A DNA stretch of 48,828 nucleotides, taken from IMG/VR virus record IMGVR_UViG_3300045988_154803. The stretch is one strand, 5' to 3'. Source of the stretch: a virus (lineage: Duplodnaviria; Heunggongvirae; Uroviricota; Caudoviricetes). The translations under genes and the position numbers were made by a program. Positions 1 through 48,828 of the stretch are shown here, piece after piece. Below the pieces are notes generated by a model. The model saw only the letters and a program-made list of their open reading frames with translations. It had not been told where the DNA came from and searched no databases. How positions within the stretch are numbered: position 1 is the first letter of the stretch; every line of letters begins with the position of its first letter.

Positions 1-51
1 AGATCTACACCTATTAAGTCGTCGGCAGCGTCAGATGTGTATAAGAGACAG
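1..51. other. Sequencing adapter remnant (Illumina P5 tail AGATCTACAC + 8-nt index-like CTATTAAG + Nextera read-1/Tn5 mosaic end TCGTCGGCAGCGTCAGATGTGTATAAGAGACAG); not biological
   Basis: Exact match to the canonical Nextera read-1 adapter and ME sequence as known; genomic sequence resumes at base 52. Confidence 0.9.
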
Positions 52-109
52 ATATAATTCTATGACACTTGCCAGAGAGCATCATGCAATTGGATACCTC
101 CATTGCACT
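52..109. repeat. Terminal overlap: identical to 48771-48828 (circular contig closure)
   Basis: Direct comparison of the first post-adapter 58 bases with the last 58 bases of the window. Confidence 0.9.
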
Positions 110-647
110 GGTTGCCCCAGCCATGCCAGCCATCAGGTAAATCACCGCGAGCAAACAGCTCAATACGAGGAACATCACCTAACAGCCTTACCAGCTTGTC
201 ACGGACCACATCAGGCTTCCGAGAATGCTCCAGACGAGGCGATGTAAACGACTGAATGATCCCCGCATCAAGACGTGTCGGTAGTTTGCCTTTCACTGCA
301 AACAAGCAATCTTCACTGTTTGCACGAGTCATATGCCCCATCCCCATCACCAGCTTATCTGGTTGTCGGCTACCACATTTGTTCCATGTGAAGCCCTTCA
401 TGGTCATCAGCCTGAATCCCCATGCTTTCACCACCAGCAACGCTTCTTCTGGCTGAGTCGGAACCCACCACATGGCCAACAAACACGATTCAGGATTAGC
501 AAGCTGCCAGACAGGAATACGAGCAATCTCCTCAGCTTTCATCGTTGGATACTTAAAACCAGCGCCACGATTCCCATCCTTACACTTGTCTTTGTATTCC
601 CAGGGGGGATCTGCATAAATCAGATTAAACAATGCAATTGCCTCCAT
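60..647 (-). CDS. MT-A70 family (Dam-like) N6-adenine DNA methyltransferase
   Basis: 195 aa; catalytic DPPW motif in context LIYADPPWEY typical of MT-A70-type adenine methyltransferases. Confidence 0.65.
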   Translation of the reverse strand: MEAIALFNLIYADPPWEYKDKCKDGNRGAGFKYPTMKAEEIARIPVWQLANPESCLLAMWWVPTQPEEALLVVKAWGFRLMTMKGFTWNKCGSRQPDKLVMGMGHMTRANSEDCLFAVKGKLPTRLDAGIIQSFTSPRLEHSRKPDVVRDKLVRLLGDVPRIELFARGDLPDGWHGWGNQCNGGIQLHDALWQVS

Positions 648-955
648 GTTAGTTGTGCCTCCGGCGCTTATCTCCGGCAGTCATAACGCTGGTCAGCCCT
701 ACAGCAAACACAACGAAAAGGGCACTAACCAGACTGATTAATGCCCTTGCCTGTTGTGTGCCGGATATCGCCCGACAACGCTGTTTTGGTAACACGGCTA
801 CAGTTCCGCGCCGCTCCAGCTTTTACCCCTTTGCGGATAACAGGCCCTGCCTGTAACTTAGCCCCACGTTCGCCCGAAATGCGCACCAGGCACGCATAAA
901 GATGAGCACGAAGGAAGTAACTCCACCGCGCTTATCTTTATGTGTGAGAGTGAAT

Positions 956-1031
956 TGGTGGCCCCTACCGGATTTGAACCGATGACCGTGCGATTATGAG
1001 TCGCCTGCTCTAACCACTGAGCTAAGGGGCC
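956..1031 (-). tRNA. tRNA with CAU anticodon, ileX/ileY-like (probable tRNA-Ile2 reading AUA after lysidine modification; tRNA-Met not excluded)
   Basis: 76-nt cloverleaf read by hand: acceptor GGCCCCU/AGGGGCC, D arm GCUC-AGUGGUU-AGAGC, anticodon loop CUCAUAA, T arm AUCGG-UUCAAAU-CCGGU, 3' CCA; 5' half matches E. coli ileX as recalled. Confidence 0.85.
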
Positions 1032-1041
1032 ATATTTGATC

Positions 1042-1124
1042 TGTTTGTCTGGTGTGGCGCCGCGCACGAAAATCCCAGCCAATAAATTCAGGATTTTTGG
1101 GCGCGGCGGCATATCAGACAAACA
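1042..1124. repeat. Large imperfect inverted repeat (two ~34-bp arms, ~15-nt spacer) between lysis cassette and tRNA
   Basis: Arm tgtttgtctggtgtggcgccgcgcacgaaaatcc vs reverse complement of ggatttttgggcgcggcggcatatcagacaaaca; about 29 of 34 positions pair. Confidence 0.6.
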
Positions 1125-1200
1125 TGGTTGATGCGTGCGCTCATGAGAAAAGCGCATAGAATGTTGTAACTATATATTTATATAATTATAGAAATATATA

Positions 1201-1410
1201 TTACTTGGGGCAGTTGATTTCCCATGCCCTGTTATGAGCCAGAATATCTTTCTTTGTCTGGCGGTCCATAACATCGATATCGTGATCAGTCAGGTAGATG
1301 GGCTTTACCCAATCACAGGCGGTATCAACCACCACCGGGACGCTTCCACGACTCCCGCAGCTCGCGATCAACATCGTCATCAGCCATATGGTTAACACTC
1401 TGCTGTACAT
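1201..1410 (-). CDS. o-spanin (Rz1-like outer-membrane lipoprotein); true start probably internal (MTMLIASCG)
   Basis: Lipobox LIASC followed by short Pro-rich periplasmic segment; overlaps 3' end of the i-spanin in another frame. Confidence 0.55.
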   Translation of the reverse strand: MYSRVLTIWLMTMLIASCGSRGSVPVVVDTACDWVKPIYLTDHDIDVMDRQTKKDILAHNRAWEINCPK

Positions 1411-1603
1411 TCCCCACCTCTTTTGTCACTTCTATACGCCGCTCCGCAGTGGCTTTTACGGCGGCTGCATTCTCATTAATGCGCTGCTTTTCAGCTTCAT
1501 CTTCGGCCTTTTCTCGCCCCTTCATACGACCAAAACCAAATGCGCCGAATGCAACCAATATAATGGTGCCGATAAATGACAAAACGGCTTTCAAACCAGT
1601 CAT
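1325..1603 (-). CDS. i-spanin (Rz-like, N-terminal TM helix plus charged coiled-coil segment)
   Basis: 92 aa; hydrophobic N-terminus IGTIILVAFGAFGF then K/E-rich helix; directly downstream of endolysin. Confidence 0.5.
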   Translation of the reverse strand: MTGLKAVLSFIGTIILVAFGAFGFGRMKGREKAEDEAEKQRINENAAAVKATAERRIEVTKEVGNVQQSVNHMADDDVDRELRESWKRPGGG

Positions 1604-2142
1604 ACCACCACTCGCTCTTTCATCCAGCCATAGACAAACGACTCATTTGCTTCGCGTTTCTCCGCCAGGTCCAGATAACGGTCGCCCTGCGTACAGTTAA
1701 GGGCCGTCAGCATTACCCGTTCGCCGTCTTTTCCCCGATTCCCAAGATAAGCACGTAATGCCGCAATGGTGCGCGGGCCGATTCGCCCATCCACATCCAT
1801 ATCTGGATACAACTTCCCGCCACGGTTGAAAACATTCAGCCAACGTTGAAGCATCTTCGTAGCCACAGTCGGCCCCATGTTGACGCCCGTATCGCACATC
1901 TCAGCCGCAATATCAGGGGAAAATTGCGCCACCTGGTCAAAACGAGGCCCATACCAATAATCACCTTCAAGAATCATCAGAGCCTGTTCTCGCGTCAGAT
2001 CTCGCATATCGCCACGGTATCCGTGAGCACGGGCAGTATTCTGAGTGATGCCCCACATTGTTGGGCCTCCCTTGTCGTCAGGGTGATCAACATAACCGCC
2101 CTCTTTTCCAAGAATGCTGTTAAAAATCTCATCTTTGGTCAT
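1600..2142 (-). CDS. Endolysin, GH108-type muramidase with C-terminal peptidoglycan-binding domain
   Basis: N-terminal GGYVDHPDDKGGPTMWGIT signature of GH108; C-terminal region resembles PG_binding_3. Confidence 0.85.
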   Translation of the reverse strand: MTKDEIFNSILGKEGGYVDHPDDKGGPTMWGITQNTARAHGYRGDMRDLTREQALMILEGDYWYGPRFDQVAQFSPDIAAEMCDTGVNMGPTVATKMLQRWLNVFNRGGKLYPDMDVDGRIGPRTIAALRAYLGNRGKDGERVMLTALNCTQGDRYLDLAEKREANESFVYGWMKERVVV

Positions 2143-2461
2143 GATTAAATCCTAATGCGTCAACTATCCGCGCCAGATTGCCCCTGAAATACAGAACAAC
2201 GATGCAGATAATCAGATTTCCAATAACCACCAGCCAGTGGGATTCTTGATAAAGACCGAACACATAACGGAAGGGAACATTGGCGTATACAATGACGTAG
2301 ATATAAGCCAGAAAGGAAACAAATGGACGATGCCTGGAGTCTTTCCGTCGATAAAGCATCAGCGCCATTACTATTACTGTGCAAAGCACCGCATTAATCA
2401 GTGCTGACGGGTCACTGCTTACCATTTGAACCCCCTCCACGTAAGCGGGAAAGCATTCCAA
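2129..2461 (-). CDS. Lysis-associated membrane protein (holin/antiholin candidate)
   Basis: 110 aa, multiple hydrophobic helices; located between holin candidate and endolysin. Confidence 0.4.
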   Translation of the reverse strand: MECFPAYVEGVQMVSSDPSALINAVLCTVIVMALMLYRRKDSRHRPFVSFLAYIYVIVYANVPFRYVFGLYQESHWLVVIGNLIICIVVLYFRGNLARIVDALGFNHDQR

Positions 2462-2807
2462 AGATGCTACCGAGATCCTGGCTGTTTACGAACGTGAGGA
2501 TTTTAATGGTCAATGCAGCCACAATAACCGCACCAAGCGCATCCAGAGGACGATCGTTGTAGCTGGTCCATTTGGCAAGAAATGAGCCAACTAACGGCGC
2601 TCCAATCACTCCAACAATGAACGATGTAAAGAAATAGCCAATCAGCTTGAGACGGCTAATATTCACCGCTGTAGCAACATAGAAAACAGCGCCAGCAAAT
2701 GCCCCGAATACAACGCCGTAATCAATACCAGTTGCAATACCAAAAACGCTGGCACCCATCAGGCCACCAGCAGCAACGGCCGTACCGGAAATTGGTTCTG
2801 CTGACAT
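2412..2807 (-). CDS. Putative holin
   Basis: 131 aa, Gly/Ala-rich predicted TM helices, first gene of lysis cassette. Confidence 0.5.
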   Translation of the reverse strand: MSAEPISGTAVAAGGLMGASVFGIATGIDYGVVFGAFAGAVFYVATAVNISRLKLIGYFFTSFIVGVIGAPLVGSFLAKWTSYNDRPLDALGAVIVAALTIKILTFVNSQDLGSIFGMLSRLRGGGSNGKQ

Positions 2808-2819
2808 TGAAATCCTCGT

Positions 2820-2852
2820 TAAAAAAAAAGCCCCGCCGAAAAAGGCAGGGCT
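2820..2852 (-). terminator. Intrinsic terminator (hairpin plus U9 on minus strand) immediately upstream of holin RBS
   Basis: Minus-strand reading gccctgcc-ttttt-cggcggggc followed by nine T; only ~13 nt before holin start. Confidence 0.65.
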
Positions 2853-3193
2853 TCATAAAGCAACAAATTACGCGGTAATCGCTTAACGCAGTTTTACTAC
2901 GTTAAATGAAACACTACACCCAGTTACCATCTAAAACAAGGTTTTCTCATAAAAAAACCTTCAAATCGTGGTTAATCGATCAATAAAAAAACAATACTCA
3001 ACTTTTTGCCAAACGAACATCCCGGCCAGGACTTCCATAATATTCGCCGATATGCCACTGCTTAAGTTGAGTAATCTTCTCCAACTTAACTCCCATAGAG
3101 TCCAGTTTCTGCCATGTTTTCGGTTGTATGTGCTTCATTATCCGCTCTGAATATCTGAATACTGCTCGTAATCGCATGGCTTCTCACTACAGC

Positions 3194-3637
3194 TTATATA
3201 TGTTCACGACTGGACTTCCAGAATATCCACGCCAGATCAACATTCGGGTCCTGGTAATTCATCCCTTCGTTGGCACGAAGCAATAATGTTTCATGGTCTT
3301 TATCACCCGCATGAAACCTGACAAGTGCTTCGAACTTTTCGCGACCATCATCCGGCACTACCGGCTCTGGTTGGATAGTGACGTTGGCAAAGGCAGCACG
3401 CAAACCGGCCTTAATTTCCTCTACTTCATCAGCGCCTAGCGATGAATCTGACAATGCGTGATGGAATGCGTAAGCCATGTCGTCGTTTACTGCAACCGGC
3501 TCGACTTCCAGCGCTGCCAGAGCAATTCGTGCCAGTTCTTCCGCTTCTTCTGCTGGCAGTACAACGTTGCTACTAGGTCCGTATGTTTCGCGCCACTGCT
3601 TGATTGTCAGTAGTCGCTCTTTGGTAATAGTAATCAT
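3194..3637 (-). CDS. Hypothetical acidic protein
   Basis: 147-aa ORF in early operon; no motif recognised. Confidence 0.45.
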   Translation of the reverse strand: MITITKERLLTIKQWRETYGPSSNVVLPAEEAEELARIALAALEVEPVAVNDDMAYAFHHALSDSSLGADEVEEIKAGLRAAFANVTIQPEPVVPDDGREKFEALVRFHAGDKDHETLLLRANEGMNYQDPNVDLAWIFWKSSREHI

Positions 3638-4227
3638 GCCGCGTTTCCTTCTTTCTTATTAACAATTACACCGTCATATATTTCATTAAGGTGCCCTCTC
3701 AACTCCATGCGCCTTAATGCAGATAACATGTAATCGCATTCAACCTGCTTATTTCCAGTAAATGGCTTATCGTCAGGATTACCCCAACAGCAATTTCCCT
3801 TGGGCCACCCATGTACTTTCCGTACTCTTCCGTTAACAACGTGAAGTAATCCCCAGCCGGGAGGTAAATCCTCAACTGAAATAATTCCCGGCTCACTAAT
3901 AAAGAATCGCCAGTCGCCCATGCCAAGTGAGGGATTTTTACGGAAACGCTTTTTGCTATCTGCCAACAAGTCAGCACGAGAACACTTTGCCTCTATCAGG
4001 CATGATGCTGAATTTCTGAATCCCATAGCATCTGGCTGTTCTCCGGTACTGGTTACAGCTATAAAGCGGTCATGAAAGCAAACCTTGAACCCGTTGCGCT
4101 TAAGGAACTTGTACGCAATCTGACAGAGTTCGCGGTGTGTTAACGCCATCTCACTCTCCTTTAGTGCGCAGATAACAGTGGTTTTTCCAGCGGTTTTGCG
4201 CCGCGCTGGGCTTTTTGCAAAAACCAC
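3634..4227 (-). CDS. Hypothetical protein, possible PD-(D/E)XK nuclease-like
   Basis: 197 aa; PDAMGF ... LIEAK arrangement resembles PD-(D/E)xK core; several Cys near C-terminus. Confidence 0.35.
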   Translation of the reverse strand: MVFAKSPARRKTAGKTTVICALKESEMALTHRELCQIAYKFLKRNGFKVCFHDRFIAVTSTGEQPDAMGFRNSASCLIEAKCSRADLLADSKKRFRKNPSLGMGDWRFFISEPGIISVEDLPPGWGLLHVVNGRVRKVHGWPKGNCCWGNPDDKPFTGNKQVECDYMLSALRRMELRGHLNEIYDGVIVNKKEGNAA

Positions 4228-4331
4228 AATCCATCATCCCGTAATGTTTCATTAACCCCATCCGTCGGTTGCTGAGTCTCACCCACTGCCAGACGCCAGG
4301 AGCGTTTCTACGAACTAACAGAATCTTTGCT

Positions 4332-4619
4332 TTACGGTTTTTCATCGTTTGCCCCCTGCTTTTCTGCCCTTAACACCATGCGAGAACCATCATCCAGCTC
4401 CCAATTGATTTCACCGCCTTCTGCCATGACAAGATGCCAAACGAGTTGTGCGGCCTCGTTGGTTACATCACGACCGCGATCATTGCCTACACGGCGTTTT
4501 GTTCCGTCACCTAAATCGCGCATTTTGGCCAACACGATGGTTTTTGATAGCGGTGAAAAACCAAGCTGTAGCCGTGCGGAATTACTCACTGTTTGCCCCC
4601 TGAATACGTTTAAACTCAA
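4332..4619 (-). CDS. Hypothetical protein
   Basis: 95-aa ORF, codirectional in operon. Confidence 0.3.
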   Translation of the reverse strand: MSLNVFRGQTVSNSARLQLGFSPLSKTIVLAKMRDLGDGTKRRVGNDRGRDVTNEAAQLVWHLVMAEGGEINWELDDGSRMVLRAEKQGANDEKP

Positions 4620-5274
4620 TTACCCATACCCACGGGTTAGATAGCCAGTTCTCTTGCCCGTAAATACCGCGCCAGATATCACCAAAACCAACACGATAAA
4701 CAGCTTCCGGCGGCGTAATCTTGTACGTTGCCGGAGATGCGCCTTCCGCTTTGGCATCTGCCTCGCTCATGTCATGCAGCCGCTCCACACGCACGTCGGT
4801 AATTTCCAGCAAAATTCGCGATGCCCATCTCGGCATGTGAATTGACGGGGTCCAGCCCTCAGATGGCTTGCTACTATCTGAGTAATCAGCCTTGTAATCA
4901 CACAGTTCAGAAGCCAGAGAGACACCATCTTTGATTTCCTGAATAACATCGTCATCCAGCCAAAAAGCGTTGAATGTCTCACGTACCCATATGCGATCAC
5001 CAACGTTACCGAACGGGCATAAGCCATGCTCAGGTGCATCCATAACGTGGGTATAGACACCATTGCGTTTCTTTGTCGGTTTACTGATAACCAGGCAGTT
5101 ATCGGCCCTGACATTTTTTACAGGTCGACGAGTCTGCGTCTTCCTGCCTTCGAGGATGGCTCGGACCATCTCATCATTAAAAATCATGCCGCGCTCTTTC
5201 ACCTTGCTCACTTCAACTCCTCCCGACGACGTTCCTGAAGCTCTAGCATTGCAGCTCGGAAATCCTGCCACCAT
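4582..5274 (-). CDS. Hypothetical phage protein (possible ASCH/PUA-like fold); start probably internal at MIFNDEM
   Basis: Motif MIFNDEMVRAILEGRKTQTRR recalled from ASCH-like phage proteins. Confidence 0.45.
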   Translation of the reverse strand: MVAGFPSCNARASGTSSGGVEVSKVKERGMIFNDEMVRAILEGRKTQTRRPVKNVRADNCLVISKPTKKRNGVYTHVMDAPEHGLCPFGNVGDRIWVRETFNAFWLDDDVIQEIKDGVSLASELCDYKADYSDSSKPSEGWTPSIHMPRWASRILLEITDVRVERLHDMSEADAKAEGASPATYKITPPEAVYRVGFGDIWRGIYGQENWLSNPWVWVIEFKRIQGANSE

Positions 5275-5573
5275 TCCTCATCTGCAACGGGGGTGTTTCG
5301 CTCCAGCACCTTGTCCGCATCAGCGATCAGGTTTGCCAGACTATTGTCTGAAATCTTCGTTACCGGAGTCGTTGGTTGCTCAACCTGCCCGATAGGTTTT
5401 ATCGTGCTCAAAAGGAGGCGACGGCGGGAAAGTGGTGCCCCACAACGACGGCCATCTTCCTTGCGATATGTTTCTTTCGGACCAACACACCAGGTTGTCG
5501 GCGTTTCACGCAACTTCACTCTTTTCTCACCATCATTGGTAATGATTATTCCGGTATGGGTTTTGATGCTCAT
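5208..5573 (-). CDS. Hypothetical protein
   Basis: 121-aa ORF; overlaps neighbour in a different frame. Confidence 0.35.
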   Translation of the reverse strand: MSIKTHTGIIITNDGEKRVKLRETPTTWCVGPKETYRKEDGRRCGAPLSRRRLLLSTIKPIGQVEQPTTPVTKISDNSLANLIADADKVLERNTPVADEEWWQDFRAAMLELQERRREELK

Positions 5574-5872
5574 GCCACAGCCCCTCTCAACGGCTTAACT
5601 TTGGCTAATAAGGTGTTAAACAACATGGAGTTAGGATTCATGCCAAATGGCAATTCCGGTTTAGCGGAGTAGTACAGGCAACCATTTATTTTCCTGGTTG
5701 TTATCTGTCCTTCGGCAACCATGCTTCTCAGTCTGCAACGCATAGAGTTCTGCGACACACCAATGTGCTCCGCGATTACGTCCACTTTTGAACATGGGTG
5801 ATCGGTCAGGAAATTAATCACATCTTGGGGGTTAATAATTTTGCGTTTCATTGTCGAGGCGTCCTTATACAT
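5570..5872 (-). CDS. Small winged-helix-like DNA-binding protein (candidate regulator)
   Basis: 100 aa; helix-turn-helix-like VIAEHIGVSQNSMRCRLRSMVAEG; preceded by AT palindrome promoter. Confidence 0.4.
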   Translation of the reverse strand: MYKDASTMKRKIINPQDVINFLTDHPCSKVDVIAEHIGVSQNSMRCRLRSMVAEGQITTRKINGCLYYSAKPELPFGMNPNSMLFNTLLAKVKPLRGAVA

Positions 5873-5897
5873 TTATATAAATATATAATTCTATATA

Positions 5898-5917
5898 CGG
5901 CGGGAGACGTCCCGCCG
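5898..5917 (-). terminator. Hairpin terminator after DUF3560-like gene
   Basis: cggcggga-gacg-tcccgccg perfect 8-bp stem followed by AT-rich palindromic tract. Confidence 0.45.
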
Positions 5918-5928
5918 TAGGCTTACTG

Positions 5929-6996
5929 TCAGGCTTTCAATAGCGATTCTTTTAGATATCGGGCATCAGCCAGGGCGTTTGGAGTAATCTTGCGAACCCA
6001 TGCATTACGGGTTGGACTCCACTTAAAGGCGCGTGATTTAAGCAGCGAACGAATGTTTGCCTCTGGTTTGCCAGGGAAATAAAACAGGATGCGGTTATCC
6101 TCTGGATCTATCTCCATAGAAAAGCCGTCGTATTCTTCGCGCTGTGCTCCTGTTACAGACTTGACCGATTCAAGCTCCTTAATACGGCTCTGTAGTCGTT
6201 TGATTTCGGCGTTATTGTTGCTCAGTGCGTATGAAGGGAATCCGATGCGCCCACAGAAATCTCCGGCCAGTAACTCTTTGGCTTCGCTTTCTGTAAACCT
6301 GAGATCGATTAATGCAGAAAGCTGCTGTAATTGGTCTTTTTTGTATTTGCGAATGGCCTTATTTGCGGCCTTCATTTTGACGTGTGACTTCATGCAGCCT
6401 TGCAGCTTACGAAGCAACTTAAATAGCGCATCAGGATCATCAGACGAAATTCCATTACGACCAACACCTGCGGCTTTGCTCTCGTAGTGTGATGCTTTAC
6501 TTTCGCATTCAACAAACGCTTTTCTTAATAACGCATCAGCTTTAGACAAACGGCGGCGATGGCCTTTCGCGCTATAATGGTCAACTAAAATCGGCTGGCC
6601 TAACGGGATCACATCCAACAGGTCATGCGCTCGCTTATGCGCTACCGCACCTTCTTTTCTGGCTTTTTCTGCACGAGCAATATATCGGGCAAGACGCGCG
6701 TTCTGGCGTTCCTGATAGGTGTTTACGTAATCATCTCCGCGCTGCTGCTGTTCAAGCCATGCTTTGCGCAGATCTTCTGTTACGTCCACCAGCTCCGCAG
6801 GGATACAACCAGTTTGGGCTTCATAAGAGTAACCATCCTCATAGATGCGCCCATCGTCTTCAACAAAGAAAAAGGTTTCGTGCTCATCGCTTTTGACCAT
6901 ACGACCATTAACATGGCGTAATAGGTAGCCAGTATCAGTGCTTAACAGGCTGTTAGGGTTGTTGATCCAGTCAGAAATAATTTCTTGTTTATTCAT
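5929..6996 (-). CDS. DUF3560-like protein (unknown function; family seen on plasmids)
   Basis: 355 aa; motif GQPILVDHYSAKGHRRR recalled from DUF3560; first gene after leader cassette A. Confidence 0.5.
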   Translation of the reverse strand: MNKQEIISDWINNPNSLLSTDTGYLLRHVNGRMVKSDEHETFFFVEDDGRIYEDGYSYEAQTGCIPAELVDVTEDLRKAWLEQQQRGDDYVNTYQERQNARLARYIARAEKARKEGAVAHKRAHDLLDVIPLGQPILVDHYSAKGHRRRLSKADALLRKAFVECESKASHYESKAAGVGRNGISSDDPDALFKLLRKLQGCMKSHVKMKAANKAIRKYKKDQLQQLSALIDLRFTESEAKELLAGDFCGRIGFPSYALSNNNAEIKRLQSRIKELESVKSVTGAQREEYDGFSMEIDPEDNRILFYFPGKPEANIRSLLKSRAFKWSPTRNAWVRKITPNALADARYLKESLLKA

Positions 6997-7112
6997 CAGA
7001 TTTCTCCGGTTTAACCAGGGCGGGTATCGCTCGGTTTCGGGTATAACCTTAGGAAATTTTTTCCCACCTGTAAAGCGCTTTTTATATAAATCTATAATTA
7101 TATATTTATAGA
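6997..7112 (-). promoter_or_regulatory. Conserved promoter/5' leader cassette, copy A
   Basis: Near-identical to 16461-16580 and 48667-48785; ends at the start codon with GGAG RBS; contains TATAATTATA palindrome. Confidence 0.6.
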
Positions 7113-7165
7113 TTTTCGATGTTACCGATGTCTACACACCATCAAAACAGCTCAAAATGACACTT

Positions 7166-7543
7166 TTACTCTCTTCGCTTTTTCAAATAGTCGACAACAT
7201 ACGCCCTGGCTTTTGCCAGCTTCCGGCGATACTGTCTGAGACTAAGAGAAAGGGCGTGGGCTTTATCAATATGCGGTGCATTTATGTCGAGGCCCCGAAT
7301 CTCCCACGCCCCGTATTCAATTCGGACAACCAGCGCCGCAGTCTCATCAACTACCGTGAGGGCCGTCACCGCTCCCTCGATACTGGTTTCCAGTGAGTCA
7401 TTTGGTGCGCCGCCCCCTCCGGTAAACTGGCAGCGCGTAACCATCATCATTTCTAACATCGACGCGAAACCGCTACGGGCGTTGCAGCCATTGCGCACCC
7501 ACAGCGCCCATAGCTCAAACAAGCTATCCAGATCGCGTCTCAC
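7166..7543 (-). CDS. Possible Q-like antiterminator (Phage_antitermQ-like)
   Basis: 125 aa; N-terminal LFELWALWV resembles LERWGAWA start of small Q-family proteins (recalled); sits immediately upstream of leader cassette A. Confidence 0.4.
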   Translation of the reverse strand: MRRDLDSLFELWALWVRNGCNARSGFASMLEMMMVTRCQFTGGGGAPNDSLETSIEGAVTALTVVDETAALVVRIEYGAWEIRGLDINAPHIDKAHALSLSLRQYRRKLAKARAYVVDYLKKRRE

Positions 7544-7546
7544 TGT

Positions 7547-7879
7547 TCAGATCTCCCGTATCGTGACGGGATAAAGCGCCTCTACCTGCTTTTTCTTCAT
7601 GATGTAGACGTCTGTTCGCACACCTTTAGTGTCGACACAATCAATCGTCCCATCGTCATAAAACACCATGAAATCAAGTTTATAAACGACACCACCTGGC
7701 AGATGAAAAGGCACCTGCATAAGAAACGTCACAACGCGGCCAGCTTTTCTCAGTAGCTTCAGTTCGCAGTAGTAATCAGCCTCTTTTTTGCTATCAAAAG
7801 AGATATCATCGACAACAGTTTTTTTATTGCCGTATTTGCTTTTCCTGGTCGCTGGTTTGCGAAAGCCGGTATATCTCAT
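7547..7879 (-). CDS. DUF1064 family protein (PD-(D/E)XK-like)
   Basis: SKYGNKKTVVDDISFDSKKEADYY signature typical of DUF1064. Confidence 0.6.
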   Translation of the reverse strand: MRYTGFRKPATRKSKYGNKKTVVDDISFDSKKEADYYCELKLLRKAGRVVTFLMQVPFHLPGGVVYKLDFMVFYDDGTIDCVDTKGVRTDVYIMKKKQVEALYPVTIREI

Positions 7880-8280
7880 TTGGTATCCCCTGGTACTTCA
7901 CCAAGACTAAGATCAAACCCAATTTCGTCTTTAACTGACTGCGGCAACAGCTCCCACGTCTGCGCACACAAAAATTCATCGGTGCCATAACGCTCAACAA
8001 AGCGAGCACAATTACTCAGGGGAGGGTGACGAACGGCAATATGCGGAGGCACGCGCCCACCACCAGGCACAACACCGCGATGATGTGGTGCGCACAACCC
8101 AAAGCTATGGAAGTGGCAATTCTCATCAACGCTGCCGTAATCAGGATCGTGATGTAGCTCCGTCCACAGCTCTGGATTATCAATTTCACGGCCATCAATA
8201 ATGCAAGCTATGCAACCCACGTGAGTGAGCACCGCTTGTATATAAAGTTTCTCTTTCTTCGTTGGTGTACGTCCGTTCAT
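7876..8280 (-). CDS. Cys/His-rich protein, possible zinc-binding HNH-like nuclease
   Basis: CIACIIDG ... HH ... DENCHFHSFGLCAPHH. Confidence 0.35.
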   Translation of the reverse strand: MNGRTPTKKEKLYIQAVLTHVGCIACIIDGREIDNPELWTELHHDPDYGSVDENCHFHSFGLCAPHHRGVVPGGGRVPPHIAVRHPPLSNCARFVERYGTDEFLCAQTWELLPQSVKDEIGFDLSLGEVPGDTK

Positions 8281-8513
8281 CAGCGCCCCTTACCATTGAT
8301 AAAGAGGTTGAACTCGTTGATTAACTGGACATACATGCTTCTGGCCGCGTAGTTCTTTGCCAGCTCTTTACGGGATGAGATCCCGCAAAACTCACGCAGA
8401 ATCACAGAGGCCTCAGAACTGTTTGAAACGTTCTTCCCTGTTTTACTGGTCAGAAAGCGCCAGAATTGGGGATTCTGGCAATGCATCGCAGCACCGCGAA
8501 CATAACTACTCAT
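8280..8513 (-). CDS. Hypothetical protein
   Basis: 77-aa ORF with start/stop overlap to neighbours. Confidence 0.35.
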   Translation of the reverse strand: MSSYVRGAAMHCQNPQFWRFLTSKTGKNVSNSSEASVILREFCGISSRKELAKNYAARSMYVQLINEFNLFINGKGR

Positions 8514-9025
8514 TGATGGCCCCCGTCATTTCTGGTGCTTTTCACCGTGCGGCTTCTTAAAAACCTGCCATCACGAACAACAGACACTTCTCGTTTACCC
8601 AACCTCATTTCACGGCGGTAACATTCAGAAAATGCCTCGTCCGGCATCATATAAATGCGACGCTTCGCCTCCGTATCCAGAAGGGAACGGCTTGGGGTTA
8701 CATATAAAAACGACTCATCAATAGGGACAAAACCACGAGCAAGAATTGCTGGCAGAATGCCAGGAAGAACGCAGAAAACAGCTCCACGATGCAGCAACAT
8801 CTGGTACTCCATGACCTCCGTTATCCCCGTGACTACTGTTACGGTGTCACGTCTGTTACGGCTGGCAACCAGTCGCTGCACACGTCCAATTTTCTGATCT
8901 ACAGATAGATGTTTGCTATCGTTATCAATATGATCGATAACAAACCCTTTAATCGTTTGATCAAGGTAGTGCACCACCTTCGATTGAATCTGGTGATTAT
9001 CACCAAAGAAGGCCAGAATCATCAT
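8510..9025 (-). CDS. Hypothetical early protein
   Basis: 171-aa ORF, operon position downstream of cro-like gene. Confidence 0.4.
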   Translation of the reverse strand: MMILAFFGDNHQIQSKVVHYLDQTIKGFVIDHIDNDSKHLSVDQKIGRVQRLVASRNRRDTVTVVTGITEVMEYQMLLHRGAVFCVLPGILPAILARGFVPIDESFLYVTPSRSLLDTEAKRRIYMMPDEAFSECYRREMRLGKREVSVVRDGRFLRSRTVKSTRNDGGHQ

Positions 9026-9516
9026 TCCTCAAGCCTCCCAAGTGCTGAACGCCGGGCGTTGCTAATCTCCTTATGAATCAGCTCGATATCGCTGGAATCT
9101 TTATTCTTAAACTCCAGCATGGCAATCGCATCACGAACCTCTGAAACGGTTACGTGTGAGTGTTTCCAGCGAGCAATGAATCGCGGACCGCGTAGATTGC
9201 AACGCTCCGCAGGCATCCCCAGCTCAGAGAAAACCGCTTTCAGCCTTGATAAGCAGTTAACAGGGAGATTCCCTTTGATCTTGTTCTGCCGAACCGATGT
9301 GCCATCGCTACGCTGGCGCTGACGTTCGGCAAAATCTGCCGCCCATTGCTGGACGTTAATCCGGCCTTCCGAATACGCCACCAGCAGCGTCAGGTTATCC
9401 GCACGAGGGAATCTCTCGAAGCGATACCAGGCACCAATCAGTGATGACGTAAAGCCAAACTTTCTGGCAACACCAATTTGGCCTCCATTCTCGTCAACCC
9501 ACTCCTGAAAGGTCAT
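9022..9516 (-). CDS. Cro/YdaS-like HTH regulator (N-terminal domain) with C-terminal extension
   Basis: GGQIGVARKFGFTSSLIGAWYRFERFP resembles YdaS/Cro-type HTH; divergent from CI across operator cluster. Confidence 0.5.
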   Translation of the reverse strand: MTFQEWVDENGGQIGVARKFGFTSSLIGAWYRFERFPRADNLTLLVAYSEGRINVQQWAADFAERQRQRSDGTSVRQNKIKGNLPVNCLSRLKAVFSELGMPAERCNLRGPRFIARWKHSHVTVSEVRDAIAMLEFKNKDSSDIELIHKEISNARRSALGRLEE

Positions 9517-9534
9517 TTAACGAACTCCAGTTAA

Positions 9535-9652
9535 ACCACGATATGTGGTATTAAAACCACATATTGTGAGTTTTTCAATGGGCGAAACAAAAAATAACCT
9601 TCTATTTGTGGTCCACCTCTCGTCTTACCATGTGAAAACCACTAAATGTGGT
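9535..9652. promoter_or_regulatory. Immunity operator/promoter region: three ACCAC-N5-GTGGT-type palindromes
   Basis: ACCACGATATGTGGT (9535-9549), ACCACATATTGTGAG (9556-9570), ACCACTAAATGTGGT (9638-9652). Confidence 0.6.
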
Positions 9653-9689
9653 AATGTATAAATAACCCACCATTCACGATTGATGAGAC

Positions 9690-10346
9690 ATGAAAAGCAA
9701 CGACGAGAACATCAAGAAAGAAATAGGTCTGCGCATTCAGACTCTACGGAAACAATCCGGCATGACTGCCGGAGATCTCCAGCAAGTCACTGGAATAGGC
9801 TTAAGCACCTTGCAGAACTATGAGGCCGGATTAAGACAACCATCTATACCTGCCATCAAGAAAATCGCGCACGCCCTGAAAGCATCAGCGCCTTATATCG
9901 CGTGCTTAACAGATAACCCGTTCCCACCCCAGAATACTAACGCTCCTGTTATTCCTGGGCTTGTAGCTATAAAAAATGACATAGCATCGCACGCCGGAGA
10001 AAAGCCAGTGCTGGCGATAGAACAGGAGATTCTACGAAGCAAGAACATCAACCCATCGTCTCTGTCAGTTCTCCAGAGCAACGATGAGTTAATGTCACCA
10101 ACAATATCCCCAGGCTCCCAAGTCCTGATTAATACAGACGATACAGAGATTCATGAGGGGATCTATGCCCTTGAAGACAGAAATGGCCCGGTTGTTTTGA
10201 GGCACTGTAGAGTCATACCGGGTGACAATGCTGTTATGCTGTCAACCGAAAGGGATGCTGAAATGAACACTAAGCATCTGAATAACGAGGAATTTAAGCG
10301 TTATAAAGTTCTGGGCCGCGTAGTTAGTGTTGTCAACTGGTTATGA
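9690..10346 (+). CDS. CI-like phage repressor (XRE HTH + S24/LexA-like C-terminal domain)
   Basis: N-terminal IGLRIQTLRKQSGMTAGDLQQVTGIGLSTLQNYEAG; C-terminal domain alignable to S24 fold. Confidence 0.8.
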   Translation: MKSNDENIKKEIGLRIQTLRKQSGMTAGDLQQVTGIGLSTLQNYEAGLRQPSIPAIKKIAHALKASAPYIACLTDNPFPPQNTNAPVIPGLVAIKNDIASHAGEKPVLAIEQEILRSKNINPSSLSVLQSNDELMSPTISPGSQVLINTDDTEIHEGIYALEDRNGPVVLRHCRVIPGDNAVMLSTERDAEMNTKHLNNEEFKRYKVLGRVVSVVNWL

Positions 10347-10438
10347 TACACAGCACGGCGAAAGCCGTGCATTTCTACGCTCAAAAAAACCACGCTTTGT
10401 GGTTTTGACAACATGTGAAAGTATAAAAGAGGCTACGC

Positions 10439-10813
10439 ATGGAATTACATACAGCCAATAAAAACGAAACTCTGATCACTGCTGGAATCGAAATCCAAGC
10501 GTTGAACATAGCGATTGAGTGTATGTTATGCCAAATCATTGATAATGAGAAAGATATCGACTGGATAGAATCTATCCTTCATCTGGCATCAGAACAAAAA
10601 GTCTGCCTCAAAACGGCCTTACAATACGATGTGCCAGCGGTATCGAAGCTGTGCCAGCCATTGATGGCATATAACAGGGCTATTATTTCTGTATGCCTCA
10701 TGATTCTCGATGAAACCCCCCCTCTTAGCGACCGCTCAGAAGCTGCTCTAACCCTCTCACGTAAACAGCGACAGCTAGCAAATCAACTGATATCAACGAT
10801 AGCTGACCTCTGA
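10439..10813 (+). CDS. Hypothetical protein downstream of cI
   Basis: 124-aa ORF; position analogous to exclusion genes in other phages (inference only). Confidence 0.4.
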   Translation: MELHTANKNETLITAGIEIQALNIAIECMLCQIIDNEKDIDWIESILHLASEQKVCLKTALQYDVPAVSKLCQPLMAYNRAIISVCLMILDETPPLSDRSEAALTLSRKQRQLANQLISTIADL

Positions 10814-10830
10814 CTGCAAGCGGGCTAACG
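10809..10830 (+). terminator. Putative terminator hairpin after cI operon
   Basis: aagcgggc-taac-gcccgctt stem-loop followed by AT-rich tract. Confidence 0.4.
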
Positions 10831-10842
10831 CCCGCTTATATG

Positions 10843-10948
10843 ATTATAGATTTATATAATTATATAAAACGCTTTTCATCAGCCAAAAAGTTGGTTATGC
10901 TTACCTCGTTCTATAAATATAGATTTATAGAATTATATAACCAAACAC
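10843..10948. promoter_or_regulatory. parA upstream region with AT palindromes (candidate centromere/operator)
   Basis: Perfect 16-bp palindrome TTATATAATTATATAA at 10843-10858 and a related repeat CTATAAATATAGATTTATAGAATTATATAA. Confidence 0.5.
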
Positions 10949-11617
10949 ATGGAGTCTCGACAAATGACTATCTCTGTAGGTATTTTCAACGGAAAAGGCG
11001 GCGTAACCAAATCAACAATTGCCCGTGCTTTAGCAGTTGCTTATGCAAAGGCTGGCTGGAATGTATGCCTGATCGATATGGATGTGCTTAACGGAACGGT
11101 AACGCGTTGGGTACAACGCAGAATGGCCAACAATATCGAACCAGCAATCGCGGCGCAGCCGTGCGGCACACCATCACAAGTCCAGAAAATCATCGAATCA
11201 GAAGTATACGACCTGGTTATCGTTGATGGCGGTGCCTACGCATCTGAATCAGTACCGAAGCTCTCTGAATTTCTGGATATGGTTATTTTGCCAACCAGAT
11301 TCTCTACCGATGACCTGGAAACCACCGTTAACACAGCTCACGGCATCGTTAAAAAGGGTGTACCAATCAAGAAAATTTGCATGGTGTTTTCCGGCGCGGC
11401 TGAAAACGAAGCTGACTATATTGAAGCCCAAGAGTACCTGGCTAATACGCCATACTTTGTTGTCGATAAGTACATTCCCCACAAGCCAGCTCTGAGCAAA
11501 GCTCAGGATAAGGGCTTAAGCCTCATTGAGTGCTCATACGTTGCGCCACGCAAAAAGGCAGACGACGTTATTCAGGGGATTATCAACCAGCTTGAGGCTC
11601 TGACTACTGCCGCGTAA
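10949..11617 (+). CDS. parA: ParA-family partition ATPase (small, type Ib-like); likely start at 10964
   Basis: Deviant Walker A GKGGVTKST; ~217 aa without N-terminal HTH. Confidence 0.85.
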   Translation: MESRQMTISVGIFNGKGGVTKSTIARALAVAYAKAGWNVCLIDMDVLNGTVTRWVQRRMANNIEPAIAAQPCGTPSQVQKIIESEVYDLVIVDGGAYASESVPKLSEFLDMVILPTRFSTDDLETTVNTAHGIVKKGVPIKKICMVFSGAAENEADYIEAQEYLANTPYFVVDKYIPHKPALSKAQDKGLSLIECSYVAPRKKADDVIQGIINQLEALTTAA

Positions 11618-11629
11618 TATATAATTATA
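11618..11629. repeat. TATATAATTATA palindrome between parA and downstream RHH gene
   Basis: Perfect 12-bp palindrome. Confidence 0.6.
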
Positions 11630-11660
11630 GTTTTATAGATTTATATAAGAGGGGATACAC

Positions 11661-11909
11661 ATGGCCGCACCATCAAAACCACCAAAGAAGAACAGCAAAG
11701 GCGTACCGCCATCGATCGAACAACCGCAGGTTTTCGACCCGACTGAAACGCCAACCAGAACCAAATCAGGTGGGGCACAAATGGCGTTTAACGTCGACCC
11801 TGAATTTAAACGCGAGTACAAAACGTTCGCCAGCTCAATGGATATGTCATTGAAAGAAGTGCTGACAAAATCTTTTGAGTTACTCAAGGCTCAATACAAC
11901 CAGAAGTAA
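11661..11909 (+). CDS. Small ribbon-helix-helix-like protein, ParG-like centromere-binding partner
   Basis: 82 aa; basic disordered N-terminus then AFNVDPEFKREYKTFASSMDMSLKEVL pattern. Confidence 0.55.
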   Translation: MAAPSKPPKKNSKGVPPSIEQPQVFDPTETPTRTKSGGAQMAFNVDPEFKREYKTFASSMDMSLKEVLTKSFELLKAQYNQK

Positions 11910-11938
11910 GAGAAGGTGACGGCCTCCAGCGCCAACTG

Positions 11939-12121
11939 TTGGCCGTCGCGACACAACAAGGGGAATTTGTTATGTCCGAGCAACAATATACACGGTTACT
12001 AAAAACTCGTCTAATAGACCTCAAACGGCTGCAAGCTGGCCGCTTATTTGCCCTGCTATCCACCAGGCCAGAATGGGTACGTGAAGCAGTTCTGAAAGGC
12101 TTAATGCGCTCCAGCGTTTAA
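11939..12121 (+). CDS. Small hypothetical protein
   Basis: 60-aa ORF following partition genes. Confidence 0.3.
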   Translation: MAVATQQGEFVMSEQQYTRLLKTRLIDLKRLQAGRLFALLSTRPEWVREAVLKGLMRSSV

Positions 12122-12129
12122 ATTCAACC

Positions 12130-12153
12130 ATAAAAAAGCCCCCGAAGGGGCCT
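12130..12153. terminator. Hairpin terminator (U-run on minus strand, A-run on plus)
   Basis: gcccccgaaggggc stem-loop flanked by A6 on plus strand. Confidence 0.5.
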
Positions 12154-12725
12154 AATCGCTACTTGCTGCTAATGTTTATCGTCACATTCAGAGCGTTATC
12201 AGTAATCTTCCAACCCTCCCCATGTGGCGTAAACAAAGCTCCAGTAACAACGATAAAAATACACATACAGTATTTTTTCATTGTATGGCCCTTACAGGCC
12301 GTTTCACGGCATCCCCACCGACGAAAACAACGCGAGAGCAAGCACGGCTGCTTGTGCTTGCATGTACGGCAACGGAGAATCCTCCCCTAAAGTCGGTGCC
12401 CGGGTGCGAATCGGCGGGAAGGTCCACAGGTATTTTACGATTATTTTAAGATTAGTAATAGGAAAGAAATTAAACGAAAAAACTCGTTTATTTTCACAAA
12501 ATCAGTAACCTACCCACAATCTGTGAGTTTGCAGGCACAACAAGAACCACAATTTTTTGAAGCATAATAGTGGACTATTATTACCTTTTGGGTAAAATTA
12601 ACTTGCTGCTTGTGCTTGCGTGGTTGTTTATACAACAACGTAATGCTGAAAGGACCGCGAATCCGATCAGCACGAAAGAACCGTCCTCAATAGGGCGGTT
12701 TTTTTGTTTCTGCCTACCAATAAAC

Positions 12726-12738
12726 CCACGCTATGTGG
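12726..12738. promoter_or_regulatory. Fourth CCAC-N5-GTGG operator-like palindrome
   Basis: CCACGCTATGTGG abutting candidate -35 TTGTCT. Confidence 0.5.
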
Positions 12739-12773
12739 TTGTCTCTGTTAAAATCCCGCCGTATTGACATGAA

Positions 12774-12873
12774 TGCGCCATTGGTGGACACTTTCCGAGC
12801 CGTAGCAAAATCTACGGCCGGGATTGGAACCCCGATAATCATCATGGCGCATACCGCGTTAGCGGTTTTTTTA
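12774..12873 (+). ncRNA. Candidate small RNA (~100 nt) ending at intrinsic terminator
   Basis: Candidate promoter TTGTCT-N17-TATTGA; internal hairpin ccgtagcaaaatctacgg; terminator ccgc-gtta-gcgg + T7 at 12854-12872. Confidence 0.3.
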
Positions 12874-13037
12874 TGCGTAAAGCACTGCTACACCCAAATT
12901 ATGGTGGGGCGTGCGGGGGAGTCGTAAGACTCGCCGGATTCCATGGTGACCGGTAGTTCCAACCCTGTACGTCTCACCACCCAATGATTGGAACCAGACG
13001 GTGGTGAGTATCCTTAACCTTTAAGGGAACTATCACC

Positions 13038-13229
13038 ATGACAAACTTACCCCATGACTATTACGTCAACCTCGTAAAGATCCTTCTCAAGAAAGCCTCA
13101 TACGCCGATAAACTCCGCCTGGCTGAAATCATCGAGCGCGAAGCTATGCGCATCGCCAGCAACGATAACGCTGTTTCTGACGCAAAAATCTCCCTCGTAA
13201 CCAAAGTAGTTATGGGAGGTACAAAATGA
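13038..13229 (+). CDS. Small protein upstream of antirepressor
   Basis: 63-aa ORF with stop/start overlap (ATGA) to antirepressor. Confidence 0.4.
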   Translation: MTNLPHDYYVNLVKILLKKASYADKLRLAEIIEREAMRIASNDNAVSDAKISLVTKVVMGGTK

Positions 13230-14368
13230 AAACGCTTCCGACCGTTAACACCCTACAGCCTATCCTGCATAACCAGATCCCCGTTATCACTAGTGAACTT
13301 CTGGCGCAGTTATACGGAACAAAAATCAAAAACATTTCTGATAACTTTCTGAACAACACGACGCGATTCATAGCCGGAAAGCATTACTTTAAAATTGAAA
13401 AAAACGAATTACGCGAGTTCAAGAACAGACCTGAAACAATCGGGTTAGTTGGTAAAAATGCCCGCTCCCTAATTCTCTGGACCGAACACGGAGCAGCCCG
13501 TCACGCCAAAATGCTCGAAACCGATCAGGCTTGGGATGTGTTCGAAAAACTGGAAGACTGCTATTTCAACCAGAACGCACAAACGGCCGCGACCGTAACC
13601 GTCTCACCAAACAATGCTCGTGAGGTTGTCGATACGCTCAACGCCAAACCGATGTTTTACATTAAAGTGTGCAACAACGAGCCACTCACAACCTCAGCCG
13701 ATGTTGCCCAGGCATTCAGCACCACAAACAATTCCATCGTTATGGCCATCGATGCGTTACGCATTCCTCGCACAGCTGCGGCGCGTCATTTCTTTAAAGA
13801 GCAACGACCGTTGGAAGGAAGCGACCGCGAAATAACAATCTATCGCATGACAAAAGACGGATTTACCTTGCTCATGGAAAGTATCGACGGTCCAGGCGTG
13901 AAGGATATCAAGCTGGCCTACATTGAAGCCTTTAACGCTATCAGCAGCGTGTTAAAAACACAGTACGAGCGCGATCTGGCTAAACGACTGTACCAGGAAA
14001 AAACGATTATCCGCGCGGCAACAGAGCATAATCGGCTATTAACGGAACCGAACTACAGGAAGGAACTAATCAAGGAGTTTGACAAGGCAACAGGGAAAAC
14101 CAAAGCGGCGCTAAGTCTGCCAGCAATGACTCAGGAAAATGTGATATCAGCCTTACTTCTTGATCTGCTCAGAAACGCCAGAGCACTTATCAGCTTTGAC
14201 GAAAACCTGAATCCTCAGCTCAAGCTACTACCACCGACAGGCAAAGTAGTCGACCAGGCTGATCACAACAGCATACTCAGCGTACTGGATGCAAACCTGC
14301 CAGCCAGGACACTACAGGATCTGATAAAAACATGTGCTGATAAGCTGGCACAGAAAAGCAGACCATAA
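13226..14368 (+). CDS. ant: Antirepressor-like protein (ORF6N/KilA-N-type N-terminal domain + Rha-like domain)
   Basis: N-terminal IPVITSELLAQLYGTKIKNISDNFLNNTTRFIAGKHYF; central PLTTSADVAQAFSTTNNSIVMAIDAL. Confidence 0.7.
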   Translation: MKTLPTVNTLQPILHNQIPVITSELLAQLYGTKIKNISDNFLNNTTRFIAGKHYFKIEKNELREFKNRPETIGLVGKNARSLILWTEHGAARHAKMLETDQAWDVFEKLEDCYFNQNAQTAATVTVSPNNAREVVDTLNAKPMFYIKVCNNEPLTTSADVAQAFSTTNNSIVMAIDALRIPRTAAARHFFKEQRPLEGSDREITIYRMTKDGFTLLMESIDGPGVKDIKLAYIEAFNAISSVLKTQYERDLAKRLYQEKTIIRAATEHNRLLTEPNYRKELIKEFDKATGKTKAALSLPAMTQENVISALLLDLLRNARALISFDENLNPQLKLLPPTGKVVDQADHNSILSVLDANLPARTLQDLIKTCADKLAQKSRP

Positions 14369-14600
14369 CTACAAGGGGCTACGGCCCCTTACTCTTTTCT
14401 CTCTTATCAACACCAGAGACTTTCTGAAAATCCTTTCGAATAGCGTCAGCGTCACGCGCCAAGCCCATACTCGAACGTGTCGCCATATGACGAAAATGAT
14501 CAACTGCCGGAAACAAAGAAATAATGGACCCAATAGCTTGCAGCAAACTCGCTTTTCTACGCATCATAATTCCACCATAACCGATAACCACCCTTCAGAC

Positions 14601-14627
14601 ACACCCCCCCTCCCCCCATACAGGGTG
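14601..14627. repeat. Homopolymeric tract C7-T-C6 (G7-A-G7 on minus strand)
   Basis: acaccccccctccccccatacag read directly. Confidence 0.9.
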
Positions 14628-15103
14628 CCCTTTACCGGAGTTCCGGCCCCTTCTCAAAAGCATCAAAAAAAGCTCGAGATCGAGTACCGGAACTCATGCC
14701 ACCAGATAGCTCCACATCGTTTCCAATGCTTCGCCGCCGTGTGCGCCCTGTGGCCCACAATCATGCCATTGGTCGTCTGATATACCTTCTTCTGCTCATA
14801 GAGCACAGGCGAGTTGTCGCACTCCTGCCTTTCTCAGACTCGACTTAGTTTAGATCGCTGTTCCTGGCTTGCGTCAGCACACTTTCCCCTTGTACGCATA
14901 CCCGCGCGCAACTTCGCCCAAAAACACCGAACCCAACGAAGTGGCAAAGACAACGACGCGAGCGTGAGTCTGAAATGGGCACCAGTAAAAAAGGGGTTGC
15001 AGGCGCAAAAAGATTTGATTATCTTTAGACGCAAGAAAGCCGCCCCAATCAAGAGGTGTCTTTTTAAATCCAGCCTACCAAGCAAGATTTAAATTTCAGA
15101 CTG

Positions 15104-15130
15104 AAAACCGCCCGGCAAGGCGGTTTTTGT
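15104..15130. terminator. Bidirectional hairpin terminator
   Basis: ccgcc-cggcaa-ggcgg with A-run before and T5 after. Confidence 0.55.
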
Positions 15131-15176
15131 CTTTCTGGCGCTTACATTACACCACCATAAAACGATCCGTAAAGGA

Positions 15177-15449
15177 TCATTTGATCCCTTGTTCCAATTC
15201 TGCCGACACTTTAACCTTTTCCCATACAAGGGTTTGCAGCCTTAACAGAATCGCATCTTTATCAAGGTGTGAAAGATCCTTAACCATATCGTCAAACGAC
15301 AGAACGCGAATGGCCATCTCAATGACCCTCGGCGGCTCCCCCTTCTCATATCGCTTATATGTAGCCAACGATATCCCAAACTCTTCGGCTGCTCGCTCCT
15401 GCGTCCAGTTCATCCCACGACGCCATAATTTCAATTCGTAACCCGTCAT
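15177..15449 (-). CDS. XRE-family HTH transcriptional regulator
   Basis: LKLWRRGMNWTQERAAEEFGISLATYKRYEKG. Confidence 0.6.
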   Translation of the reverse strand: MTGYELKLWRRGMNWTQERAAEEFGISLATYKRYEKGEPPRVIEMAIRVLSFDDMVKDLSHLDKDAILLRLQTLVWEKVKVSAELEQGIK

Positions 15450-15550
15450 TACATCCTCTACCTTTCCCTAGATATTCAATAAATTAGACATAGCCACTCA
15501 CGACAAAATAAGATGTATTAACAATCCAATCTTTAGGCTTTAGGTAAAAA

Positions 15551-15976
15551 ATGAGTTCATCTGCTTTTGTCACCGTGGTCACTGGTGTAAGTGTTTTTGT
15601 TCTAGGCCAACTCATCGTCAAAGGAGCTATTGAGCCTTACATTTCATTCAGGGAACAACTAGGGAAAATATCCAATCTGTTATTATGTAACCAAGCAAAA
15701 ATAGTGAATCCTGGCTCGAACTTAAAGCCAGAAATCATTCATGATCTAAAAGATTCCGCAGCACAGTTAATGGCGAAATATTCCACTTTACCTTTCTATA
15801 TCAAAAAGTTACATATCGGCTTTCGTCTTGTTCCATCAGCCACCGAGATTCTTGGGGCAGCTCAAAATTTGAACTATATAGCGTCAATACATGAAGGTAA
15901 GACTGGGGAGAATCCATCTAAGCATCTCGAAGAGATTGGCCATATGCTCAAAATACCAACTACCTATTCAAGCTAA
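15551..15976 (+). CDS. Membrane-anchored hypothetical protein
   Basis: 141 aa; N-terminal hydrophobic helix AFVTVVTGVSVFVLGQLIV; divergent from HTH regulator. Confidence 0.45.
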   Translation: MSSSAFVTVVTGVSVFVLGQLIVKGAIEPYISFREQLGKISNLLLCNQAKIVNPGSNLKPEIIHDLKDSAAQLMAKYSTLPFYIKKLHIGFRLVPSATEILGAAQNLNYIASIHEGKTGENPSKHLEEIGHMLKIPTTYSS

Positions 15977-16045
15977 CCCAATGTAAGTTATCGGCTTGCC
16001 CCACAATAAGTTATCTATCTTCAAACGCCCCCTATATTAACACTC

Positions 16046-16070
16046 GCAAAGTGTCAAAATGACACTTTGC
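16046..16070. terminator. Perfect 11-bp-arm palindrome between convergent genes
   Basis: gcaaagtgtca-aaa-tgacactttgc. Confidence 0.5.
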
Positions 16071-16079
16071 GCATTGTGT

Positions 16080-16460
16080 TTACTTAACGAGGAATAAAAA
16101 TGGTTTATTGTTCGGCGGTGTAATCGGGGCTGGCTCGCTTTTGCTCATGCGATCAGTGTACCAGGCCAACTCCTTGTCAAAGTAAGCCTGATTAAAATAG
16201 GCCATGAATGTAGTTTCAAATCCATAACGACCGCTAATACGCAGCATCTGATTGCCGTTCTCTGTTTCCAGATATACCTGGGCACGTTCCTGATTCTCCT
16301 TCAGCCAGGTTAAAGCCTCATCGCATGAGGACACACGATACTCATCATCGTAGCAGTCATCGATGCGGCTTGAGGAAGAACGGCAAATCACGCCAACAGA
16401 ACCAGCCAGGATAGTTTGAATTTTAAGGAAAGCGTTTTTGCGGATTTTAATCATGCTCAT
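16080..16460 (-). CDS. Hypothetical protein (first gene after leader cassette B)
   Basis: 126-aa ORF starting exactly at end of conserved leader. Confidence 0.5.
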   Translation of the reverse strand: MSMIKIRKNAFLKIQTILAGSVGVICRSSSSRIDDCYDDEYRVSSCDEALTWLKENQERAQVYLETENGNQMLRISGRYGFETTFMAYFNQAYFDKELAWYTDRMSKSEPAPITPPNNKPFLFLVK

Positions 16461-16580
16461 CGGGTTATCTCCGGTTTAACCAGGGCGGGTATCGCTCGGT
16501 TTCGGGTATAACCTTAGGAATTTTTTTCCCACCTGTAAAGCACTTTTTATATAAATATATAATTATATAATTCTATGAGC
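16461..16580 (-). promoter_or_regulatory. Conserved promoter/5' leader cassette, copy B
   Basis: Near-identical to copies A and C; palindrome TATATAATTATATA at 16556-16569. Confidence 0.6.
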
Positions 16581-16582
16581 AC

Positions 16583-16607
16583 AAAAAAGCCCCTTTGCAA
16601 CAGGGGC
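16583..16607 (-). terminator. Intrinsic terminator after higA-like gene
   Basis: Minus strand gcccc-tgttgcaaa-ggggc followed by T6. Confidence 0.55.
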
Positions 16608-16623
16608 TTATCATTCGTTCTGA

Positions 16624-16923
16624 TCAGATGTTAAACGCTATTCGTTTTCCTGTGGGAAGCTCAACATCCAGGCTTAATTTGCCTCCCATAGCTTCAACGT
16701 AACGCTTTAATGTCGCCAGCTTTAAATCATTTCCGCGCTGCTCCAGCTTTGTTACTGCTGGCTGGCTTATACCCATCGCCTCAGCAACCTGTTTTTGTGA
16801 TAACTGGAGTTCTTCACGCATCATCTGCAAGCCGACCTCAAGAATCATCTCATCTGCCATTTCTTTAATTCGCGCCTGGCTTTCCGGTGAACGGCTGGCA
16901 ATCGCCTCATCTAATGTTCTCAT
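16624..16923 (-). CDS. higA: HigA-like XRE HTH antitoxin
   Basis: QKQVAEAMGISQPAVTKLE HTH; immediately downstream of and overlapping toxin gene. Confidence 0.65.
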   Translation of the reverse strand: MRTLDEAIASRSPESQARIKEMADEMILEVGLQMMREELQLSQKQVAEAMGISQPAVTKLEQRGNDLKLATLKRYVEAMGGKLSLDVELPTGKRIAFNI

Positions 16924-17276
16924 TACTTGCTCTCCAGTGTGTTCAGATGTGCTGCAAACTCATCCTCAGCTATACGCACCAGTTTTTCATAAAACCGCTT
17001 ATCGTTACTTTTGTCTCCTGCACAAAGAACGATGGCCCGGCGAATCGGATCGAACGCATAAAAGGCTCTTATCGGACGGCCAGAAAACTGAACGCGAAGC
17101 TCTTTCATATTTTTGTACCGAGAACCTTTTACGGTATCGGCATATGGCCTGGGTAACTCAGGTCCGTAAACCTGTAGCTTTTTCAAATCAGCCAAAACCT
17201 TTTCCTGAAGAGCGTCTTCTTGCTCATTTAGCCAGTCGTCAAATCGCTGGCTAAAAAGTACCGTCCACATGCTCAA
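16923..17276 (-). CDS. higB: HigB-like RelE/ParE-superfamily toxin (Gp49-like)
   Basis: 117 aa; toxin-first arrangement with HTH antitoxin; sequence pattern recalled from Gp49/HigB family. Confidence 0.65.
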   Translation of the reverse strand: MSMWTVLFSQRFDDWLNEQEDALQEKVLADLKKLQVYGPELPRPYADTVKGSRYKNMKELRVQFSGRPIRAFYAFDPIRRAIVLCAGDKSNDKRFYEKLVRIAEDEFAAHLNTLESK

Positions 17277-17325
17277 TCCTATAACCTGTAGTTTATATCA
17301 CTAACTATATAACCTGTGAGTTATA
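17277..17325. promoter_or_regulatory. Direct repeats TATAACCTGT upstream of higB (candidate autoregulatory operator)
   Basis: cctataacctgtag ... tatataacctgtgag. Confidence 0.45.
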
Positions 17326-17514
17326 ATTTCAAGAAAAACGGGGCTATTTAACATAATGGACGTTATCGGCACCACCGGATCACCGTTCATTGTCGGATCT
17401 AAAAAATCCGCGCAAAAGATCATGTTTTCCTGGGCGTTTTCCACTGTTTTTTATGTTGCTTATTTGTTAATGAAATCTCGTTTTCAGTTTCGCCTCATTT
17501 TCGACACGAAAGCC

Positions 17515-17805
17515 CTATTTTTGTGACTTTACTCCTGGCATATGGACTTCCCAGCGACGAATCCCCATAGCTGCGCAAAAATCAGCCACATAATTCAATC
17601 CCGCCCATTCGCGGATACCACCACGGGCTTTTTCAATGAAAACGGCAATCCCTTTTTTATTGAGAGCAAAAAGCCGCCAGCTTTTTGTCACTTCGTCCTG
17701 GGTAGCCACAACACAAGTGAAAGCTCCCATGCGATACAGGTCCAAGAACTCTTTGCGTGTTTTGCGTACAAGTTCCATAACAAACCTCATATTTGCATGT
17801 TTCAA
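17515..17805 (-). CDS. Hypothetical protein
   Basis: 96-aa ORF adjacent to origin region. Confidence 0.35.
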   Translation of the reverse strand: MKHANMRFVMELVRKTRKEFLDLYRMGAFTCVVATQDEVTKSWRLFALNKKGIAVFIEKARGGIREWAGLNYVADFCAAMGIRRWEVHMPGVKSQK

Positions 17806-18101
17806 ACATCTGTTTTGTTATCAATGAAGATTAACCCTAACCCAGCGAAGTAACACAGCAGCGCCCAGGCTGCATACGGAATGCTGGATCTGGATGTGGA
17901 CTCCTTTAACATCTGCCAGTTGCGAACATTGCGACTATCTTTTAAGCCTAGTTTTTTGGCCAACTGCGAGCCGCTCATTCCGGTCAGGCCAATGACTGCC
18001 CGAACTTCTCCACATGTAGGAGATTCCCATTCATCCGCTTTTTTTAAACAAGCCGGATTCAACATTTTTAAAACAGTATCTTTATCCATAACCATCTCCA
18101 T
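17802..18101 (-). CDS. Hypothetical protein with HTH-like segment and hydrophobic C-terminus
   Basis: VIGLTGMSGSQLAKKLGL; C-terminal AAWALLCYFAGLGLIFI. Confidence 0.35.
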   Translation of the reverse strand: MEMVMDKDTVLKMLNPACLKKADEWESPTCGEVRAVIGLTGMSGSQLAKKLGLKDSRNVRNWQMLKESTSRSSIPYAAWALLCYFAGLGLIFIDNKTDV

Positions 18102-18732
18102 TTATTATATCTACGATGGTAGGAAATCTTTTCCTATGTGGCAATAGAAATTTACTACATTGCGTATAAGACAAGTTTTCTATGTCTAATAGGAAATGAT
18201 GTTTCTTACGTTTTGTCGCGTTCTGATGGCTACTGTGTGCGTATTTATCGACGTTTATTGATAAGGCCCGCCCCTTCCTCCTGCAAAGCTCGGCCGTAGG
18301 CCTTATTTCGGCCTTATATAAATTGATTTTGTATAGTTCGAAACGCGCCGTTTCGAAAAGGATGATCAGGCTGCTCCATGCCTCCGGCAAGTGCCGGAGG
18401 AGGTATATTTGAGCGTAGCGACTCGAACCGGCGCGAGCTTTAGCTCGCTGCAAGGGCGAACATATTCACAGGCAAAGCCTGCGTAAGTTAAATAAAGAAA
18501 GTCTTAATAAAAGAAAGTGATTTTGCATTTATTTGTTTAGTGCATCTATTATAAAAAACCATTTGCATATACATATCAAAACTGTGGATAACTTTATTAG
18601 CCGATGCCTGTAAAGACGATATTTTTGCTGTGTTCAGGTTTAGAGAAAATTAATTTAGACTATTTTTTGAACAGATATTTTATTGCGACGTAGATAATCC
18701 TCCGGTAAAACCGGATTCATCATTCAGGTGGG
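18102..18732. other. Candidate plasmid replication origin (AT-rich, DnaA box, GC hairpins) downstream of repA
   Basis: DnaA box TGTGGATAA at 18583-18591; hairpins cgaaacg-cgc-cgtttcg, ctccggca-agt-gccggag, gcgagc-ttta-gctcgc; no credible ORF. Confidence 0.5.
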
Positions 18733-19713
18733 TTAATGTTGGAGTGATTTCCAGGTCTTTCTTAGCCTGTTATAACGCTGCTCAACGAGGGATCGTAAAT
18801 ATGCAAGGTCAGCACCTGGATACATGCCATCAGCAAATTCCTGGCTAACCTCTCTAGTGATTTGATGACGAAGTTCGGCCTCTCCCTTTTCCTGAACAAG
18901 ACGCGCAGCTCTCTCCGCTGCTTTCTGTTTTGCCTTTATCTCTCTGGCCGTCTTCCTCTGACGCCATACATTCTCCATCTGCTCCTGAATAACAATACGC
19001 TTATAATCAGCCTCCGTTATCGCTTTTTTAAGCCGTTCGCTATTCTTCGCATTGAAGTAATTAAGTTTCTGGCTAACCGCACGTCTCCATGCTTGTTCAG
19101 TAATACCAACGATTTCCAGCAGTTGATCACGAATCTCTATTTTCGCTGGCCAATACTGTTTATTCACCCGATCCCAGCGACGTTCATAATCAATAAAACC
19201 TAACGCTTTCAGTTGCGACAACGCCCTTGTACAGCGCGTTATAGACTTGTTCCCAGCTTCGGATACGGTAGACAGGCCGCAAAAATCAGCCAACGCCTCA
19301 GCACTGGCCAGAACCCGCTTAGAAATGATGTTTACATGGTGCAAAATCGCAGCAATCACAGCATTAATCGCCCGACGACGATGCTCGTTTATCCGGCGTT
19401 TCCGCTCTGACGGTTGATTAACGTAGAACGCAACCTCACACGTAAGATCACGACCATTAATGCGCTGTAAAGCATCAGATAACACCAGCGGCAGCTTGTG
19501 CGTATGGTGCTTTGGAGGCTGGAACTCCGGCGACAAATTACAAACGTAAGCTGAACGTAGAGACGGCATTGGTCTATCCATATGTTCGCTCTTGCGTCCA
19601 CGGAAAACCAACGTATAATGGGAGTTGTCGAGGCGCCCATGGATTGTTTTTGTTGGTTTTCCGTGGATGTCGCAAGAAGCCCGCAGATTTATCTGCGGGC
19701 TTTTTGTTTCCAT
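18733..19713 (-). CDS. repA: IncFII-type RepA replication initiator (RepA1-like); true start possibly internal
   Basis: RRRAINAVI...GLSTVSEAGNKSITRCTRALSQLKALGFIDY aligns by eye to R1/R100 RepA1 block RRRAIDALL...GLATESAAGKLSITRATRALTFLSELGLITY (recalled). Confidence 0.8.
   Translation of the reverse strand: METKSPQINLRASCDIHGKPTKTIHGRLDNSHYTLVFRGRKSEHMDRPMPSLRSAYVCNLSPEFQPPKHHTHKLPLVLSDALQRINGRDLTCEVAFYVNQPSERKRRINEHRRRAINAVIAAILHHVNIISKRVLASAEALADFCGLSTVSEAGNKSITRCTRALSQLKALGFIDYERRWDRVNKQYWPAKIEIRDQLLEIVGITEQAWRRAVSQKLNYFNAKNSERLKKAITEADYKRIVIQEQMENVWRQRKTAREIKAKQKAAERAARLVQEKGEAELRHQITREVSQEFADGMYPGADLAYLRSLVEQRYNRLRKTWKSLQH
19679..19710 (+). terminator. Plus-strand intrinsic terminator antisense to repA 5' region (candidate CopA-like RNA 3' end)
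   Basis: gcccgcag-atttat-ctgcgggc followed by TTTTTGTTT. Confidence 0.4.
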
Positions 19714-19894
19714 ATCTGGTCATTTTCCAACCAGACACCCACAATCATAACCACGTTACGTGGTTTTCAGAGAACTCTACCACAACACTTTCGGTCATGC
19801 ACGAAGTCTCTCACTGATCGAACGATAATCCACCAGTAAAAGGATCTAAATTGGATCTCGTTTTGCGAGCATCATACTACTGGCCTAACTCCAG

Positions 19895-20449
19895 TCAATG
19901 ATTCCCAGCCGGAAACCTGCGGTAAAGCGTGGATAAGGTAACATCGAAGATAATCGCTATCCGCTTACGTGAAACACCATTCGCAATAAGCCTTCCGATC
20001 TGTTCCCATTGCTCTGGTGCCAATTTTGAGCGGCGTCCTCCTATCCTGCCGTTAGCCCTTGCCACCGCCAATCCTGCACGCGTTCTTTCAATCATATTTT
20101 CCCGCTCCATCTCTGCGACTGCACTCAGCATCGTGTAGGCAAAGCGGCCAATTGAAGTGCTAATTTTTATCCCTTCCGTAATCGAAATAAACTCAATGTT
20201 GTTTGATAAAAAATGGTTAAGTAAATCAACAAGATGAATCAGAGAACGCCCCATTCGGTCCAGCTTCCAGACAATAACCGTATCGCCCGGCCGTAACACC
20301 TTAAGTAGCTTATCAAGTCCTGGTCGTTTTGATTTAGCACCGGATATTTTATCTTCAAAAATCTGGTCACATCCTGAACTCCTGAGCGCCTCCAGTTGTA
20401 ATTCCAAATTCTGGTCAAAAGTTGACACCCTCGCATAACCATATTGCAT
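19895..20449 (-). CDS. Gin/Hin/Cin/Pin-family serine DNA invertase
   Basis: 184 aa; YARVSTFDQ catalytic Ser motif, WKLDRMGRS, C-terminal HTH; alignable along full length to Mu Gin as recalled. Confidence 0.95.
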   Translation of the reverse strand: MQYGYARVSTFDQNLELQLEALRSSGCDQIFEDKISGAKSKRPGLDKLLKVLRPGDTVIVWKLDRMGRSLIHLVDLLNHFLSNNIEFISITEGIKISTSIGRFAYTMLSAVAEMERENMIERTRAGLAVARANGRIGGRRSKLAPEQWEQIGRLIANGVSRKRIAIIFDVTLSTLYRRFPAGNH

Positions 20450-20513
20450 ACTTTCTAAACCGCGATTGTTGCTAAAAGCGGAAAAAAATATCGTTCAGAC
20501 GACACAGAGGCAA

Positions 20514-20539
20514 TTCGCAAAAACCTCGGTTTACAGGAA
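20514..20539. repeat. Left inversion crossover site (gix/hix-like, inverted orientation)
   Basis: Reverse complement reads TTCCTGTAAACCGAGGTTTTTGCGAA; inverted repeat of right site. Confidence 0.8.
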
Positions 20540-20563
20540 ACGGTAAACCGAGCCGGGAACGCC

Positions 20564-21400
20564 GTGCAAAAAAATGGCGATACCTTGTCCGGTGGACTTA
20601 CTTTTGAAAACGACTCAATCCTTGCCTGGATTCGAAATACTGACTGGGCAAAGATTGGATTTAAAAATGATGCCGACAGCGATACTGATTCATATATGTG
20701 GTTTGAAACAGGTGACAACGGCAATGAATATTTCAAATGGAGAAGCCGCCAGAGTACCACAACAAAAGACCTGATGACGCTGAAATGGGATGCACTAAAT
20801 ATTCTTGTTAATGCCGTCATTAATGGCTGTCTTGGAGTTGGTACGACGAATGCACTAGGTGGTAGCTCTATTGTCCTTGGTGATAATGATACCGGATTTA
20901 AACAGAATGGAGACGGTATTCTTGATGTTTATGCTAACAGTCAGCGTGTATTCCGTTTTCAGAATGGAGTGGCTATTGCTTTTAAAAATATTCAGGTAGG
21001 GGATAGTAAAAAGTTCTCGCTATCCAGCTCTAACACATCCACGAAGAATATTACCTTTAATTTATGGGGTGCTTCCAACCGTCCAGTGGTTGCAGAGTTA
21101 GGCGATGAGTCCGGATGGCATTTCTATAGCCAGCGAAATACAGATAACTCGGTAATATTTGCTGTTAATGGTCAGATGCAACCCAGCAACTGGGGGAATT
21201 TTGATTCCCGCTATGTGAAAGATGTTCGCCTGGGTACGCGAGTTGTTCAATTGATGGCGCGAGGTGGTCGTTATGAAAAAGCCGGACACACGATTACCGG
21301 ATTAAGAATCATTGGTGAAGTAGATGGCGATGATGAAGCCATCTTCAGGCCGATACAAAAGTACATCAATGGCACATGGTATAACGTTGCGCAGGTGTAA
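20564..21400 (+). CDS. Alternative tail-fibre C-terminal variable domain (promoterless; fused to constant N-terminus after inversion)
   Basis: Frame open from crossover site; C-terminus ...RPIQKYINGTWYNVAQV parallels expressed fibre C-terminus ...RPIQYCINGTWYNAGSI. Confidence 0.75.
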   Translation: MQKNGDTLSGGLTFENDSILAWIRNTDWAKIGFKNDADSDTDSYMWFETGDNGNEYFKWRSRQSTTTKDLMTLKWDALNILVNAVINGCLGVGTTNALGGSSIVLGDNDTGFKQNGDGILDVYANSQRVFRFQNGVAIAFKNIQVGDSKKFSLSSSNTSTKNITFNLWGASNRPVVAELGDESGWHFYSQRNTDNSVIFAVNGQMQPSNWGNFDSRYVKDVRLGTRVVQLMARGGRYEKAGHTITGLRIIGEVDGDDEAIFRPIQKYINGTWYNVAQV

Positions 21401-21403
21401 GTT

Positions 21404-21931
21404 ATGCAGCATTTAAAGAACATTAAGTCAGGTAATCCAAAAACAAAAGAACAATATCAGCTAACAAAGAATTTTGATGTTATCTGGTTATGGTCCGAAG
21501 ACGGTAAAAACTGGTATGAGGAAGTAAATAACTTTCAGGACGACACCATAAAGATTGTATACGACGAAAATAATATTATTGCCGCCATCACCAAAGATGC
21601 CTCCACGCTTAACCCTGAAGGTTTTAGCGTTGTCGAGGTTCCTGATATTACCGCCAACCGACGTGCTGATGACTCAGGTAAATGGATGTTTAAGGATGGT
21701 GCTGTGATTAAGCGGATTTATACGGCTGACGAACAGCAACAACAGGCCGAATCACAAAAGGCCGCGTTGATTTCCGAAGCTGAATCAGTCATCCAGCCGC
21801 TGGAACGCGCTGTCAGGCTGAATATGGCAACAGACGAGGAACGCACACGACTGGAAGCATGGGAACGCTACAGCGTTCTGGTCAGCCGTGTGGATACGGC
21901 AAATCCTGAATGGCCACAAAAGCCTGAATAA
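21404..21931 (+). CDS. Tail fibre assembly chaperone (alternative orientation)
   Basis: Paralog of 21960-22493 product ([22 protein letters not shown] vs [22 protein letters not shown]). Confidence 0.75.
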
Positions 21932-21959
21932 AAATTAAGGCCCGATAGCGGGCCTTGTT

Positions 21960-22493
21960 TCATTCTGGTTGTTCTGGAAACGTTACTGGCAGGCTGGAGG
22001 TGTCTGTGGATTCGACCTTCTGCGCATAGAGCATCCACTCGGTTAATTTTTGTTTATTCTCGTTGGAAATGATACCCAGCCGTAGCTGTGAGTCCCATAG
22101 CTGGGTTTTATCCCTGACGAGCTGTAGCAGGCTTTGCTTTTCATTTTCCGCTTGTTGCCTCTGCTCTTCCTCGGTATAAGTTCGCTTTATCACTACGCCA
22201 TCTTTGAACAACCATTTCCCCGAAATATCAGCCCGGCGATTTGCTGTAATATCAGGTAATTCAACGACGCTTGCGCCTTCCGGATTAATTGCTGAAACAT
22301 CCTTTTCAATACAAATAATAACGCCGTTATGGTCATAGACCATTTTCAAAGTGTCTGGCTGGAAATTCTTTTGTTCCTCATACCAGTTTTTTCCATCATC
22401 TGAATAAAGCCATTTGATGTTAAATTGCTTTGTTAGCTGGTATTGCTCTTTTGTTTTAGGGTTGCCAGCAGTAATGTTTTTTAAGTGCATCAT
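21960..22493 (-). CDS. Tail fibre assembly chaperone (currently expressed orientation)
   Basis: Immediately downstream of tail fibre gene; Tfa-like sequence. Confidence 0.8.
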   Translation of the reverse strand: MMHLKNITAGNPKTKEQYQLTKQFNIKWLYSDDGKNWYEEQKNFQPDTLKMVYDHNGVIICIEKDVSAINPEGASVVELPDITANRRADISGKWLFKDGVVIKRTYTEEEQRQQAENEKQSLLQLVRDKTQLWDSQLRLGIISNENKQKLTEWMLYAQKVESTDTSSLPVTFPEQPE

Positions 22494-22495
22494 CG

Positions 22496-24814
22496 TTAAA
22501 TACTCCCCGCGTTATACCACGTCCCATTAATGCAATACTGAATTGGCCTTGCCTGTGTTGTATCAATTAATTCATCACGGTTTCCGTTAACTGAACCCGT
22601 AACGACATAACCTGACCTGTCAGACCAGCCGGGGCCATTCCATGTCTGAACAGATGACAGACCGCCAAGGCGAATACCTGTAATAAACCTTGAGTTACAT
22701 TCTGCCTGCGTATATGCACCAACATCTCCCGCAGAGGGTTTGCGGGTTGTGGTGTAAAACTCTGACCAGTCAGCTTCAAAGCCATAACCATCACGCGCTG
22801 AACGATAAAAGATTCCGCCATTTCTGTAATTCACGCGGAACTGTGCAGCAGGGCAGCTCCCCGTATTCATATTGAAGTGGAGGATTAATGTCGATGCGCC
22901 ACCAATATTTGCGTTATAGACCCCGCTATTCCAGTTCCAGCCAACAGCTTTATCATTTCCGACAGTGCTTCCTGTTTGCCCTAAAGCAAATGCAGGTTGT
23001 TGATTTTTCGTGTTGTAGTCTCGTCGCCAGCCAGGAGCGTAAGCATCACCATGATTAATATAAGTGAATTGAGCGTTAGTAATTCCTCCACCGCTGGACG
23101 TGCTCGGCGTGGTAACGCGTATGGTCATTGCGCCGCGAGTGCCAATAACTTCCACCACAGCACCTGCAAGACAAATATTTCCGCAACCTGTATCTGTAAT
23201 GACCTTATTATTTGCATAAGCCCATGAGCCTTTGCACATCCAGTAAGGATGGTTAAATGCTCCCTGACTCTCCAGCCACGAAATAAATTGCGCGGTTGTC
23301 CAGACCTGACTATCGCCACCAATATCCAGCCATGCGCTATATGCGCGGCAGGCCCCAATATTTTTGGTGAAGGTATCTTTTCCCGGAATATCTGCGCCGT
23401 TCTGGTTTTTCTGTAATGCGCCAGAAGCCTGATTTACCGTTTCCTGTAAACCGAGGTATTCGATAACGGCAGCAACGGTCGATTTCGCAAGAATATCCCG
23501 CCCGACTTTTGTCAGGGTTGCCAGGCTGGCGACATCATTCCCCGTAAAATACGGAAACTTGTCTGCCGCAGTAGCAAGCCCGGCCAGCGCCGTCAGGGTG
23601 GCATCTTTCGGTTGCTTACCCGCAAGCGCGTTAGTCATGGTGGTCGCAAAATTCGGGTCGTTTCCCAGCGCCGCCGCTAACTCGTTCAGCGTATTCAGTG
23701 CGTCAGGTGACGAGTCCACGAGGGCAGCGATCGCAGCCATAACGAAAGCCGTGCTTGCGATTTGGGTATTATTCGTTCCCTGTCGCGCAGTTGGCGTTGT
23801 TGGCGTTCCGGTCAACGCAGGACTGTTTAAGGGCGCTTTCTTGTTCGTTTCATCCATTACCGCCTTGACCGCTTTCGATGTCGCGGCCAGTGTTTCAGAC
23901 GTGCTGTTGGTGGAACTACTGAGCTGAGTTATTCCCCTTACAGTCAGTGAAGCTACAGGCACATTTGTTATCTGCTCCCACGAATGCGTGTGATTGGACG
24001 GAGCCTTTCCGGCCGCAAGATCATACGCTGCCTTAACAGCCTTTGGTGTTGCTGCTAGCGTTTCAGACGTGCTGTTGGTGGCACTACTGAGCTGAACAAT
24101 CCCTTTTCGCGCTGTGGTAGCGTCCTGTGCGGTGTATTTGCCATTAGCCAGGTCATATGCTGCCTTAACAGCCTTAGGCGTCGCAGCAAGCGTTTCAGAC
24201 GAGCTATTGGTGGCGCTGCTAAGTTGAACAAAGCCTTTTGAGGTTAAAGTTGCATCAGGATGATTACGTGATTGTTCATGTTTCACAATGGCTTGCTTAA
24301 GCCGCTTTGCTGAAACAGCAAGGGAATCATCTGTACCGTCATCAATTTCTTGTTCATTGGCAAATCTTGCAACCCCAACAACAGTTTCGGTTGCGGGAGG
24401 ATTAATAAACTCAATATCACCAAATGTAATATTTTTAGTATCAAGAGTCTTGATTGCTATGTCACTTGATATTAAAGCAATAGTAGATGATGCTTTATTT
24501 ATTATTGCTTGTTCTTGCGAGTATACAGCAAACAACGTTCCCTTATTTGTATACAATCCTATTGTATGGACAACATACTCATCTTTACTATCATCCTTCG
24601 CCGTTACATGAATTGTATCAGGGGAAACAACTTTGCCACCTATTGTGGTAAGTCGTTTTATTTCGTTTGTTATATTTGTTTGTGAAGTTGACGTGACATA
24701 ATATCTACTACCTAAACCAACAGAAACAATCTCAACTTTATTTGTTCCTGTTTTGTTGGCATTAACCAGCTCCTGACGCCCGGCGTCAGTCATCGTAAAT
24801 AATAATTTACTCAC
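22496..24814 (-). CDS. Tail fibre protein (constant N-terminal ~450 aa outside, variable C-terminus inside invertible segment)
   Basis: 772 aa; repeated SSATNS(T/S)SETLAATPKAVKAAYD collar-like motifs; crossover site lies inside the ORF. Confidence 0.85.
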   Translation of the reverse strand: MSKLLFTMTDAGRQELVNANKTGTNKVEIVSVGLGSRYYVTSTSQTNITNEIKRLTTIGGKVVSPDTIHVTAKDDSKDEYVVHTIGLYTNKGTLFAVYSQEQAIINKASSTIALISSDIAIKTLDTKNITFGDIEFINPPATETVVGVARFANEQEIDDGTDDSLAVSAKRLKQAIVKHEQSRNHPDATLTSKGFVQLSSATNSSSETLAATPKAVKAAYDLANGKYTAQDATTARKGIVQLSSATNSTSETLAATPKAVKAAYDLAAGKAPSNHTHSWEQITNVPVASLTVRGITQLSSSTNSTSETLAATSKAVKAVMDETNKKAPLNSPALTGTPTTPTARQGTNNTQIASTAFVMAAIAALVDSSPDALNTLNELAAALGNDPNFATTMTNALAGKQPKDATLTALAGLATAADKFPYFTGNDVASLATLTKVGRDILAKSTVAAVIEYLGLQETVNQASGALQKNQNGADIPGKDTFTKNIGACRAYSAWLDIGGDSQVWTTAQFISWLESQGAFNHPYWMCKGSWAYANNKVITDTGCGNICLAGAVVEVIGTRGAMTIRVTTPSTSSGGGITNAQFTYINHGDAYAPGWRRDYNTKNQQPAFALGQTGSTVGNDKAVGWNWNSGVYNANIGGASTLILHFNMNTGSCPAAQFRVNYRNGGIFYRSARDGYGFEADWSEFYTTTRKPSAGDVGAYTQAECNSRFITGIRLGGLSSVQTWNGPGWSDRSGYVVTGSVNGNRDELIDTTQARPIQYCINGTWYNAGSI
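23441..23466. repeat. Right inversion crossover site (gix/hix-like)
   Basis: TTCCTGTAAACCGAGGTATTCGATAA, close to Mu gixL as recalled. Confidence 0.85.
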
Positions 24815-24844
24815 GCTTAATTCCTTGAATTAACAAATTGCGAA

Positions 24845-25426
24845 TTAGCACTCGCCAATTAATCGTACATAAGACACAGGCTGACAAGCACCAACAATAC
24901 CGACACCACCAGAAACATTGGCTGCTTGCGAAAATGTAAATAATGTTCTTGCCGACTTTGCGCTCTTGATACTTCTTAACGTATCTTCCAACATCTCTTT
25001 CGAAGGAACGGCACCATCAAAAGAGTTAATCGAAGCAACAATTGAGGCTGTATATGGTTCGCCAGGTGGTGATGTTTCAAACCATTCTGTTATGTTTACC
25101 TCTCCACCCAAGCTATTTACTACATCTTCAACCGCTGCCCTTGTACCCTTTATTCGCTTTGTTCGTATTATTGATTTAAAAACAGAACGCTTTAACGATA
25201 CAGGCCAACTATCCCTCCATGTATCAGCATTCCATTGCCAAGCTAAATGATCGAGAACAACTGAGTCCAGGTTATCAACAACGCTATATATTTCTGTCTT
25301 ATATATTAAATTGTTAATTGCTTGTAGTTCATCATCAATAGCTTTCGACATAGCTATCACGTTGGGATCTCTAGCTAAGTTAGGAGGTAAAACATCCAAC
25401 AAGCTAACATTAAAGATATCAGCCAT
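24845..25426 (-). CDS. Baseplate protein, P2 gpI-like
   Basis: Operon position between gpJ-like and tail fibre; 193 aa. Confidence 0.65.
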   Translation of the reverse strand: MADIFNVSLLDVLPPNLARDPNVIAMSKAIDDELQAINNLIYKTEIYSVVDNLDSVVLDHLAWQWNADTWRDSWPVSLKRSVFKSIIRTKRIKGTRAAVEDVVNSLGGEVNITEWFETSPPGEPYTASIVASINSFDGAVPSKEMLEDTLRSIKSAKSARTLFTFSQAANVSGGVGIVGACQPVSYVRLIGEC

Positions 25427-26543
25427 CCTCTAACCCCGCATACTGGCAATTTATATTTCTCTCTCTGGCGACCTGCGTCTCTCCAACTACAGTAAATACA
25501 GGACTTGATATTTCTAATCTTTTAGCCCCGGCATTTTTTAAACGTTGAATAATTTCATCTGGATTTATATATCTTCCCATAACCGAACGTTGCCATTGTT
25601 TATACTCATCAAGAGCTTTCTCAACCTCACTTTGAATTAACGTTGTTCTGTTTTTGTCCGATGAGTTAATCCAGTATTTAATTATTATATCGTATTCAAT
25701 GCTCTCTGGTTTCTTAACAAGAACTTTATCTGTGAATGGTCGAATATTAGTTGCAGAGAGAACGCTATTTATCTGCTCTAATAGTTCATCAGAAGGTATA
25801 TCCCCGTTCTCTAACAAAGAACGGATTTCTACAGTTCCGGGCGATGGTGTATATACATTCACATCTTTTATATTCTGATTGGCTGTTCTTGTCCAATATT
25901 TATAAGAATCCTCCGGCCCTGCTGTAGACAGTTTTTCCGGCGACAGTTTTATTCTTTCAGCATAATTATCATCTGACTCTGTATCAGCACCAGAATTAGA
26001 TGTTGTTAGATTCCTTACGCTGGAAACATACGGCAACGGAGTCACCAACTCGTTTATTTGCCCAGGTAAAAATCCATTCCCCGATAAGCCAGGTATAACA
26101 GCATATCCTGAGACTGTACCAACTGTTTTCCCAGCTGGTATTTCCAACAAAACATCTGTTTGGAAAATAACACTATTTCCAGTTGAAATTTGAGTGCCAG
26201 CAGGTATTGTATATATCCCCGATAATTTTGTTGACAGATTAAACTCAAATGTAGTCAAGGCAGATTGAGCTTCCAGCCTAGGCGTATCCGTCAGATAGCC
26301 TATATGGTCGAGATATTCACCCCCACCATATGTAAGAAGGTTTTGTTTTGCAGAAAAATCGATAGCTTTTCTTTGCTGTATAATAATCTCACACAATGAC
26401 AAGATGAATAATCTACGTGGATCAGCAGGTGCTAATGTTTCACCTGTTATACTCTCAAAAGCCCTGATTGAACGAGTTGTTATATCAGTCGGGTTAGAAT
26501 CTGCGAAAGTAATATCTGGCAAACCACCGCGCGGCAACGTCAT
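25419..26543 (-). CDS. Baseplate protein, P2 gpJ-like
   Basis: 374 aa; position and size. Confidence 0.7.
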   Translation of the reverse strand: MTLPRGGLPDITFADSNPTDITTRSIRAFESITGETLAPADPRRLFILSLCEIIIQQRKAIDFSAKQNLLTYGGGEYLDHIGYLTDTPRLEAQSALTTFEFNLSTKLSGIYTIPAGTQISTGNSVIFQTDVLLEIPAGKTVGTVSGYAVIPGLSGNGFLPGQINELVTPLPYVSSVRNLTTSNSGADTESDDNYAERIKLSPEKLSTAGPEDSYKYWTRTANQNIKDVNVYTPSPGTVEIRSLLENGDIPSDELLEQINSVLSATNIRPFTDKVLVKKPESIEYDIIIKYWINSSDKNRTTLIQSEVEKALDEYKQWQRSVMGRYINPDEIIQRLKNAGAKRLEISSPVFTVVGETQVARERNINCQYAGLEDG

Positions 26544-26860
26544 TCTCTAACTCCTATCACAAGTTTTGGCCTAATAAAACCATCAGAAACGTCCGTTCTT
26601 TCAAAAGTAACAGAATGGATAATCGCTCTAGGCTCAAACTCACTAATTTTTTGAATTATTTCTCGTGTTGCTGTAGCAATAAAAATTGGGCTAGGGCTAT
26701 CAACAAGACTTGAATTAACTCCTAATTTTCTGGCATATGGTACAGTGCCAATCTGAGTATTAATAATAGTAGAGACATTTTGCAAAACTTCTTCTACAAC
26801 TGTTTTGGGCGACCAATCAATCGAGTAAGAAGGTGATGATATGGTAAACGTATTATTCAT
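26540..26860 (-). CDS. Baseplate protein, gpW/gp25-like
   Basis: 106 aa; position upstream of gpJ-like. Confidence 0.6.
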   Translation of the reverse strand: MNNTFTISSPSYSIDWSPKTVVEEVLQNVSTIINTQIGTVPYARKLGVNSSLVDSPSPIFIATATREIIQKISEFEPRAIIHSVTFERTDVSDGFIRPKLVIGVRE

Positions 26861-27324
26861 AATAATTTACCTAACGCACTTCTAGTTTTTGACTCTATAT
26901 TGCCAGCAATATCAACTAATGCTTCTTTCAGAGAGGTCTGTCCGACTTCCTGTAATTTAATGCCGACGATAATCACTCGTGGATTCCCAGTTGGACCGAA
27001 ATAAGTCCATGATTCCTCTATATCTGTAATTATAAAATTACCAAAATACTGAATACCAATTACAACAGGATTTACTTCCTGAATTGATTGCATTGTCCTA
27101 AGTAATGAAAGCGCAGCCAATGGAACAATGCCAAGTGTTGTATCCAACCGCATATTAAAACTAACTTCATCCAGATCTGGACCTATATCCTCCAGAACAG
27201 GTTTAAGCCCAATAACATCATGGCGCGCTACACGACGCTTTGACGTCCTTTTAAAATTGTTGAACGTATTCACCACTATTGATGAGGCAACAAAAGGCAT
27301 TGTACCAAGCATACCCACAATCAT
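26857..27324 (-). CDS. Putative baseplate/tail protein
   Basis: 155-aa ORF with coupled start/stop in baseplate operon. Confidence 0.35.
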   Translation of the reverse strand: MIVGMLGTMPFVASSIVVNTFNNFKRTSKRRVARHDVIGLKPVLEDIGPDLDEVSFNMRLDTTLGIVPLAALSLLRTMQSIQEVNPVVIGIQYFGNFIITDIEESWTYFGPTGNPRVIIVGIKLQEVGQTSLKEALVDIAGNIESKTRSALGKLL

Positions 27325-27941
27325 GCCTGAGCCTCCGTTGTCGGAGCGTATTCCCCCTGAGCCGTGTGATGGTGGCCTTTAGATTTAATCCCATCAACAT
27401 CTATATCACCACCAACAACCTTAACATCCCCAGAAATTGTAGCTGCAACACCTCCAGCAGAAGATCCTTTCATTCCACCTTTGAAGGTTAGTAATCCTTC
27501 AACTGTAGCATTTCCGGTAATGATGGTTTCTGGAGCATCAATAGTTACGGTTCCTGTAGCCTTAACGGTTACATCTCCGACAGCATCAACAAGGAGTAAA
27601 TTAGATTCTCTGTCTACCTCAATACGAGTTCCGTTATTAAATCTAATGACGCGTTTATTAACAGTATTAGATGGCGGCTTCTGTGTTTCATCATAAAAAC
27701 TACCAAGAATAAAACCTTGTTGCGGCCCTGCGGGATGAAAGATACACAAAACTTGCTCACCAATATCTGGCATCCAGTAATCAGCATTCTTATCCGTATT
27801 TTTCACAATAACTGATAACTTTGCCGAAGTGACGTTATCCTGATCATCGAAAGTAACTCTTGCTGTAACATCACCATCATCAATATCAGAAACAACGCCA
27901 ACTCTTATAGTCTGACGTAATAATGTTTCTAAATCATTCAT
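27321..27941 (-). CDS. Baseplate spike/hub protein, gpV-like
   Basis: 206 aa; Gly-rich beta-helix-like C-terminus with HHH. Confidence 0.65.
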   Translation of the reverse strand: MNDLETLLRQTIRVGVVSDIDDGDVTARVTFDDQDNVTSAKLSVIVKNTDKNADYWMPDIGEQVLCIFHPAGPQQGFILGSFYDETQKPPSNTVNKRVIRFNNGTRIEVDRESNLLLVDAVGDVTVKATGTVTIDAPETIITGNATVEGLLTFKGGMKGSSAGGVAATISGDVKVVGGDIDVDGIKSKGHHHTAQGEYAPTTEAQA

Positions 27942-27943
27942 AA

Positions 27944-28945
27944 TTAATACCCATTAATTACTCTTCGGACATCAATCGAGGTGGTATAACCACTAGCCCC
28001 AATTGAATGCACAGCTTTCGATATAAGATATTTTCCAGAAAATGAACCGAATCCGTCCAGATTTATAGTTACACCAGCTACCAATCTGGTGTCTCCAACC
28101 AATACTAAAGATCCTGTATTTTGATATCTATTTTTAAGCCGCAAAGCAGCCTTTGCCTTACGTTTTGCTTCATCTAAATTAGCTACCAGTTTTCTTATCT
28201 TAAGATTCGACCCTTCTTCTACGGATGGATCTACCCAAGTATACGAAAGCGACTTTCTTTTTTTAGGTACGCGATATTTGCACGTGCAACTTTTATACAA
28301 ATCTGTAGATTGTGTGCTAAAGCTATATCTGATTATCTCATCAATACCTAACGTAAGCGTAGCGATAGGATCTTTTTGCTCAAACATCTCTTGAGCAAAT
28401 ATTATTAATTGGCTATCAGTGACCTTTAACGACAACCCTTCATCCTGGCATAGTCGATGGAGAAATTTTAAATCGCTTTCCTCCATTTGATCTTCACGCG
28501 CATAATATGGATTACTATCACCATCAATAAGAAACAACAGTTCAAGGTTAGCTAATTTAGCTATAGAGGTTGCTATATCTTTAAGAGTTGTTTTTTCCCA
28601 TGCATTACTTTTTAAATCACGTCTAATGCCTGATGAAACAGGAACAGAAACAGCAGTCACCTCAACAACAGAAGGTGGTCCAGAGCAAGTTATGCCATCT
28701 ACCTGGAATTTCCCGCACTCAAGGACGATTTGATTTATAGGCTTAAAGCTCAAATCAATAAAATCACCCTTTTTAGGTGTCCAGTCTCCAGACCATTTCC
28801 CATCATCATTTTTTAATATAATAGAAATATCATCGACCTGACCATCTTCATTATCTGTATAAGACATTGACAAAACATCAGGTGACATATGAGCGGTAAT
28901 ATTTACATTCTGATATATAACATCAAAAAGCGTTTTACGTAACAC
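27944..28945 (-). CDS. Tail protein gpD-like (late control D / baseplate hub)
   Basis: 333 aa; position between gpX-like and spike. Confidence 0.7.
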   Translation of the reverse strand: MLRKTLFDVIYQNVNITAHMSPDVLSMSYTDNEDGQVDDISIILKNDDGKWSGDWTPKKGDFIDLSFKPINQIVLECGKFQVDGITCSGPPSVVEVTAVSVPVSSGIRRDLKSNAWEKTTLKDIATSIAKLANLELLFLIDGDSNPYYAREDQMEESDLKFLHRLCQDEGLSLKVTDSQLIIFAQEMFEQKDPIATLTLGIDEIIRYSFSTQSTDLYKSCTCKYRVPKKRKSLSYTWVDPSVEEGSNLKIRKLVANLDEAKRKAKAALRLKNRYQNTGSLVLVGDTRLVAGVTINLDGFGSFSGKYLISKAVHSIGASGYTTSIDVRRVINGY

Positions 28946-29153
28946 TATTGCGTCTCCACGGAGGCAAATTGTTTACTGATATTGGCATAACCGGAGCATC
29001 AGGAACTTTAAGAATAATTCCCGCAGAAAAAAGCACCGTAAAGCGGTGCTCAGTATTAGCATCAATAAGAAGATAAGACAGGTACTCATTACCATACAAC
29101 TTTAACGCGATACTATCCCATGAGTCCCCTTGAACCGTTCTATAATCATCCAA
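28935..29153 (-). CDS. Tail protein X-like (LysM-like)
   Basis: 72 aa; TVQGDSWDSIALKLYG LysM-like motif. Confidence 0.6.
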   Translation of the reverse strand: MDDYRTVQGDSWDSIALKLYGNEYLSYLLIDANTEHRFTVLFSAGIILKVPDAPVMPISVNNLPPWRRNSVT

Positions 29154-31938
29154 AACTTAATCTCCGTTGTTGGAACATATGAGCACTCAATTTCTTCTCA
29201 AAATCAGAATATCCCGCATCTAATGCTCTTTTAGCTGCCGCCTCAGTTTCCTTTGGTGAACCAGCCGGAAGATTGATTACAGGTGAATAGGTTATTCCAC
29301 CAGTCACAGCATTAACGTTCTGGCGAGGTCCAGAAGTCCCGGCGGCAGATATCCCGTGAGGTGATAAATTTGATTGCCCGAACTTGGTTGCTATTGCATT
29401 CTGTAAGCTGTTATTCCTGCTAACGCCTGATGCCAGAGTAGTCATTATTGCACCACCTGACTTTGTTAGCTGTGAGAATGGACCTTTTTTCGCGTCAGAG
29501 AACGGTAAATACTCACGTACAGAAGAAAAAACGCCTTTCACTTCATTAATTAAAGCATTTGCTTTTGATTTTATCCCAGTGATTAACGTCTCAATTATTT
29601 TTGCGCCTGACTCACTCCAGTTTATTCCAGACAAATAAGCCGTTACAGATTGGAATGCTCTTATAAAGAGTCCAACTGGTGAAAAACGCATAAAAACAGA
29701 TACCAGTGTATCTATGATTTTCTTTCCTGTTTCGCTCCAGTTAATACCAGAAAGGTAATTTGTTGTAAGTTTAAATGCTTTAATTAAGAACGGAAGCGGA
29801 GACATCCATTTAAAAGCACTAATTAATGTACTGTAAATTCTTACTCCTGCCGAACTCCAGTTTATGTTGGAAAGATAATCCCATGCTTTACCAAACATAG
29901 ATATAATCCATCCATTGAGATCAAAGTTTAAGATAAAGTTTTTTATAGCTTCAAACGATTTAACTGTATATTCCTTAACAGAAGGCCAAACTCTGACAGC
30001 ATAATCTCTGATCTTATCCCAGTTCTGATAGAGCAATATTCCTGCGGCAACCAGCGCAGATATAGCCATCTGAATCCACCCGAAGGGTGTTAGCTTTGTC
30101 GCTACAGATAAAGCCAGCATAGCTACCCTACACGCTATAACCACACTTTTCATGGTTAGAAACGCACCTGCCGCCATCACAATCTGAGACACAAAATTGG
30201 GGTTGTTAGCTACAAATTCACTAATTTTTGTAATCAGCGGAACCAAAACACTAAGCGCGGCATTCAAAGCAGGTTGCAAGGCCTGACCAAAACTTAATGA
30301 TGCATTGCTAGCCTGAATACGTAATTGTTTCAATCGCTCCGCATTGTCTTTCGTTATGTTGGCAAAATCGCGGTCAATAACAGCACTTCCAGCACCAAGA
30401 GATGTTGCTTTGATTCTCTGGTATTCCTTCCAGTTTTGAATCATCGGACGAACAAAGTTCTGAACCTGCATATCGCCAAATAGCTCACCAAGTAACTTCT
30501 GATCTCCGTTCTTAGTCATTTTCATGACAGAATGCATTGCAGCTTCGAATGGATTCTTCCCTTTTTTCTGCGCTGTTGTGACAATTTTATATAAATCTAC
30601 ACCGAAATTTTTCTTTGCTTTTTTTAGTGTTTCAGGGGAAAGTATTTTCGCCAAAAAGTTGTTCATATTATTAGCAGCCTCATCCGAAGTTGCAGCACCT
30701 TTGCGAGCTATCTGCAAAGCTGCCCCCATCGTCGCGGCGGCTTCTTTACCTCCCATTTTTAATGCCTGGAACTGAGCACCAAGCACAGGAAGATTTTTGG
30801 CCATATCTTTAAATTCAAAGTTTCCCTCTTTCCCTGCCTGAACCAGAATCCCCATTGCAGACTTCATTTGAGATGGATCAATCTTCAATGAGTCACTTAA
30901 TGTAAATGATGCTTTCGAGACATCGAGGATATCAGAGCCAGTAGCTGTAGCTGTTCGCCCAATAGTTAGTAGATTCGCCTGAGCCTCTTTATAATCCTGC
31001 CCAGCAGCGACGAGAAAACCCTGAGCGGCCTGAATATCAGATGCAAACTGGTTGGTGGCCGTTCCGGTAACAAGCATCGCCTGCCCCATCGCCTGAACTT
31101 CTTCCGGCTTCATATCTGCCGTAAGACCAATCATTTTGTTTTCACGATTGAAATTTGCTGCATTGTTAGCAGCAGCAAATGCACCAGCCGCTACAGCACC
31201 AGTTTGTAATCCTGACCTTACAAGTTGACTCTTTGCCTCACCAAGATGCTCTCGCTTCAATTCACGCTGCCTTTCCAACGCGCGGTTTAACTCCTCCTGA
31301 GCACGTTTTACTGCAAGAACATTTTTCCGTGCTTCAGCCAACGCATTTTTATAGCTGTTAATTTTATCAATACGTTGTTTTTCTAATGCCCGGTTAAGTT
31401 CCTCCTGCTGTTTTTTCACTTGCTGAACATTTGCTCTGGCTAAAGCCAAAGCCGTTCTGTAGCGGTTAACCTGCTCAACGCTACGGACCTGAGCCTCACG
31501 ATTACGATCAATGCTGGCTTTAAGCTCTTTCTCTCTTGAGGCCAAAGCTCTGGCAGATGTATCAGCTCCCTGATAGGCAGACTTTAAAGCGGCCAGTTCT
31601 TCACGCTGAGAACGTAGTGATGCTCGTAAATTCGATGAATGTGTTTTTGCCTTCTCAAAGTCACGAAGCATCGCTCTGGTTGGATTGGCCGTGTTTTTTA
31701 TTTGCTTCTGTAACTCTTCAACGCGAGCGGCAGCTTTATGATATTCGAGGGCAGTCTGTCCAACCTTTACTTTTACAGATTGTAGCTTTTGAATTTCCCC
31801 ATGTTCTTTCGTTAATCCAGCAAGCTCGGCATTTAATTTAGCAACAGCCTGATTAGCTGTAGTAAAACTTTTGGGGAGAGAGGCGGCAACTTTGCCGCCA
31901 ATTTCAAAAGCCAGCTTAAAGTTCTTATTGCTGGCCAT
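29146..31938 (-). CDS. Tail tape measure protein
   Basis: 930 aa; N-terminal coiled-coil repeats, central hydrophobic segment, size and position after chaperone. Confidence 0.9.
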   Translation of the reverse strand: MASNKNFKLAFEIGGKVAASLPKSFTTANQAVAKLNAELAGLTKEHGEIQKLQSVKVKVGQTALEYHKAAARVEELQKQIKNTANPTRAMLRDFEKAKTHSSNLRASLRSQREELAALKSAYQGADTSARALASREKELKASIDRNREAQVRSVEQVNRYRTALALARANVQQVKKQQEELNRALEKQRIDKINSYKNALAEARKNVLAVKRAQEELNRALERQRELKREHLGEAKSQLVRSGLQTGAVAAGAFAAANNAANFNRENKMIGLTADMKPEEVQAMGQAMLVTGTATNQFASDIQAAQGFLVAAGQDYKEAQANLLTIGRTATATGSDILDVSKASFTLSDSLKIDPSQMKSAMGILVQAGKEGNFEFKDMAKNLPVLGAQFQALKMGGKEAAATMGAALQIARKGAATSDEAANNMNNFLAKILSPETLKKAKKNFGVDLYKIVTTAQKKGKNPFEAAMHSVMKMTKNGDQKLLGELFGDMQVQNFVRPMIQNWKEYQRIKATSLGAGSAVIDRDFANITKDNAERLKQLRIQASNASLSFGQALQPALNAALSVLVPLITKISEFVANNPNFVSQIVMAAGAFLTMKSVVIACRVAMLALSVATKLTPFGWIQMAISALVAAGILLYQNWDKIRDYAVRVWPSVKEYTVKSFEAIKNFILNFDLNGWIISMFGKAWDYLSNINWSSAGVRIYSTLISAFKWMSPLPFLIKAFKLTTNYLSGINWSETGKKIIDTLVSVFMRFSPVGLFIRAFQSVTAYLSGINWSESGAKIIETLITGIKSKANALINEVKGVFSSVREYLPFSDAKKGPFSQLTKSGGAIMTTLASGVSRNNSLQNAIATKFGQSNLSPHGISAAGTSGPRQNVNAVTGGITYSPVINLPAGSPKETEAAAKRALDAGYSDFEKKLSAHMFQQRRLSFG

Positions 31939-31943
31939 TAGTA

Positions 31944-32374
31944 TTAATCCTCATTAAACACATCAATCCATGCGACGATTCGCCTCAACCGAAGCGAAAG
32001 CCAGTAGGATATAGGTGTTGATTGAGATGATTGAGATAGAGAACTCGCGGCCCTCATTATTTGCTTATCAATAGGTTTTTGCTCATCAAAACCTACGAGA
32101 GCAAAAAATTCTGTACCTTTTGACAAACTTTAACAAAGTCTTTCGCTGGCAATCCATTCAGATACTCTATTGGACGGCCAATACAGCGAGCAGCCAAGGC
32201 TGCATGGACTTTATTATCAAGTGATGTTTGAACTGAAACATGCCCTTGAGATTGCAGTAAGTCCGATACCTCTAAAATATCACTGCCTTTTAGGTTGTCT
32301 AAATCAAGGTTGAGTTCAGTCACCGGCTCAAAGTCTTCAAAACGATATTCTTTACTTAATTTAACGGTTTCCAT
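31944..32374 (-). CDS. Tail assembly chaperone pair with programmed -1 frameshift (G/GT- or E/E'-like)
   Basis: 93-aa ORF (32093-32374) overlaps 60-aa ORF (31944-32126) in -1 frame; slippery T_TTT_TTG at 32102-32108 on minus strand. Confidence 0.7.
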
Positions 32375-32383
32375 TTTGTCACC

Positions 32384-32905
32384 TTATAAACCTAAATCAT
32401 CACGAACGCTTTTTAATATATCTTCACCATCAAAGATACAAATAAAGTTCAACTTATCAATTTCCAAGACTTCTTTTCCATCAATAAATAATTTGATATA
32501 GAGAACTTCAAATTCATTCTCTGAATCAGTAGCCTTTGCCACCTGTAGCGAACCTAAATCCAGTTTTTTAGGGTTTAGCTTCATTGAAGCCCGAATAGGA
32601 ACCGTTTTATATTTTCCTGTTCCTGCATCATAAACCTGCTGGCTACCGCGAAAATCTACCTGATGCGATGAGGATAGAAATAATTTTGTACCAGCAGAGG
32701 TCAGAGTTCGCCATTTAAGAGAGACAGTCATTGGTTTGAAATGCCCCAGCGTTCCGCTCTCAAGCTCTCCAGCGATACCTGCACCACTAACAGTTTCTGT
32801 CATCATCTCAATTGATGGCAGCTTTGCGTCAGCAACACCGATAATACGGTTTCCCTCACCGTATACTGTAAAGTTAATAAGTCTCTCAGGAATTTGATTG
32901 CTCAA
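32384..32905 (-). CDS. Tail tube protein (P2 FII-like)
   Basis: 173 aa; directly downstream of sheath. Confidence 0.75.
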   Translation of the reverse strand: MSNQIPERLINFTVYGEGNRIIGVADAKLPSIEMMTETVSGAGIAGELESGTLGHFKPMTVSLKWRTLTSAGTKLFLSSSHQVDFRGSQQVYDAGTGKYKTVPIRASMKLNPKKLDLGSLQVAKATDSENEFEVLYIKLFIDGKEVLEIDKLNFICIFDGEDILKSVRDDLGL

Positions 32906-32921
32906 AGCAACCTCCTATTAT

Positions 32922-34385
32922 TTATTCAGAAAACAAGTTCAGCAGATAATCAGGATTATATTCCATGACGAACTCTATATCTCTGGCAGGTGAGAATGGT
33001 GTCATTTTTACATGGAATTTAACAATCCCGTCCATCAATGACGTAATCGTGTTTTCAGATTGATCAAAGGTAACAACACCACCTGCAATATCCTGATTAC
33101 CTGTGAGGCCGTTAAGCCAAATATTCGCACTTGTAACAATCGATTCAATTAATCGACGGTTTGCAGGATTGTCTATTTTTGACCAATGCGAAAGAATTAA
33201 CGTATTACCCACCCAGTTAAACATACGTCGGCAAACACGAAATGCGTCTTTGGGGTCTGTAGATGTTGGATAAATAGCATTACGGTTTCCCCATGATTTC
33301 CAACCATCAAAATTAAGGCTTGTTACAATCCCCTGTCCATTTAAGTAGTTTGCCTGGCTAATGTTAAGCCATACTTCACTGCCATCTTTACGTACAGCAC
33401 CGTCCATCTGTAGTTTTATATTTGACGGAGAACGTGATGGAATATCACCATACTGACTATCCAGCAAGCATGTTGCGGCCGCTAAATGGGTTGAGTGATG
33501 GTAAATATTGTCACCAAGTTTCACCATCGGCCAGCACACTGTCTGGTTAGCGGCCATGTGATTATTGTTCTGTTTCCATTCAGGAACAGCCGAGTAATCA
33601 CTGATAGTAGATTTATCGGTCGGTGCATCAGTTATGGCTTCTGCTTTGAACAATTCACTAATCAACGCGGCTTTAGCCGCCATTAGCTGACCAACTTCAC
33701 TATCAGAACTAAATCCAGGCGCAATCACTTGTCCAGGAACCAACTTGAAGCGGGGATACACATCAGACAGTAACTCAAGCCCTGTATTGGCTTTAGTGTT
33801 GGAATCCACACCACCGATAATGTCATTTTTAGTTACGGCACCGGGATCAAGATGCGTATAACTAACCTTAAGAGTAGCGTCTTTTTCGGTAATTTTTCCT
33901 CCGCTAATAGCGGTAATGACCGTATAGCCATTATCATCCAGCGCCAGCACATAATCGGTGTCAACCGTTAATCCTGCCGAATCACCATCTGCTTTTTTCA
34001 CAACAACAGATTTATATAAGACACCATCGTTAGAGAGCGTACCTTTCCCGCCAGAAAGTTTTACTACCTCATCAGTTACGTCTTTCTTATGCTTTGCTGG
34101 ATCAAGCACATTAATAAATACAACTGGCGCAACACCATATATTCCAAATGCGACTTTAATTACTTCGCTTAAAGTATATTTCTCGAAGTTTGTGCTATAT
34201 CCTATTTTAGATACGGCCTCTGCGTATGTATAAGCAATGATAGGTTTATTTACCGCTGAGGCTGGATCTTCTAACTGATTAACAGGAGCTGTACCAAATG
34301 CGACAATCAACCCAGCACTAACTTGTACTGGAGGAGTTATAGATGTAGCCAGCTCAGATATATAAATACCGTGGCGATATCCCAT
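32922..34385 (-). CDS. Contractile tail sheath protein (P2 FI-like)
   Basis: 487 aa; position and size. Confidence 0.85.
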   Translation of the reverse strand: MGYRHGIYISELATSITPPVQVSAGLIVAFGTAPVNQLEDPASAVNKPIIAYTYAEAVSKIGYSTNFEKYTLSEVIKVAFGIYGVAPVVFINVLDPAKHKKDVTDEVVKLSGGKGTLSNDGVLYKSVVVKKADGDSAGLTVDTDYVLALDDNGYTVITAISGGKITEKDATLKVSYTHLDPGAVTKNDIIGGVDSNTKANTGLELLSDVYPRFKLVPGQVIAPGFSSDSEVGQLMAAKAALISELFKAEAITDAPTDKSTISDYSAVPEWKQNNNHMAANQTVCWPMVKLGDNIYHHSTHLAAATCLLDSQYGDIPSRSPSNIKLQMDGAVRKDGSEVWLNISQANYLNGQGIVTSLNFDGWKSWGNRNAIYPTSTDPKDAFRVCRRMFNWVGNTLILSHWSKIDNPANRRLIESIVTSANIWLNGLTGNQDIAGGVVTFDQSENTITSLMDGIVKFHVKMTPFSPARDIEFVMEYNPDYLLNLFSE

Positions 34386-34675
34386 TATTTAATCTCCATG
34401 ATAGAAGAAGAAACTCTAGAGTACATTACATACTCGACACTGGTTTTATCAGAAAGTCTTTTTTCTGCATCTGCAAAATCACTGGTTGCCACAAACAAAC
34501 ACTTTGCACCAGGAATATGTGATATTAATTTTTTACACTCTGGAGATAAACCATTCTTAAATAGTTTATGCTTCAAAATTGAGAGTTGAGGGATTGTTGG
34601 CCCTATATATACAAATGTTTGAGCAACATCTTCCTTCTTTTCTATATCTTCTTTACTACTTTTCTTATTAGCCAT
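34385..34675 (-). CDS. Hypothetical virion-module protein
   Basis: 96-aa ORF between head and tail blocks. Confidence 0.35.
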   Translation of the reverse strand: MANKKSSKEDIEKKEDVAQTFVYIGPTIPQLSILKHKLFKNGLSPECKKLISHIPGAKCLFVATSDFADAEKRLSDKTSVEYVMYSRVSSSIMEIK

Positions 34676-35161
34676 TTAGATAAACTCCTGAGACTGAATA
34701 TTCTGAGGCTTTAATACTAGCCACGTTCCAGTTGCTTCCGTTATCCAATATGGATATGGTTGATCATCAAACATTCGCCATCTGATATCACCCTGAAAGA
34801 GAAATTTCTCTTCAAGTAAAGGCTTCTCCTGAAAATGAAACATCATCCTTTCAAGAAGAGCCATTACCCATTCATATCCAGTATGGTCCTCACAAAAACC
34901 ACCTAGAAGAAACTTAACCTTAACTTCATCCGTTTCAGGCTGCATTCCTCCTTCCGTGGGCCTGATAATCACATGAGGAAATTCTGGCGGTTTATCTGGA
35001 GATGGTTGTGATTTAGGAGGCAAGTACCCTTTAAATATTGTTGGAACAAACAATTTAATATCGCTGTCTGTTTCATCATAAGGAGGCCCCTGCACTAATA
35101 AATCATGGAAAACCTCATGTTCCAACCGATTTTTTATTGCATCTATCAAAAGATTAATCAA
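34676..35161 (-). CDS. Putative tail completion/neck protein
   Basis: 161-aa ORF; position. Confidence 0.35.
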   Translation of the reverse strand: MINLLIDAIKNRLEHEVFHDLLVQGPPYDETDSDIKLFVPTIFKGYLPPKSQPSPDKPPEFPHVIIRPTEGGMQPETDEVKVKFLLGGFCEDHTGYEWVMALLERMMFHFQEKPLLEEKFLFQGDIRWRMFDDQPYPYWITEATGTWLVLKPQNIQSQEFI

Positions 35162-35502
35162 ATCGGCATTCCTCTGTTAGTATTAACAGTGAGAGTTATT
35201 TCCAATACACCAACATTATCTGATACTTCATCAATAATATAATTTTTACCGTTGATTTTCATTGACTGGTCTTTGACAGGGAGAACAGGAAAATCTTTTC
35301 TTGAAACAAATAATATTATTTGCCCCTGATTTATTCCCTCTGCAAACTCAGCATATGAGCGTTTATTCCGCTCATGAATAAGGTCTGTATCAATAACGGC
35401 AAGGATATCCTTGCCGTCTATGTTATATGTATCGGCAAACTCTTTTTCATTGAGGAATATTGCAGAAATATCTTGCGCTATAACCTCTTTGAAGGAGTTC
35501 AT
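35158..35502 (-). CDS. Putative head-tail joining protein
   Basis: 114-aa ORF; position. Confidence 0.35.
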   Translation of the reverse strand: MNSFKEVIAQDISAIFLNEKEFADTYNIDGKDILAVIDTDLIHERNKRSYAEFAEGINQGQIILFVSRKDFPVLPVKDQSMKINGKNYIIDEVSDNVGVLEITLTVNTNRGMPI

Positions 35503-35894
35503 TACTTCTTATTACCTTTTTTTTGCGTTGATTTTTTCGCATTACTGGTATCAGAAGTAGCTACAGATTCAGATGAATCATCAGCAACCGTTTCCTCATT
35601 GCCGCCATCATCCTCAAACTCAACCTCGAATACACAGCTACCCGCCTCCGTTCGCGTAATCAACCCCGCGTCCACAGCATCATTAACAGCAGATGCGTAT
35701 CCATGCTCAAAAGCTAACTTAGCAGCATCATAGCCCCCGGCCGATGCCAAATCACCATCCTCTTCGGTGGCAATAGCATGTCCTGACGCAATCAGTTCGG
35801 CAATTCTGGAGTTATCCATTAGCCCATTAAGCAAACGGCCCGCTTTTAGCGAGCCGTGGCTTATCGTATCAATGTTTTTAATCAGTCTGGCCAT
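35502..35894 (-). CDS. Hypothetical head-associated protein (acidic, K-rich tail)
   Basis: 130-aa ORF immediately after major capsid gene. Confidence 0.35.
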   Translation of the reverse strand: MARLIKNIDTISHGSLKAGRLLNGLMDNSRIAELIASGHAIATEEDGDLASAGGYDAAKLAFEHGYASAVNDAVDAGLITRTEAGSCVFEVEFEDDGGNEETVADDSSESVATSDTSNAKKSTQKKGNKK

Positions 35895-36938
35895 TTAAAC
35901 CACCTTAGCCACCAGATAGGCATCAGCCACACCAGGATTAGGCAGTGGAGATGACTTCATGGCAACATAACGGCCAGCCGGCTTACGAGTTACCCAGGTG
36001 TCTGGAACTCGTGGTGACTCAACAATCGTTAGAGTCTTTTCGGCGTCATCTACAAGCTCTACAGCACCATACAGCATCGTTCCTCGACCAGGAGAGCCAA
36101 AGAGGATCTTATCTTCCGGTACTAATGGTTCTGGTTTTCCTGTTTTATCATTGCGAATAAGTTCGTCGTAACCATAAAAATCGACACCTTCAAGATTGCC
36201 ATAATGAGTTACGCCTTCTTCTAACTCCTTAGGCTCAATATACCCAAGCTCTTTTCGGCGATTATCAAGATATTTAGTTACTGCTTCATTTTTAACGAAA
36301 GCATCAACAACTTTTGCGCCCATTACGGCAACACGAGGTGTAAAACCTGAAGTTAGTGATACCCGACGTTTCCAGTTGCGAACATTGACCAACGGATCTG
36401 ATTTTGCAGCACTCCATAAATCATCACCTGTCAGTTCAAGATATGGTTTATCTCCTTCCTCTTCAGGCCAAAAATAAACTGTGTCATCCACACCTTCACC
36501 AACAATATCAACCTGCCCCGTAAACAAGACTTGTGCACACATCCATTCTTCACGGCGGTTAACCATTTCATCAAGCTCAAGCAAATCTTTACCTAATTGC
36601 TCGGCGGCTCGTTCTGCTGGCGATTTTGCGTTGTAAATATTCTCACCCGGAAGCCTGTTTAAAAGCAGCTCTGCTGTTGTTACCAAATCAGGTGCAACAA
36701 GTGGTGGCTCCAGAGTTCTCGTTACAAAGCCGCGTCGCTCAACGGTTTTTGAGCCAAAACCTTTACCAACAAACGGAGCCATAGTACGGCCACCGCGAAC
36801 AAAATCCAGATCAACTTTCTTTGTATTAAAGGTCTGAACACCAGGAAAAAAGGTACGAAGAAGAAAACGACGAGCCTTGAAATTCTGAATAACAGGCTCA
36901 AGCATTGTACGTCGTTCAAAAATATCAATATTCGGCAT
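35895..36938 (-). CDS. Major capsid protein, lambda gpE-like
   Basis: 347 aa; N-terminal FLLRTFFP resembles lambda E LFLRLFF; position after decoration protein. Confidence 0.75.
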   Translation of the reverse strand: MPNIDIFERRTMLEPVIQNFKARRFLLRTFFPGVQTFNTKKVDLDFVRGGRTMAPFVGKGFGSKTVERRGFVTRTLEPPLVAPDLVTTAELLLNRLPGENIYNAKSPAERAAEQLGKDLLELDEMVNRREEWMCAQVLFTGQVDIVGEGVDDTVYFWPEEEGDKPYLELTGDDLWSAAKSDPLVNVRNWKRRVSLTSGFTPRVAVMGAKVVDAFVKNEAVTKYLDNRRKELGYIEPKELEEGVTHYGNLEGVDFYGYDELIRNDKTGKPEPLVPEDKILFGSPGRGTMLYGAVELVDDAEKTLTIVESPRVPDTWVTRKPAGRYVAMKSSPLPNPGVADAYLVAKVV

Positions 36939-36958
36939 AAAAATACGACCTCTTTATA

Positions 36959-37342
36959 TTATGCAGATGGATTTTGTTGTGCGGTGTTAAGGAATATCCC
37001 AACCTTCCGGCAAGCCAGATATACATCGGCAATCTTTGCTGATTCAGGAAGGATAACCGCATGTGCATTGAACATTCCGGTCAGCCATGCTGTTCCAACT
37101 TGCGCTGAATCAGTCGCATCAATACTGTGTTGAGCGATACAATACGGTTCTTTTGCCACCCCCTCACCAGAGAGATTTATTGGTGCTACAGTGACAACAT
37201 TTGTTGTCTGATCAATACTGACAAAAGCAAGCAACTCACCTCGATTTACTTTACCGCTGGCAAGTTTAATACTTGTTGTAATTGCTGGCATACCACCAGA
37301 AATAATCAGATTATCTGGTTCAAATGAAAAAGACTCTCGCAT
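36959..37342 (-). CDS. Head decoration protein, lambda gpD-like
   Basis: 127 aa; position between protease and capsid. Confidence 0.55.
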   Translation of the reverse strand: MRESFSFEPDNLIISGGMPAITTSIKLASGKVNRGELLAFVSIDQTTNVVTVAPINLSGEGVAKEPYCIAQHSIDATDSAQVGTAWLTGMFNAHAVILPESAKIADVYLACRKVGIFLNTAQQNPSA

Positions 37343-37351
37343 AAACTCACC

Positions 37352-38440
37352 TTAATTTTTATCGCGGTTTTTAAATACTGACCCAATAACATTTTTTACT
37401 ACTTCAGCTTGTTTATCTCCGTTGTTTTCTGGTTGATTAACATCAACTGAATCATTCACCTCATTTGCGTCTTCTTGCCGTTGATTAAGAAAGTTTTTGT
37501 TACGCGCTCGCTCTGCATTCATAATTTCCAAAGCAAGTTCAGCCGCAGAAACTCCCGTTTTGAATTTTGCATTCTTAACCAGGTCGTCATGACCTGGAAT
37601 CACGCTATTCTCGATTGTTTCAATGCGCTCGCGTTCTGATTTAACGCCCTCGTCTTTACCAGCATTAAAAACCTGATTGTATAATTCTGGATGTTTATTT
37701 TTTAATTCATCAAGAGTCACAACATCGTCCTCATTTTGTTCATTTAATTCAGTAGATAATTCATTTTTATTTTGTGGCAACTTTGCGAGCGAATCAGGTA
37801 ATTTTGAAAACCTTGATGCTTCAAAAGTTATTCCATTGAGCGAAAGCATCCCTTCCTTTATAGAAGCGGATAAGCGCATTGGTTTTTCAACTTCGTCAGC
37901 AAATCCAAGCTCTACAGCCTCTTCTGCATTTAGCCATGTTTCCTGATCCATTAGTTCAATTAATTTATCCTCAGAAAGCCCTGTTTTCTCCTTATATGCA
38001 GATAAAATACTATCTCGTATCTTATCCATCATCTCAGCAATATCACGTAGTTCATCCGCATCACCAGCAGCAAATGTCCACGGATTATGGATCATCATCA
38101 TAGCATTAGATGGGATAACAACTTTATCACCTGCCATTGCAATAATGGTTGCAGCCGATGCAGCAATACCATCAATATAAACAGTAATATTAGCCTTATG
38201 ACGTTTTAATGAAGAAAGAATAGCTTGAGCAGTAAAAACAGAACCACCATAACTATTAATTTTTACGTTGATAGCATTTGATGATATATCCTTTAATTTA
38301 TTAACTATGTCAGAAGAAGAAACCTCATCAAATTCGCCAATATATCCGTAGATTAAAAGTTCAGCCGGAGAGTCATCTTCACCCGTGCTATTTTTTATTT
38401 CCCACCAATTAGGCATCATCTGTCTCCATATTTTGTTCAT
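37352..38440 (-). CDS. Head maturation protease/scaffold (S49/ClpP-like, lambda gpC-like)
   Basis: INSYGGSVFTAQAILSSLKRHKANITVYIDGIAASAATIIAMAGDKVV protease core; acidic C-terminal half. Confidence 0.85.
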   Translation of the reverse strand: MNKIWRQMMPNWWEIKNSTGEDDSPAELLIYGYIGEFDEVSSSDIVNKLKDISSNAINVKINSYGGSVFTAQAILSSLKRHKANITVYIDGIAASAATIIAMAGDKVVIPSNAMMMIHNPWTFAAGDADELRDIAEMMDKIRDSILSAYKEKTGLSEDKLIELMDQETWLNAEEAVELGFADEVEKPMRLSASIKEGMLSLNGITFEASRFSKLPDSLAKLPQNKNELSTELNEQNEDDVVTLDELKNKHPELYNQVFNAGKDEGVKSERERIETIENSVIPGHDDLVKNAKFKTGVSAAELALEIMNAERARNKNFLNQRQEDANEVNDSVDVNQPENNGDKQAEVVKNVIGSVFKNRDKN

Positions 38441-39983
38441 TTACCTCAGAAACAGGAGGCGTAATCAGCCCCAACTCACGGCGAGCATTCTCTTCTCTGC
38501 CACAAATTTGTGCGGTTTCTTCCCAGTTAAGACCTGACATTTCAGCCGCTTCCTTTTCACGGGTAGAGAATGTTTCCTCAACACGCAGTTTTGCAGCTTT
38601 GACTTCTTTAAGGGGATCTAATTGGCCTTGTGATGGGCCATACCATTGAGCGCCACTCCATGCAGCGCGATATTCAGGCCCATAAAAAAAACCAGGGGCA
38701 ATAACACGACCTTTAGCAACGGCTTCGGCCAACCATTCCTCATAGATCGGTTGGCAAAATGACTGAACCATCCAGTCACGTCGCATACGGAACATTTTCC
38801 AGGCTTCAAGTAATGCGACCCTGCTTGCGCTATAACTTGCTGTAAAATGCTTTACCAAGAGTTCGTAAGGGAGTTCTAAAGCAGCCCCAATTTGACGGCA
38901 TATGGCGACAACAAAACCATCAAATGCCGTATTTGGTCGCCCGGGATTTGCTGTATCTATCGACTCACCTTCACCCAAACTTACTATGGAGCCATTCCCC
39001 ATTTCTTGGGTGTTATCATCATGGTTATCGATCTGCTCGTACTGAGGGATACCCGATTCACCGACTGGTCCATCAGGAGCGTCTGTTTTAATAAAGACAG
39101 TAAACATCCCTGACACAACCGCAGCAACCAATTCAGCATCGGTGTATCGTCCTAACTGCTTCAATGCTTCAATAACAGGAGCAAGGACAGGAACGCCACG
39201 ACGTTGCCCAGGCCTTTCAAAATCCTGCATGACATGCAGAATATTTCTTCTTCCTGTTTTACTCCCATATGCGGGAATACGTTCCCACTTGCGGGTTACA
39301 AAACCAGAAGTCCCGGCTGGGTGATGTTTTGCAACCCAGTACGCCACAGGCTCGCTAAATTCACCAACCTCTACGCCACCGTAAAGATTTGGTATAAAAC
39401 GATCCTCTGGATTGCAAACACGATCACCTTCAATTAAATAGACGCACAAATCATATATAACACCCTTACGCTTAATAACTGGTAGCGCAGCAAATATATC
39501 GCCAGATGTTAACGCAGATATTTGGACCAATGATTGCAATTGTCCAAAAGTACACATTCTTGATGCATCACAATTTGGAGAATCAGCCCATAATCTAAAC
39601 TCACGCTCAACATGCTTTTCCCATGCTCGCGCTTCTTCCTGCGTCATCCCCAAGAAATCGGCATCAATGTTCGCATTTAGTTTTAAACCGGAACCAACAA
39701 CGTTTGTCCTGATAGTTTTTATTGCGCCAACCGATAGCGGGTTTCCCATGAAGAGATCACGAGAACGCTCACGCAATTTATCTATATTTTTAACAATATC
39801 ATCATCAGGAGAACCAGCTTTACTAAACCAACCCCTTAATGATTTTTTATGAGTGCTTGCACCATGACGTGAATATCCAAGGTTATTAATACCTTCAAGT
39901 GCTTCTAACCGTTTTCTTGCCAAAGCTCGATTTAATGCCCTCTGAGGTGAAAACGGCGCAATAACTCGATCAAGAATATTCAT
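38409..39983 (-). CDS. Portal protein (lambda gpB-like)
   Basis: 524 aa; between gpW-like and protease. Confidence 0.8.
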   Translation of the reverse strand: MNILDRVIAPFSPQRALNRALARKRLEALEGINNLGYSRHGASTHKKSLRGWFSKAGSPDDDIVKNIDKLRERSRDLFMGNPLSVGAIKTIRTNVVGSGLKLNANIDADFLGMTQEEARAWEKHVEREFRLWADSPNCDASRMCTFGQLQSLVQISALTSGDIFAALPVIKRKGVIYDLCVYLIEGDRVCNPEDRFIPNLYGGVEVGEFSEPVAYWVAKHHPAGTSGFVTRKWERIPAYGSKTGRRNILHVMQDFERPGQRRGVPVLAPVIEALKQLGRYTDAELVAAVVSGMFTVFIKTDAPDGPVGESGIPQYEQIDNHDDNTQEMGNGSIVSLGEGESIDTANPGRPNTAFDGFVVAICRQIGAALELPYELLVKHFTASYSASRVALLEAWKMFRMRRDWMVQSFCQPIYEEWLAEAVAKGRVIAPGFFYGPEYRAAWSGAQWYGPSQGQLDPLKEVKAAKLRVEETFSTREKEAAEMSGLNWEETAQICGREENARRELGLITPPVSEVNEQNMETDDA

Positions 39984-40219
39984 AAATCTCTTATCACCAC
40001 TCGTTTAATTCGTGGGCCTCGGCGTATACCTGCTGATAATCTTTCTACTTCATTACGCCAGTAATCCATCTCTTTTCTGACTTCTGATAAATCCGCACGA
40101 GTTAACTGCCGCGTACCAAATTTATATGACTGACCGCCAATAGCAATAGCGCGATATGCTTCCCGCCAGACAGATAACATCTCTCTGGCTTCAGTCAGAG
40201 AAAATGCTTCATTGTTCAT
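39980..40219 (-). CDS. Head-tail joining protein, gpW-like
   Basis: 79 aa; immediately after terminase large subunit. Confidence 0.5.
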   Translation of the reverse strand: MNNEAFSLTEAREMLSVWREAYRAIAIGGQSYKFGTRQLTRADLSEVRKEMDYWRNEVERLSAGIRRGPRIKRVVIRDL

Positions 40220-40230
40220 TTATATTTCCT

Positions 40231-42087
40231 CTATATGGTTACGCCTTTACTTATAACTCTACGGCGTCTTCTACGTATACCTGACGAGTTCTGCACATAC
40301 ACATTACCTCGCATTTCCTGTTCGGCAAGCCAGTTAAAATTAGGGTTCAGAATTTCCATCGCGGCAGTTGCATAGTTACGGCAATCAAGAGGCTCGTTAC
40401 GCTCGTAGACTTTCACCCACTTTTCTTTTGTCTGCCCATTTTTATATTCAAATATTTTCTTCTCTGATAATAATCCTTTAAAGTATTCGGTATCATATCC
40501 TCTGTCAGAATCTAATGGGAAATGCATATAACCAGGACCAGGATCATGTAGTTTAATTCTTGCCATGATGGTCCCTTTACCATCATCAACCCCCAAATTA
40601 AACAACATAGCACCCACACGGTTATTATTACTTGGCTTTCCTATAAATGGTAAACCTACCCCACCACGCCCCCTGATAGAGTATATTCGCCTTGATTCTC
40701 TCGGCTTAGTAAAGCGATATACCTCTGTCGTAAAATGCCCACCAGAGTCAATACAAACGGAAGAAATCTGTAATTTTCGACCGTCACGGAATGACCAGCT
40801 ACGGAGTAAGTATTCATCAAGTTGTTTCCAGACAACATCTTGTGCGGGATCACCTGGGAATATTTTATATTCTATCCCCCATGACTCCTTACCTTTTCCC
40901 CAACCGACCAATTCACAAACTAAATACGTGTCCTGTACGTCAACACCAGCACTTAACAATAAAACATCATCTGGTAAAAACTCTTCAAACCTTATTCTGC
41001 GTTGCAACAAGTATTCAGGATCGATATCGTCTTTAGCATCCTCTTTCCATGGCTCACCCAGCTTAAGGTTAATAAACTCCATTAATCCATTTTTATCGCG
41101 GTTTCTGGTTGCTTCCGTAAATTCTTCAACCAGCTCTGACAATGCAACCCACGGGGAGTAAAGACTGTTAATATGAAAACCAACAATACCTTTAACTCCA
41201 GTATGTTCAGCTATCCATACCCCCTTCGCCAACCAATCAACGTCTGGTTTACCAGATCCGCGCATAATCCCGCCGCACTCACAGCACTCATATCTGGCCG
41301 TTTCCGGTAACGCCTCACCTGAATCGCTCTTATCCCATCTGACTTGCGACCATTTCATCACCTGCATGGTGCCACAACATGGGCAAGGAACATGGTAGTA
41401 ACGCTGATCGGAGAGCTTAAACCACTTGTGGATTTTGCTCGTTTCCTCCAAAACAGGAGTAGAAACAAAAACTTTCTTACGATTATGAAAGTTGGTAGTA
41501 CGCTGAATACCTAGTTTTAGTGGGTCGCCCTCCTGCGTCACACCGTAACGATCAATCTCATCAGCTAACAGTATTCGAATTGGCCTGGATGCAAGACCTG
41601 CTGGGGAATTAGCACCAACAAGTGCTATATATCCACCAGCGTAATGCTTCATACGTATAGTCGTGCTGGACTTTTTGGCTGCACCGCGCCCCTCTTTCCC
41701 TTCATGCAGCTTGTGTTTCAAACCAGGGGAATATTTGAACGTCGGATCAATACGCTCTTTTGAAAAAGCCTCAGCCGCCTCTACCGTTGGATAAATCATC
41801 AACTGAGGAGATGGCTCCTGATCTGCAAAGTAACCCATAACATTTAGCTGTAATTCGGATTTACCAATTTGCGAGCTACATTGCATCACTACTGTTTCTG
41901 TATCAGCGTCACCAATAACATCCATTGGTTCACGCAAATATGGCACTCGGCTTGTACGCCACGGCCCTGGCTCTGGAGACGTTCCCGGCGCTACATGACG
42001 ATACTTATCAGCCCATTCGGAAACAGTTAGCCGTGATTTAGGGCGAAGCGCACGGAAAAAAGCGGTGCTCCATACTGTTTCGCCCAT
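40231..42087 (-). CDS. Terminase large subunit (lambda gpA-like)
   Basis: 618 aa; N-terminal ...TVSEWADKYRHV resembles gpA ...TAVEWADANYYL; ATPase/nuclease size class. Confidence 0.9.
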   Translation of the reverse strand: MGETVWSTAFFRALRPKSRLTVSEWADKYRHVAPGTSPEPGPWRTSRVPYLREPMDVIGDADTETVVMQCSSQIGKSELQLNVMGYFADQEPSPQLMIYPTVEAAEAFSKERIDPTFKYSPGLKHKLHEGKEGRGAAKKSSTTIRMKHYAGGYIALVGANSPAGLASRPIRILLADEIDRYGVTQEGDPLKLGIQRTTNFHNRKKVFVSTPVLEETSKIHKWFKLSDQRYYHVPCPCCGTMQVMKWSQVRWDKSDSGEALPETARYECCECGGIMRGSGKPDVDWLAKGVWIAEHTGVKGIVGFHINSLYSPWVALSELVEEFTEATRNRDKNGLMEFINLKLGEPWKEDAKDDIDPEYLLQRRIRFEEFLPDDVLLLSAGVDVQDTYLVCELVGWGKGKESWGIEYKIFPGDPAQDVVWKQLDEYLLRSWSFRDGRKLQISSVCIDSGGHFTTEVYRFTKPRESRRIYSIRGRGGVGLPFIGKPSNNNRVGAMLFNLGVDDGKGTIMARIKLHDPGPGYMHFPLDSDRGYDTEYFKGLLSEKKIFEYKNGQTKEKWVKVYERNEPLDCRNYATAAMEILNPNFNWLAEQEMRGNVYVQNSSGIRRRRRRVISKGVTI

Positions 42088-42092
42088 GAGGT

Positions 42093-42653
42093 TTATTCTT
42101 CCTGCTTAATAAATCGGGATTCCTGGAGCGCCTGAAGCGCAAAATTAATCTCGTCTTCAATAATGCGTTCGATCTCCCTGGCTGTTTTGCCTTCACAACG
42201 GGGAGCTGCTCTTGGAGCAATACTAAATAAGCGGCTACGCAATTCATTAGCTGCCAGAAATGCATCATCCCTGACCGCATCTTTAGCGATGAGAGAGCCT
42301 TCCTTTTCTTCAAATTCAAGGCGTTTCAGCTTTGCCTGATAAATTTTTTCTGCGGTCTTAGCCTTGTTGAATTGCACCGCAACACCGGAAGTACCACCAG
42401 CTAATCCGGCATCATCAGCGGGTAACTCTGGTTGTTCCGAAGATATCCCATGCCCTCTTTTTCCATTTTCAGCAGATACCTCACGACCAACCTGTCGGCT
42501 CGCTTCATAAGCCGCACTGGCTTTATCAAAATCCAGCTTGCCGCTTTTCAGCACTGGAATGCGACCGGAACGACAGAGCTTCGTAACCATTGCCGGAGAA
42601 ATACCTTTCCGGCGAGCAAACTCTGACTTACTGACGATGGCCATTACTTGCAA
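42093..42653 (-). CDS. Terminase small subunit (N-terminal HTH)
   Basis: 186 aa; MAIVSKSEFARRKGISPAMVTKLCRSGRI HTH; upstream of large subunit. Confidence 0.6.
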   Translation of the reverse strand: MQVMAIVSKSEFARRKGISPAMVTKLCRSGRIPVLKSGKLDFDKASAAYEASRQVGREVSAENGKRGHGISSEQPELPADDAGLAGGTSGVAVQFNKAKTAEKIYQAKLKRLEFEEKEGSLIAKDAVRDDAFLAANELRSRLFSIAPRAAPRCEGKTAREIERIIEDEINFALQALQESRFIKQEE

Positions 42654-43234
42654 CCATTAGCAAGATACTGAACAAATCCCTCATGCGTTTCATGCGCGTC
42701 GTGGTACTGACGATAAACATCCAGCAACAATGCAATTTCCATATCCGTCGCGGGAATACGTTCTTTATCAATAGCCAGGTACTTAATTTGAACAACAGGG
42801 GAAGAATTATCGTCTTCTTCCTGCGGCTGTTCATCGCTTAACATTTCGTCAAGCTCTGCATCATTAAACCCAAGCAGATCAATATCAAAATCATCATCCA
42901 TTAACTCTTTGACTTCTTCGGCCAGAAGCTGCATATCCCAGCCAGCATTTAAGGCCAGCTTGTTATCTGCAATCCTGTAAGCCTTCTTCTGTTTTTCAGA
43001 AAGGTTACTCAACCGAATCGCCGGAACTTTATCCATTTCCAGAATTTCGGCTGCTGCAAGCCGACCATGCCCCGCAATCAGTTCATTCTTTTCATCGATC
43101 AGCACAGGATTAGTGAAACCGAACTCACGGATACTGTTCACCAACTGTTCAACCTGCTCATCTGAATGAGTCCGTGAATTTTTGGCGTATCTGAGCAGCT
43201 TACCGACTGGTAAATATTCGATTTTTAGAGCCAT
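42644..43234 (-). CDS. ParB-like nuclease domain protein (paralog 1)
   Basis: ParB/Srx N-domain: ...TNPVLIDEKNELIAGHGRLAAA...; paralogous to 45901-46524. Confidence 0.8.
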   Translation of the reverse strand: MALKIEYLPVGKLLRYAKNSRTHSDEQVEQLVNSIREFGFTNPVLIDEKNELIAGHGRLAAAEILEMDKVPAIRLSNLSEKQKKAYRIADNKLALNAGWDMQLLAEEVKELMDDDFDIDLLGFNDAELDEMLSDEQPQEEDDNSSPVVQIKYLAIDKERIPATDMEIALLLDVYRQYHDAHETHEGFVQYLANGCK

Positions 43235-43791
43235 TTTTTAACCGCCATAACACAACAGGTTAAAGAAAACTGTTTAACTTATTGATACTAAAAGAGAAAA
43301 ATGACGATCTTTTTACTCATAAAAAATCACACAAACCAGCATAATCATCTGATTTTATTAAGTTTTTATAAGTAAAAAGGATCTTGAGATGGTGTTTTGG
43401 TTAAAATATTGGATGTATTTGCATGATTTATAACGATTTTTATCAGAACAACATCACATTGGTTAAAGATCTGCGCGTATCTTGATGATCTAAAAGAAAA
43501 TTTTCTACTTTCTTTTTACCAGCACAAATACAGCAAAAAATCACGTTTTCCCGATATTTTTCAATGAGATGAGTAAATTTCTTTTACCGCAACTTTTAAC
43601 CTAACTTTTTTCACGTTTAGCTAGCCGAACATCGGGGTTCGAATGACCCGCATCCAACGCTTTTGGCCAGAAGGACCCAATTCTGCCGGACGATGAAACG
43701 ATGCTCGTGCTCCCCCACAGACAGCCAGCGAGCGACGCTACAGAACACAGTGAATACACTCTGCATAACAACACCATCAACCACACGATGA
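43235..43791. promoter_or_regulatory. AT-rich 557-bp non-coding region upstream of packaging operon (candidate late promoter and/or cos site)
   Basis: No credible ORF; AT-rich with homopolymer runs; lambda-type terminase implies a cos site nearby. Confidence 0.3.
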
Positions 43792-44511
43792 TTAACGAGA
43801 GAAGGTCTTAGAAAGAATGTCATCAATAGCCTTTGTGACTTCATCAGCAAACGCATCCTCACCAGCACGCAGCGCCACGCCATGCCAATCAAGACGCTGC
43901 GAATAGTTAGGTTGCTGGATAAACGTAAGGATCAACGTAGGACGCCGCCCAACGCGCTGCCAGACGCCTGGTTGAAGCGGGTTACTTGTACCAGGTCGAA
44001 CAACAAAAAACTCCGTAGGCTTGCCCTGACGGCGATTTTGATGCGCATCTCGCTGAACTCTTAGGCCAGATAAGACCTGCTGTAATTGCCCCCGCGAAAT
44101 ATTCCCGTATTTGTCCAGCTTTGCGCCGGGACCAGGAGCAAGCTGCCAGCCGTTAGGCAAATATCCACCAGCCCTTAGCGCCCCTTCTGAGCGTTTGTAC
44201 TGTCGTTGGCCACCTTCGATTTGCGGAGTCAACGTTACAGGGGCTGGCGTTCCTCCCCATTCACGAGCATACACAATGGCTGTAGGATCACTCTTCTTTG
44301 CGGCCAAAACGTAAGTAGAGTTCTGAATCCACGGCGTGGGCCTGTCAAATACCCGATTAATTTCATTCTTAATCGCAGCCTGAGAAGCCTTTGCCGTTCT
44401 GGTTGCCGCAAGCGCCATTGCGAACGGCAATTCGCGTTCTTCAAGGCGCTGGAGTTGTCGTTGAATATCCTGAGAAGAAAAATCCATCTTTATCTCAATT
44501 CTGTCAGCCAC
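43792..44511 (-). CDS. Hypothetical protein
   Basis: 239-aa ORF between methyltransferase fusion and non-coding region. Confidence 0.45.
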   Translation of the reverse strand: MADRIEIKMDFSSQDIQRQLQRLEERELPFAMALAATRTAKASQAAIKNEINRVFDRPTPWIQNSTYVLAAKKSDPTAIVYAREWGGTPAPVTLTPQIEGGQRQYKRSEGALRAGGYLPNGWQLAPGPGAKLDKYGNISRGQLQQVLSGLRVQRDAHQNRRQGKPTEFFVVRPGTSNPLQPGVWQRVGRRPTLILTFIQQPNYSQRLDWHGVALRAGEDAFADEVTKAIDDILSKTFSR

Positions 44512-44527
44512 CAGCGCCTCCTACACA

Positions 44528-45907
44528 CTACTTAATCAACGGCCGGAAAGCCGCCAGCACATCATCAGATCGTCCGATTGTTGAACCACCAGGCAACGGC
44601 AACTCAAACTCAAAACGAACAGCTTTCTCCAGACTCGCCCAACTAAGGGAATCATCGTTAATGACGTGCAAATACCAGCTCTTACAGTTGAATATTGACC
44701 GCTTAATCCTGAAACCATGTACACGACACAACTGCTTCACTTCATCATCAGAGTGAAACTTCTGGTAAAACCAGTGCCCCTTCCGGTACAACGCGGTAAA
44801 ACCGTTATGATCAATAAAATAAAGCCGGCTTTTGGAACTCGCCGCTTGTGTTTGCTTCAGGACTGTTTCCAGCTCTCCACGGCTACGACCAGAAAAGAAT
44901 ATTGACCCACCAGCTTTACACAGGCCTTTTAGAACCGTCAGAACGGACCATTCAGCCTCGACACTATCGACCGAGTTCAAAACGCTATCGCAAATCACGT
45001 AGTCGTAACGCCCTCGCGTTTTTAAGTCGTCCACCAGCGTATCAATCATCCGGTTTGTTGCGGCCCTATCCAGAGTGTTTCCAGCGCCCTTACGGCGGAA
45101 AAGCTCGAGATCATGCAGGTTATATCCCTTTGCCCTGAGCATTCGCGCGTAGTCTCCCTGCCCCGAACCAAAATCAATTCCTCTTGGCGTCTTGGCAATG
45201 ATCGGGAGGATCAACGACTCATACAGATTTGATTTCAGGCTGCCACCATTACGCAACCGCATAAGCTGCGCATACGTCTGGATGTATGTTGTTTTCTCCA
45301 GATGAGAATACTCAAATACACCATAAGTTTTATTCAGATAACTTTGGTATTTTTCCTTCTCAACATCAGGGATCACAAACACCGTTAGCGGTGTGCGCGT
45401 CATTTTCGCTGCTAATGCATACTGAGCACAGTGAATAACCTCACCAGACTGAGTAGCAACACAACCACCCCACGGACCATACTTGATAACCAGTTCCGCT
45501 ATGTTCTTTCGAACATATGCCATTTTCGCGCGCATATTGCCTGAGATCTGGCTTGCCGATACCTGAACAAAACCATGCTTATCTTCCAGACCGGACACCC
45601 TGCAACGCTCATCTCCGCTATCAAAATCCGTTCCGTTATGCAGTTGGTTAAACCGTACTTCGTCGTATACCGTCGTTTCACAGGGCAACACATACACCGC
45701 AGCACGCGTTATTCCCAACTTACGTAGCGCCTTCGTCCTTTGGTGTCCCGCCACCAGCAAATCGCCGCGCACTATCAATGGCTTCACAAGCCCCAGCTCC
45801 CTGACGCTTTCCGCCAGCCTCGCAAGATCATCCTCACCGATAAAACGCGGGTTATATTCCGCGCCGCGTAGGTGCGTTATGTCGTAATTGAGGTGAAGCA
45901 TCAGCAC
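44528..45907 (-). CDS. ParB N-domain fused to class I SAM-dependent methyltransferase
   Basis: N-terminal ...LVKPLIVRGDLLVAGHQRTKA (ParB-like); C-terminal GIDFGSGQGDYARML ... DYVICDSVL (Rossmann motif I/post-I); no DPPY/W motif. Confidence 0.65.
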   Translation of the reverse strand: MLMLHLNYDITHLRGAEYNPRFIGEDDLARLAESVRELGLVKPLIVRGDLLVAGHQRTKALRKLGITRAAVYVLPCETTVYDEVRFNQLHNGTDFDSGDERCRVSGLEDKHGFVQVSASQISGNMRAKMAYVRKNIAELVIKYGPWGGCVATQSGEVIHCAQYALAAKMTRTPLTVFVIPDVEKEKYQSYLNKTYGVFEYSHLEKTTYIQTYAQLMRLRNGGSLKSNLYESLILPIIAKTPRGIDFGSGQGDYARMLRAKGYNLHDLELFRRKGAGNTLDRAATNRMIDTLVDDLKTRGRYDYVICDSVLNSVDSVEAEWSVLTVLKGLCKAGGSIFFSGRSRGELETVLKQTQAASSKSRLYFIDHNGFTALYRKGHWFYQKFHSDDEVKQLCRVHGFRIKRSIFNCKSWYLHVINDDSLSWASLEKAVRFEFELPLPGGSTIGRSDDVLAAFRPLIK

Positions 45908-46524
45908 ACCTCCCCAGCCAGCAATGCGGATACAAATCCGATATAGCTGCCATTATCATCAACATAACGAGACACCGCGCAGTCAAAACGATCCGCTTCC
46001 TCATCCGTTGCCGGGATTTTATGACCTCCAAATGACAGGTACTGAACTTTTACGCCTGATTTGGCCTCATCCTTCTCAAATGGGATATCCATACCCTCTG
46101 TGTCATCGTAGACCGCCGCACTCAATAAGTTATCCAGTTCGCGCTGAGTAAAACCAATTGAGTCCAGAGCAAAATCATCGGCCGCAAGATCTGCAAGCTC
46201 CGCGCTTAACAGCTCTTCATCCCAACCAGCATTCAGCGGAATACGGTTGTCGGCCAGACGATATGCCTTCTTCTGATTCTCCGTTAGCCCTTCCAGAACA
46301 ATGCAGGGAACATCATCCATCCCCAACTGAGTGGCCGCAGCAATTCGACCATGACCAGCAATTACAACGTTGTTCTCGTCTATCAGGATCGGATTAGTCC
46401 ATCCGTACTCCTGTATGCTGGCAACAATCTGATCTACCTGCTCCACGGAGTGTGTGCGAGCGTTCTTTTCATAACCAATCAACACAGAAAGTGGTAAAGA
46501 AACCACATTAAGATGTTTTGTCAT
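45901..46524 (-). CDS. ParB-like nuclease domain protein (paralog 2)
   Basis: ...TNPILIDENNVVIAGHGRIAAA...; overlaps start of fusion gene (coupled). Confidence 0.8.
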   Translation of the reverse strand: MTKHLNVVSLPLSVLIGYEKNARTHSVEQVDQIVASIQEYGWTNPILIDENNVVIAGHGRIAAATQLGMDDVPCIVLEGLTENQKKAYRLADNRIPLNAGWDEELLSAELADLAADDFALDSIGFTQRELDNLLSAAVYDDTEGMDIPFEKDEAKSGVKVQYLSFGGHKIPATDEEADRFDCAVSRYVDDNGSYIGFVSALLAGEVC

Positions 46525-46669
46525 GCCGTTTATCCGCTAAAATCCCCTCGCTTGTGCAAGCAAGTGGGCCTCGGTTTGTATCCACGGCACCCTGTGGGTA
46601 TGAATGACTGTCGTCAGGTCGCAACTGACGGCGGTCGCCCACCTTCCAGTAATAAAAAAGCCACCAGCA

Positions 46670-46695
46670 TTAACTCCACAGCGAGCTGGAGTTAA
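46670..46695. repeat. Perfect 9-bp-stem hairpin in intergenic region
   Basis: ttaactcca-cagcgagc-tggagttaa. Confidence 0.6.
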
Positions 46696-46766
46696 TGAGG
46701 CAGCTTTGGTTTGCGCATTATCGCAGCCCCTGGTAAGCACAAGAGCTGCTGTAATGCTAAAAAAAC

Positions 46767-46788
46767 AAAACCACCCGCAGGTGGTTTT
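46767..46788. terminator. Bidirectional intrinsic terminator
   Basis: aaaccacc-cgca-ggtggttt with T-runs on both strands. Confidence 0.6.
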
Positions 46789-46816
46789 ATAAATAAATAG
46801 CAAACAGGTATCTGCA

Positions 46817-47260
46817 CTAATCAGATAAACCAAACTTCTTCTTTGCCAATGACTTGAGAAGTTCTACACCAACATCCTTCATAACAGCCAATGGCTCATT
46901 GCTAATTTCTTTTAGTCTAGCGAAAACATCTTTGCTCTCTAGTGCACAGGCAAAATCCTGTCCCTCTGTAGTCAATCTAATATCTACATCAACAGTCCTC
47001 ATTCCTGCCAAAAAATTAACATAGCCAAGACGCAGAGGATCACGCGTTTCCATCTTCATATTGCTGATAAAACCTTGCTCAATCAATTGCATATAATGAA
47101 ACATGCCCTTTTCTGAGGCTATATCAAACCCCGCGTCTCTTAGTTGATTTACTGTTATGAACGTGCTTTCTGAATCCAAAAACACAGTCAGCATCTTTTT
47201 TAGATAATCTAGATCGGTGCGCATTTTACCCTCCTTAAATGGAACGCAAATGTTACACAA
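46817..47260 (-). CDS. Hypothetical protein
   Basis: 147-aa ORF; probable start at internal MRTDLDYL. Confidence 0.4.
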   Translation of the reverse strand: MCNICVPFKEGKMRTDLDYLKKMLTVFLDSESTFITVNQLRDAGFDIASEKGMFHYMQLIEQGFISNMKMETRDPLRLGYVNFLAGMRTVDVDIRLTTEGQDFACALESKDVFARLKEISNEPLAVMKDVGVELLKSLAKKKFGLSD

Positions 47261-47311
47261 CCTTTAAAAAAAGACACATTGTTTTATTTATGCCTCATTT
47301 TAATCGACCAA

Positions 47312-47464
47312 TTACTGCCTAAATTTATCAATAAATAATTGCTCCCGCTTACGCCGAAAAGCTCTCTGCGCCACTAAGATGCGCCACAGGACACCAGCGA
47401 TAACCACCAGCGAGATACAAAAACACACGGCCACAACCATCAGAAAAATGCCAACACCATTCAT
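47312..47464 (-). CDS. Small hydrophobic peptide (50 aa; TM helix plus basic tail)
   Basis: Hand-translated MNGVGIFLMVVAVCFCISLVVIAGVLWRILVAQRAFRRKREQLFIDKFRQ; ATGA overlap with upstream ORF; below ORF-track cutoff. Confidence 0.3.
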   Translation of the reverse strand: MNGVGIFLMVVAVCFCISLVVIAGVLWRILVAQRAFRRKREQLFIDKFRQ

Positions 47465-47667
47465 GAAACTATCCATTCTTCAATGAATATCTCCAGTAAT
47501 GTCAAGAGATACGCCGTCCCCAGCGCGGTTCCTACCGATATAGCTAAGACAAACCTCAAAGATAACGAGGTGTCTTTCGCTTTTCTCCAGACGTAAGCGC
47601 CAGCCAGAAATACCAACAAATCTCTTATTGGAAGCGGAAACCAGAACAAATCACTCGGCAAGTCCAC
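47461..47667 (-). CDS. Small membrane protein
   Basis: 68 aa, two hydrophobic segments. Confidence 0.35.
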   Translation of the reverse strand: MDLPSDLFWFPLPIRDLLVFLAGAYVWRKAKDTSLSLRFVLAISVGTALGTAYLLTLLEIFIEEWIVS

Positions 47668-47669
47668 GG

Positions 47670-48125
47670 TTATATCCTTCCATTCATTTTTATCGGATGA
47701 CCAGATAGCCTTACGCAGTTGAGCTGTAAAGCTCCGGTATCAACTAAATAATCAACTAACATGATTAGAGATTCATATTCAGCCAGACAGCTAACCTGAC
47801 GCATTCGACCGCCGTTGTTCTCCAGAATGTCGGCCACCTTTGCAGCCAACTCGCTTAGACAGGAGAACTTATTCCCATATATCGTTTTATACTCGCGCTT
47901 CTGGCATTCTTCGGCTTGCGGCTGGTTATCGAGAGCTATCATCGACCGATAACTATCAAGGAAGTCCACAATCTCATTCAGGCACTCTTTGGCTGCCTCA
48001 TCGTGACTTTTTCCGTATGCTTCATGGAGGACTTTCATCCTCATCATTGCTCCGTCACACATAATCGAAAGCGCGTAAAGCACATCACTAATCGCCATTT
48101 CTTTTTTGGTGCTTGTCGAAGGCAT
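47670..48125 (-). CDS. Hypothetical protein
   Basis: 151-aa ORF with AGGAG RBS. Confidence 0.45.
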   Translation of the reverse strand: MPSTSTKKEMAISDVLYALSIMCDGAMMRMKVLHEAYGKSHDEAAKECLNEIVDFLDSYRSMIALDNQPQAEECQKREYKTIYGNKFSCLSELAAKVADILENNGGRMRQVSCLAEYESLIMLVDYLVDTGALQLNCVRLSGHPIKMNGRI

Positions 48126-48150
48126 CCCATGTTCTCCTTTGTCTGGATGT

Positions 48151-48178
48151 AAAAAAGCCCCGGCAATTGCCGAGGCTC
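48151..48178 (-). terminator. Intrinsic terminator ~25 nt upstream of next gene start
   Basis: Minus strand gcctcggcaattgccggggc followed by T6. Confidence 0.55.
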
Positions 48179-48199
48179 GTTGTTCGTTATCGTTACGGT

Positions 48200-48400
48200 T
48201 TAATGCTCGCGTCGTCCGGCGACAACTTCGGATTTGTATTTCAGATCGCCCAGCAAGAATTGCAGTTTAAGCATCTTTGCCGCCGTGTAGTTCCCTGATT
48301 CCACAACCTCTTTCATGAGGTCATAAACGGCCGCAACATCATCAGCCAGGAACTCTTTACGTTGCTGCTCAGTCGCACGTTTGAAGGAAATACGCATCAC
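48200..48400 (-). CDS. Small hypothetical protein
   Basis: 66-aa ORF coupled to upstream gene. Confidence 0.35.
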   Translation of the reverse strand: MMRISFKRATEQQRKEFLADDVAAVYDLMKEVVESGNYTAAKMLKLQFLLGDLKYKSEVVAGRREH

Positions 48401-48666
48401 TCATCATCTCCTGCCGCACATACAACCTCACAAAAAACATCAGCGGAATGTTTCTTTTTGAATGAATGGCGCTCAAAACCGCACTCAATATCAGGCGCAA
48501 AAACATCCACCACATACGGTCTTTCAGAATGTTTGTTTTCCCAACGATAAACCGTAGTGACGTTGAAATGTTTTAACGCTTCACGGAACTCAACGCTGCC
48601 AGTCAGGTTTTTTGAGGTCAGGTATTGCAGGAGGTTTTTTACTACTTCACGGTCTTGTACTTTCAT
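48397..48666 (-). CDS. Hypothetical protein (first gene after leader cassette C)
   Basis: 89-aa ORF starting exactly at end of conserved leader. Confidence 0.45.
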   Translation of the reverse strand: MKVQDREVVKNLLQYLTSKNLTGSVEFREALKHFNVTTVYRWENKHSERPYVVDVFAPDIECGFERHSFKKKHSADVFCEVVCAAGDDE

Positions 48667-48785
48667 CGGGTTATCTCCGGTTTAACCAGGGCGGGTATCG
48701 CTCGGTTCCGGGTATAACCTTAGGAAATTTTTTCCCACCTGTAAAGTACTTTTTATATAAATATATAATTATATAATTCTATGAC
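48667..48785 (-). promoter_or_regulatory. Conserved promoter/5' leader cassette, copy C
   Basis: Near-identical to copies A and B; palindrome TATATAATTATATA at 48762-48775. Confidence 0.6.
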
Positions 48786-48828
48786 ACTTGCCAGAGAGCA
48801 TCATGCAATTGGATACCTCCATTGCACT
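48771..48828. repeat. Terminal overlap identical to 52-109
   Basis: Direct comparison. Confidence 0.9.

Follow-up and report, generated by a model that had tools for sequence, protein, structure and literature searches.

The window (the whole 48,828-nucleotide stretch of DNA analyzed) encodes a CI-type repressor of 218 amino acids whose C-terminal domain appears, on well-supported grounds, to be a pseudo-peptidase: the LexA/lambda-CI fold is kept, and both catalytic residues are lost. A leucine occupies the position of the serine nucleophile, and probably an arginine that of the lysine general base. The repressor is probably turned off by a partner protein and not by self-cleavage triggered by DNA damage. 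Our overall explanation, to which we assign a probability of about 0.6, is that a dyad-less CI-type repressor acts at dispersed operators and that its off-switch is an RNA-gated antirepressor, Ant.

The host element is a circular myovirus phage-plasmid of about 48 kb from Enterobacteriaceae (E. coli p48; Yersinia phage vB_YpM_39). To this group belong at least 55 near-identical PLSDB plasmids (from E. coli, E. albertii, and Salmonella) and the phages vB_YpM_39/41/44, which plate on Yersinia pestis; literature searches on vB_YpM_39 and vB_EcoM-613R2 turned up no account of the phage-plasmid. In the plasmid NZ_CP023368, which is 99.5% identical, the repressor ORF is annotated with identical boundaries. 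Public records label its product merely "XRE family" or "helix-turn-helix domain-containing." Features of the locus are collected in Table 1, in which L002, L006–L009, L013, and L014 denote related loci.

Table 1. Features of the repressor, operator, and antirepressor regions, with positions counted from the first nucleotide of the window.
Feature	Position	Strand	Details
First gene of the early-left operon (cro position)	9022-9516	-	164 aa; divergent from the repressor gene; no family match
Operator-like palindrome O1, ACCACGATATGTGGT	9535-9549		Pattern search; same position in L006–L009, half-sites kept, spacer variable
Operator-like site O2, ACCACATATTGTGAG	9556-9570		Two mismatches; 21 bp from O1; read from sequence
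Operator-like palindrome O3, ACCACTAAATGTGGT	9638-9652		38 bp upstream of repressor ATG
CI-type repressor gene	9690-10346	+	218 aa, ATG start; XRE HTH and degenerate LexA/S24-fold domain
HTH_3 DNA-binding domain	9735-9896	+	Residues 16-69
Linker with strand-loop-strand	9897-10010	+	Equivalent to LexA cleavage-site region; AlphaFold model
LexA/S24-fold C-terminal domain	10011-10343	+	Lacks catalytic dyad
Leu134 codon (TTA)	10089-10091	+	Serine-nucleophile position from aligned columns; D132-E-L-M-S-P-T-I139 at 10083-10106
Arg171 codon (AGG)	10200-10202	+	Probable lysine general-base position; R171-H-C-R174 at 10200-10211, invariant
Operator-like palindrome	10389-10403		Gap between repressor gene and 124-aa ORF (then parA); kept in all four related loci, spacer varies
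Weaker operator-like site (tentative), CCCACGCTATGTGGT	12725-12739		74 bp upstream of isrK start
isrK promoter, TTGACA-17-GACACT	12764-12792	+	Invariant in four diverged loci; aligns with Gifsy-1 isrK promoter
IsrK-type RNA with intrinsic terminator	12799-12872	+	Rfam RF01394, 72.5 bits (cut-off 50)
C4-type antisense RNA	12897-12984	+	Rfam RF01695, 84.3 bits (cut-off 45)
Leader ORF, orf63 (icd/orf45 position)	13038-13229	+	63 aa; phrog_7886
Candidate antirepressor Ant	13226-14368	+	380 aa; ORF6N, Rha, and C-terminal region; Pfam, PHROG
IncFII repA	18733-19713	-	Pfam 4.2e-44
Operator-like palindrome upstream of repA	19750-19764		Counterpart about 180 bp upstream of repA in L006–L008

The protein has the two-domain architecture of a phage CI. 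Its N-terminal half matches HTH_3 (Pfam E-value 4.5e-11), phrog_4 ("transcriptional repressor") covers residues 4-217, nearly the full length, at 2.4e-26, and the best BFVD matches are annotated "Repressor protein CI." An AlphaFold model built with remote relatives added to the alignment shows two domains at a pLDDT of 91, the C-terminal one with a LexA-type beta fold and a strong fold match; with the 12-sequence family alignment alone, the pLDDT of that domain is below 50. In the modeled linker, strands at residues 91-94 and 108-111 flank a loop of lower confidence (pLDDT 58-79).

Peptidase_S24 (PF00717) scores 18.5 bits (E-value 0.0016) against the repressor, below the Pfam gathering cut-off of 23.3, and S24 homology is shown via intermediate sequences only. 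A profile of the C-terminal domain retrieves 548 relatives at E-values of 1e-3 or better, Peptidase_S24 matches 99 of the 115 aligned relatives, and the extended profile reaches UmuD at 1e-4. Searched against PDB sequences, the protein itself, its full-length family profile, and the profile of its C-terminal domain reached no S24 chain, and their matches were HTH proteins or noise. The Phage_CI_C family (PF16452) is absent from the Pfam matches of the repressor at E-values up to 1 and matches only 4 of the 115 relatives. The S24 character of the C-terminal domain is genuine, though the domain has diverged.

Both catalytic residues are replaced in this domain. The segment N131-D-E-L134-M-S-P-T-I139 lies at 10080-10106, and the later segment V168-V-L170-R171-H-C-R174 is likewise present. 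Leu134 falls in the serine column of the motif G-D-S-M-x-P-T-I, where 119 of the 163 relatives aligned have serine, and aligns with LexA S119, UmuD S60, the lambda CI serine, and G118 of 186 CI. In the MAFFT L-INS-i alignment, LexA K156, UmuD K97, the lambda CI lysine, and R152 of 186 CI, which is the catalytic-base position of that protein (PMC12984324), all fall on Arg171; the HMM alignment leaves an uncertainty of one residue, placing the lysine at Leu170 or Arg171. No family member has a lysine in the aligned beta-strand in any register, and the only conserved lysine of the domain is the near-invariant K116, in the helix preceding the core. Leu134 and Arg171 are invariant across all 13 family clusters (60–100% identity) and are thus neither a sequencing error nor a chance variant.

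The original prediction of a CI-like repressor whose S24 domain may lack the Ser/Lys dyad is borne out by this profile alignment to Peptidase_S24 relatives, which places neither serine nor lysine at the catalytic positions. Leucine in place of the nucleophile (NDELMSP) holds firmly. Leucine in place of the lysine (VVLRH) was correct as to the missing lysine and probably one residue off as to its replacement, which we read as Arg171.

LexA loses cleavage when either S119 or K156 is changed to alanine, and PDB entries 1JHH and 1JHE are crystal structures of such non-cleavable mutants. Reasoning from sequence and this mutant biochemistry, we consider it well supported that the 218-residue repressor, with leucine and arginine at the two positions, would be unable to cleave itself with RecA, as had also been predicted. 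A dyad-less LexA-fold domain predicts that this group of phage-plasmids is not induced by RecA-mediated repressor cleavage, which bears on whether antibiotics and DNA damage mobilize them.

If the repressor does not cleave itself, derepression must come from an outside factor. Searches for a link to DNA damage gave little: the LexA box pattern CTGT-N8-ACAG has one exact match (0.5 expected by chance), at 35174 inside a virion gene, and a consensus-scored scan of the 48-kb stretch and the related loci found no box in their regulatory regions. The annotation of the near-identical plasmid contains neither an ImmA/IrrE protease nor a second S24 gene. The best candidate for the outside factor is Ant, which belongs to PHROG anti-repressor families, matches ORF6N (Pfam, 1.1e-20) and Phage_pRha (2.7e-12), and is 72% identical to Gifsy-1 AnrP over 153 residues (BLASTP, 3e-76), rising to about 90% over the first 118 or so. 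Its leader aligns with the Gifsy-1 isrK region over about 280 nt that take in the isrK promoter, IsrK, and the downstream C4-like RNA.

Translation of Ant is predicted to be coupled to that of the 63-residue leader ORF, whose stop codon overlaps the ant start as ATGA (13226-13229), and to be blocked by the C4-type antisense RNA. Segment 12942-12949 of C4 can pair with 13033-13040, which takes in the orf63 ATG, and segment 12954-12960 with 13026-13032; these pairings of 8 and 7 nt cover the ribosome-binding site and start codon of orf63, and, given their shortness, their significance rests on position and on the P1 precedent. Once the RNA block was lifted, Ant would bind and inactivate the repressor, and no LexA box appears to tie the isrK-c4-ant module to the SOS response. 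The gene order isrK, C4, leader, ant is common to L006, L008, L013, and L014, and the leader ORF itself is kept in L006 and L008. Near P0016 and P0019, the nearest remote Ser-less relatives, the order is pseudo-S24 repressor, orf, ParA, 81-residue protein, isrK, C4, and in some cases an ORF6N protein. Ant is thus a plausible inducer of the phage-plasmid, as judged by homology and gene arrangement.

The alternative that we take most seriously, while considering it unlikely, accepts a non-cleavable repressor and denies Ant the role of inducer. The c4-gated ant would serve in infection or superinfection, or target heterologous prophages, and the resident repressor would be inactivated by an unrecognized small antirepressor, by host proteolysis (Lon/ClpXP), by a change in copy number, or by dilution. 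Comparable ant modules of P1 and P22 act mainly at infection or superinfection and are not the normal induction route of their own prophages. The module here is a mosaic, with an ORF6N part particular to this lineage; in other members only the Rha and C-terminal part (138–259 aa) is present, and L009 has the same repressor type with no isrK-c4-ant module. In DNA sequence, the ORF6N N-terminal domain is about 90–93% identical to its counterparts in the ant genes of Gifsy-1 and many Stx phages, a sign that the module is shared and possibly acts in trans; antirepressors have been documented to act on repressors other than their own (PMC3121763), and the early-left operon holds many ORFs without known function. 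Against this stands the persistence of the isrK-C4 module, in places with ORF6N, beside pseudo-S24 repressors down to about 30% repressor identity, and neither a LexA box nor a protease gene points to another route. Moreover AnrP, the closest characterized homolog, has been shown experimentally to induce its own prophage, Gifsy-1 (PMC4825925).

A more far-reaching version of the Ant model is doubtful in our estimation. It describes a switch blind to the SOS response, in which the pseudo-S24 repressor would jointly control lytic genes, par genes, and IncFII replication through its dispersed operators, the IsrK/c4 RNA-gated antirepressor would be the sole off-switch and would respond to physiological cues and not to DNA damage, and the old active-site cleft would be repurposed to dock Ant or the repressor's own linker loop. 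The residues of the former cleft, D132-x-L-M-x-P-T-I and R171-H-C-R, are the most conserved part of the C-terminal domain.

The distribution of predicted operators bears on what the repressor controls. The XRE HTH domain would bind 15-bp ACCAC-N5-GTGGT palindromes, as their conservation suggests, and the pseudo-S24 domain is most likely retained for dimerization and cooperative binding, as in phage 186 CI. The pattern occurs at 8 sites where 0.9 are expected, a count reached in 0 of 100 shuffles, and in loci with 61–65% identical repressors the sites keep their positions and half-sites and are free in their spacers. The equivalent of O2 in L006–L009 has a single mismatch (GTGGG) at the identical 21-bp spacing. 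The divergent early promoters, in the gap that separates the repressor gene from the early-left operon, carry three of the predicted operators; another precedes orf-parA, and another is upstream of IncFII repA. The palindrome at 10389 was also considered as a weak terminator hairpin; conserved half-sites and a free spacer in the relatives favor an operator. The site at 12725 is not universal, occurring at an equal offset in L008 and L002 and missing in L006. The early-left operon begins with the 164-residue divergent gene, whose synteny is kept in L006–L009, L013, and L014, and encodes Ref nuclease, DUF1064, and DUF3560 proteins, with lysis genes further along. We assign the 218-residue protein, from its sequence features and setting, as the CI-type master repressor of the phage-plasmid.

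It is improbable that the protein is instead chiefly a regulator of plasmid maintenance (autoregulation of orf-parA and control of repA), with immunity conferred by another factor such as the c4 RNA or a 90-residue HTH protein (15177-15449). The gene does head a conserved block (cI-like gene, orf, parA, 81/82-aa gene), and palindromes precede the par genes and lie upstream of repA. However, three predicted operators face the early-left operon with its nuclease and lysis genes, and the two-domain CI architecture and the match to the PHROG repressor family likewise speak for a phage repressor. P1 C1 and N15 CB, both master repressors of phage-plasmids, typify an arrangement in which scattered operators serve to control replication as well. 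The two roles are compatible.

Loss of the dyad in such repressors is not rare. Among the nearest remote relatives, counted as cluster representatives, about one in five lack the serine, mostly with arginine in place of the lysine. The two changes go together: 103 representatives have Ser and Lys, 18 have non-Ser and Arg, 9 have Ser and Arg, and 7 have non-Ser and Lys (Fisher p 1.2e-11). The residues replacing the serine are L, A, N, V, Y, F, C, and E, a variety that reads as the pattern of relaxed catalysis and not of a new mechanism. Phage 186 CI, with Gly118 and Arg152, is a solved precedent. The survey is a useful caution where an annotation pipeline labels every HTH+S24 protein "LexA-like, SOS-inducible."

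It is highly improbable that the domain is still a peptidase through non-canonical residues (for example Ser185/Thr186, or Cys173 with His172/Arg171) or that an active S24 protein cleaves it in trans at Ala102-Gly103. R171-H172-C173-R174, S185-T186, and D132 are invariant, and the Ala-Gly of the repressor (9993-9998) sits in the loop that corresponds to the cleavage-site region of LexA. However, H172 and C173 are neighbors on one beta-strand and consequently face opposite sides, the serine was lost in about 20% of relatives with varied replacements, and 186 CI, which has the same arginine, is known as uncleaved (PMC3121763; PMC12984324). The Ala-Gly dipeptide occurs in the 218-residue repressor only: across the family the loop reads AG, SG, TG, PG, or PD, with A, S, T, or P before the glycine and no glycine in P0010. 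Cleavage in trans at this site was rejected because Ala-Gly is not conserved.

The weakest alternative, that the alignment is an artefact and a correctly placed Ser and Lys make this an ordinary RecA-cleavable CI, has a sub-threshold Pfam S24 score and a non-significant hhalign comparison in its favor (thin family profile against three references, LexA, CI, and UmuD; probability 0.15%; register off by one, as LexA and UmuD have an additional residue after Ser-Met), and we give it negligible weight, since three independent alignments agree on Leu134 in an unmistakable x-M-x-P-T-I context, the strand has no lysine in any register, K116 is the only conserved lysine elsewhere in the domain, and the fold match is strong.

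Among known repressors, 186 CI (PDB 2FKD/2FJR; Pfam Phage_CI_C; antirepressor Tum) resembles the 218-residue protein in its LexA-like fold, its non-Ser residue at the nucleophile position, and arginine at the base. The relationship is structural only, as the two show no sequence similarity (BLASTP E-value 11; no HMM match). They differ in the N-terminal domain (HTH_3 here, Phage_CI_repr in 186 CI) and in the "nucleophile peptide" x-M-x-P-T-I, which is full here and truncated in 186 CI. The 186 CI oligomer is a 14-mer wheel. Tum is LexA-controlled, whereas the candidate Ant is predicted to be RNA-gated and has no LexA box that we could find. The active S24 autopeptidases (LexA, lambda CI, P22 C2, UmuD) have the Ser/Lys dyad, in contrast to Leu134/Arg171. 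With the dyad replaced, no conserved Ala-Gly site in its family, and an S24 score below the gathering cut-off, the 218-residue repressor is expected to be insensitive to RecA*.

The immI region of P1/P7 (a1b1-c4-a2b2-icd-ant; master repressor C1) also belongs to a phage-plasmid with a C4 antisense RNA, and the a1b1 target family (Rfam) has a match in L013 as well. As in P1, a small leader ORF is coupled in translation to ant, and two segments of C4 can pair with the ribosome-binding site and start of this leader; the operators of the master repressor, here predicted, are dispersed with one at the replication gene, and a Ref nuclease and a Cin-type invertible tail-fiber segment are present. Unlike the p48 type, P1 has in C1 an unrelated protein without an S24 fold, its Ant1/2 belong to families other than ORF6N and Rha, and its replicon and virion genes differ.

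The Gifsy-1 isrK-orf45-anrP module shares with the p48 type the aligned RNA leader and the N-terminal part of Ant. Translation of AnrP is RNA-gated via an upstream ORF (PMC4825925), and antirepressors inactivate the Gifsy repressors, which are themselves non-cleavable (PMC3121763). In contrast to the 218-residue protein, the Gifsy repressors are small (136 aa) and have no C-terminal S24-like domain. The main SOS-responsive Gifsy antirepressors (GfoA/GfhA) are LexA-controlled and located away from isrK-anrP; the 63-residue ORF occupies the position of the Gifsy-1 anrP start, and Ant has added Rha and C-terminal regions.

LexA control also applies to the antirepressors of the N15 CB/AntC and Salmonella phage SPC32H Rep/Ant systems (PMC3121763; partly background knowledge). 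The phage collection contained no close relative of the present repressor of the N15 CB or SPC32H Rep type, the best match outside the family being from Aliivibrio phage H905 at 30% identity. The general principle, a repressor turned off other than by self-cleavage, is already established in phage 186, N15, Gifsy, and P1; the p48-type phage-plasmid, with its pseudo-peptidase repressor and candidate RNA-gated antirepressor, would be a tractable system for asking why dead protease domains persist.

The repressor ORF is real: it encodes 218 aa and has the same boundaries in PGAP, where it is labeled a "helix-turn-helix domain-containing protein". Its N-terminus contains HTH_3 (residues 16–69; Pfam, E = 4.5e-11), and residues 113–212 match Pfam Peptidase_S24 at 18.5 bits, under the cut-off of 23.3. 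The protein has few close homologues (13 clusters at 60–100% identity, here the family), all from Enterobacteriaceae and on contigs that, where long enough, span 46–49 kb. A profile of the C-terminal domain, run against 1.84 billion cluster representatives (E ≤ 1e-3), matched 548 proteins, mostly of 200–250 aa; because 99 of 115 aligned sequences match Peptidase_S24, the C-terminal domain belongs to a diverged branch of the S24 superfamily. Compared with an active S24 peptidase, the fold is present, and Ser, Lys and a score above the Pfam threshold are absent. The sole difference between the window repressor and P0001, its cluster representative, is Pro167 (nt 10188–10190) in place of Gln, in the hairpin turn just ahead of the Arg171 strand.

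The original prediction tentatively placed Leu at both catalytic positions, which, if correct, would mean that the protein cannot autocleave with RecA. Across the 163 sequences of the HMM alignment, the motif columns read G(111)-D(110)-S(119)-M(155)-x-P(159)-T(124)-I(102), against D132-E-L134-M-S-P-T-I in the window repressor, with Leu134 in the Ser column. With LexA, lambda CI, UmuD and 186 CI as references, an extended profile and MAFFT L-INS-i place LexA S119, UmuD S60, the lambda CI Ser and 186 CI G118 in this same column, so Leu at the Ser position holds in all three alignments. For the general base, the HMM alignment allows two registers one residue apart, with Lys at the L170 column in 60 sequences and at the R171 column in 46. 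In L-INS-i, LexA K156, UmuD K97, the lambda CI Lys and 186 CI R152 fall on Arg171, and the distance from turn residue to base is five residues in all four references, as it is from G166 to R171 in the repressor. Arg152 of 186 CI occupies the catalytic-base position in a 2026 structural analysis (PMC12984324). Lys is indeed missing, but the residue in its place is probably Arg171, one off from the Leu proposed; this correction leaves intact the conclusion that the S24 domain lacks a Ser/Lys dyad. L134, R171, D132, M135, P137-T-I139 and H172-C-R174 are invariant in the family. Ala102-Gly103 falls in the loop corresponding to the cleavage-site region of LexA and is not conserved, with AG, SG, TG, PG and PD as family variants. 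Fold and dyad loss are direct observations, and from these sequences the repressor is very likely non-cleavable.

Such loss is not very unusual. Among 142 remote cluster representatives, Ser is paired with Lys in 103 and with Arg in nine, while non-Ser residues are paired with Arg in 18 and with Lys in seven (Fisher p = 1.2e-11 for the association). Of the nearest relatives, about one in five has thus lost the nucleophile, mostly along with a Lys-to-Arg change.

Features of the window discussed in the text (window coordinates; strand where assigned)
Feature	Position	Score	Remarks
tRNA-Met gene	956–1031 (-)		CAT anticodon
O1, exact palindrome	9535		intergenic
O2, degenerate copy	9556		21 bp from O1
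O3, exact palindrome	9638		intergenic
Repressor gene	9690–10346 (+)		218 aa
Exact palindrome	10389		between repressor gene and next gene
Small ORF	10439–10813 (+)		
ParA ATPase	10949–11617 (+)		
81/82-aa gene	11661–11909 (+)		
ryfA RNA, full-length match	12132–12427 (-)	Rfam RF00126, 138.5 bits (cut-off 80)	between par genes and isrK-ant module
Weaker operator-like site	74 bp upstream of isrK start		some members only
IsrK RNA	12799–12872	Rfam, 72.5 bits	upstream of C4, leader ORF and ant
C4 antisense RNA	12897–12984	Rfam, 84.3 bits	
63-aa leader ORF	13038–13229		stop overlaps ant start as ATGA
ant	13226–14368 (+)		380 aa
Toxin-antitoxin pair	16624–17276 (-)		HigB/Gp49-type toxin (Pfam Gp49) and HTH antitoxin
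repA, mechanical ORF	18733–19713 (-)		326 aa
Exact palindrome	19750–19764		upstream of IncFII repA
Cin/Hin-type invertase	19895–20449 (-)		Resolvase and HTH_7; adjoins next row
Tail-fibre and tail-fibre-assembly genes	about 20560–23500		

The repressor gene is divergent from an early-left operon comprising a 164-aa gene followed by genes for the Ref nuclease, DUF1064, DUF3560 and others. The palindrome ACCAC-N5-GTGGT, allowing up to one mismatch, occurs eight times in the window (0.9 expected), a number reached in none of 100 shuffles. In four Citrobacter/Klebsiella loci, with repressors 61–65% identical, palindromes occur at equal positions with half-sites kept and spacers differing, as would be expected of an operator bound by a protein. 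This directly observed conservation suggests that the repressor binds these putative operators; its C-terminal domain would provide for dimerisation and, as O1 and O2 are 21 bp apart, might also allow pairwise cooperativity. The IncFII_repA match in the mechanical repA ORF starts only at residue 52 and RepA of the relatives has 277 aa, so the true start is probably internal, placing the upstream palindrome about 180 bp from it, as in relatives. The small ORF, ParA gene and 81/82-aa gene stay behind the repressor gene in every relative, even at 30% identity. Immunity and partition are in this way encoded together on the same strand as a conserved block, and an operator-like palindrome lies in the gap after the repressor gene. 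Based on this distribution of sites, the window protein is a likely master repressor acting at the early promoters, the orf-parA genes and repA, for which P1 C1 and N15 CB, acting at such dispersed sites, are the model.

Ant contains ORF6N and Rha domains and matches PHROG anti-repressor families. The isrK promoter upstream (TTGACA-17-GACACT) shows no change among diverged relatives. Single-stranded segments of C4 (12942–12949 and 12954–12960) are complementary to 13033–13040 and 13026–13032, respectively, a stretch (13026–13040) spanning the Shine-Dalgarno region and AUG of the leader ORF. In the P1 immI region, c4 blocks translation of icd, to which translation of ant is coupled; the window module has the matching arrangement, C4 upstream of the leader ORF with ant downstream. 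The Gifsy-1 Q-anrP intergenic region also aligns with the window leader over about 280 nt, and AnrP is about 90% identical over the first ~118 Ant residues (72% over a 153-residue BLASTP alignment, E = 3e-76). In the characterised Gifsy-1 isrK-orf45-anrP module, AnrP, whose translation is RNA-gated via the upstream ORF, acts as an inducer of the prophage (PMC4825925). The testable features of a P1 immI/Gifsy-1 isrK-type module are present in the window.

Within the N-terminal ORF6N region of Ant (13226–13580), a stretch of ~305 bp matches the ant genes of over 200 Stx-converting phages, and that of Gifsy-1, at 90–93% DNA identity; the remainder is specific to the phage-plasmid family. Other family members have the Rha and C-terminal part alone (138–259 aa), and Ant looks like a recent domain-level mosaic antirepressor.

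The window is a nearly complete circular phage-plasmid of ~48 kb. Its 5.5-kb stretch at 9000–14500 shares 99.5% identity with E. coli plasmids, among them NZ_CP023368 (p48), and 97.6% with Yersinia phage vB_YpM_39; 55 PLSDB plasmids match it over at least 80% of its length. For the virion half, identity to Escherichia phage vB_EcoM-613R2 is 98.5%. Annotated in p48 are virion genes for a contractile tail, lysis genes and a ClpP-type head protease, along with ParA, a HigB/HigA-type toxin-antitoxin pair, IncFII RepA, the Ref nuclease and, together with Mu-like tail-fibre genes, a Cin-type invertase. The tail-fibre and assembly genes are 95–98% identical to Mu, D108 and P88 counterparts and, with the invertase, probably form an invertible host-range segment. 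The toxin-antitoxin pair, labeled a RelE/ParE family toxin plus HTH protein by PGAP, is a plasmid-addiction module. The element has a tRNA-Met gene, as do Citrobacter relatives L006 and L007, and a member of ryfA, a chromosomal E. coli sRNA family. In p48, three ParB/Srx N-terminal-domain proteins, an unusual multiplicity, and one hypothetical protein cluster directly ahead of the terminase genes (NZ_CP023368 21925–25805; L001 4768–8648).

The best evidence that the repressor and the isrK-C4-ant module may work together is their deep co-conservation. The nearest remote repressor relatives, P0016 and P0019 (about 30% identical), both lack the Ser, and their observed gene order is that of the window: early-left operon, divergent repressor, small ORF, ParA, 81-aa gene, isrK, C4. 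In the related locus L014, an ORF6N protein follows isrK-C4. A Klebsiella aerogenes contig (L009, 12200–14260) keeps the pseudo-S24 repressor and operators and has two minus-strand genes (70 aa; 218 aa, phrog_23465) at the site of the absent isrK/C4/ant module, a possible natural test of the need for Ant. A search of the regulatory half, both of the window and of each related locus, found no LexA box; the sole exact CTGT-N8-ACAG in the window (35174–35189, CTGTTAGTATTAACAG; 0.5 expected) is in virion-gene coding sequence where two ORFs overlap, and is probably non-functional. Neither an ImmA/IrrE-type protease nor a second S24 protein is annotated in p48. By analogy, Ant would be the repressor inactivator. 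The ant modules of P1 and P22 are not the usual induction route of their own prophages; the Ant-dependent induction originally predicted here is plausible, at roughly even odds. A more interesting reading, that the switch is SOS-blind and RNA-gated and that the active-site cleft has been repurposed, has about one chance in five.

Phage 186 CI is the solved and studied precedent for a dyad-less repressor: its LexA-fold domain has no active site, the protein is uncleaved, and the antirepressor Tum inactivates it (PMC3121763; PMC12984324). Antirepressor-controlled non-cleavable repressors are also documented in N15 and Gifsy prophages (PMC3121763). The window repressor appears to work like 186 CI, yet is no sequence member of its family, and whereas 186, N15 and Gifsy have SOS input, none is visible for the window element. 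The window repressor adds to an already known type of non-cleavable repressor.

Follow-up and report, generated by a model that had tools for sequence, protein, structure and literature searches.

Phage P1 is the prototype phage-plasmid, a myovirus whose prophage is a circular plasmid of ~94 kb. Its RepA binds iterons and is unrelated to the IncFII_repA family, its partition system is of type Ia (ParA/ParB-parS), dimers are resolved by Cre-lox, addiction is provided by phd-doc, and DNA is packaged by the headful mechanism. In the immI region of P1 and P7, the antirepressor gene is preceded by a C4 antisense RNA, and a Cin-type invertase accompanies an invertible tail-fibre segment. IncFII plasmids such as R1 and R100 encode a RepA of Pfam family PF02387 with a structured countertranscript over the repA leader; downstream of the gene comes oriR, in which a DnaA box precedes an AT-rich region. 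In the well-established type Ib partition system of plasmid TP228, a small Walker-type ParA without an HTH (ParF) is followed by a small basic protein (ParG), and the operon is bordered by short repeats of 8-bp period. The TimP/TimR type I module, as described in PMC7667032, combines a ryfA RNA, a hydrophobic ORF and a divergent complementary sRNA. Ten phage-plasmid groups have been typed, AB_1, cp32, N15, P1_1, P1_2/D6, pCAV, pKpn, pMT1, pSLy3 and SSU5; those of enterobacterial myoviruses span 72-125 kb, and N15, at 40-66 kb, comprises linear siphoviruses (PMC12977533, Table 1).

Here, we analyse a 48,828-nt stretch of viral DNA, hereafter the window, and the block at 10843-19713 within it. 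We conclude, with a probability of roughly 0.9, that the window is one complete circular 48,719-bp temperate contractile-tailed phage living as a plasmid, that is, a phage-plasmid, and the block is very probably its plasmid kit. An initial annotation had read the element as an extrachromosomal prophage, and the evidence supports that reading: the contig closes on itself, its kin are always on extrachromosomal records, some of them are deposited as phages, and RepA and ParA match profiles of their families. Both the element type and near-identical sequences are already public, deposited as E. coli plasmids of ~48 kb and as phages of Yersinia.

Results

Circular closure and the location of relatives

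Sequence comparison identified the first 51 nt of the window as Illumina (Nextera) adapter. Past the adapter, positions 52-109 are identical to 48771-48828, and no host flanks are present; because of this 58-bp terminal identity, the contig closes as a 48,719-bp unit. The unit runs collinear with NZ_AP025749.1, a circular plasmid. Virion DNA or replicating lytic DNA would give a self-closing contig as well.

Circular plasmids of ~47-50 kb in E. coli, E. albertii and E. fergusonii, including NZ_AP025749.1, CP099184.1, NZ_CP023368.1 and the ATCC 25922 plasmid NZ_CP009073.1, are the same element. Yersinia phages vB_YpM_39, 41 and 44 (OR545053-55), which are 97-99% identical genome-wide, entered the databases as phage genomes, their host given as Y. 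pestis EV76-CN; a literature search found no paper on their isolation. Across these plasmids and phages the block is 96.5-99.6% identical and the 20-kb virion module up to 100%, and the order CI - parA - immI - higBA - Xer - ori - repA - invertase - fibres - tail - head - terminase is shared. Mosaic differences among kin fall in the early region (3204-4978), the tail-fibre tips, 46758-47336, the Ant allele and IS insertions; certain kin lack the invertase, and others are deletion forms.

Among 5,426 complete E. coli genomes, 58 contain at least 80% of the block, and every record that carries it this far measures 39-94 kb; 45 PLSDB records cover it to the same extent. The virion module occurs in 72 of the same genomes, with 97 of its 98 places on plasmids; the sole place outside the plasmid class is almost certainly NZ_CP035831.1, a replicon labelled 'extrachrom'. 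Whether block or virion module is considered, the records in these genomes are always extrachromosomal and 31-94 kb long, ATCC 25922 included. Chromosomal integration with flanking att sites, which the initial annotation had named as a finding that would speak against it, was not encountered: none of the 5,426 genomes has a copy in a real chromosome, and chromosomal matches to the block are just a 300-bp Ant fragment common to lambdoid prophages.

The virion module

All ORFs of the 20-kb virion module are intact; its sequence agrees with that of NZ_CP023368.1 at 100.0% identity and with those of dozens of further relatives at 98.8-99.7%. In relatives of 99-100% identity, PGAP annotates terminase, portal, protease, capsid, sheath, tube, tape measure, baseplate, fibres, holins and endolysin, as expected from the claim of complete virion and lysis modules. 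The element thus holds a complete virion, packaging and lysis set, and closure together with the location of relatives points to an existence outside the chromosome. One competing explanation is a phage-derived cryptic plasmid that replicates and segregates and no longer makes infectious particles, in effect a plasmid with phage remnants. Defective members of the family are known, such as pCREC-544_3, a 32-kb circular deletion form, and some kin carry IS insertions; against this stand the near-identity and intact ORFs of the virion module, the three Yersinia genomes deposited as phages, and the presence of lysis, packaging and immunity modules together, and we consider this explanation unlikely.

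Outside the family, the characterised phages closest in their virion genes are the Vibrio myophages X29, phi 2, Rostov 7 and vB_VpaM_XM1, whose large terminases are 63-65% identical and whose genomes are of similar size (41-46 kb); none shows nucleotide similarity to the maintenance block. P1 and P7 resemble the element in being circular plasmid prophages of myoviruses with a RepA-type replicon bearing DnaA boxes, a par operon, an addiction module, an immI-type C4 RNA and antirepressor, and a Cin-type invertase with its tail-fibre segment. DNA similarity to them is confined to the tail fibres, where ~1.4 kb is 95% identical to P7. The element is half as large as P1 (48.7 kb against ~94 kb) and, unlike P1, has a lambda gpA-like large terminase and apparently leaves dimer resolution to host XerCD, as its sequence suggests. 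Compared with the ten typed groups, a 48.7-kb enterobacterial myovirus fits none by size, morphology or relatedness to key examples (PMC12977533, Table 1).

The plasmid maintenance block

The features discussed below are as follows.

9690-10346, plus strand: candidate CI/LexA-like repressor, divergent from the leftward early operon and just outside the block
10836-10948, no strand: 8-bp iterons of TTATAGAT/TTATATAA type (repeat family D1, 8-nt spacing) upstream of parA; candidate centromere/operator
10949-11617 (PGAP start 10964), plus strand: parA, a small partition ATPase without N-terminal HTH
11617-11656, no strand: further iterons of the same 8-bp type, separating parA from the partner gene
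11661-11909, plus strand: presumed centromere-binding ParA partner (82 aa), adjoining parA
12132-12427, minus strand: ryfA/timP-like RNA (Rfam RF00126) with a 40-codon hydrophobic ORF inside (12159-12281), a candidate type I toxin
12604-12708, plus strand: candidate antitoxin sRNA of TimR type; complementarity to the ryfA-like RNA at the 5' end, terminator hairpin at the other
12799-12984, plus strand: isrK-like RNA (12799-12872), then C4 antisense RNA (12897-12984), predicted regulator of a P1 immI-type antirepressor module
13038-14368, plus strand: 63-aa ORF at the position of P1 icd (13038-13229) and antirepressor gene ant (13226-14368; ORF6N and Rha domains)
16624-17276, minus strand: higBA-type type II toxin-antitoxin pair, toxin (16923-17276) first, antitoxin (16624-16923) second
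17346-17523, minus strand: cer/psi-like XerCD site; core 17346-17373, GGTGCCGATAA-CGTCCA-TTATGTTAAAT, with presumed accessory sequences on the XerC side to 17523
18480-18720, minus strand: oriR-like origin with DnaA box, ~90-bp conserved core with ATGCA(A/C) repeats, and AT-rich tract
18733-19581 (282 aa), or from 19569 (278 aa), minus strand: repA, IncFII_repA superfamily (PGAP coordinates in relatives)
19596-19712, plus strand: candidate countertranscript antisense to the repA leader; long hairpin and rho-independent terminator
19895-20449, minus strand: Gin/Hin/Cin-type serine invertase (Pfam Resolvase 151 bits, and HTH_7)

The initial annotation had described 10843-19713 as one contiguous maintenance block. 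The kit is present, and RepA, ParA and HigB/HigA all pass Pfam profiles, but the block also encloses the immunity module (12799-14368) and several ORFs of HTH type or without assigned function. Beyond the parts named there, we found a cer/psi-like XerCD site, a candidate repA antisense RNA, the iterons, a ryfA/TimP-type module and a P1-like C4-antirepressor immunity region.

Partition

The ParA assignment is borne out by Pfam matches above cut-off to CbiA (47.9 bits, cut-off 25.4), PF10609 ParA (37.3, cut-off 27.1) and MipZ, and by a deviant Walker A motif, KGGVTKS. The match to NCBIfam ParA_partition reaches 78 bits, under the equivalog cut-off of 180; the protein is weakly similar to ParF of TP228 (4dzz, E 3e-4), and the gene is labelled 'ParA family protein' in relatives. 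Of the small RHH partner that had been proposed, the gene is there and well placed, also standing beside parA in a Salmonella relative, but the fold has no profile or structural match: the 82-aa protein belongs to phrog_6024, a phrog of unknown function, and matched nothing in Pfam, NCBIfam, PDB or fold searches. Its AF2 model (mean pLDDT 65) has 40 disordered N-terminal residues followed by helices at 47-59 and 62-79, an arrangement compatible with a ParG-like RHH fold. The operon resembles that of TP228 in its small deviant-Walker-A ATPase, in the small basic protein that follows, whose predicted disordered N-terminus and C-terminal two-helix unit recall ParG, and in the short repeats with an 8-bp period beside it; it differs in its partner protein, for which neither sequence nor fold searches detected a match to ParG or any RHH protein. 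The iteron arrays flanking parA are candidates for centromere and operator.

Replication

RepA scores 151 bits against Pfam IncFII_repA (PF02387) and 232 bits against NCBIfam RepA_IncFII_LM (cut-off 70). The assignment to an IncFII-type RepA therefore stands at the level of the superfamily but not for IncFII proper, whose equivalog TIGR03474 incFII_RepA is missed (77.7 bits, cut-off 446.9). The 326-aa ORF whose start sets the end of the block at 19713 was judged too long: PGAP begins repA at 19581 or 19569, and in the Salmonella relative the frame upstream of the repA start is interrupted by a 7-nt indel. In PLSDB, RepA proteins of at least 95% identity occur solely within this phage-plasmid family, followed at 84% by the Salmonella relative; remoter kin, at most 47% identical, are on Buchnera plasmids and on 43.6-kb plasmids of Enterobacter, Citrobacter and Klebsiella.

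A perfect DnaA box, TTATCCACA, unique in the 48.8 kb, lies at 18583-18591 on the minus strand, ~145 bp downstream of the repA stop and inside an AT-rich stretch (GC 0.41 over 18001-19000), in agreement with the claimed AT-rich origin. Boxes with one mismatch are not enriched (13 found, 13.6 expected). In the Salmonella relative, with which the ~90-bp core of the origin is conserved, the box reads TTATTCACA, so that TTATNCACA is conserved. The element thus has a plasmid-type initiator and origin. The candidate countertranscript folds with an MFE of -68 kcal/mol (z-score -10.35); between it and its counterpart in the Salmonella relative the terminator does not differ, and at two pairs of the long stem both bases have changed. 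Searched against Rfam, the element drew sub-threshold hits to unrelated leader and sRNA families only (best Thr_leader, 31 bits against 55), and the CopA model drew nothing between 18000 and 20000, even with E allowed up to 10. The replicon is like those of R1 and R100 in its PF02387 RepA, the countertranscript over the repA leader and the position of oriR after repA, its DnaA box ahead of an AT-rich region; unlike them, it misses TIGR03474, has no Rfam CopA match and leaves no room for copB. No conserved tap-like leader peptide was seen in the repA leader. With neither the RepA equivalog nor CopA RNA found, an IncFII replicon in the strict sense was rejected.

Recombinases and candidate recombination sites

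The Xer core has two mismatches to the dif arms, where the best of 30 shuffles had five, and is kept in three relatives, including the Salmonella one with the 84% identical RepA. Unannotated stretches of other E. coli plasmids match the interval 17322-17523 at 87-89% identity, and from this similarity accessory sequences are presumed on the XerC side. That the element is normally an integrated prophage, inserted by XerCD at a dif-like site as in an IMEX (e.g. CTXphi) or by an unrecognised integrase, with the circle as an excised or replicating intermediate, would suit a dif-like core with a 6-bp spacer and a self-closing contig taken alone, but is highly improbable in view of 72 extrachromosomal and no chromosomal occurrences in 5,426 genomes, a full RepA/ori/ParA set kept even in the divergent Salmonella relative, ~150 bp beside the core that are common to other plasmids, as expected for cer-type accessory sequences, and a cer-like core of its own at the equivalent place in pPCP1.

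As had been noted from the sequence, the invertase is the sole recombinase found. It adjoins gix-like inverted repeats at 20520-20574 and 23406-23460 that bound an invertible tail-fibre segment (20520-23460), and it serves this segment, not maintenance; the relative pE400634_48 lacks the invertase and is still a circular plasmid. The reported absence of an integrase holds for the PGAP annotation of 99%-identical plasmids and for the window's ORFs in stretches unmatched by them. The only tRNA gene (956-1031, minus strand) is complete and is not an att fragment.

Addiction

The toxin matches Pfam Gp49 (HigB-like) at 81 bits and the antitoxin HTH_3 at 40 bits; with the higBA gene order and a 1-nt overlap of the antitoxin gene with the upstream toxin gene, these matches confirm a HigB/HigA-like pair. 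The cassette is 95% identical to that of Y. pestis pPCP1. The ryfA/timP-like RNA scores 138.5 bits against RF00126 (gathering score 80), and its 40-codon ORF begins MKKYCMCIFIVVTGALF. An 18-nt direct repeat (12347-12364 and 12605-12622) constitutes the complementarity of the two divergent RNAs. The region 12604-12708, preceded by a promoter-like site at 12571-12598 and with a fold z-score of -5.75, is a candidate TimR-like antitoxin sRNA. At the level of sequence, then, the parts expected of a TimP/TimR module are present, with toxin and antitoxin RNA both candidates.

Immunity

The isrK-like RNA scores 72.5 bits against RF01394 (gathering 50) and the C4 RNA 84.3 bits against RF01695 (gathering 45). 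Downstream, the 63-aa ORF and ant overlap by ATGA, and Ant matches Pfam ORF6N (74 bits) and Phage_pRha (47.5 bits). This is the P1-type immI arrangement, a C4 RNA before a coupled ORF and antirepressor, with the small ORF icd-like by position only. The repressor candidate matches HTH_3 (43 bits) and an RstR-like NCBIfam model, its Peptidase_S24 match (18.5 bits) being under the 23.3 cut-off. No dedicated lytic replication module was identified in the element.

Discussion

From these assignments we infer how replication, segregation, dimer resolution, addiction and immunity may proceed in this phage-plasmid. RepA, together with host DnaA, would open the adjacent oriR-like origin, and the structured antisense RNA at 19596-19712 would throttle RepA synthesis, by analogy with copy-number control of IncFII/IncB type. 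ParA and its 82-aa partner, acting on the iteron arrays, would distribute the copies to daughter cells. Segregants that have lost the plasmid would be penalised by the higBA-type pair, and probably also by the ryfA/TimP-type module. The C4 antisense RNA would control the translationally coupled small ORF and antirepressor, and the switch to lytic growth would be governed by this module and the CI-like repressor jointly. Finally, host XerCD would resolve dimers at the cer/psi-like core, and we propose that a phage recombinase may therefore be unneeded.

Probable extrachromosomal state of the element

The initial annotation described a plasmid-style maintenance block (10843-19713) in a tailed-phage genome with no integrase, and read the whole as an extrachromosomal prophage. 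Apart from minor corrections, the observation is confirmed here, and the evidence supports the interpretation. The first 51 nucleotides of the contig are an Illumina Nextera i5 adapter with index (AGATCTACAC-CTATTAAG-TCGTCGGCAGCGTCAGATGTGTATAAGAGACAG), which is contamination of the assembled contig and not biology, and positions 52-109 exactly repeat the last 58 bp (48771-48828). Given the adapter and this terminal overlap, the contig closes into a 48,719-bp unit without host DNA, whether as a closed circle or as a molecule that is permuted or concatemeric. The circular plasmid NZ_AP025749.1 is collinear with it, and in PLSDB at least 80% of the block is covered by 45 records.

Occurrence in 5,426 complete E. 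coli genomes
Maintenance block, at least 80% covered: 58 genomes, on records of 39-94 kb
Virion module (25000-45000): 72 genomes, with 97 of 98 places on plasmids

Almost certainly, the remaining virion-module place lies on a 31-kb record that bears the label 'extrachrom'; this single 'chromosome' assignment was discarded, only small records being found among the matches listed (71 of the 72 records). An integrated copy was looked for in the same 5,426 genomes and not found, the chromosomal matches to the block consisting of a 300-bp Ant fragment only. ATCC 25922 is among the carriers, and three Yersinia phage genomes, 97-99% identical, were deposited with Y. pestis EV76-CN as host. The closed contig, the lack of an integrated copy and the presence of relatives on records of 31-94 kb together argue for an extrachromosomal prophage.

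Two further features bear on integration:

19895-20449, Gin/Hin/Cin-type invertase
956-1031, minus strand, complete phage-borne tRNA gene with a CAU anticodon

The invertase was held to be the only recombinase, and this stands: PGAP annotation of two 99%-identical plasmids contains no integrase, and the parts of the window outside those plasmids hold only ORFs shorter than 231 aa, none with recombinase domains. Gix-like inverted repeats lie at 20520-20574 and 23406-23460. The alternative tail-fibre ends between them share 95-98% identity with those of Mu, P7 and P88. One relative without the invertase is still a circular plasmid. The tRNA, being a complete gene, agrees with the reported absence of an att-like tRNA fragment. 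It is called tRNA-Met by ARAGORN, and the equivalent gene in relatives is called tRNA-Ile by PGAP.

Predicted replication functions

The predicted initiator is of the IncFII type in the broad sense. RepA scores 151 bits against Pfam IncFII_repA and 232 bits against NCBIfam RepA_IncFII_LM (cut-off 70), but falls below the IncFII equivalog TIGR03474 (78 vs 447), so that the assignment holds for the wider family and fails for the equivalog. The right-hand end of the block, 19713, was the ATG of a 326-aa ORF. PGAP starts repA in relatives at the equivalent of 19581 or 19569, and the frame upstream of the start is broken by a 7-nt indel in the Salmonella relative, a syntenic plasmid of Salmonella Concord; on these grounds the 326-aa ORF was abandoned for a form of 278 or 282 aa, starting at 19581 or 19569. 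In PLSDB, RepA is at least 95% identical in 59 records, all those listed being about 47-52 kb, and 84% identical in the Salmonella relative. Otherwise identity is at most 47%, to proteins of Buchnera plasmids and of 43.6-kb Enterobacter, Citrobacter and Klebsiella plasmids. Within PLSDB, this RepA clade thus appears essentially private to a family of ~48-kb elements comprising Escherichia plasmids and the Yersinia phages vB_YpM_39, 41 and 44.

The AT-rich origin with a DnaA box that had been proposed was recovered. The sole perfect DnaA box of the window (18583-18591, minus strand) lies in an AT-rich stretch, some 145 bp beyond the stop codon of repA. One-mismatch boxes are no commoner than chance, so an enrichment of boxes was rejected and the weight rests on the position and conservation of the perfect one. 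In a conserved origin core of about 90 bp, TTAT(C/T)CACA and three copies of ATGCA(A/C) precede an AT-rich tract. GC-rich hairpins at 18340-18470, 120-250 bp beyond the core (CCTCCGGC..GCCGGAGG, TTCGAAACGGCGCGTTTCGAA), are also kept in the Salmonella relative and could act in priming or termination or form a small RNA.

On the strand opposite to repA lies a further predicted element:

19596-19712, very stable RNA with a long hairpin and a rho-independent terminator

Its folding energy is -68 kcal/mol (z-score -10.35). In the alignment of the window with the Salmonella relative, read by eye from these two sequences, terminator and hairpin loop are invariant, and in two pairs of the stem both bases differ (G-C to A-U, A-U to U-A). 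Sequence and predicted fold are arranged as in a copy-number countertranscript. The Rfam CopA model gave no match to it, and weak matches to Thr_leader and trpB were set aside as reflecting only the hairpin-plus-terminator shape.

Neither a replication initiator nor a helicase can be recognised in the early operon (3194-9516, minus strand), which encodes only a Ref nuclease, a DUF1064 protein and a DUF3560 protein whose C-terminal part has a primase-like PHROG match.

Predicted partition functions

The partition locus occupies the left-hand end of the block:

10949/10964-11617, plus strand, ParA ATPase
11661-11909, after parA, gene for an 82-aa putative ParA partner
10836-10948 and 11617-11656, flanking parA, arrays of 8-bp TTATAGAT/TTATATAA iterons

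The ParA call is upheld by matches to Pfam CbiA, ParA and MipZ and by a deviant Walker A motif (KGGVTKS); the protein does not reach the NCBIfam equivalog cut-off and is weakly similar to ParF of TP228. Its partner had been described as a small RHH protein. The gene is present, and the RHH fold found no match: searches of Pfam and NCBIfam, and phmmer and profile HMM searches against PDB, returned nothing specific, nor did Foldseek with an AF2 model. In that model (pLDDT 65) the N-terminal 40 residues are disordered and the C-terminal part forms two helices, which would fit a ParG-like RHH protein without being evidence for one. The alignment of the protein is shallow, because all homologues found are at least 79% identical. 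The iterons are candidate centromere and operator sites.

Xer-like site and putative addiction modules

Between the partition locus and the origin lie the following features:

17346-17373, minus strand, dif/cer-like Xer core GGTGCCGATAA-CGTCCA-TTATGTTAAAT
16923-17276, minus strand, Gp49/HigB-like toxin
16624-16923, minus strand, HTH_3 antitoxin
12132-12427, minus strand, ryfA/timP-like RNA with a 40-codon hydrophobic ORF (Rfam, 138.5 bits)
12604-12708, plus strand, candidate sRNA divergent from the ryfA/timP-like RNA, with an 18-nt complementary 5' end

The Xer core has two mismatches to the dif arms, vs five in the best of 30 shuffles, and in the Salmonella relative both arms are identical and the spacer carries one change. 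The 150 bp on its XerC side are 87-89% identical to unannotated DNA of other E. coli plasmids, as would be expected of accessory sequences. On the XerD side adjoins the HigB/HigA-like pair of the initial annotation, in which the toxin gene precedes the antitoxin gene with a 1-base overlap. This higBA cassette has a counterpart on Y. pestis pPCP1 with 95% identity, which explains the 52 matches to Yersinia plasmids. The homology ends inside the Xer spacer, past which pPCP1 carries its own cer-type XerC arm. The junction suggests an exchange of modules at Xer sites between the phage-plasmid and pPCP1, a small ColE1-type plasmid.

The ryfA-like RNA and the divergent candidate sRNA match the TimP/TimR arrangement (PMC7667032), and this toxin RNA and candidate antitoxin may form a second addiction module. 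The Salmonella relative, to judge from its short intergenic distance, lacks this module. Two overlapping small ORFs at 17515-18101 (minus strand), one of 99 aa with a weak HTH match and then one of 96 aa, separate the Xer site from the origin; they are kept in relatives and could encode a further regulator or toxin-antitoxin pair.

Immunity and terminase regions

The block also includes immunity functions, and a repressor gene lies just outside it:

12799-12984, plus strand, isrK-like RNA and C4 antisense RNA (Rfam)
13226-14368, ORF6N/Rha antirepressor gene
9690-10346, CI-like repressor, divergent from the early operon

A 63-aa ORF directly downstream of the C4 RNA overlaps the antirepressor gene by ATGA. 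By gene order, this is the layout of P1 immI, on a phage that is not P1-like, and its position makes the block one of maintenance interleaved with immunity. The ant gene is split or truncated in the PGAP annotation of relatives.

Upstream of the genes for the small and large terminase subunits, some 550 bp (43235-43790) are AT-rich and free of genes. This is probably where cos lies, because the Yersinia phage records start there; its expected position is around 43,300-43,700. The regions 42644-46524 and 60-647 (both minus strand) encode three proteins with ParB/Srx N-terminal domains, which adjoin the terminase and one of which is annotated by PGAP in a relative as methyltransferase-domain-containing, and also an MT-A70 methyltransferase. 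None of these is a partition protein; they are probably accessories of DNA modification or packaging.

Discussion

Phage-plasmids have been a textbook element type since P1. Like P1, the present element is a prophage in plasmid form that combines rep, par and addiction functions with C4-Ant immunity and a fibre segment that can invert; it differs in its RepA, its ParA, its predicted dimer-resolution strategy and its gpA-like terminase. It works like P1, yet is no P1 relative. By the tabulated group descriptions it fits none of ten typed phage-plasmid groups (PMC12977533), nor any group tabulated in PMC11652158. Its nearest virion relatives outside the family are the Vibrio myophages X29, phi 2 and Rostov 7 (TerL 63-65% identical). 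The 'pseudolysogenic' Y. pestis phage vB_YpM_HQ103 (MZ420230) was dropped as a relative, being absent among the matches listed.

Three records depart from the usual form. NZ_CP024829.1 is a 32-kb circular deletion derivative without parA, repressor, early and lysis genes; NZ_JBRERJ010000004.1 lacks the invertase and the invertible segment; and NZ_CP032086.1, a 94-kb record of ATCC 25922, contains the element three times, probably as a multimer or assembly artefact.

Family sequences have been deposited more than 100 times as plasmids and three times as phages. We found no paper describing or naming the family, its accessions are absent from the tyPPing supplements, and full-length families for its proteins already exist in PHROGs v4. 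We tentatively propose, with a probability of roughly 0.35 for the joint reading, that the family constitutes a phage-plasmid type of its own in Escherichia and relatives, common and as yet without a name, in which a RepA clade nearly confined to the family would be combined with dimer resolution left to host XerCD at a cer-like site, with Xer-site-bounded exchange of an addiction cassette with small plasmids such as Y. pestis pPCP1, and with a P1-style immunity module based on C4 RNA and joined to a virion chassis other than that of P1.

About 1% of complete E. coli genomes carry a member of the family, which is common among E. coli of clinical, animal and environmental origin and also present in ATCC 25922, the reference strain and a global quality-control strain. 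Since it lies outside the typed groups, typing tools and plasmid/phage classifiers probably mislabel it. The significance is modest: a phage-plasmid was correctly recognised from raw sequence, and no new kind of biology is involved. The compact modular block, which brings together RepA and an antisense RNA, ParA and iterons, an Xer-like site, two putative addiction modules and C4-Ant immunity, could be used as a small model of the way in which a tailed phage puts together a plasmid lifestyle.

Follow-up and report, generated by a model that had tools for sequence, protein, structure and literature searches.

Quartets of 8-bp A/T units dispersed around an enterobacterial phage-plasmid are probable sites of its ribbon-helix-helix partition protein

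Among ribbon-helix-helix (RHH) proteins, the repressor MetJ acts on tandem copies of an 8-bp palindromic metbox, AGACGTCT, which occur in runs of 2–5, with one dimer on each unit and adjacent dimers touching each other cooperatively. MetJ, a metabolic repressor of the chromosome, depends on SAM as co-repressor and plays no part in partition. A phage-plasmid has to keep its maintenance as a plasmid in step with the control of its phage genes, and to our knowledge the mechanism of this coordination is known for a few models only (P1 and N15); work by Ravin, Rech and Lane in 2008 reportedly showed that the Sop system of N15 also influences late gene expression. The linear phage-plasmid N15 has four dispersed inverted-repeat centromere sites (PMC7205306). 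ParG places one dimer on each box of arrays with an 8-bp period, and these arrays are both operator and centromere (PMC3130281). On pSM19035, heptad arrays for the omega protein overlap three promoters and double as parS, and no fewer than four contiguous repeats are required for activation of ParA (PMC9499535).

The element considered here is a circular phage-plasmid of about 48.7 kb, a phage of E. coli/Yersinia; the window is the whole stretch of DNA that was analysed, 48,828 nucleotides long. Its gene set includes myovirus virion genes, an IncFII-type RepA (NCBIfam RepA_IncFII_LM, 8.1e-69), a CI repressor and a small Walker-type ParA. The first-pass annotation had described A/T-only palindromes dispersed at promoters around this genome. 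The sequences are real, but the label misses their architecture: the palindromes belong to eight arrays, and every array consists of exactly four contiguous, in-phase 8-bp units (Table 1). The consensus unit, TTATATAA, is wholly A/T and is a palindrome by itself; variants are TTATAGAT and TTCTATAA, and TATAAT is present within units. Three arrays are at the par locus and five precede other transcription units, three of which are near-identical promoter-leader cassettes.

Table 1. Arrays, genes and putative promoter elements of the window. Positions are those of the window; arrows give the direction of leftward genes. Scores are from the matrix described in the text.
Feature	Position	Strand	Description	Score (bits)
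S1	1170–1201		Units CTATATAT TTATATAA TTATAGAA ATATATAT; between lysis genes and leftward-transcribed tRNA-Met and MT-A70 methyltransferase gene	38.3
S2	5865–5896		Four units; on the minus strand, right after a terminator and right before the GGACGCCTCGACA-ATG of a 93-aa MarR-like gene (5851→5570; PHROG)	38.0
S3	7082–7113		Four units; 7 bp upstream of cassette 1 -35	42.0
S4	10836–10867		Four units, including a 16-bp palindrome; after a terminator, ends 5 bp upstream of putative parA -35	43.0
S5	10909–10940		Four units; start is close to the predicted parA transcription start, end lies 11 bp before the parA Shine-Dalgarno sequence	42.6
S6	11617–11648		Four units filling the parA-RHH spacer; first base coincides with the third base of the parA stop codon, end is 12 bp before the RHH ATG	38.5
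S7	16547–16578		Four units; after a terminator, 7 bp upstream of cassette 2 -35	42.7
S8	48753–48784		Four units; 7 bp upstream of cassette 3 -35	42.7
124-aa gene	10439–10813		Just upstream of parA; no known domain
Putative parA promoter	10873–10901	+	-35 TTTTCA 10873–10878, 17-bp spacer, -10 TATGCT 10896–10901
parA	10964–11617	+	217 aa; small Walker-type partition ATPase
RHH gene	11661–11909	+	82 aa; candidate centromere-binding protein, 43 bp downstream of parA
Cassette 1	6997–7081	-	-35 TTTACA 7069–7074; -10 TAAGGT 7046–7051; Shine-Dalgarno GGAGA 7003–7007
Cassette 1 gene	6996→5929		DUF3560/primase-like
Cassette 2	16461–16546	-	-35 16534–16539; -10 16511–16516; Shine-Dalgarno 16468–16472
Cassette 2 gene	16460→16080		126 aa
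Cassette 3	48667–48752	-	-35 48740–48745; -10 48717–48722; Shine-Dalgarno 48674–48678
Cassette 3 gene	48666→48397		89 aa; heads leftward genes toward the ParB/Srx-methylase pair and virion genes
repA	18733–19713		IncFII-type
ParB/Srx-domain gene	45904–46524		Sole such gene; paired with methyltransferase, far from parA

The sequence TATAATTATA occurs in six exact copies (at 1181, 7093, 10855, 11620, 16558 and 48764) where 0.08 are expected, and a genome-wide scan against dinucleotide-preserving shuffles reached six copies in none of 100. The degenerate copies that the first-pass annotation placed near 5880 and 10930 are genuine, and it located the sites correctly: upstream of parA, in the gap between parA and the small gene, in each of the three cassettes, and in the interval that separates the lysis genes from tRNA-Met. 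Two of its palindromes need redrawing. Positions 10843–10858 read ATTATAGATTTATATA, which is not palindromic, the 16-bp palindrome TTATATAATTATATAA being at 10852–10867; and of 11618–11629 only the 10-mer 11620–11629 is perfectly palindromic. A scoring matrix built only from the 12 units of the par locus gives all eight arrays 38–43 bits, against 7.5 for the site ranked next and at most 19.4 in locally shuffled sequence. Scored unit by unit, each array has four positive units, and the octamers on either side are negative. No two-unit or four-unit site elsewhere in the window is above chance, and the matrix scan finds no array at the HigBA genes.

The putative parA promoter, read from the sequence, is sandwiched between S4 and S5, and the layout array / -35 / N17 / -10 / array recurs in five relatives (L002, L003, L004, L018 and L024). 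The cassettes were defined as repeat family D3 together with alignments. Cassette 1 has an inverted repeat in the spacer between -35 and -10 and a leader of about 45 nt with a hairpin; Rfam has no family matching the cassette leader. All the proposed promoters are weak consensus matches. A generic sigma-70 consensus scan missed them and returned 19 promoter-like sites against 22.9 expected, which is no excess, so the promoter assignments rest on positional conservation in relatives.

ParA has a Walker A motif, KGGVTKST, at residues ~11–18 and is without an N-terminal DNA-binding domain, as is characteristic of type Ib. It matches Pfam CbiA (1.5e-12) and MipZ/ParA and the PHROG ParA-like family (8.9e-39); its full-length match to NCBIfam ParA_partition (4.3e-22) is below the curated cut-off. 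Among partition ATPases of known structure, ParF of TP228 is the closest, and the PDB matches include 4dzz (ParF) and 5u1g (TP228 ParA). The 82-aa product of the next gene is predicted to consist of a disordered tail (residues 1–39, with low AF2 confidence), which carries the conserved motif K-x3-KG-x-PP, and a ribbon-helix-helix formed by an extended strand at 40–45 (QMAFNV) and helices at 47–59 and 64–80. With an alignment of 84 sequences, AF2 gives pLDDT 91–97 over residues 41–80; an alignment of 10 near-identical sequences had given a model of pLDDT 65 without RHH or other meaningful Foldseek matches. The top Foldseek matches of the model are RHH proteins (CdbA, StnY, AmrZ, CopG, Arc and ParD), and nearly all of the best structural matches in the PDB are repressors or antitoxins of the RHH class, at a target-normalised TM of 0.65–0.86 and an rmsd of 1.1–2.5 Å. 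Their E-values are weak (0.5–5) because the RHH domain has only ~40 residues.

The 82-aa protein alone has no significant match in Pfam, NCBIfam or the PDB, is unmatched by Pfam ParG (PF09274) even at E≤10, and a profile of seven relatives returned only noise from the PDB. Among the 84 homologues, 37 match Pfam RHH_10, 21 match Antitox_RHH and five match ParG, the last weakly (best 2.7e-4). The profile of the family has two RHH proteins, SvtR and ParG, as its top PDB matches (E 0.13 for ParG, 1p94), and hhalign places the domain of the family in register with the RHH of ParG. Similarity to omega is marginal: hhalign against 1irq is in RHH register with E 0.0038 and a probability of 8.7%, and the PDB and Pfam searches, the latter with Omega_Repress, returned no omega match. 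The par locus has a type-Ib, ParF/ParG-like organisation, with a small ParA, a downstream RHH gene and repeats at the par promoter.

Comparison of relatives reveals that the array unit varies together with the RHH protein. A word-based homologue search for the 82-aa protein found relatives of at least 79% identity only, and a scan of representative genomes gave one locus, in Pantoea. In the Salmonella relative the RHH protein is 89% identical, its strand is QMSFNV and the unit is still TTATATAA. In Serratia/Pantoea relatives, where identity is 40–50% and the strands are AMNFNV, PMNFNM and LMNFNV, the unit of the par locus is TTAAATAA / TTAAAGAT; the 4–5 dispersed arrays of three Serratia elements (L002, L003 and L018) bear the changed unit of their own par locus. 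The strand pattern of the family is x-[LM]-x-F-x-V. Residues that face the core are conserved in it, the three positions that face the DNA are variable, and it is precisely at these DNA-facing positions that the specificity classes differ from one another.

In unrelated elements, which have parA and the RHH gene in common and nothing else, 8-bp-period repeats (at least two units) flank parA or are found in the parA-RHH spacer. The par-locus repeat is TTAACGAA in a conjugative plasmid (RHH strand PMNFKV), ATACATAA in a separate phage-plasmid (LLTFNI) and AAATAGCT in a phage-like contig (QMSFRV); a 1.3-kb contig that covers only the parA-RHH spacer has WWTGTACW there, with strand QMKFAV. The co-variation spans about six unit classes, with the unit registers of L020 and L025 set by eye, and the repeats of L020 score 16.5 against a shuffle maximum of 17.3, inside the shuffle range. 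Dispersal is not needed for partition in this RHH family, since L020, L023 and L024 have no dispersed arrays.

These comparisons all agree with the earlier suggestion that the dispersed sites are operators or centromeres of the small RHH protein, for which the support is comparative. The protein has an RHH fold and a disordered tail and is encoded directly after a type-Ib parA, the unit co-varies with DNA-facing strand residues, dispersed and par-locus arrays change together, and 8-bp-period repeats are found at the par locus where parA and the RHH gene are all that is shared. Further support comes from the placing of arrays on either side of the parA promoter, an arrangement known from type-Ib systems with autoregulation. 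As judged from sequence, it is likely that the arrays are sites of the 82-aa RHH partition protein, serving as operator and probably as centromere and also regulating other operons. We infer that one dimer occupies each unit, that binding represses rather than activates, and that the arrays have centromere activity; arrays upstream of a -35 could activate instead.

The proposed sites resemble those of ParG and, above all, those of omega (omega/delta/parS). Omega, encoded beside a Walker-type ParA, is a small RHH protein whose N-terminal tail is flexible; it binds arrays of short contiguous repeats over several promoters with one dimer per repeat, direct and inverted. At its promoters (copS, delta and omega) the same arrays are operators of a global regulator and multiple centromeres, and the four-repeat requirement for ParA activation compares with phage-plasmid arrays that all have exactly four units. 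The omega unit, in contrast, is an asymmetric 7-bp WATCACW with 7–10 per site, whereas the phage-plasmid unit is the palindrome-like 8-bp TTATATAA in fixed quartets. The host of omega is a Firmicute theta plasmid (inc18) rather than an enterobacterial phage-plasmid, and its regulon comprises copy control and toxin-antitoxin functions rather than cassettes, a MarR-like operon and a tRNA/methylase unit.

With ParF/ParG of TP228 the likeness is in the proteins and in the period of the repeats: ParA is nearest ParF, the RHH partner of ~80 aa has a disordered tail and is in ParG register, and ParG arrays, with a period of 8 bp (a 4-bp box and a 4-bp AT-rich spacer), also lie upstream of the ATPase gene. 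The 20 boxes of ParG, however, stand in one contiguous block ahead of parFG, with no dispersed sites, and the box is ACTC whereas the unit here is entirely A/T. N15 SopA/SopB shares the scattering of partition sites round a phage-plasmid genome instead of at the par operon, but it is a type Ia system with a large HTH ParB (SopB) and single palindromes of the 16-bp class, on a linear replicon with protelomerase; the window has a type Ib system, an 82-aa RHH protein, quartets and a circular, IncFII-type replicon. The likeness to MetJ is one of geometry, tandem 8-bp palindromic units for an RHH protein.

Four other explanations of the arrays were weighed. The one that survives best, although it is unlikely, is that another protein encoded by the element binds them: CI, the 124-aa protein, the MarR-like protein or the RstR-like HTH protein. 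Across the phage-plasmids of E. coli, Salmonella and Serratia these candidates diverge along with the arrays, so the co-variation within the lineage is not specific to the RHH protein, and the domain-less 124-aa protein adjoins the par locus throughout the lineage. Elements of the E. coli and Serratia types have diverged in all other respects too, so the lineage genomes alone would allow a different co-evolving protein. Against this, L020, L023 and L024 have 8-bp-period repeats flanking parA without par-adjacent CI-124-aa homologues, and the residues that distinguish the classes are at DNA-facing positions of the RHH strand. CI was rejected as the array binder; it has candidate operators of its own, three ACCAC-N5-GTGGT palindromes in the intergenic region between CI and the early operon.

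Slightly less probable is that the arrays are promoter DNA without a dedicated protein, namely AT-rich UP elements and clustered -10-like hexamers that give strong constitutive promoters. All eight are intergenic, in seven intergenic regions, each immediately upstream of genes and several after terminators; those of the cassettes span about -43 to -74, the position of an UP element, and the TATAAT within units would suit this account. It leaves unexplained the strict 8-bp phase, the fixed number of four units and the sharp boundaries, as well as the arrays downstream of the parA promoter and in the parA-RHH spacer. The concerted switch from TTATATAA to TTAAATAA with RHH strand residues, despite essentially the same RNA polymerase, is also against it. 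UP-like promoter DNA and sites occluded by a protein are compatible, and the arrays may be both.

It is improbable that the arrays are sites of host nucleoid-associated proteins (H-NS, IHF or Fis), or curved DNA, with a role in silencing or architecture. They are purely A/T, have many TpA steps and are located at promoters, and H-NS prefers AT-rich promoter DNA containing TpA. Such proteins are highly conserved in the Enterobacterales, yet the unit differs between E. coli/Salmonella and Serratia/Pantoea and also within the phage-plasmid relatives, L024 being an example; no arrays lie in the half of the genome with the virion genes, although it is richer in AT (GC 0.37–0.43); and quartets of 8-bp palindromic units fit the operator geometry of RHH proteins (ParG), not known nucleoid-protein sites. 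Replication iterons or origin elements, suggested by iterated short repeats on a plasmid and by the AT-rich DNA typical of origins, are the most improbable of all, as RepA is of the IncFII type, whose replicons are controlled by antisense RNA instead of iterons, all arrays are more than 2 kb away from repA, the arrays follow the parA-RHH module in elements with otherwise unrelated par neighbourhoods, and no IncFII-type RepA was called in the L020 and L023 stretches compared.

If the arrays are RHH-protein sites, each 8-bp unit would bind one RHH dimer, and four dimers would coat an array cooperatively. At the par locus, S4 and S5, which bracket the parA promoter, and S6 in the spacer would form an autoregulatory operator and, with ParA, the partition complex. 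Quartets would have been recruited to five other units, namely the three cassettes, the MarR-like operon, with its array right against the ribosome-binding site, and the tRNA-Met/methylase unit. The partition protein would then sense dosage and regulate the genes of the plasmid state globally, on a plasmid with several potential centromeres. That one protein segregates the plasmid and regulates several operons is suggested because the arrays are most likely RHH-protein binding sites. The fuller proposal, that in these ~48-kb enterobacterial phage-plasmids the RHH partition protein was co-opted as master regulator of the plasmid state, that site quartets were copied with a portable promoter-leader cassette to positions ahead of unrelated genes and that the replicon is multi-centromeric, is put forward tentatively, as a possibility somewhat short of even chances.

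Were it true, occupancy of the partition complex, and hence plasmid copy number, would set expression of the regulon and would perhaps gate lytic read-through; one target gene of a quartet cassette heads a run toward virion genes. Omega would then have a phage-borne counterpart in Gram-negative bacteria, one whose sites follow a new grammar of exactly four palindromic units of 8 bp. Control of five extra units by the RHH protein would make it a compact and testable case of global regulation by a partition protein in an enterobacterial phage. A simple candidate specificity code, which mutagenesis could swap, lies in strand residues Q/A/N versus x/N/N paired with TTATATAA versus TTAAATAA. The fixed four-unit arrays fit the four-repeat minimum for ParA activation, so far found only for omega, and the window offers a second, unrelated system in which this threshold could be examined.

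An apparent extra array copy at the left end of the window was rejected, as positions 1–51 are adapter sequence and 52–109 duplicate the right end. A Citrobacter koseri plasmid with a DUF3560 gene was likewise rejected as a relative; it is an unrelated conjugative plasmid. Searches of the literature on the phage family, on vB_YpM_39 and on phage-plasmid RHH centromeres found nothing relevant, and the family is not among the eight well-defined phage-plasmid groups of a 2024 review. NZ_CP024829 is apparently a shorter (32-kb) relative, as judged from the 6-kb stretch compared. The plasmid relatives include NZ_CP009073.1 of the E. coli reference strain ATCC 25922, and phage-plasmids of the family were found in 71 of 5,426 complete E. 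coli genomes (~1.3%), in which the par locus is plasmid-borne at 71 of its 72 places.

The first-pass annotation described dispersed AT-only palindromes. Their core, TATAATTATA, recurs six times against 0.08 expected; the dinucleotide-preserving control covers the 10-mer core only. The palindromes 16556-16569 and 48762-48775 are exact. The 16-bp palindrome TTATATAATTATATAA is real but lies at 10852-10867, as 10843-10858 is not palindromic, and the perfect palindrome placed at 11618-11629 is reduced to 11620-11629. A repeat search of the window shows that the copies fall in an 8-bp register, and the reported palindromes are pieces of more regular arrays. A weight matrix trained solely on par-locus units, twelve from three arrays, detects exactly eight arrays of 32 bp in the genome (S1 to S8), scoring 38-43 bits. 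The next-best genomic site scores 7.5 bits, and the best among 200 locally shuffled genomes, which keep composition in 50-bp blocks and not dinucleotides, scores 19.4. All eight arrays have four units, each of +5.7 to +12.2 bits, and the octamers flanking them on both sides score -3 to -22 bits. Outside the arrays the genome scan revealed no two-unit sites above chance, and lone units are as frequent as chance predicts. The consensus of the unit, TTATATAA, is palindromic, and the variants TTATAGAA and TTCTATAA reveal units in both orientations.

Positions of the arrays and associated features in the window
Feature	Position (strand)	Remarks
S1	1170-1201	Ahead of tRNA-Met/MT-A70 methylase unit
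S2	5865-5896	Abuts ribosome-binding site of MarR-like gene
S3, S7, S8	7082-7113, 16547-16578, 48753-48784	Next to cassettes 1, 2, 3
S4	10836-10867	Ends 5 bp ahead of candidate parA -35 (TTTTCA, 17 bp, TATGCT)
S5	10909-10940	From about +1 of parA promoter to ribosome-binding site
S6	11617-11648	Fills 43-bp parA-RHH spacer
Translation-initiation blocks	10952-10966; 5849-5864 (-)	parA; MarR-like gene
Cassettes 1-3	6997-7081, 16461-16546, 48667-48752 (-)
Leader hairpins	~7008-7040, 16473-16505, 48679-48711 (-)
ACCAC-N5-GTGGT palindromes	9537-9690	Three copies
cI	9690-10346	CI-type repressor
parA	10964-11617	Small ParA
RHH gene	11661-11909	82-aa ORF
ryfA, isrK, C4 RNA	12132-12427 (-), 12799-12872 (+), 12897-12984 (+)	Rfam
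Antirepressor gene	13226-14368 (+)	ORF6N/Rha family
repA	18733-19713	IncFII type; NCBIfam 8.1e-69
Hin-type invertase, tail-fibre and assembly genes	19895-20449 (-), 21404-23239, 23847-24239
ParB/Srx-methyltransferase operon	44531-46524 (-)	Downstream of cassette 3

All eight arrays are intergenic and directly upstream of a gene, several of them immediately 3' of a terminator hairpin. A generic promoter scan picked none of the proposed promoters, which were accepted because relatives from Salmonella and Serratia have -35 and -10 elements at matching distances despite diverged surroundings. The three promoter-leader cassettes are 87-98% identical over 122 nt and consist of the array, 7 bp, TTTACA, a 17-bp spacer, TAAGGT, a leader of ~45 nt, GGAGA and ATG. 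They head genes for a DUF3560/primase-like, a 126-aa and an 89-aa protein. Within the spacer is an inverted repeat, and its arms co-vary among genomes (also L002, L003 and L018 from Serratia and L004 from Salmonella), being TAGGAAA..TTTCCTA in Salmonella and TAGGAC..GTCCTA or TAGGTC..GACCTA in Serratia-type relatives; this pattern suggests that a second dimeric regulator acts on the same promoters. The leader contains a hairpin immediately 5' of the AAACCGGAGA ribosome-binding region. The outer stem of this hairpin co-varies in relatives (AACC/GGTT, GGCC/GGCC, GACC/GGTC), with compensatory changes in two pairs and none broken among 10 sequences. It has no match in Rfam and might serve to control mRNA stability or translation. 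Arrays at parA and the MarR-like gene are directly followed by a conserved translation-initiation block, GGAG/GGAC-N-CTCGACAA-ATG, which also follows arrays in L002 (~38092) and L003 (~27713), before unrelated genes. The array together with its ribosome-binding site makes up a second portable module.

Direct sequence searches of Pfam, NCBIfam and PDB give no match for the 82-aa protein. An exhaustive HMMER search gave 102 homologues of ~75-85 aa, and among 84 aligned homologues the Pfam matches were RHH_10 (37/84), Antitox_RHH (21/84), 56B_RHH (8/84) and ParG (5/84). The top two PDB matches of the family profile are the ribbon-helix-helix (RHH) proteins SvtR and ParG, and in an hhalign comparison residues 39-75 align in register with the ParG RHH domain. 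AlphaFold, run on the 84-sequence alignment, predicts an extended segment and two helices for residues 41-80 (pLDDT 91-97), the N-terminal 40 residues being of low confidence. Foldseek matches of the model are nearly all RHH repressors or antitoxins (CdbA, StnY, AmrZ, CopG, Arc, ParD, AtaR), with target-normalised TM 0.65-0.86, rmsd 1.1-2.5 A and E-values that are weak because the domain has only 40 residues. The C-terminal domain as modelled has the RHH fold. The N-terminal tail carries a conserved motif, K-x3-KG-x-PP. ParA (217 aa) has an N-terminal Walker A motif, and its PDB matches include ParF of TP228. A small ParA with a downstream RHH protein means that the module is organised as a type-Ib partition system; ParA proteins of this type are without a sequence-specific DNA-binding domain. 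A 207-aa protein with a ParB/Srx N-terminal domain is not the ParA partner; its gene shares an operon with that of a 457-aa methyltransferase.

The putative strand follows the pattern x-[LM]-x-F-x-V across the family; residues expected to face the hydrophobic core are conserved, and the three expected to face DNA are variable. Strand and par-locus unit co-vary. The window has QMAFNV with TTATATAA / TTATAGAT, and Salmonella L004 (RHH 89% identical) has QMSFNV with the same units. Serratia L002, L003 and L018 and Pantoea L007 (RHH 40-50% identical) have AMNFNV, PMNFNM or LMNFNV with TTAAATAA / TTAAAGAT / ATCTTTAA. The conjugative plasmid L023 has PMNFKV with TTAACGAA, and L024, a different phage-plasmid, has LLTFNI with ATACATAA / ATATGTAT. 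In the phage-like contig L020 (QMSFRV, AAATAGCT) and the 1.3-kb contig L025 (QMKFAV, WWTGTACW, parA-RHH spacer only) unit registers were assigned by eye, and the L020 repeats score no higher than shuffles. The independent specificity classes are small in number. Matrices from the par loci of L002, L003 and L018 each recover four or five more arrays per genome, well above shuffles; the dispersed arrays therefore change together with those at the par locus.

L020, L023, L024 and L025 have only parA and the RHH gene in common with the window, yet 8-bp-period repeats of two or more units flank the parA promoter in the first three and lie in the parA-RHH spacer in L025. This speaks against a lineage-specific protein, such as CI or the 124-aa neighbour, as the binder. 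CI likely has operators of its own, unrelated to the TTATATAA arrays: the ACCAC-N5-GTGGT palindromes, located in the region that separates cI from the divergent early operon. Since type-Ib ParA has no sequence-specific DNA-binding domain, the RHH protein, already proposed from the first reading, is the likely binder. L020, L023 and L024 have arrays at the par locus only, and thus dispersal is derived, a trait of the phage-plasmid lineage of E. coli, Salmonella and Serratia. Every examined genome of that lineage follows a common plan: arrays at par, one at each of three cassettes, and one that abuts a conserved ribosome-binding region.

The analysis shows the arrays and their grammar, their placement close to promoters, the RHH fold and the co-variation, while all function is inferred. 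On the model of ParG and omega, each 8-bp unit would be bound by a single RHH dimer, four dimers would coat an array cooperatively, and the par-locus arrays on either side of the core promoter would confer negative autoregulation. The N-terminal tail would touch ParA, making the coated array a centromere. In TP228, ParG boxes of 8-bp period are both operator and centromere (PMC3130281). In pSM19035, heptad arrays overlap the copS, delta and omega promoters, and activation of the ParA ATPase needs at least four contiguous repeats (PMC9499535), a threshold that exactly four units in all eight window arrays fits well. The cassette array covers roughly -43 to -74, from where it may act as an activator site. 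We prefer repression, in which the bound array would keep sigma region 4 and the alpha C-terminal domains of the polymerase off the promoter; such repression would give dosage-compensated expression of plasmid-state genes. The dispersed quartets may also be centromeres, for which omega, with multiple parS sites, and N15, with four IR sites (PMC7205306), are precedents. The system resembles omega/delta/parS in working and ParG and MetJ in site geometry, but the tests run do not place its protein in the omega or ParG sequence families, and the system has no relationship to N15 Sop, which is type Ia. What emerges is an RHH partition protein of type Ib whose sites follow a new grammar and which appears to have been recruited by an enterobacterial phage-plasmid as a global regulator. 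The logic will be recognisable to specialists, and the system is clean, widespread and open to direct testing.

Positions 52-109 are an exact copy of the last 58 bases (48771-48828), and 1-51 are Illumina Nextera adapter (AGATCTACAC...TCGTCGGCAGCGTCAGATGTGTATAAGAGACAG); the contig thus represents a circularly assembled genome contaminated by adapter, with a true length of ~48,719 bp (~48.7 kb). Yersinia phages vB_YpM_39, 41 and 44 are 96-97% identical to it across 9000-13000, and ~60 plasmids of 44-52 kb from E. coli, Salmonella and Klebsiella also match, one from E. coli ATCC 25922. The par locus is present in 71 of 5,426 complete E. coli genomes and plasmid-borne in 71 of 72 places. The element is therefore a phage-plasmid. 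Literature searches found no publication on its family, which is absent from the eight well-defined phage-plasmid groups of a 2024 review. In the Serratia marcescens relative L002 (CP083756.1) blaTEM-1 adjoins a recombinase (22462-24062), making L002 a resistance-bearing member of the wider lineage.

The window also encodes myovirus-type virion genes, HigBA and a Hin invertase. Matches to ryfA, isrK and C4 antisense RNA, above the Rfam gathering threshold, lie directly upstream of the antirepressor gene; the P1-like c4 RNA and the antirepressor make up an immunity module of the P1/P7 immI (c4-ant) type, carried here by a 49-kb phage-plasmid. Beside the invertase gene are tail-fibre and assembly genes in opposite orientations, which probably form an invertible host-range segment, and a 93-nt repeat occurs in three copies in the tail-fibre gene region.

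Follow-up and report, generated by a model that had tools for sequence, protein, structure and literature searches.

How is the antirepressor gene ant kept silent in this plasmid-prophage, and what part is played by the 0.9 kb that separates its operon from the partition genes? We analysed this interval within a window of 48,828 nt, the whole stretch of DNA available, whose carrier is a ∼48-kb E. coli plasmid-prophage with myovirus-type tail genes (sheath, tube and baseplate). Its relatives take the form of a non-mobilizable plasmid of 47–50 kb with repA, parA and phage head and tail genes. The same 0.9 kb is present on ∼60 sequenced phage-plasmids of E. coli, Klebsiella and Yersinia, and no part of it is annotated in any of them; for the Yersinia phages with this region, a literature search found no paper.

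The original prediction, made from the letters of the DNA, treated the interval as one structured non-coding region exerting RNA-based control over ant, and suggested a covariance-model search of Rfam. This search gave full-length matches to three curated families in 12132–12984, namely ryfA, isrK and C4, all well above their gathering scores. The predicted folds were also compared with chance, giving z = −2.3 for the IsrK element, z = −4.6 for C4 (−44.3 kcal/mol) and z = −5.5 for a TimR-like RNA (−42.4 kcal/mol). Weak matches to RNAI, Phe leader and sR58 fell below threshold and were dismissed, and no LexA box was found in 12100–13100.

It is very probable that two RNA control modules of described kinds stand side by side upstream of the antirepressor. 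Judged by its sequence, the left module (12132–12706) is a timPR-like type I toxin-antitoxin locus and the right module (12764–13040) is a cassette of the P1 immI / N15 immA / Gifsy-1 isrK type (Table 1). The interval is a further instance of known systems, unannotated in public records. The transcript ends, the processing of C4, the toxicity of TimP and the effect on Ant are predicted by analogy with homologues.

Table 1. Positions, strands and supporting observations for the features of the interval and the adjoining operon (window coordinates)
Feature	Position	Strand	Basis or remark
timP mRNA (Rfam ryfA): 5′UTR, ORF and intrinsic terminator	12132–12427	−	RF00126
TimP-like toxin ORF, 40 aa, MKKYCMCIFIVVTGALFTPHGEGWKITDNALNVTINISSK	12159–12281	−	alignable with K-12 TimP
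TimR binding site (predicted) in timP 5′UTR, +64..+81	12347–12364	−	complementarity to TimR-like 5′ end
Putative TimR promoter, TGGACT-16-TAAAAT	12571–12598	+	promoter-like site
TimR-like antitoxin sRNA	12605–12706	+	seed 12605–12622; terminator stem 12680–12699 and T-run
Operator-like palindrome CCCACGCTATGTGGT	12725–12739		motif ACCAC-N5-GTGGT
Promoter of IsrK-C4-orf63-ant transcript: TTGACA, 17 nt, GACACT	12764–12792	+	inferred start ∼12799
IsrK-type element	12799–12872	+	RF01394
IsrK SL1	12799–12818	+	predicted fold
IsrK SL2	12819–12834	+	a1 in its loop
a1, TTGGAAC	12824–12830	+	exact copy of a2
b1, TCATCATGG	12839–12847	+	9 bp with b′, one G.U
IsrK intrinsic terminator, ACCGC-GTTA-GCGGT and T7	12853–12872	+	terminator-like site
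C4-family antisense RNA	12897–12984	+	RF01695
C4 closing stem	12901–12918 / 12963–12980	+	fold
C4 hairpin 1	12919–12932	+	fold
C4 hairpin 2, GCCGGATTCCATGGTGACCGGT	12933–12954	+	b′ in its loop
b′, CCATGGTGA	12941–12949	+	loop of hairpin 2
a′, GTTCCAA, single-stranded	12956–12962	+	fold
a2 target, TTGGAAC, 7 nt	12988–12994	+	part of 10-nt repeat GATTGGAACC common with a1
b2 target, TCACCATG	13033–13040	+	8-nt exact complement of b′; spans orf63 ATG (13038–13040)
orf63, first ORF of operon	13038–13229	+	phrog_7886, full length, E = 3e-46
Antirepressor ant (ORF6N and Rha domains)	13226–14368	+	Pfam PF10543, PF09669; PHROG anti-repressor families

A timPR-like locus beside parA

The ryfA match covers model positions 1–296 of 296 (138.5 bits against a gathering score of 80), at 61% nucleotide identity to K-12 ryfA and with the stem of its intrinsic terminator at 12136–12153. 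The interval had been described as having no convincing ORF, which overlooked a minus-strand ORF of 40 codons within this match. Its ATG falls at +147, near the +145 position looked for and at exactly the offset of the annotated K-12 timP, and the encoded peptide has a hydrophobic N-terminus and aligns with K-12 TimP (MKIRCFCIVLIVSGALLT...SSK). In sister plasmids the timP ORF is 98–100% identical at the nucleotide level, whereas their 5′UTR is only ∼87% identical.

By the published rule, timPR loci have, upstream of timP and on the other strand, a stretch of complementary sequence and then a terminator (PMC7667032). Here, a divergent sRNA lies upstream of timP, its 5′ end complementary to the timP 5′UTR and an intrinsic terminator following, and the body of this RNA can be aligned with K-12 timR. 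Seed and target are complementary over 15 nt exactly, or over 18 bp with one G.U, and the duplex has an energy of −35.9 kcal/mol (z = −5.8), which none of 500 shuffles equalled. The position of the target in the 5′UTR agrees with that in K-12, and three compensatory seed/target variants are found in sister elements. The word GCTGCTTGTGCTTGC occurs exactly twice, at 12347–12361 and 12605–12619, and is the longest word common to both halves; by our own arithmetic, two stretches of ∼300 nt would share a 15-mer by chance with a probability of ∼1e-4.

These same repeats had been noticed in the original prediction as a hairpin, GCAAGCAC-N8-GTGCTTGC, with a second copy of its 3′ arm near 12601. The hairpin is exact at 12338–12361 and the second copy was found at 12605–12619. 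They had been assigned to the control of ant, but they form part of another locus, timP/TimR, as its target and its seed; the predicted TimR target supplies the 5′ arm and loop of the hairpin. Because hairpin and repeat belong to timP/TimR, ∼60% of the interval is a different module and is not wholly non-coding.

In the proposed mechanism, a timP mRNA transcribed from the minus strand would encode a 40-aa membrane-toxin homologue, and the ∼100-nt TimR-like sRNA would use its first 18 nt to bind +64..+81 of the timP 5′UTR and so block toxin translation. The pairing is supported by the observations above, and the translational block is predicted from the Salmonella and E. coli timPR loci. The locus adjoins parA in a plasmid-prophage and has a seed unlike that of the chromosomal system. 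Its most likely role is to stabilize the prophage: cells that had lost it would be killed. A blastn search gave no chromosomal match, and 73 of the 74 E. coli matches were on plasmids; the 2020 and 2026 timPR papers, when searched for them, make no mention of plasmid- or phage-borne copies. The presence of timPR on a mobile replicon beside par genes makes a role in plasmid stabilization directly testable.

The IsrK-C4 cassette and its pairing sites

The promoter of the right module has a weak −10 hexamer, GACACT, and aligns with a TTGA..N17..TACACT/TATAGT block that is conserved across 102 related modules, among them P1 with its annotated promoter P1c4 (P51b). Downstream of this conserved block, the isrK model matched at full length (72.5 bits against 50), with two stem-loops and an intrinsic terminator. 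The c4-a1b1 model (RF03163) gave a match at 12786–12838 that is below threshold (39.2 bits against 46.7); it is the IsrK element, better described by the isrK model. No match to the isrJ family was found. The IsrK RNA of Gifsy-1 trans-activates antirepressor translation and binds Hfq.

The C4 model matched over positions 1–87 of 87 (84.3 bits against 45), and the fold has a long closing stem around two hairpins with b′ looped and a′ single-stranded. Members of the C4 family, such as P1/P7 c4, are released from the leader by RNase P as a stable RNA of ∼77 nt and repress ant in trans. Here, a′ and b′ are complementary to a2 and b2 downstream, over the ribosome-binding region of the first ORF, and the second target copies, a1 and b1, lie upstream of C4. 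From the end of C4 to orf63 is 53 nt, and the orf63 stop codon overlaps the ant start in an ATGA at 13226–13229, so that C4 stands upstream of a small ORF that overlaps the antirepressor gene. Whereas P1 and most relatives have b2 on the Shine-Dalgarno sequence, here it coincides with the orf63 start codon. Where sister plasmids have GTCATTGTG as b′, this start codon is covered by CACAATGAC, b2 having changed in step with b′ within this group.

For the short contacts of this single sequence, duplex energies compared with shuffles gave z = +0.1 for a′-a2, which is not significant, and z = −1.6 for b′-b2, which is so only to a slight degree. Comparative covariation was used because single-sequence thermodynamics cannot validate seeds of 7–8 nt. 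A gapped-pattern search of IMG/VR yielded 120 loci (an earlier, stricter pattern had yielded 4), and in 79 unique IMG/VR modules the C4 loops match a2/b2 downstream and a1/b1 upstream at fixed offsets. In an alignment of 102 sequences, 92.5% and 93.1% of cells were paired, compared with 76.5% and 70.5% in shuffles and 33–50% when the partners were slid. The C4 helices themselves are 92–98% paired with compensatory changes. Among the intermolecular helices, a′-a2 is 96.8% paired, with changes on both sides in five of its seven pairs; a1-a′ is 98% and b1-b′ 91% paired, with compensatory changes; and across a′-a2, b′-b2, a1-a′ and b1-b′ together, most pairs have changed on both sides. The support for the predicted C4 contacts is therefore comparative, not thermodynamic.

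The central part of IsrK has its complement further downstream, in the C4/STnc1160 region, as 17-nt arms at 12814–30 and 12956–72 and as b1/b′. The minimum free energy fold predicted for the whole leader pairs IsrK a1/b1 with C4 a′/b′ in cis, a presumably inactive structure resembling ‘structure A’ of Gifsy-1 (PMC4825925).

The palindrome just upstream of the cassette promoter is followed by TGTTAAAAT (12746–12754), which resembles an extended −10. Its motif, ACCAC-N5-GTGGT, was derived from words that the cassette promoter shares with the cI-like intergenic region, and is present in the window in four exact and four one-mismatch copies where 0.9 would be expected; two of the four exact copies are in the cI-like intergenic region. 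We note this palindrome as a candidate: the primary repressor may bind there, ahead of the cassette.

A predicted switch and its alternatives

We propose that one promoter drives the IsrK element, its terminator, C4, orf63 and ant. Most transcripts would end at the IsrK terminator, giving a 74-nt RNA with a1 and b1, and the read-through RNA would hold C4, which, to judge from P1, N15 and Gifsy-1, would be excised as a stable ∼80-nt RNA. C4 a′ and b′ would then pair with a2 and b2 of the leader. In this proposal orf63 would be untranslated because b2 is its initiation codon, and ant would be silent because the ATGA overlap makes it depend on orf63 translation; by analogy with P1, Rho polarity probably reinforces this silence. 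IsrK a1 and b1 would bind the same C4 loops, both in cis, from within the leader, and in trans, from the short RNA, so titrating C4 or modulating termination. Higher IsrK relative to C4 would turn Ant on and induce the prophage, as in Gifsy-1. The loop sequences would determine immunity specificity, and at least three specificities are predicted within the family, with the window, NZ_CP020518 and NZ_AP022814 as representatives of three types. Naming the parts in this way offers an explanation of how the antirepressor is held off in these phage-plasmids. The a1b1-terminator-C4-a2b2 unit again appears to be portable, standing upstream of unrelated antirepressors, and its b2 contact can move from the Shine-Dalgarno sequence to the AUG.

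The same parts could also act in the manner of P4 and N15, with C4 pairing to a1/b1 (and a2/b2) on the nascent leader chiefly favouring an early stop of transcription, either at the IsrK terminator or at a Rho site, and not primarily blocking orf63 translation. Premature termination is the mechanism reported for the P4 CI RNA and the N15 CA RNA. Immediately after b1 stands an intrinsic terminator, which nearly all of the 102 modules (among them P1 and N15) have conserved, and covariation with the C4 loops is as tight for a1/b1 as for a2/b2; the authors of the Gifsy-1 study raised this possibility for STnc1160 (PMC4825925). However, b2 falls exactly on the orf63 start codon and covaries there with b′, and in most relatives it falls on the Shine-Dalgarno sequence, both of which argue for a translational block. 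We consider termination unlikely to be the chief effect, though by no means far-fetched. Translational block and termination are not mutually exclusive.

The general idea of RNA-based antirepressor control with a P1 c4-icd-ant layout is borne out by the full-length C4, the small ORF overlapping ant and the covarying a1/b1 and a2/b2. The original prediction had gone further, making the whole 0.9 kb a single immunity region in which an RNA from 12774–12873 would be a c4- or sar-like antisense repressor of ant, with the 12338 and 12601 hairpins part of the same control. That RNA does belong to a real sRNA family, with its own terminator and a position upstream of the small ORF and ant; its role as an antisense repressor does not hold, as it is the IsrK/a1b1 element. 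Complementarity to the ant leader had been suggested, but a1/b1 have the same sense as a2/b2 (the 10-nt direct repeat in Table 1), so that IsrK is complementary to C4 and not to the leader. Moreover, the Gifsy-1 homologue activates antirepressor translation and does not repress it (PMC4825925), and the 12338 and 12605 repeats belong to the minus-strand ryfA/timP and its TimR. The parallel that had been drawn with P22 sar-ant is likewise unsupported: no sar match was obtained at the gathering threshold or at E ≤ 1, and a scan of 12990–13400 found no minus-strand promoter- or terminator-like site that would accompany a cis-antisense RNA across the ant ribosome-binding site. Taken as a whole, the single-region reading is very improbable. 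The predicted repressing antisense RNA is instead C4, which takes in two elements that had been noted separately. One is an ‘operator-like palindrome’, given without coordinates, which, judged by its place in the list, is most likely C4 hairpin 2 and distinct from the palindrome at 12725–12739. The other is the 5′ arm of the last hairpin before orf63, CTCACCACC/GGTGGTGAG, which is present as a 9-bp stem at 12973–12981 / 13000–13008, except that the final ‘a’ is really a ‘t’.

A protein-coding reading of the right half deserves almost no credence. An ORF at 12733–12927 (64 aa), the only other ORF of the interval to give PHROG matches, hits ‘transcriptional regulator’ families at up to E = 3e-12 and might be taken for a regulator N-terminus; many lambdoid relatives keep the frame open through IsrK-C4 into the downstream gene, and orf45, inside the Gifsy-1 C4, is translated (PMC4825925). 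Yet this ORF begins upstream of the conserved promoter, crosses the intrinsic terminator and stops within C4, there is no PGAP gene call here, and the AUG at 12901, in the 5′ arm of C4, begins a frame of just 8 codons (14 in P1). The compensatory base-pair changes are the signature of an RNA, and the most plausible source of the PHROG matches is gene calls that read through in other phages.

Returning to two adjacent RNA modules, with C4 predicted to block orf63 translation, we give somewhat less than even weight to a wider proposal. This phage-plasmid family may have captured a diverged chromosomal timPR with its own, presumably orthogonal, seed/target code, as an addiction or anti-phage module beside the par genes; alongside it, C4 would have been rewired to mask the initiation codon instead of the Shine-Dalgarno sequence, and may be tied to the primary repressor via a putative upstream operator. 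If true, the plasmid locus would be the first timPR on a mobile element, and would offer a natural way to test whether timPR can bring about post-segregational killing.

Comparison with known systems

Like chromosomal timPR, the left module belongs to the ryfA family, encodes a homologous peptide from an ORF starting at +147, and has a divergent sRNA that ends in a terminator and carries at its 5′ end a seed complementary to +64..+81 of the 5′UTR (PMC7667032, PMC11228461). It differs in lying on a phage-plasmid beside parA and not between sseA and sseB, in having an intergenic distance of 177 nt compared with ∼400 nt, and in its limited identity to K-12 ryfA and its different, presumably orthogonal seed.

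P4 immunity controls replication genes and acts by transcription termination. Rfam assigns C4 to clan CL00128. In the P4 system (seqA - CI RNA - seqC), the processed CI RNA pairs with seqA upstream and seqC downstream of itself (PMC4825925), resembling the predicted pairing of C4 with a1/b1 and a2/b2 here.

With Gifsy-1 isrK - orf45 (STnc1160) - anrP, the right module shares the IsrK sRNA and its terminator, a leader made by read-through, a C4-like RNA that is presumably processed, and presumed translational coupling of the antirepressor to an ORF ahead of it; its a′, GTTCCAA, is also that of Gifsy-1-like modules. In contrast to Gifsy-1, there is no orf45 equivalent starting within C4, where Gifsy-1-like loci have 46 codons. 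The coupled ORF is instead orf63, which occupies the position of P1 icd and Gifsy-1 orf45 but starts downstream of C4, at b2. The carrier here is a plasmid-prophage and Gifsy-1 an integrated lambdoid prophage.

N15 immA (CA RNA), also in a plasmid-prophage, has the identical tandem of isrK and C4 Rfam families upstream of genes 32–30, where the first ORF opens an anti-immunity operon. N15 differs in being a linear telomere phage with unrelated cargo genes, and orf63 has no similarity to gp32.

P1 immI has the same order of parts: promoter, a1, b1, terminator-like hairpin, C4, a2, b2, small ORF and overlapping antirepressor gene, with a C4 of the same family and, in P1, c4-a1b1 and C4 upstream of icd-ant. 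A possible repressor operator just upstream of the promoters recalls P1 Op51. The upstream element scores here as isrK and not as c4-a1b1, and the primary repressor of the carrier is a CI-like HTH-S24 protein and not C1. Neither orf63 nor Ant has detectable similarity to P1 Icd or Ant1, and downstream effects such as polarity may therefore differ. The b2 site covers the start codon here and the Shine-Dalgarno sequence in P1.

Two known RNA systems in one interval

The window is nearly identical in part to a group of plasmids. The 596 bases at 12125–12720 have ≥99% identity to 31 complete non-mobilizable E. coli plasmids of 47–50 kb, and are matched less closely by ∼30 further plasmids. The annotation of p48 (strain 1428), one of the matching plasmids, lists repA, parA, a RelE/ParE pair and genes for holins, terminase, portal, capsid, sheath, tube, baseplate and tail fibre. 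Among isolated phages, Yersinia phages vB_YpM_39, 41 and 44 are the nearest. This makes the window a plasmid-prophage whose tail genes are of the myovirus type (sheath, tube, baseplate). It also carries a RelE/ParE-like toxin ORF (117 aa) overlapping an HTH antitoxin-like ORF (99 aa), in agreement with the p48 annotation, and thus a type II toxin-antitoxin pair besides the locus described below. ARAGORN assigns a tRNA gene (CAT anticodon) to tRNA-Met; its p48 counterpart is annotated tRNA-Ile, so the gene may, as in P1, be a lysidine-type tRNA-Ile2.

The interval 12120–13037, which is unannotated in every public record examined, had been predicted to be a non-coding region for RNA-based immunity control. 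The prediction was right in spirit and every feature it named was found, but the interval holds two known systems rather than one: a timP/TimR-like toxin-antitoxin locus and an IsrK + C4 cassette. An Rfam scan of the whole window gave three full-length matches within the interval, all far over the curated thresholds. A permissive scan added a c4-a1b1 match (RF03163) that falls below threshold and covers the 5′ portion of isrK, which is the same element; all else was noise. Rfam scans found no sar-like element and there were no minus-strand signals in the leader of ant (the antirepressor gene), so the proposed parallel with P22 sar-ant is not supported. The claim that there is no convincing ORF fails on the minus strand, and the final base of the predicted last hairpin was wrong, the 9-bp hairpin itself (CTCACCACC/GGTGGTGAG) being present. 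What is new about the interval is confined to its membership in two known systems, plus two minor departures: the position of b2 (a C4 target) on a start codon and a mobile timPR.

Features of the window in and around the interval
Feature	Position	Strand	Details
tRNA gene	956–1031	−	CAT anticodon
CI-like HTH-S24 repressor	9690–10346		upstream of interval
ParA	10949–11617		upstream of interval, as are two small ORFs
ryfA (RF00126)	12427..12132	−	138.5 bits
8-bp hairpin	12338–12361		confirmed
15-mer repeat GCTGCTTGTGCTTGC	12347–12361, 12605–12619		confirmed
Promoter-like site	12571–12598	opposite to ryfA	177 nt upstream
TimR-like terminator	12680–12706		strong
Cassette promoter	12764–12792	+	TTGACA-17-GACACT
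isrK (RF01394)	12799–12872	+	72.5 bits
a1			TTGGAAC; loop of second IsrK hairpin
b1			TCATCATGG; IsrK linker
Intrinsic terminator	12853–12872		end of IsrK element; as predicted
C4 antisense RNA (RF01695)	12897–12984	+	84.3 bits
b′			CCATGGTGA; C4 hairpin loop
a′			GTTCCAA; C4, single-stranded
Last hairpin	12973–13008		9 bp
a2	12988–12994		TTGGAAC
b2	13033–13040		TCACCATG
orf63	13038–13229		downstream of interval
Antirepressor	13226–14368		380 aa, ORF6N+Rha; downstream of interval
RelE/ParE-like and HTH ORFs	16624–17276	−	overlapping

A timP/TimR-like locus beside parA

The ryfA transcript is the mRNA of a small membrane toxin, TimP, and is repressed by TimR, a divergently encoded sRNA that pairs with its 5′UTR (PMC7667032; PMC11228461). 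The ryfA match in the window holds a 40-codon ORF starting at +147, exactly the position of the annotated K-12 timP start, and its peptide (MKKYCMCIFIVVTGALFT...SSK) can be aligned with K-12 TimP (MKIRCFCIVLIVSGALLT...SSK). The first 18 nt of the TimR-like RNA, whose body can be aligned with K-12 timR, pair with +64 to +81 of the timP 5′UTR (15 Watson–Crick pairs, one G.U and two more pairs), and the duplex has a predicted energy of −35.9 kcal/mol (z = −5.8). The 8-bp hairpin, originally assigned to immunity control, is thus the ryfA-model hairpin holding the TimR site, and its supposed second copy is the TimR seed. Two other seed variants occur in sister plasmids (related phage-plasmids) and Yersinia phages, each with compensatory changes in its own timP 5′UTR; across sister elements the timP ORF is 98–100% identical and the 5′UTR ∼87%. 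Compared as sequence, the locus fits the published timP/TimR description, with only 61% nucleotide identity to K-12 ryfA and a seed that differs from that of chromosomal timPR.

By blastn the locus is nearly confined to plasmids (73 of 74 places), and two timPR papers (2020 and 2026), searched for these terms, make no mention of plasmid- or phage-borne copies. From its position beside parA, we infer a role in plasmid stabilisation via post-segregational killing; a candidate role in defence stands on the same footing. A ∼660-bp insertion (3607–4287 in vB_YpM_39, corresponding to window 12711/12722) separates the TimR terminator from the palindrome at 12725–12739 in the Yersinia phages and in some plasmids of E. 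coli and E. albertii; it codes on the minus strand for a 179–190-aa helix-turn-helix protein.

The IsrK + C4 cassette and its pairing partners

C4 is the antisense RNA of P1 immI. In the window it follows IsrK after a 24-nt spacer; a1/b1 and a2/b2 are copies of its targets in IsrK and in the leader of orf63, the first ORF of the antirepressor operon, and a′/b′ are the C4 sequences complementary to them. The orf63 stop overlaps the ant start (ATGA). A perfect 9-nt complement (ATGCGCCAT/ATGGCGCAT) links the promoter spacer (12773–12781) with the segment that separates b1 from the IsrK terminator (12844–12852); it would be relevant solely to transcripts initiated upstream, for example at the putative extended −10 described below, and is not conserved beyond this plasmid family.

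A search of IMG/VR for the second C4 hairpin, with a gapped pattern, retrieved 120 loci. Among 79 unique modules the loop sequences vary, each with an exact complement at fixed offsets on both sides (a1 and b1 upstream; a2 at about +22 and b2 at about +53 downstream). Pairing was counted for two named structures across 102 aligned modules, P1 and N15 among them. For the C4 helices with a′–a2 and b′–b2, 92.5% of cells were paired, compared with 76.5% in shuffles and 33–46% with partners slid, and double-change cells numbered 706 versus 199 in shuffles. For the IsrK hairpins with a1–a′ and b1–b′, the values were 93.1%, 70.5% and 35–50%. The shuffle control disregards relatedness; the slid-partner control retains it and gives the same answer. 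The cassette in the window therefore truly belongs to a large and coherent family of regulatory cassettes.

In P1 and most relatives, b2 overlaps the Shine–Dalgarno sequence (xxxxxxGGAGG). At the aligned position in the window (TTTAAGGGAAC) the match to b′ is lost, and the 8-nt complement of b′ lies 14 nt further downstream, across the orf63 AUG. This is not a chance match: where sister plasmids differ in b′ (GTCATTGTG), the same AUG is spanned by CACAATGAC. In a third type a′, a1 and a2 are changed together (AGGCTAA/TTAGCCT). The plasmid family thus has at least three C4 specificity types, differences of the kind that underlie P1/P7 heteroimmunity. The three types, noted from sister plasmids NZ_AP022814, NZ_CP020518 and CP055628, draw on two a′ sequences and two b′ sequences, whose a1/a2 and b1/b2 partners match them, which suggests modular exchange of immunity determinants among otherwise similar phage-plasmids.

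Proposed control and comparison with known systems

Sequence and comparison establish the identities of the three RNAs, their pairing partners, the placement of b2 on the orf63 start codon, and the overlap by ATGA. Judging from P1, N15 and Gifsy-1, C4 would be processed from read-through transcripts and would block orf63 initiation and with it ant expression, IsrK a1/b1 would compete for the C4 loops and/or modulate termination, and the loops would set immunity specificity. Either translation block or premature termination may be the dominant mode.

A search of 12100–13100 found no LexA box. The palindrome ACCAC-N5-GTGGT has four exact copies in the window (9535–9549, 9638–9652, 10389–10403 and 19750–19764), two in the intergenic region beside the CI-like repressor gene and one abutting a TTGACA upstream of ORF 10439; with up to one mismatch there are 8 matches where 0.9 would be expected. 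This motif is probably the primary repressor's operator. A one-mismatch copy (12725–12739) lies 25 nt upstream of the cassette −35, and could be the −35 region of a candidate extended −10, TGTTAAAAT (12746–12754). This arrangement recalls Op51/P51a of P1.

In Gifsy-1, the isrK-orf45-anrP mRNA produced by read-through of IsrK is inactive, with the central part of IsrK paired to ∼30 nt of orf45; it is opened by short IsrK acting in trans, and translation of orf45 is coupled to that of the antirepressor (PMC4825925). Its authors drew an analogy to P4 seqA/CI and described a processed RNA, STnc1160, downstream of IsrK (PMC4825925). An equivalent cis structure is predicted for the window leader, in which a1/b1 pair with a′/b′, and 13000–13008 with the 3′ arm of the C4 stem. 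A counterpart of orf45 is absent. From the AUG in the 5′ arm of C4, 8 codons are open in the window, 14 in P1 and 46 in Gifsy-1-like loci. In most lambdoid C4 modules this frame continues in phase into the gene downstream (...EAAIMATVP...), and 88 of 101 sequences keep one frame open from before IsrK to past C4; the window and P1 lack it. Shared ancestry with RNA constraint may account for the open frame, or it may reflect real dual coding/RNA use, as in Gifsy-1 orf45. ORF 12733–12927 was rejected as spurious; it matches PHROG regulator families because many lambdoid relatives keep the frame open.

We found no similarity of orf63 and Ant to P1 Icd, Ant1 or N15 gp32, so the RNA cassette alone is common and the cargo is not. 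N15 has the same isrK + C4 pair, upstream of its genes 32–30. The P1 record annotates Op51, promoters, a1, b1, c4, a2, b2, icd and the overlapping ant, and the window cassette has the same order of parts, with isrK + C4 where P1 has c4-a1b1 + C4.

Follow-up and report, generated by a model that had tools for sequence, protein, structure and literature searches.

The orf63-ant gene pair and its leader

The DNA considered here, hereafter the window, is a whole stretch of 48,828 nt and is an E. coli phage-plasmid of approximately 48.8 kb. On its + strand lie two overlapping genes, each with an ATG start. The first cistron, orf63 (13038..13229), specifies 63 aa and occupies the slot that icd has in P1; the second, ant (13226..14368), specifies 380 aa comprising an ORF6N head, a Rha domain and a lineage-specific C-terminal part. 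An earlier note had claimed a 63-aa and a 380-aa ORF with an ATGA overlap, and both are present exactly as it described them, with the ant ATG (13226-13228) sitting atop the orf63 TGA (13227-13229) in GGTACAAAATGAAAACG. The operon is closed by an intrinsic terminator called in a terminator scan (14373..14390, + strand, bidirectional), in which AAGGGGC-UACG-GCCCCUU is followed by a U-rich tail. The neighbours of the module are plasmid-maintenance genes: parA, a ryfA-like RNA and higBA.

Directly upstream of the gene pair is an RNA leader that the first reading of this DNA overlooked. The operon promoter (12764..12792, + strand) has a -35 TTGACA (12764-12769), a 17-nt spacer and a -10 GACACT (12787-12792), and it aligns with the isrK promoter of Gifsy-1, the -35 hexamer being conserved. 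The predicted transcription start is about 12799, the same nucleotide at which the Rfam isrK match begins. That match, an IsrK-type (a1b1) leader RNA at 12799..12872 on the + strand (RF01394, 72.5 bits; cut-off 50), contains two decoy sites complementary to C4, a1 UUGGAAC (12824-12830) and b1 UCAUCAUG, and ends at its own intrinsic terminator, also found by terminator scan, with a stem at 12853-12866 and then a U7 run. It is followed on the same strand by a C4-type antisense RNA at 12897..12984 (RF01695, 84.3 bits; cut-off 45), the match being full-length, from position 1 to 87 of the 87 in the model. Its predicted fold, at -44.3 kcal/mol, has a long closing stem and two hairpins, with two unpaired segments, b' CAUGGUGA (12942-12949) and a' GUUCCAA (12956-12962).

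The existing RefSeq annotation is misleading in this region: Ant is shortened to a 238-aa 'Rha family regulator', and 'Ash family' ORFs are called across the C4 RNA. The elements that carry the locus belong to a common E. coli/Salmonella phage-plasmid family of about 45-50 kb, with several dozen plasmids in PLSDB and hundreds of protein-homologue clusters. A putative regulatory role can now be assigned to three genes that had been 'hypothetical' and to a leader that had been unannotated.

Antisense complementarity in the leader

Two + strand sites downstream of C4 match its unpaired segments. Site a2, UUGGAAC (12988..12994), is a perfect complement of a', and site b2, UCACCAUG (13033..13040), is a perfect 8-nt complement of b' and overlaps the orf63 AUG. 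In the window a' thus pairs 7/7 with a1 and with a2, and b' pairs 8/8 with b2 and, one G-U pair included, 8/8 with b1. The suggestion in the earlier note that the pair is like icd-ant operons is borne out by this arrangement, with C4 and IsrK/a1b1 RNAs directly 5' in the order of P1 immI and b2 on the orf63 start. ViennaRNA minimum-free-energy folds, both of 12985-13070 and of the whole leader, further predict a local hairpin (13000..13038, + strand) that would hide the orf63 Shine-Dalgarno sequence AAGGGA (13023-13028) together with the start codon.

Covariation bears out the complementarities. Across 11 loci, P1 and Gifsy-1 included, there are five different a' heptamers, and a1 and a2 are always perfect complements of the a' with which they occur; among the several b' octamers of the same loci, b2 pairs 8/8 (with at most one G-U) and b1 pairs 6-8/8. 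Loci whose upstream RNA scores as sRNA-Xcc1 follow the same logic of complementarity. The main switch is the RNA layer of the leader.

The coupling junction

A single 4-nt gene overlap is frequent in bacteria. Conservation of the ATGA at this junction exceeds chance expectation, since it is kept in all 18 of the further loci with an intact orf63 homologue (L005-L022), whatever the family of the downstream gene. In the loci compared that gene is always of antirepressor type, with ORF6N, Rha, P22_AR_N, P22_AR_C or ANT.

Within the 3' end of orf63, folds of 11 loci predict a hairpin (13188..13220, + strand) in which GGGAGG (13214-13219), the Shine-Dalgarno sequence of ant, is base-paired. In nine loci 91% of cells in the hairpin are paired, versus 44-74% in slid controls, and there is one compensatory pair. 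As the region 13188-13220 also encodes protein this is modest evidence, and the hairpin is put forward as a predicted structural basis for translational coupling of ant to orf63.

The orf63 protein family

Is orf63 anything other than a cistron that ribosomes traverse on the way to ant? The contrary proposal would have it be a mere leader or coupling cistron, its product without function and Ant the sole effector. There is precedent in Gifsy-1 orf45 (STnc1160), which is conserved as nucleotides and not as protein, and works through coupling (Hershko-Shalev et al. 2016, PMC4825925). Moreover in the Stx phage phi24B the same leader drives ant with no orf63 present, so that regulation as such can do without orf63. 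The protein, however, has the marks of selection. With respect to distant homologues, where synonymous sites are saturated, its dN/dS is 0.07-0.16; at the N-terminus, despite synonymous differences, 14 positions among the initial 19 do not vary at all and another two hardly do; and homologues from Escherichia to Erwinia are, with few exceptions, 63 aa long. A confident structural model has three helices (pLDDT 82). Also, orf63 comes and goes as a self-contained unit, lying between leader and ant in the lambdoid Stx-like phage of locus L010 and missing from phi24B, as expected of a gene with a function of its own. orf63 encodes a real protein under purifying selection, and the coupling-only proposal is rather unlikely.

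The protein corresponds to phrog_7886 of PHROGs and is otherwise isolated. A Foldseek search of its model against BFVD gave no match at E<=0.001. When 1.84 billion representatives were searched exhaustively with a profile, four clusters were all that came back, and orf63 is therefore without remote link to any named family. With tblastn at E<=1 against 50,697 INPHARED phage records, only three near-identical Yersinia phages were recovered; hence no icd-like gene of N15 or P1 is detectably related to it. Members of this narrow orphan family are always accompanied by a C4-class antisense RNA and an antirepressor gene, and this constant company makes orf63 an accessible candidate for some novel function early in the life of the phage.

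Could the pair instead be a toxin-like or abortive-infection/exclusion module outside the immunity circuitry, or even chance ORFs? The P1 annotation describes host toxicity for Icd and for proteins of the KilA type, and the position of orf63-ant among the maintenance genes listed above would suit such a module. Against this, the two ORFs match protein families strongly and have full-length homologues by the hundred, their C4/IsrK context is constant, and no toxin-antitoxin family is matched by the gene pair in Pfam, PHROGs or NCBIfam. Such an explanation is very improbable.

Domains and relatives of Ant

The ORF6N and Rha-like make-up attributed earlier to the 380-aa protein is confirmed by Pfam matches to both. 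ORF6N (PF10543) spans aa 12-96 with E 1.1e-20 and 74.1 bits against a cut-off of 27.8; Phage_pRha (PF09669) spans aa 155-239 with E 2.7e-12 and 47.5 bits against a cut-off of 29.9. PHROGs agrees, placing the N-terminal part with anti-repressor families and the middle with Rha-like regulator families. The C-terminal part of about 140 aa (aa about 250-380) lies outside both Pfam domains, and a search for its homologues yielded only four proteins. By sequence search no PDB chain matched Ant at E<=1, and an AlphaFold2 model based on 25 aligned sequences was too poor to use (pLDDT 38.7). An internal start at Met143, which would give an isoform like Ant2 of P1 and equals the 238-aa PGAP call, was considered and set aside as unsupported because no Shine-Dalgarno sequence precedes it (AACGCCAAACCGATG).

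The first 116 aa of Ant are 87% identical to Gifsy-1 AnrP (90% nucleotide identity). An antirepressor role for Ant is supported by this homology and by the domain families, both being comparisons of sequence. The ORF6N head has been exchanged with ant alleles of Gifsy and Stx phages, and is hypervariable among otherwise identical phage-plasmids.

A different view of Ant leaves the RNA-gated operon as it is, and takes the 380-aa protein to be a transcription factor that binds DNA and, as activator or competitor, would switch on lytic genes directly. ORF6N and Rha, the only assignable domains of Ant, are regarded as DNA-binding domains of phage regulators, and the PGAP name for Ant is 'Rha family transcriptional regulator'. 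Other loci, however, have P22_AR_N or P22_AR_C proteins in the same slot after orf63, and P22 Ant is a protein-binding antirepressor. At locus L019, furthermore, Ant and the CI-like repressor of the element have diverged to a similar extent in their C-terminal regions (53% identity for the Ant C-terminal part and 55% for the CI C-terminal domain), which fits a protein-protein specificity pair, albeit as a single data point. For Gifsy-1 it is known that expression of AnrP raises transcription of the antQ operon and induces the prophage, direct binding of a repressor by AnrP not having been demonstrated (PMC4825925), and that too is compatible with direct action on transcription. On balance a directly acting transcription factor seems improbable, and Ant is treated below as an antirepressor.

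The CI-like repressor, its putative operators and induction

The presumed target of Ant is a CI-like repressor of 218 aa (9690..10346, + strand) with an HTH_3 domain and a diverged C-terminal domain. Is it one that would be cleaved on SOS induction? Its Pfam Peptidase_S24 score is 18.5 bits, under the cut-off of 23.3. Its matches in PDB span the HTH region only, and in comparison with LexA, lambda CI and UmuD it is again only the HTH region that matches, the C-terminal domain being without significant similarity. The G-x-S-M motif is absent, and in an alignment made by eye there are Leu and Arg at the positions of the catalytic Ser and Lys. Judged from its sequence, the evidence leans towards a non-cleavable repressor. 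No LexA boxes are near the regulatory regions of the window. SOS control of ant was entertained and rejected: the window has just one match to CTGT-N8-ACAG, at 35174 inside structural genes, and at 37 of 100 shuffles this is compatible with chance. Because the repressor has no recognisable S24 signature and there is no LexA box nearby, Ant is a plausible candidate for the induction or anti-immunity switch, as had been proposed for the case of a non-cleavable repressor. That Ant would inactivate a CI-like repressor that is itself non-cleavable is consistent with the data.

Exact ACCAC-N5-GTGGT palindromes occur at 9535, 9638, 10389 and 19750, and such palindromes are present in the cI/cro intergenic region. 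One mismatch away from them is an operator-like palindrome, CCCACGCTATGTGGT, at 12725..12739. Every phage-plasmid locus has it at this position, including those with unrelated sequence farther upstream, and lambdoid versions of the locus lack it. It is a putative site for CI binding, placed 5' of the promoter of the ant operon. Read by eye, 12746..12754 on the + strand could be an extended -10, TGTTAAAAT, of an upstream promoter overlapped by the operator, analogous to P51a of P1; this is speculative, and a promoter scan called no promoter at 12746-12754.

A proposed sequence of events

Transcription from the promoter at 12764-12792 would yield first the IsrK-like RNA, with its decoys a1 and b1 and its own terminator, and then the C4-type RNA, with read-through transcripts extending into orf63 and ant. 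If P1, where RNase P releases C4, is a guide, the C4 of the window is probably processed from the leader, its a' and b' then pairing with a2 and b2. In consequence of b2 pairing covering the start codon, and of the local hairpin hiding the Shine-Dalgarno sequence and AUG, orf63 would normally be untranslated. Ant would be made only when ribosomes read orf63, since the ant Shine-Dalgarno sequence is predicted to be in a hairpin and its AUG overlaps the orf63 stop; and if P1 is again followed, untranslated orf63 would lead to Rho-dependent polarity on ant. Excess short IsrK-like RNA, as has been shown for Gifsy-1, may titrate a' and b' so that translation opens, and infecting a cell without a matching C4 would have the same effect. 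The Ant then made would counteract the CI-like repressor of the element, or would otherwise activate the lytic operons, with the orf63 product being a separate conserved protein co-expressed with it. In this scheme C4 processing, Rho polarity, binding of CI by Ant, binding of CI at 12725-12739 and a function for orf63 are all inferred.

Comparison with known systems

That a small phage RNA silences an antirepressor or lytic function in the lysogen is familiar from P22 immI (sar-ant), N15 (CA RNA-icd-antA) and P4 (CI RNA). The closest architectural counterparts of the window are c4-icd-ant of P1 and isrK-orf45-anrP of Gifsy-1, an equation drawn because the leader RNAs and their co-varying complementarities match, and the gene pair is probably the coding half of an anti-immunity operon of the P1-immI / Gifsy-1-isrK type.

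The P1 annotation has the same order, a1, b1, c4, a2, b2, icd, ant1, and there too the two genes share 4 nt. P1/P7 and the window share a promoter, a C4 (RF01695) and a2/b2 sites located where ribosomes bind a small first cistron, and in both a site resembling a repressor operator immediately precedes the promoter region. The heptamers and octamers that set specificity differ among relatives of the window as they do between P1 and P7, and P1 and the window element are both plasmid prophages. The proteins are another matter. By BLASTP orf63 gives no alignment to P1 Icd, and the NCBIfam family NF033153 (phage_ICD_like), which matches P1 Icd at 3.4e-14, does not match orf63. BLASTP of the window Ant with P1 Ant gives only E values of 5 or more; P1 Ant1 has ANT/KilAC (PF03374, 1.2e-30), in contrast to the ORF6N and Rha that are all that the window Ant has. 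Membership of the P1 Icd and Ant families is ruled out on these grounds for orf63 and Ant, the architectural analogy being retained, and the lack of sequence similarity means that the functions of the P1 proteins are not transferable. Other differences are that b2 covers the AUG in the window and the Shine-Dalgarno sequence in P1, that the repressor is a lambda-CI-like HTH protein where P1 has C1, and that the internal Ant2-type start of P1 has no evident counterpart in the window ant.

With Gifsy-1 the relationship of the leader is one of nucleotide-level homology, taking in the -35 hexamer as well as both RNAs, IsrK and C4-like, and anrP, like ant of the window, has an AUGA junction with the ORF upstream. 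Translation of AnrP depends on IsrK and on that upstream ORF ending in AUGA, and IsrK has been likened to seqA/CI of P4 (PMC4825925). However, orf45 overlaps the C4-like RNA and ends at the antirepressor AUGA, whereas the window has a separate conserved 63-aa gene between leader and ant. The window AUG homologous to the orf45 start (12901) meets a stop after eight codons, the ORF ending at 12927, and no ORF in the window ends at the 13038 ATGA. Since the orf45 frame closes so soon, published details of IsrK and orf45 are not applicable unchanged. AnrP, of 187 aa, has ORF6N without Rha and a C-terminal part different from that of the window Ant, and its locus is downstream of the lambdoid antQ and not on a phage-plasmid.

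In the ant-roi region of phi24B an isrK and C4 leader is followed by an ORF6N Ant, with 92-93% nucleotide identity to the window over about 305 nt, and then by a Rha-family gene, roi. There, Ant (ORF6N and P22_AR_C) and Roi (Rha and ANT) are products of separate genes and there is no orf63; in the window ORF6N and Rha are in one 380-aa polypeptide, the C-terminal part of which is unlike that of phi24B. In the Stx-like phage that does have orf63 (L010), the leader is identical to that of the window base for base, and on that account C4 or IsrK from either element would be expected to shut off or release the other's ant in trans. From here one can envisage a node of cross-talk between phage-plasmids and lambdoid prophages, with a two-headed antirepressor and with orf63 as an Icd-like host-directed effector. 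Were this so, the ORF6N head would act on co-resident lambdoid prophages and Rha with the C-terminal part on the plasmid's own CI, and orf63 would be a new host-directed effector, a functional analogue of the division inhibitor Icd; taken as a whole this is a long shot.

Nearer to hand, the catalogue of co-varying a and b types leads to testable predictions as to how phage-plasmids and prophages of the Stx or Gifsy type would be heteroimmune or would induce one another. The concept is already known, the mechanism repeating those of P1 immI and Gifsy-1 IsrK.

Leader RNAs and antisense pairing

Directly 5' of orf63, the 63-aa first cistron, and on the same (plus) strand lie two Rfam RNAs that are absent from the earlier note on this operon: an isrK-type RNA at 12799-12872 (RF01394, 72.5 bits) and then a full-length match to C4 antisense RNA at 12897-12984 (RF01695, 84.3 bits). 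Ahead of the predicted start at 12799 is a promoter (-35 TTGACA at 12764-12769, a 17-nt spacer and GACACT) that aligns with the Gifsy-1 isrK promoter; one intrinsic terminator ends the IsrK-like RNA and a second stands 3' of the antirepressor-like gene ant, at 14373-14390. The predicted C4 fold has the expected long closing stem and two hairpins (-44.3 kcal/mol) and leaves two segments unpaired, b' (CAUGGUGA, 12942-12949) and a' (GUUCCAA, 12956-12962). Exact complements of a' are found at a1 (12824-12830), in the IsrK hairpin loop, and at a2 (12988-12994); b' has its exact complement at b2 (13033-13040), which spans the orf63 AUG, and a further site, whose pairing includes one G-U, at b1 within IsrK. 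In the predicted 5' UTR fold a local hairpin hides the orf63 Shine-Dalgarno (AAGGGA, 13023-13028) together with the AUG.

Pairing was compared in 11 loci: the window, Gifsy-1, P1 and eight relatives to which the orf63 protein led, seven of them IMG/VR viral contigs and the eighth a Yersinia similis contig. They have five different a' heptamers (GUUCCAA, ACGCCAA, GUUCGAA, AGGCUAA and, in P1, CUGUCAA), and a1 and a2 are perfect 7/7 complements of the locus's own a' in 11/11. The b' octamers also vary, with the b2 match staying 8/8 (at most one G-U pair) and that to b1 largely kept. Since three-way changes in a', a1 and a2 recur independently, the sequences strongly support a functional antisense pairing, with the a/b sites defining specificity types like those that distinguish P1 from P7. 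The placing of b2 differs: it lies across the start codon in the group of E. coli phage-plasmids, and has its end 11-16 nt 5' of the AUG, on or next to the Shine-Dalgarno, in P1, Gifsy-1 and two related loci (L009 and L023). The RNA upstream of more distant orf63 loci scores as sRNA-Xcc1 (RF02221) and has the same three-way shape, its loop and linker being complementary to sites upstream and at the orf63 RBS.

Two side observations concern these RNAs. Though outside the C4 clan in Rfam, sRNA-Xcc1 appears to act in these loci as a C4-class antisense RNA with flanking targets, and in a Yersinia-type locus (L020) a C4 match and an sRNA-Xcc1 match stand in tandem 5' of orf63, at 2647-2729 and 2878-2963. 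Elsewhere (L011-type loci; related proteins P0002, P0004 and P0008) an in-frame AUG within the C4 b' loop lengthens orf63 to 95 aa, the extension, named 'ash family protein', being the translated 3' half of C4 RNA; because it matches Pfam Phage_ASH (PF10554; 26.1 bits, cut-off 26), part of that family may be translated C4/CI-type RNA rather than protein.

orf63 and its coupling to ant

The overlap by ATGA described in the earlier note is there, orf63 (13038-13229) and the 380-aa ant ORF (13226-14368) sharing 13226-13229 as ATG/TGA, and the junction is conserved in 18/18 other loci with an intact copy (L005-L022). The likeness the note drew to icd-ant operons is strengthened by the position of the small gene, like P1 icd, between leader and ant. 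In every locus the gene 3' of orf63 is of an antirepressor-type family, of differing type: ORF6N, Rha and a C-terminal part (380-393 aa, longer in the truncated locus L015), ORF6N with P22_AR_C (228 aa), ORF6N with another C-terminal part (199 aa), Rha with a C-terminal part (256 and 204 aa), or P22_AR_N (184 and 245 aa). It is most improbable that the pair instead acts as a toxin or in exclusion, or consists of chance ORFs. A lambdoid phage (L010), 98% identical to phi24B in the ant 3' part and roi, carries orf63 between leader and ant, which marks orf63 as a discrete, facultative module.

Is orf63 then a functionless leader? We think this unlikely, and the selection data disfavor it. Its homologues form 34 clusters, nearly all exactly 63 aa, from Escherichia, Salmonella, Klebsiella, Hafnia, Yersinia and Erwinia; 14/19 of residues 1-19 are invariant, with two more nearly so, and the DNA has many synonymous differences. 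Against distant loci dN/dS is 0.07-0.16 (Nei-Gojobori) with synonymous sites near saturation, which makes orf63 a real protein and more than a coupling leader. It belongs to phrog_7886, of no known function in PHROGs, and is modelled by AlphaFold as three helices (pLDDT 82) with no resembling structure in BFVD. No relatedness to P1 Icd and no relatives among other phage proteins in INPHARED were found, and a profile run against 1.84 billion cluster representatives matched only four clusters.

In all loci folded, orf63 codons ~51-55 form a predicted hairpin with the ant Shine-Dalgarno GGGAGG. Its pairing is 91% across 9 loci versus 44-74% for slid controls, with one compensatory pair, and would fit coupling by ribosome unmasking, though the evidence is modest because the same stretch codes for protein.

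The antirepressor protein

The ORF6N and Rha make-up ascribed earlier to the 380-aa protein is borne out by Pfam, with ORF6N at aa 12-96 (E 1.1e-20) and Phage_pRha at aa 155-239 (E 2.7e-12), both scoring comfortably above their curated thresholds; no Pfam family covers the final ~140 residues. PHROGs gives several "anti-repressor" families for the N-terminal part and Rha-like regulators for the middle, and full-length proteins with both ORF6N and Rha abound on contigs of 45-50 kb. There are no PDB sequence matches, and the AlphaFold model is unusable (pLDDT 39). Residues 1-116 are 87% identical to AnrP, and the ant 5' part has 90-93% nucleotide identity to the Gifsy-1 and Stx phage ant genes. 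Among phage-plasmids with Rha domains 97-100% identical, the N-terminal 130 residues are 64-97% identical, mostly through differences in central ORF6N, which makes the Ant head a recombination hot spot. In one related locus (L019) the head is wholly absent, and the Ant C-terminal part and the CI C-terminal domain have diverged about equally (53% and 55% identity). This one data point hints that element specificity resides in the Rha/C-terminal half.

As a side observation, the central ORF6N segment (13310-13480, Ant aa ~28-85) has, against L011-L018, at least five very different variants in otherwise nearly identical phage-plasmids, some with 13-23 aa insertions, and these reassort independently of C4 a/b specificity type. 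PGAP annotation of NZ_AP025749 and of many further RefSeq plasmids begins the gene at Met143 and gives no more than a 238-aa 'Rha family transcriptional regulator' (compare window 13226-13650 with L003, 5403-6545); the PLSDB gene table, known to be incomplete, has for NZ_AP025749 no CDS over the ORF6N-coding 5' third of the intact 380-aa ORF.

The repressor and its putative operators

The CI-like protein (218-aa HTH_3, 9690-10346, plus strand) is transcribed divergently from the early operon. Its C-terminal domain is sub-threshold against S24 (18.5 bits, cut-off 23.3), its PDB matches cover the HTH region only, it gave no alignment to LexA or lambda CI, and in a by-eye alignment the catalytic Ser and Lys positions are Leu and Arg; no LexA box was found in the regulatory regions. 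The S24 score, the HTH-only matches, the two substitutions and the lack of a LexA box are consistent with a non-self-cleaving, antirepressor-dependent repressor. The earlier note made Ant the switch on condition that CI is non-cleavable: the repressor sequence fits that condition and falls short of proving it.

Four exact copies of the palindrome ACCAC-N5-GTGGT occur in the window (~0.05 expected by chance), two in the cI/cro intergenic region (9535-9549 and 9638-9652), one just 3' of cI ahead of a 124-aa ORF (10389-10403) and one ~170 bp upstream of repA (19750-19764; repA ~18734-19582, minus strand); the last points to a part for the CI-like repressor in the control of plasmid replication as well. 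A one-mismatch copy at 12725-12739, ~25 bp upstream of the -35 hexamer, has the same position in every phage-plasmid locus, including those with an unrelated further upstream flank, and is absent from lambdoid versions. This copy and a possible extended -10 element (TGTTAAAAT, 12746-12754, plus strand) may by analogy resemble, as a pair, the tandem operator-controlled and constitutive promoters of P1.

A proposed mechanism

We consider the following scheme probable overall, the RNA gate and the coupling being surer than the action of Ant on CI. In a lysogen, transcription from 12799 would yield mostly terminated IsrK-like RNA, and C4 would come from read-through transcripts. C4 bound to a2 and b2 would, with the local hairpin, block orf63 initiation; with no ribosomes on orf63 the ant Shine-Dalgarno would stay paired, and Rho may, as in P1, end transcription before ant. 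A rise in the ratio of decoy (a1/b1) to C4, or entry into a cell lacking a matching C4, would allow translation of orf63 and, via coupling, of ant. Ant would then lift CI repression; that it works by DNA binding and not by binding CI is a lesser possibility.

The element and its other features

The operon region is 99.9-100% identical to ~48-51 kb circular plasmids of E. coli, Escherichia sp. and E. albertii, and Yersinia phage vB_YpM_39 has 98.9% identity to it. Given these matches, and an annotated relative with repA, parA, head, lysis and P2-like contractile tail genes plus a higBA pair, the window is a phage-plasmid.

Several neighbors deserve mention. A full-length match to ryfA RNA (12132-12427, minus strand; RF00126, 138.5 bits) separates the par genes from the ant operon and is kept in related phage-plasmid loci; since ryfA loci presumably encode a type I toxin-antitoxin pair, it may be a plasmid-addiction module, and a 540-nt 'hypothetical protein' annotated across it in phage record OR545053 is probably spurious. 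Some 500 nt at 14600-15120, between a small minus-strand ORF (14379-14567) and a 90-aa HTH gene, lack both a convincing ORF and an Rfam match; they open with a C-rich tract (CACACCCCCCCTCCCCCC) and close with a terminator-like hairpin (~15107-15127). The 90-aa protein (RstR/Xre-like, 15177-15449, minus strand), a second small HTH protein, lies ~800 bp downstream of ant and divergent from a 141-aa phrog_7512 protein with no assigned function (15551-15976, plus strand); this HTH protein might serve as a further immunity or regulatory switch and offer Ant an alternative target. A HigB/HigA-like toxin-antitoxin pair (16624-17276, minus strand) comprises a 117-aa RelE/ParE-type and a 99-aa HTH protein, and a tRNA gene is at 959-1031 (minus strand; Rfam, 67 bits).

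Comparison with known systems

The design is textbook (P1 immI), with Gifsy-1 IsrK a second characterized case, and the RNAs are curated Rfam families. Of interest here are orf63, an orphan protein always found with C4-class RNAs, and the free reassortment of leader specificity types and Ant head; because a phage-plasmid and a lambdoid phage share one identical leader, cross-regulation is predicted.

The CHARACTERISED systems compared with the window are P1, Gifsy-1 and Stx phage phi24B. Curated P1 annotation has the order a1, b1, c4, a2, b2, icd, ant1, with a 4-nt overlap between icd and ant1, target sites that mediate "repression of icd ant translation", an icd "apparently required for expression of ant", and Ant antagonizing C1. 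In Gifsy-1, isrK and then a C4 match precede anrP. The Gifsy-1 operon is transcribed yet translationally silent until short IsrK in trans opens it; AnrP synthesis depends on a preceding ORF whose stop codon shares AUGA with the anrP start, and producing AnrP both increases transcription of the antQ operon and triggers Gifsy-1 induction (Hershko-Shalev et al., PMC4825925). In phi24B isrK and C4 are followed by ant (ORF6N and P22_AR_C) and then a separate roi (Rha and ANT). By its shared leader and gene order the window operon belongs, on this comparison, to the same class. Three features set it apart: the Gifsy-1 orf45 frame closes after eight codons; a distinct gene, here of 63 aa, stands between leader and ant, where P1 has icd; and ORF6N and Rha are fused in one polypeptide.
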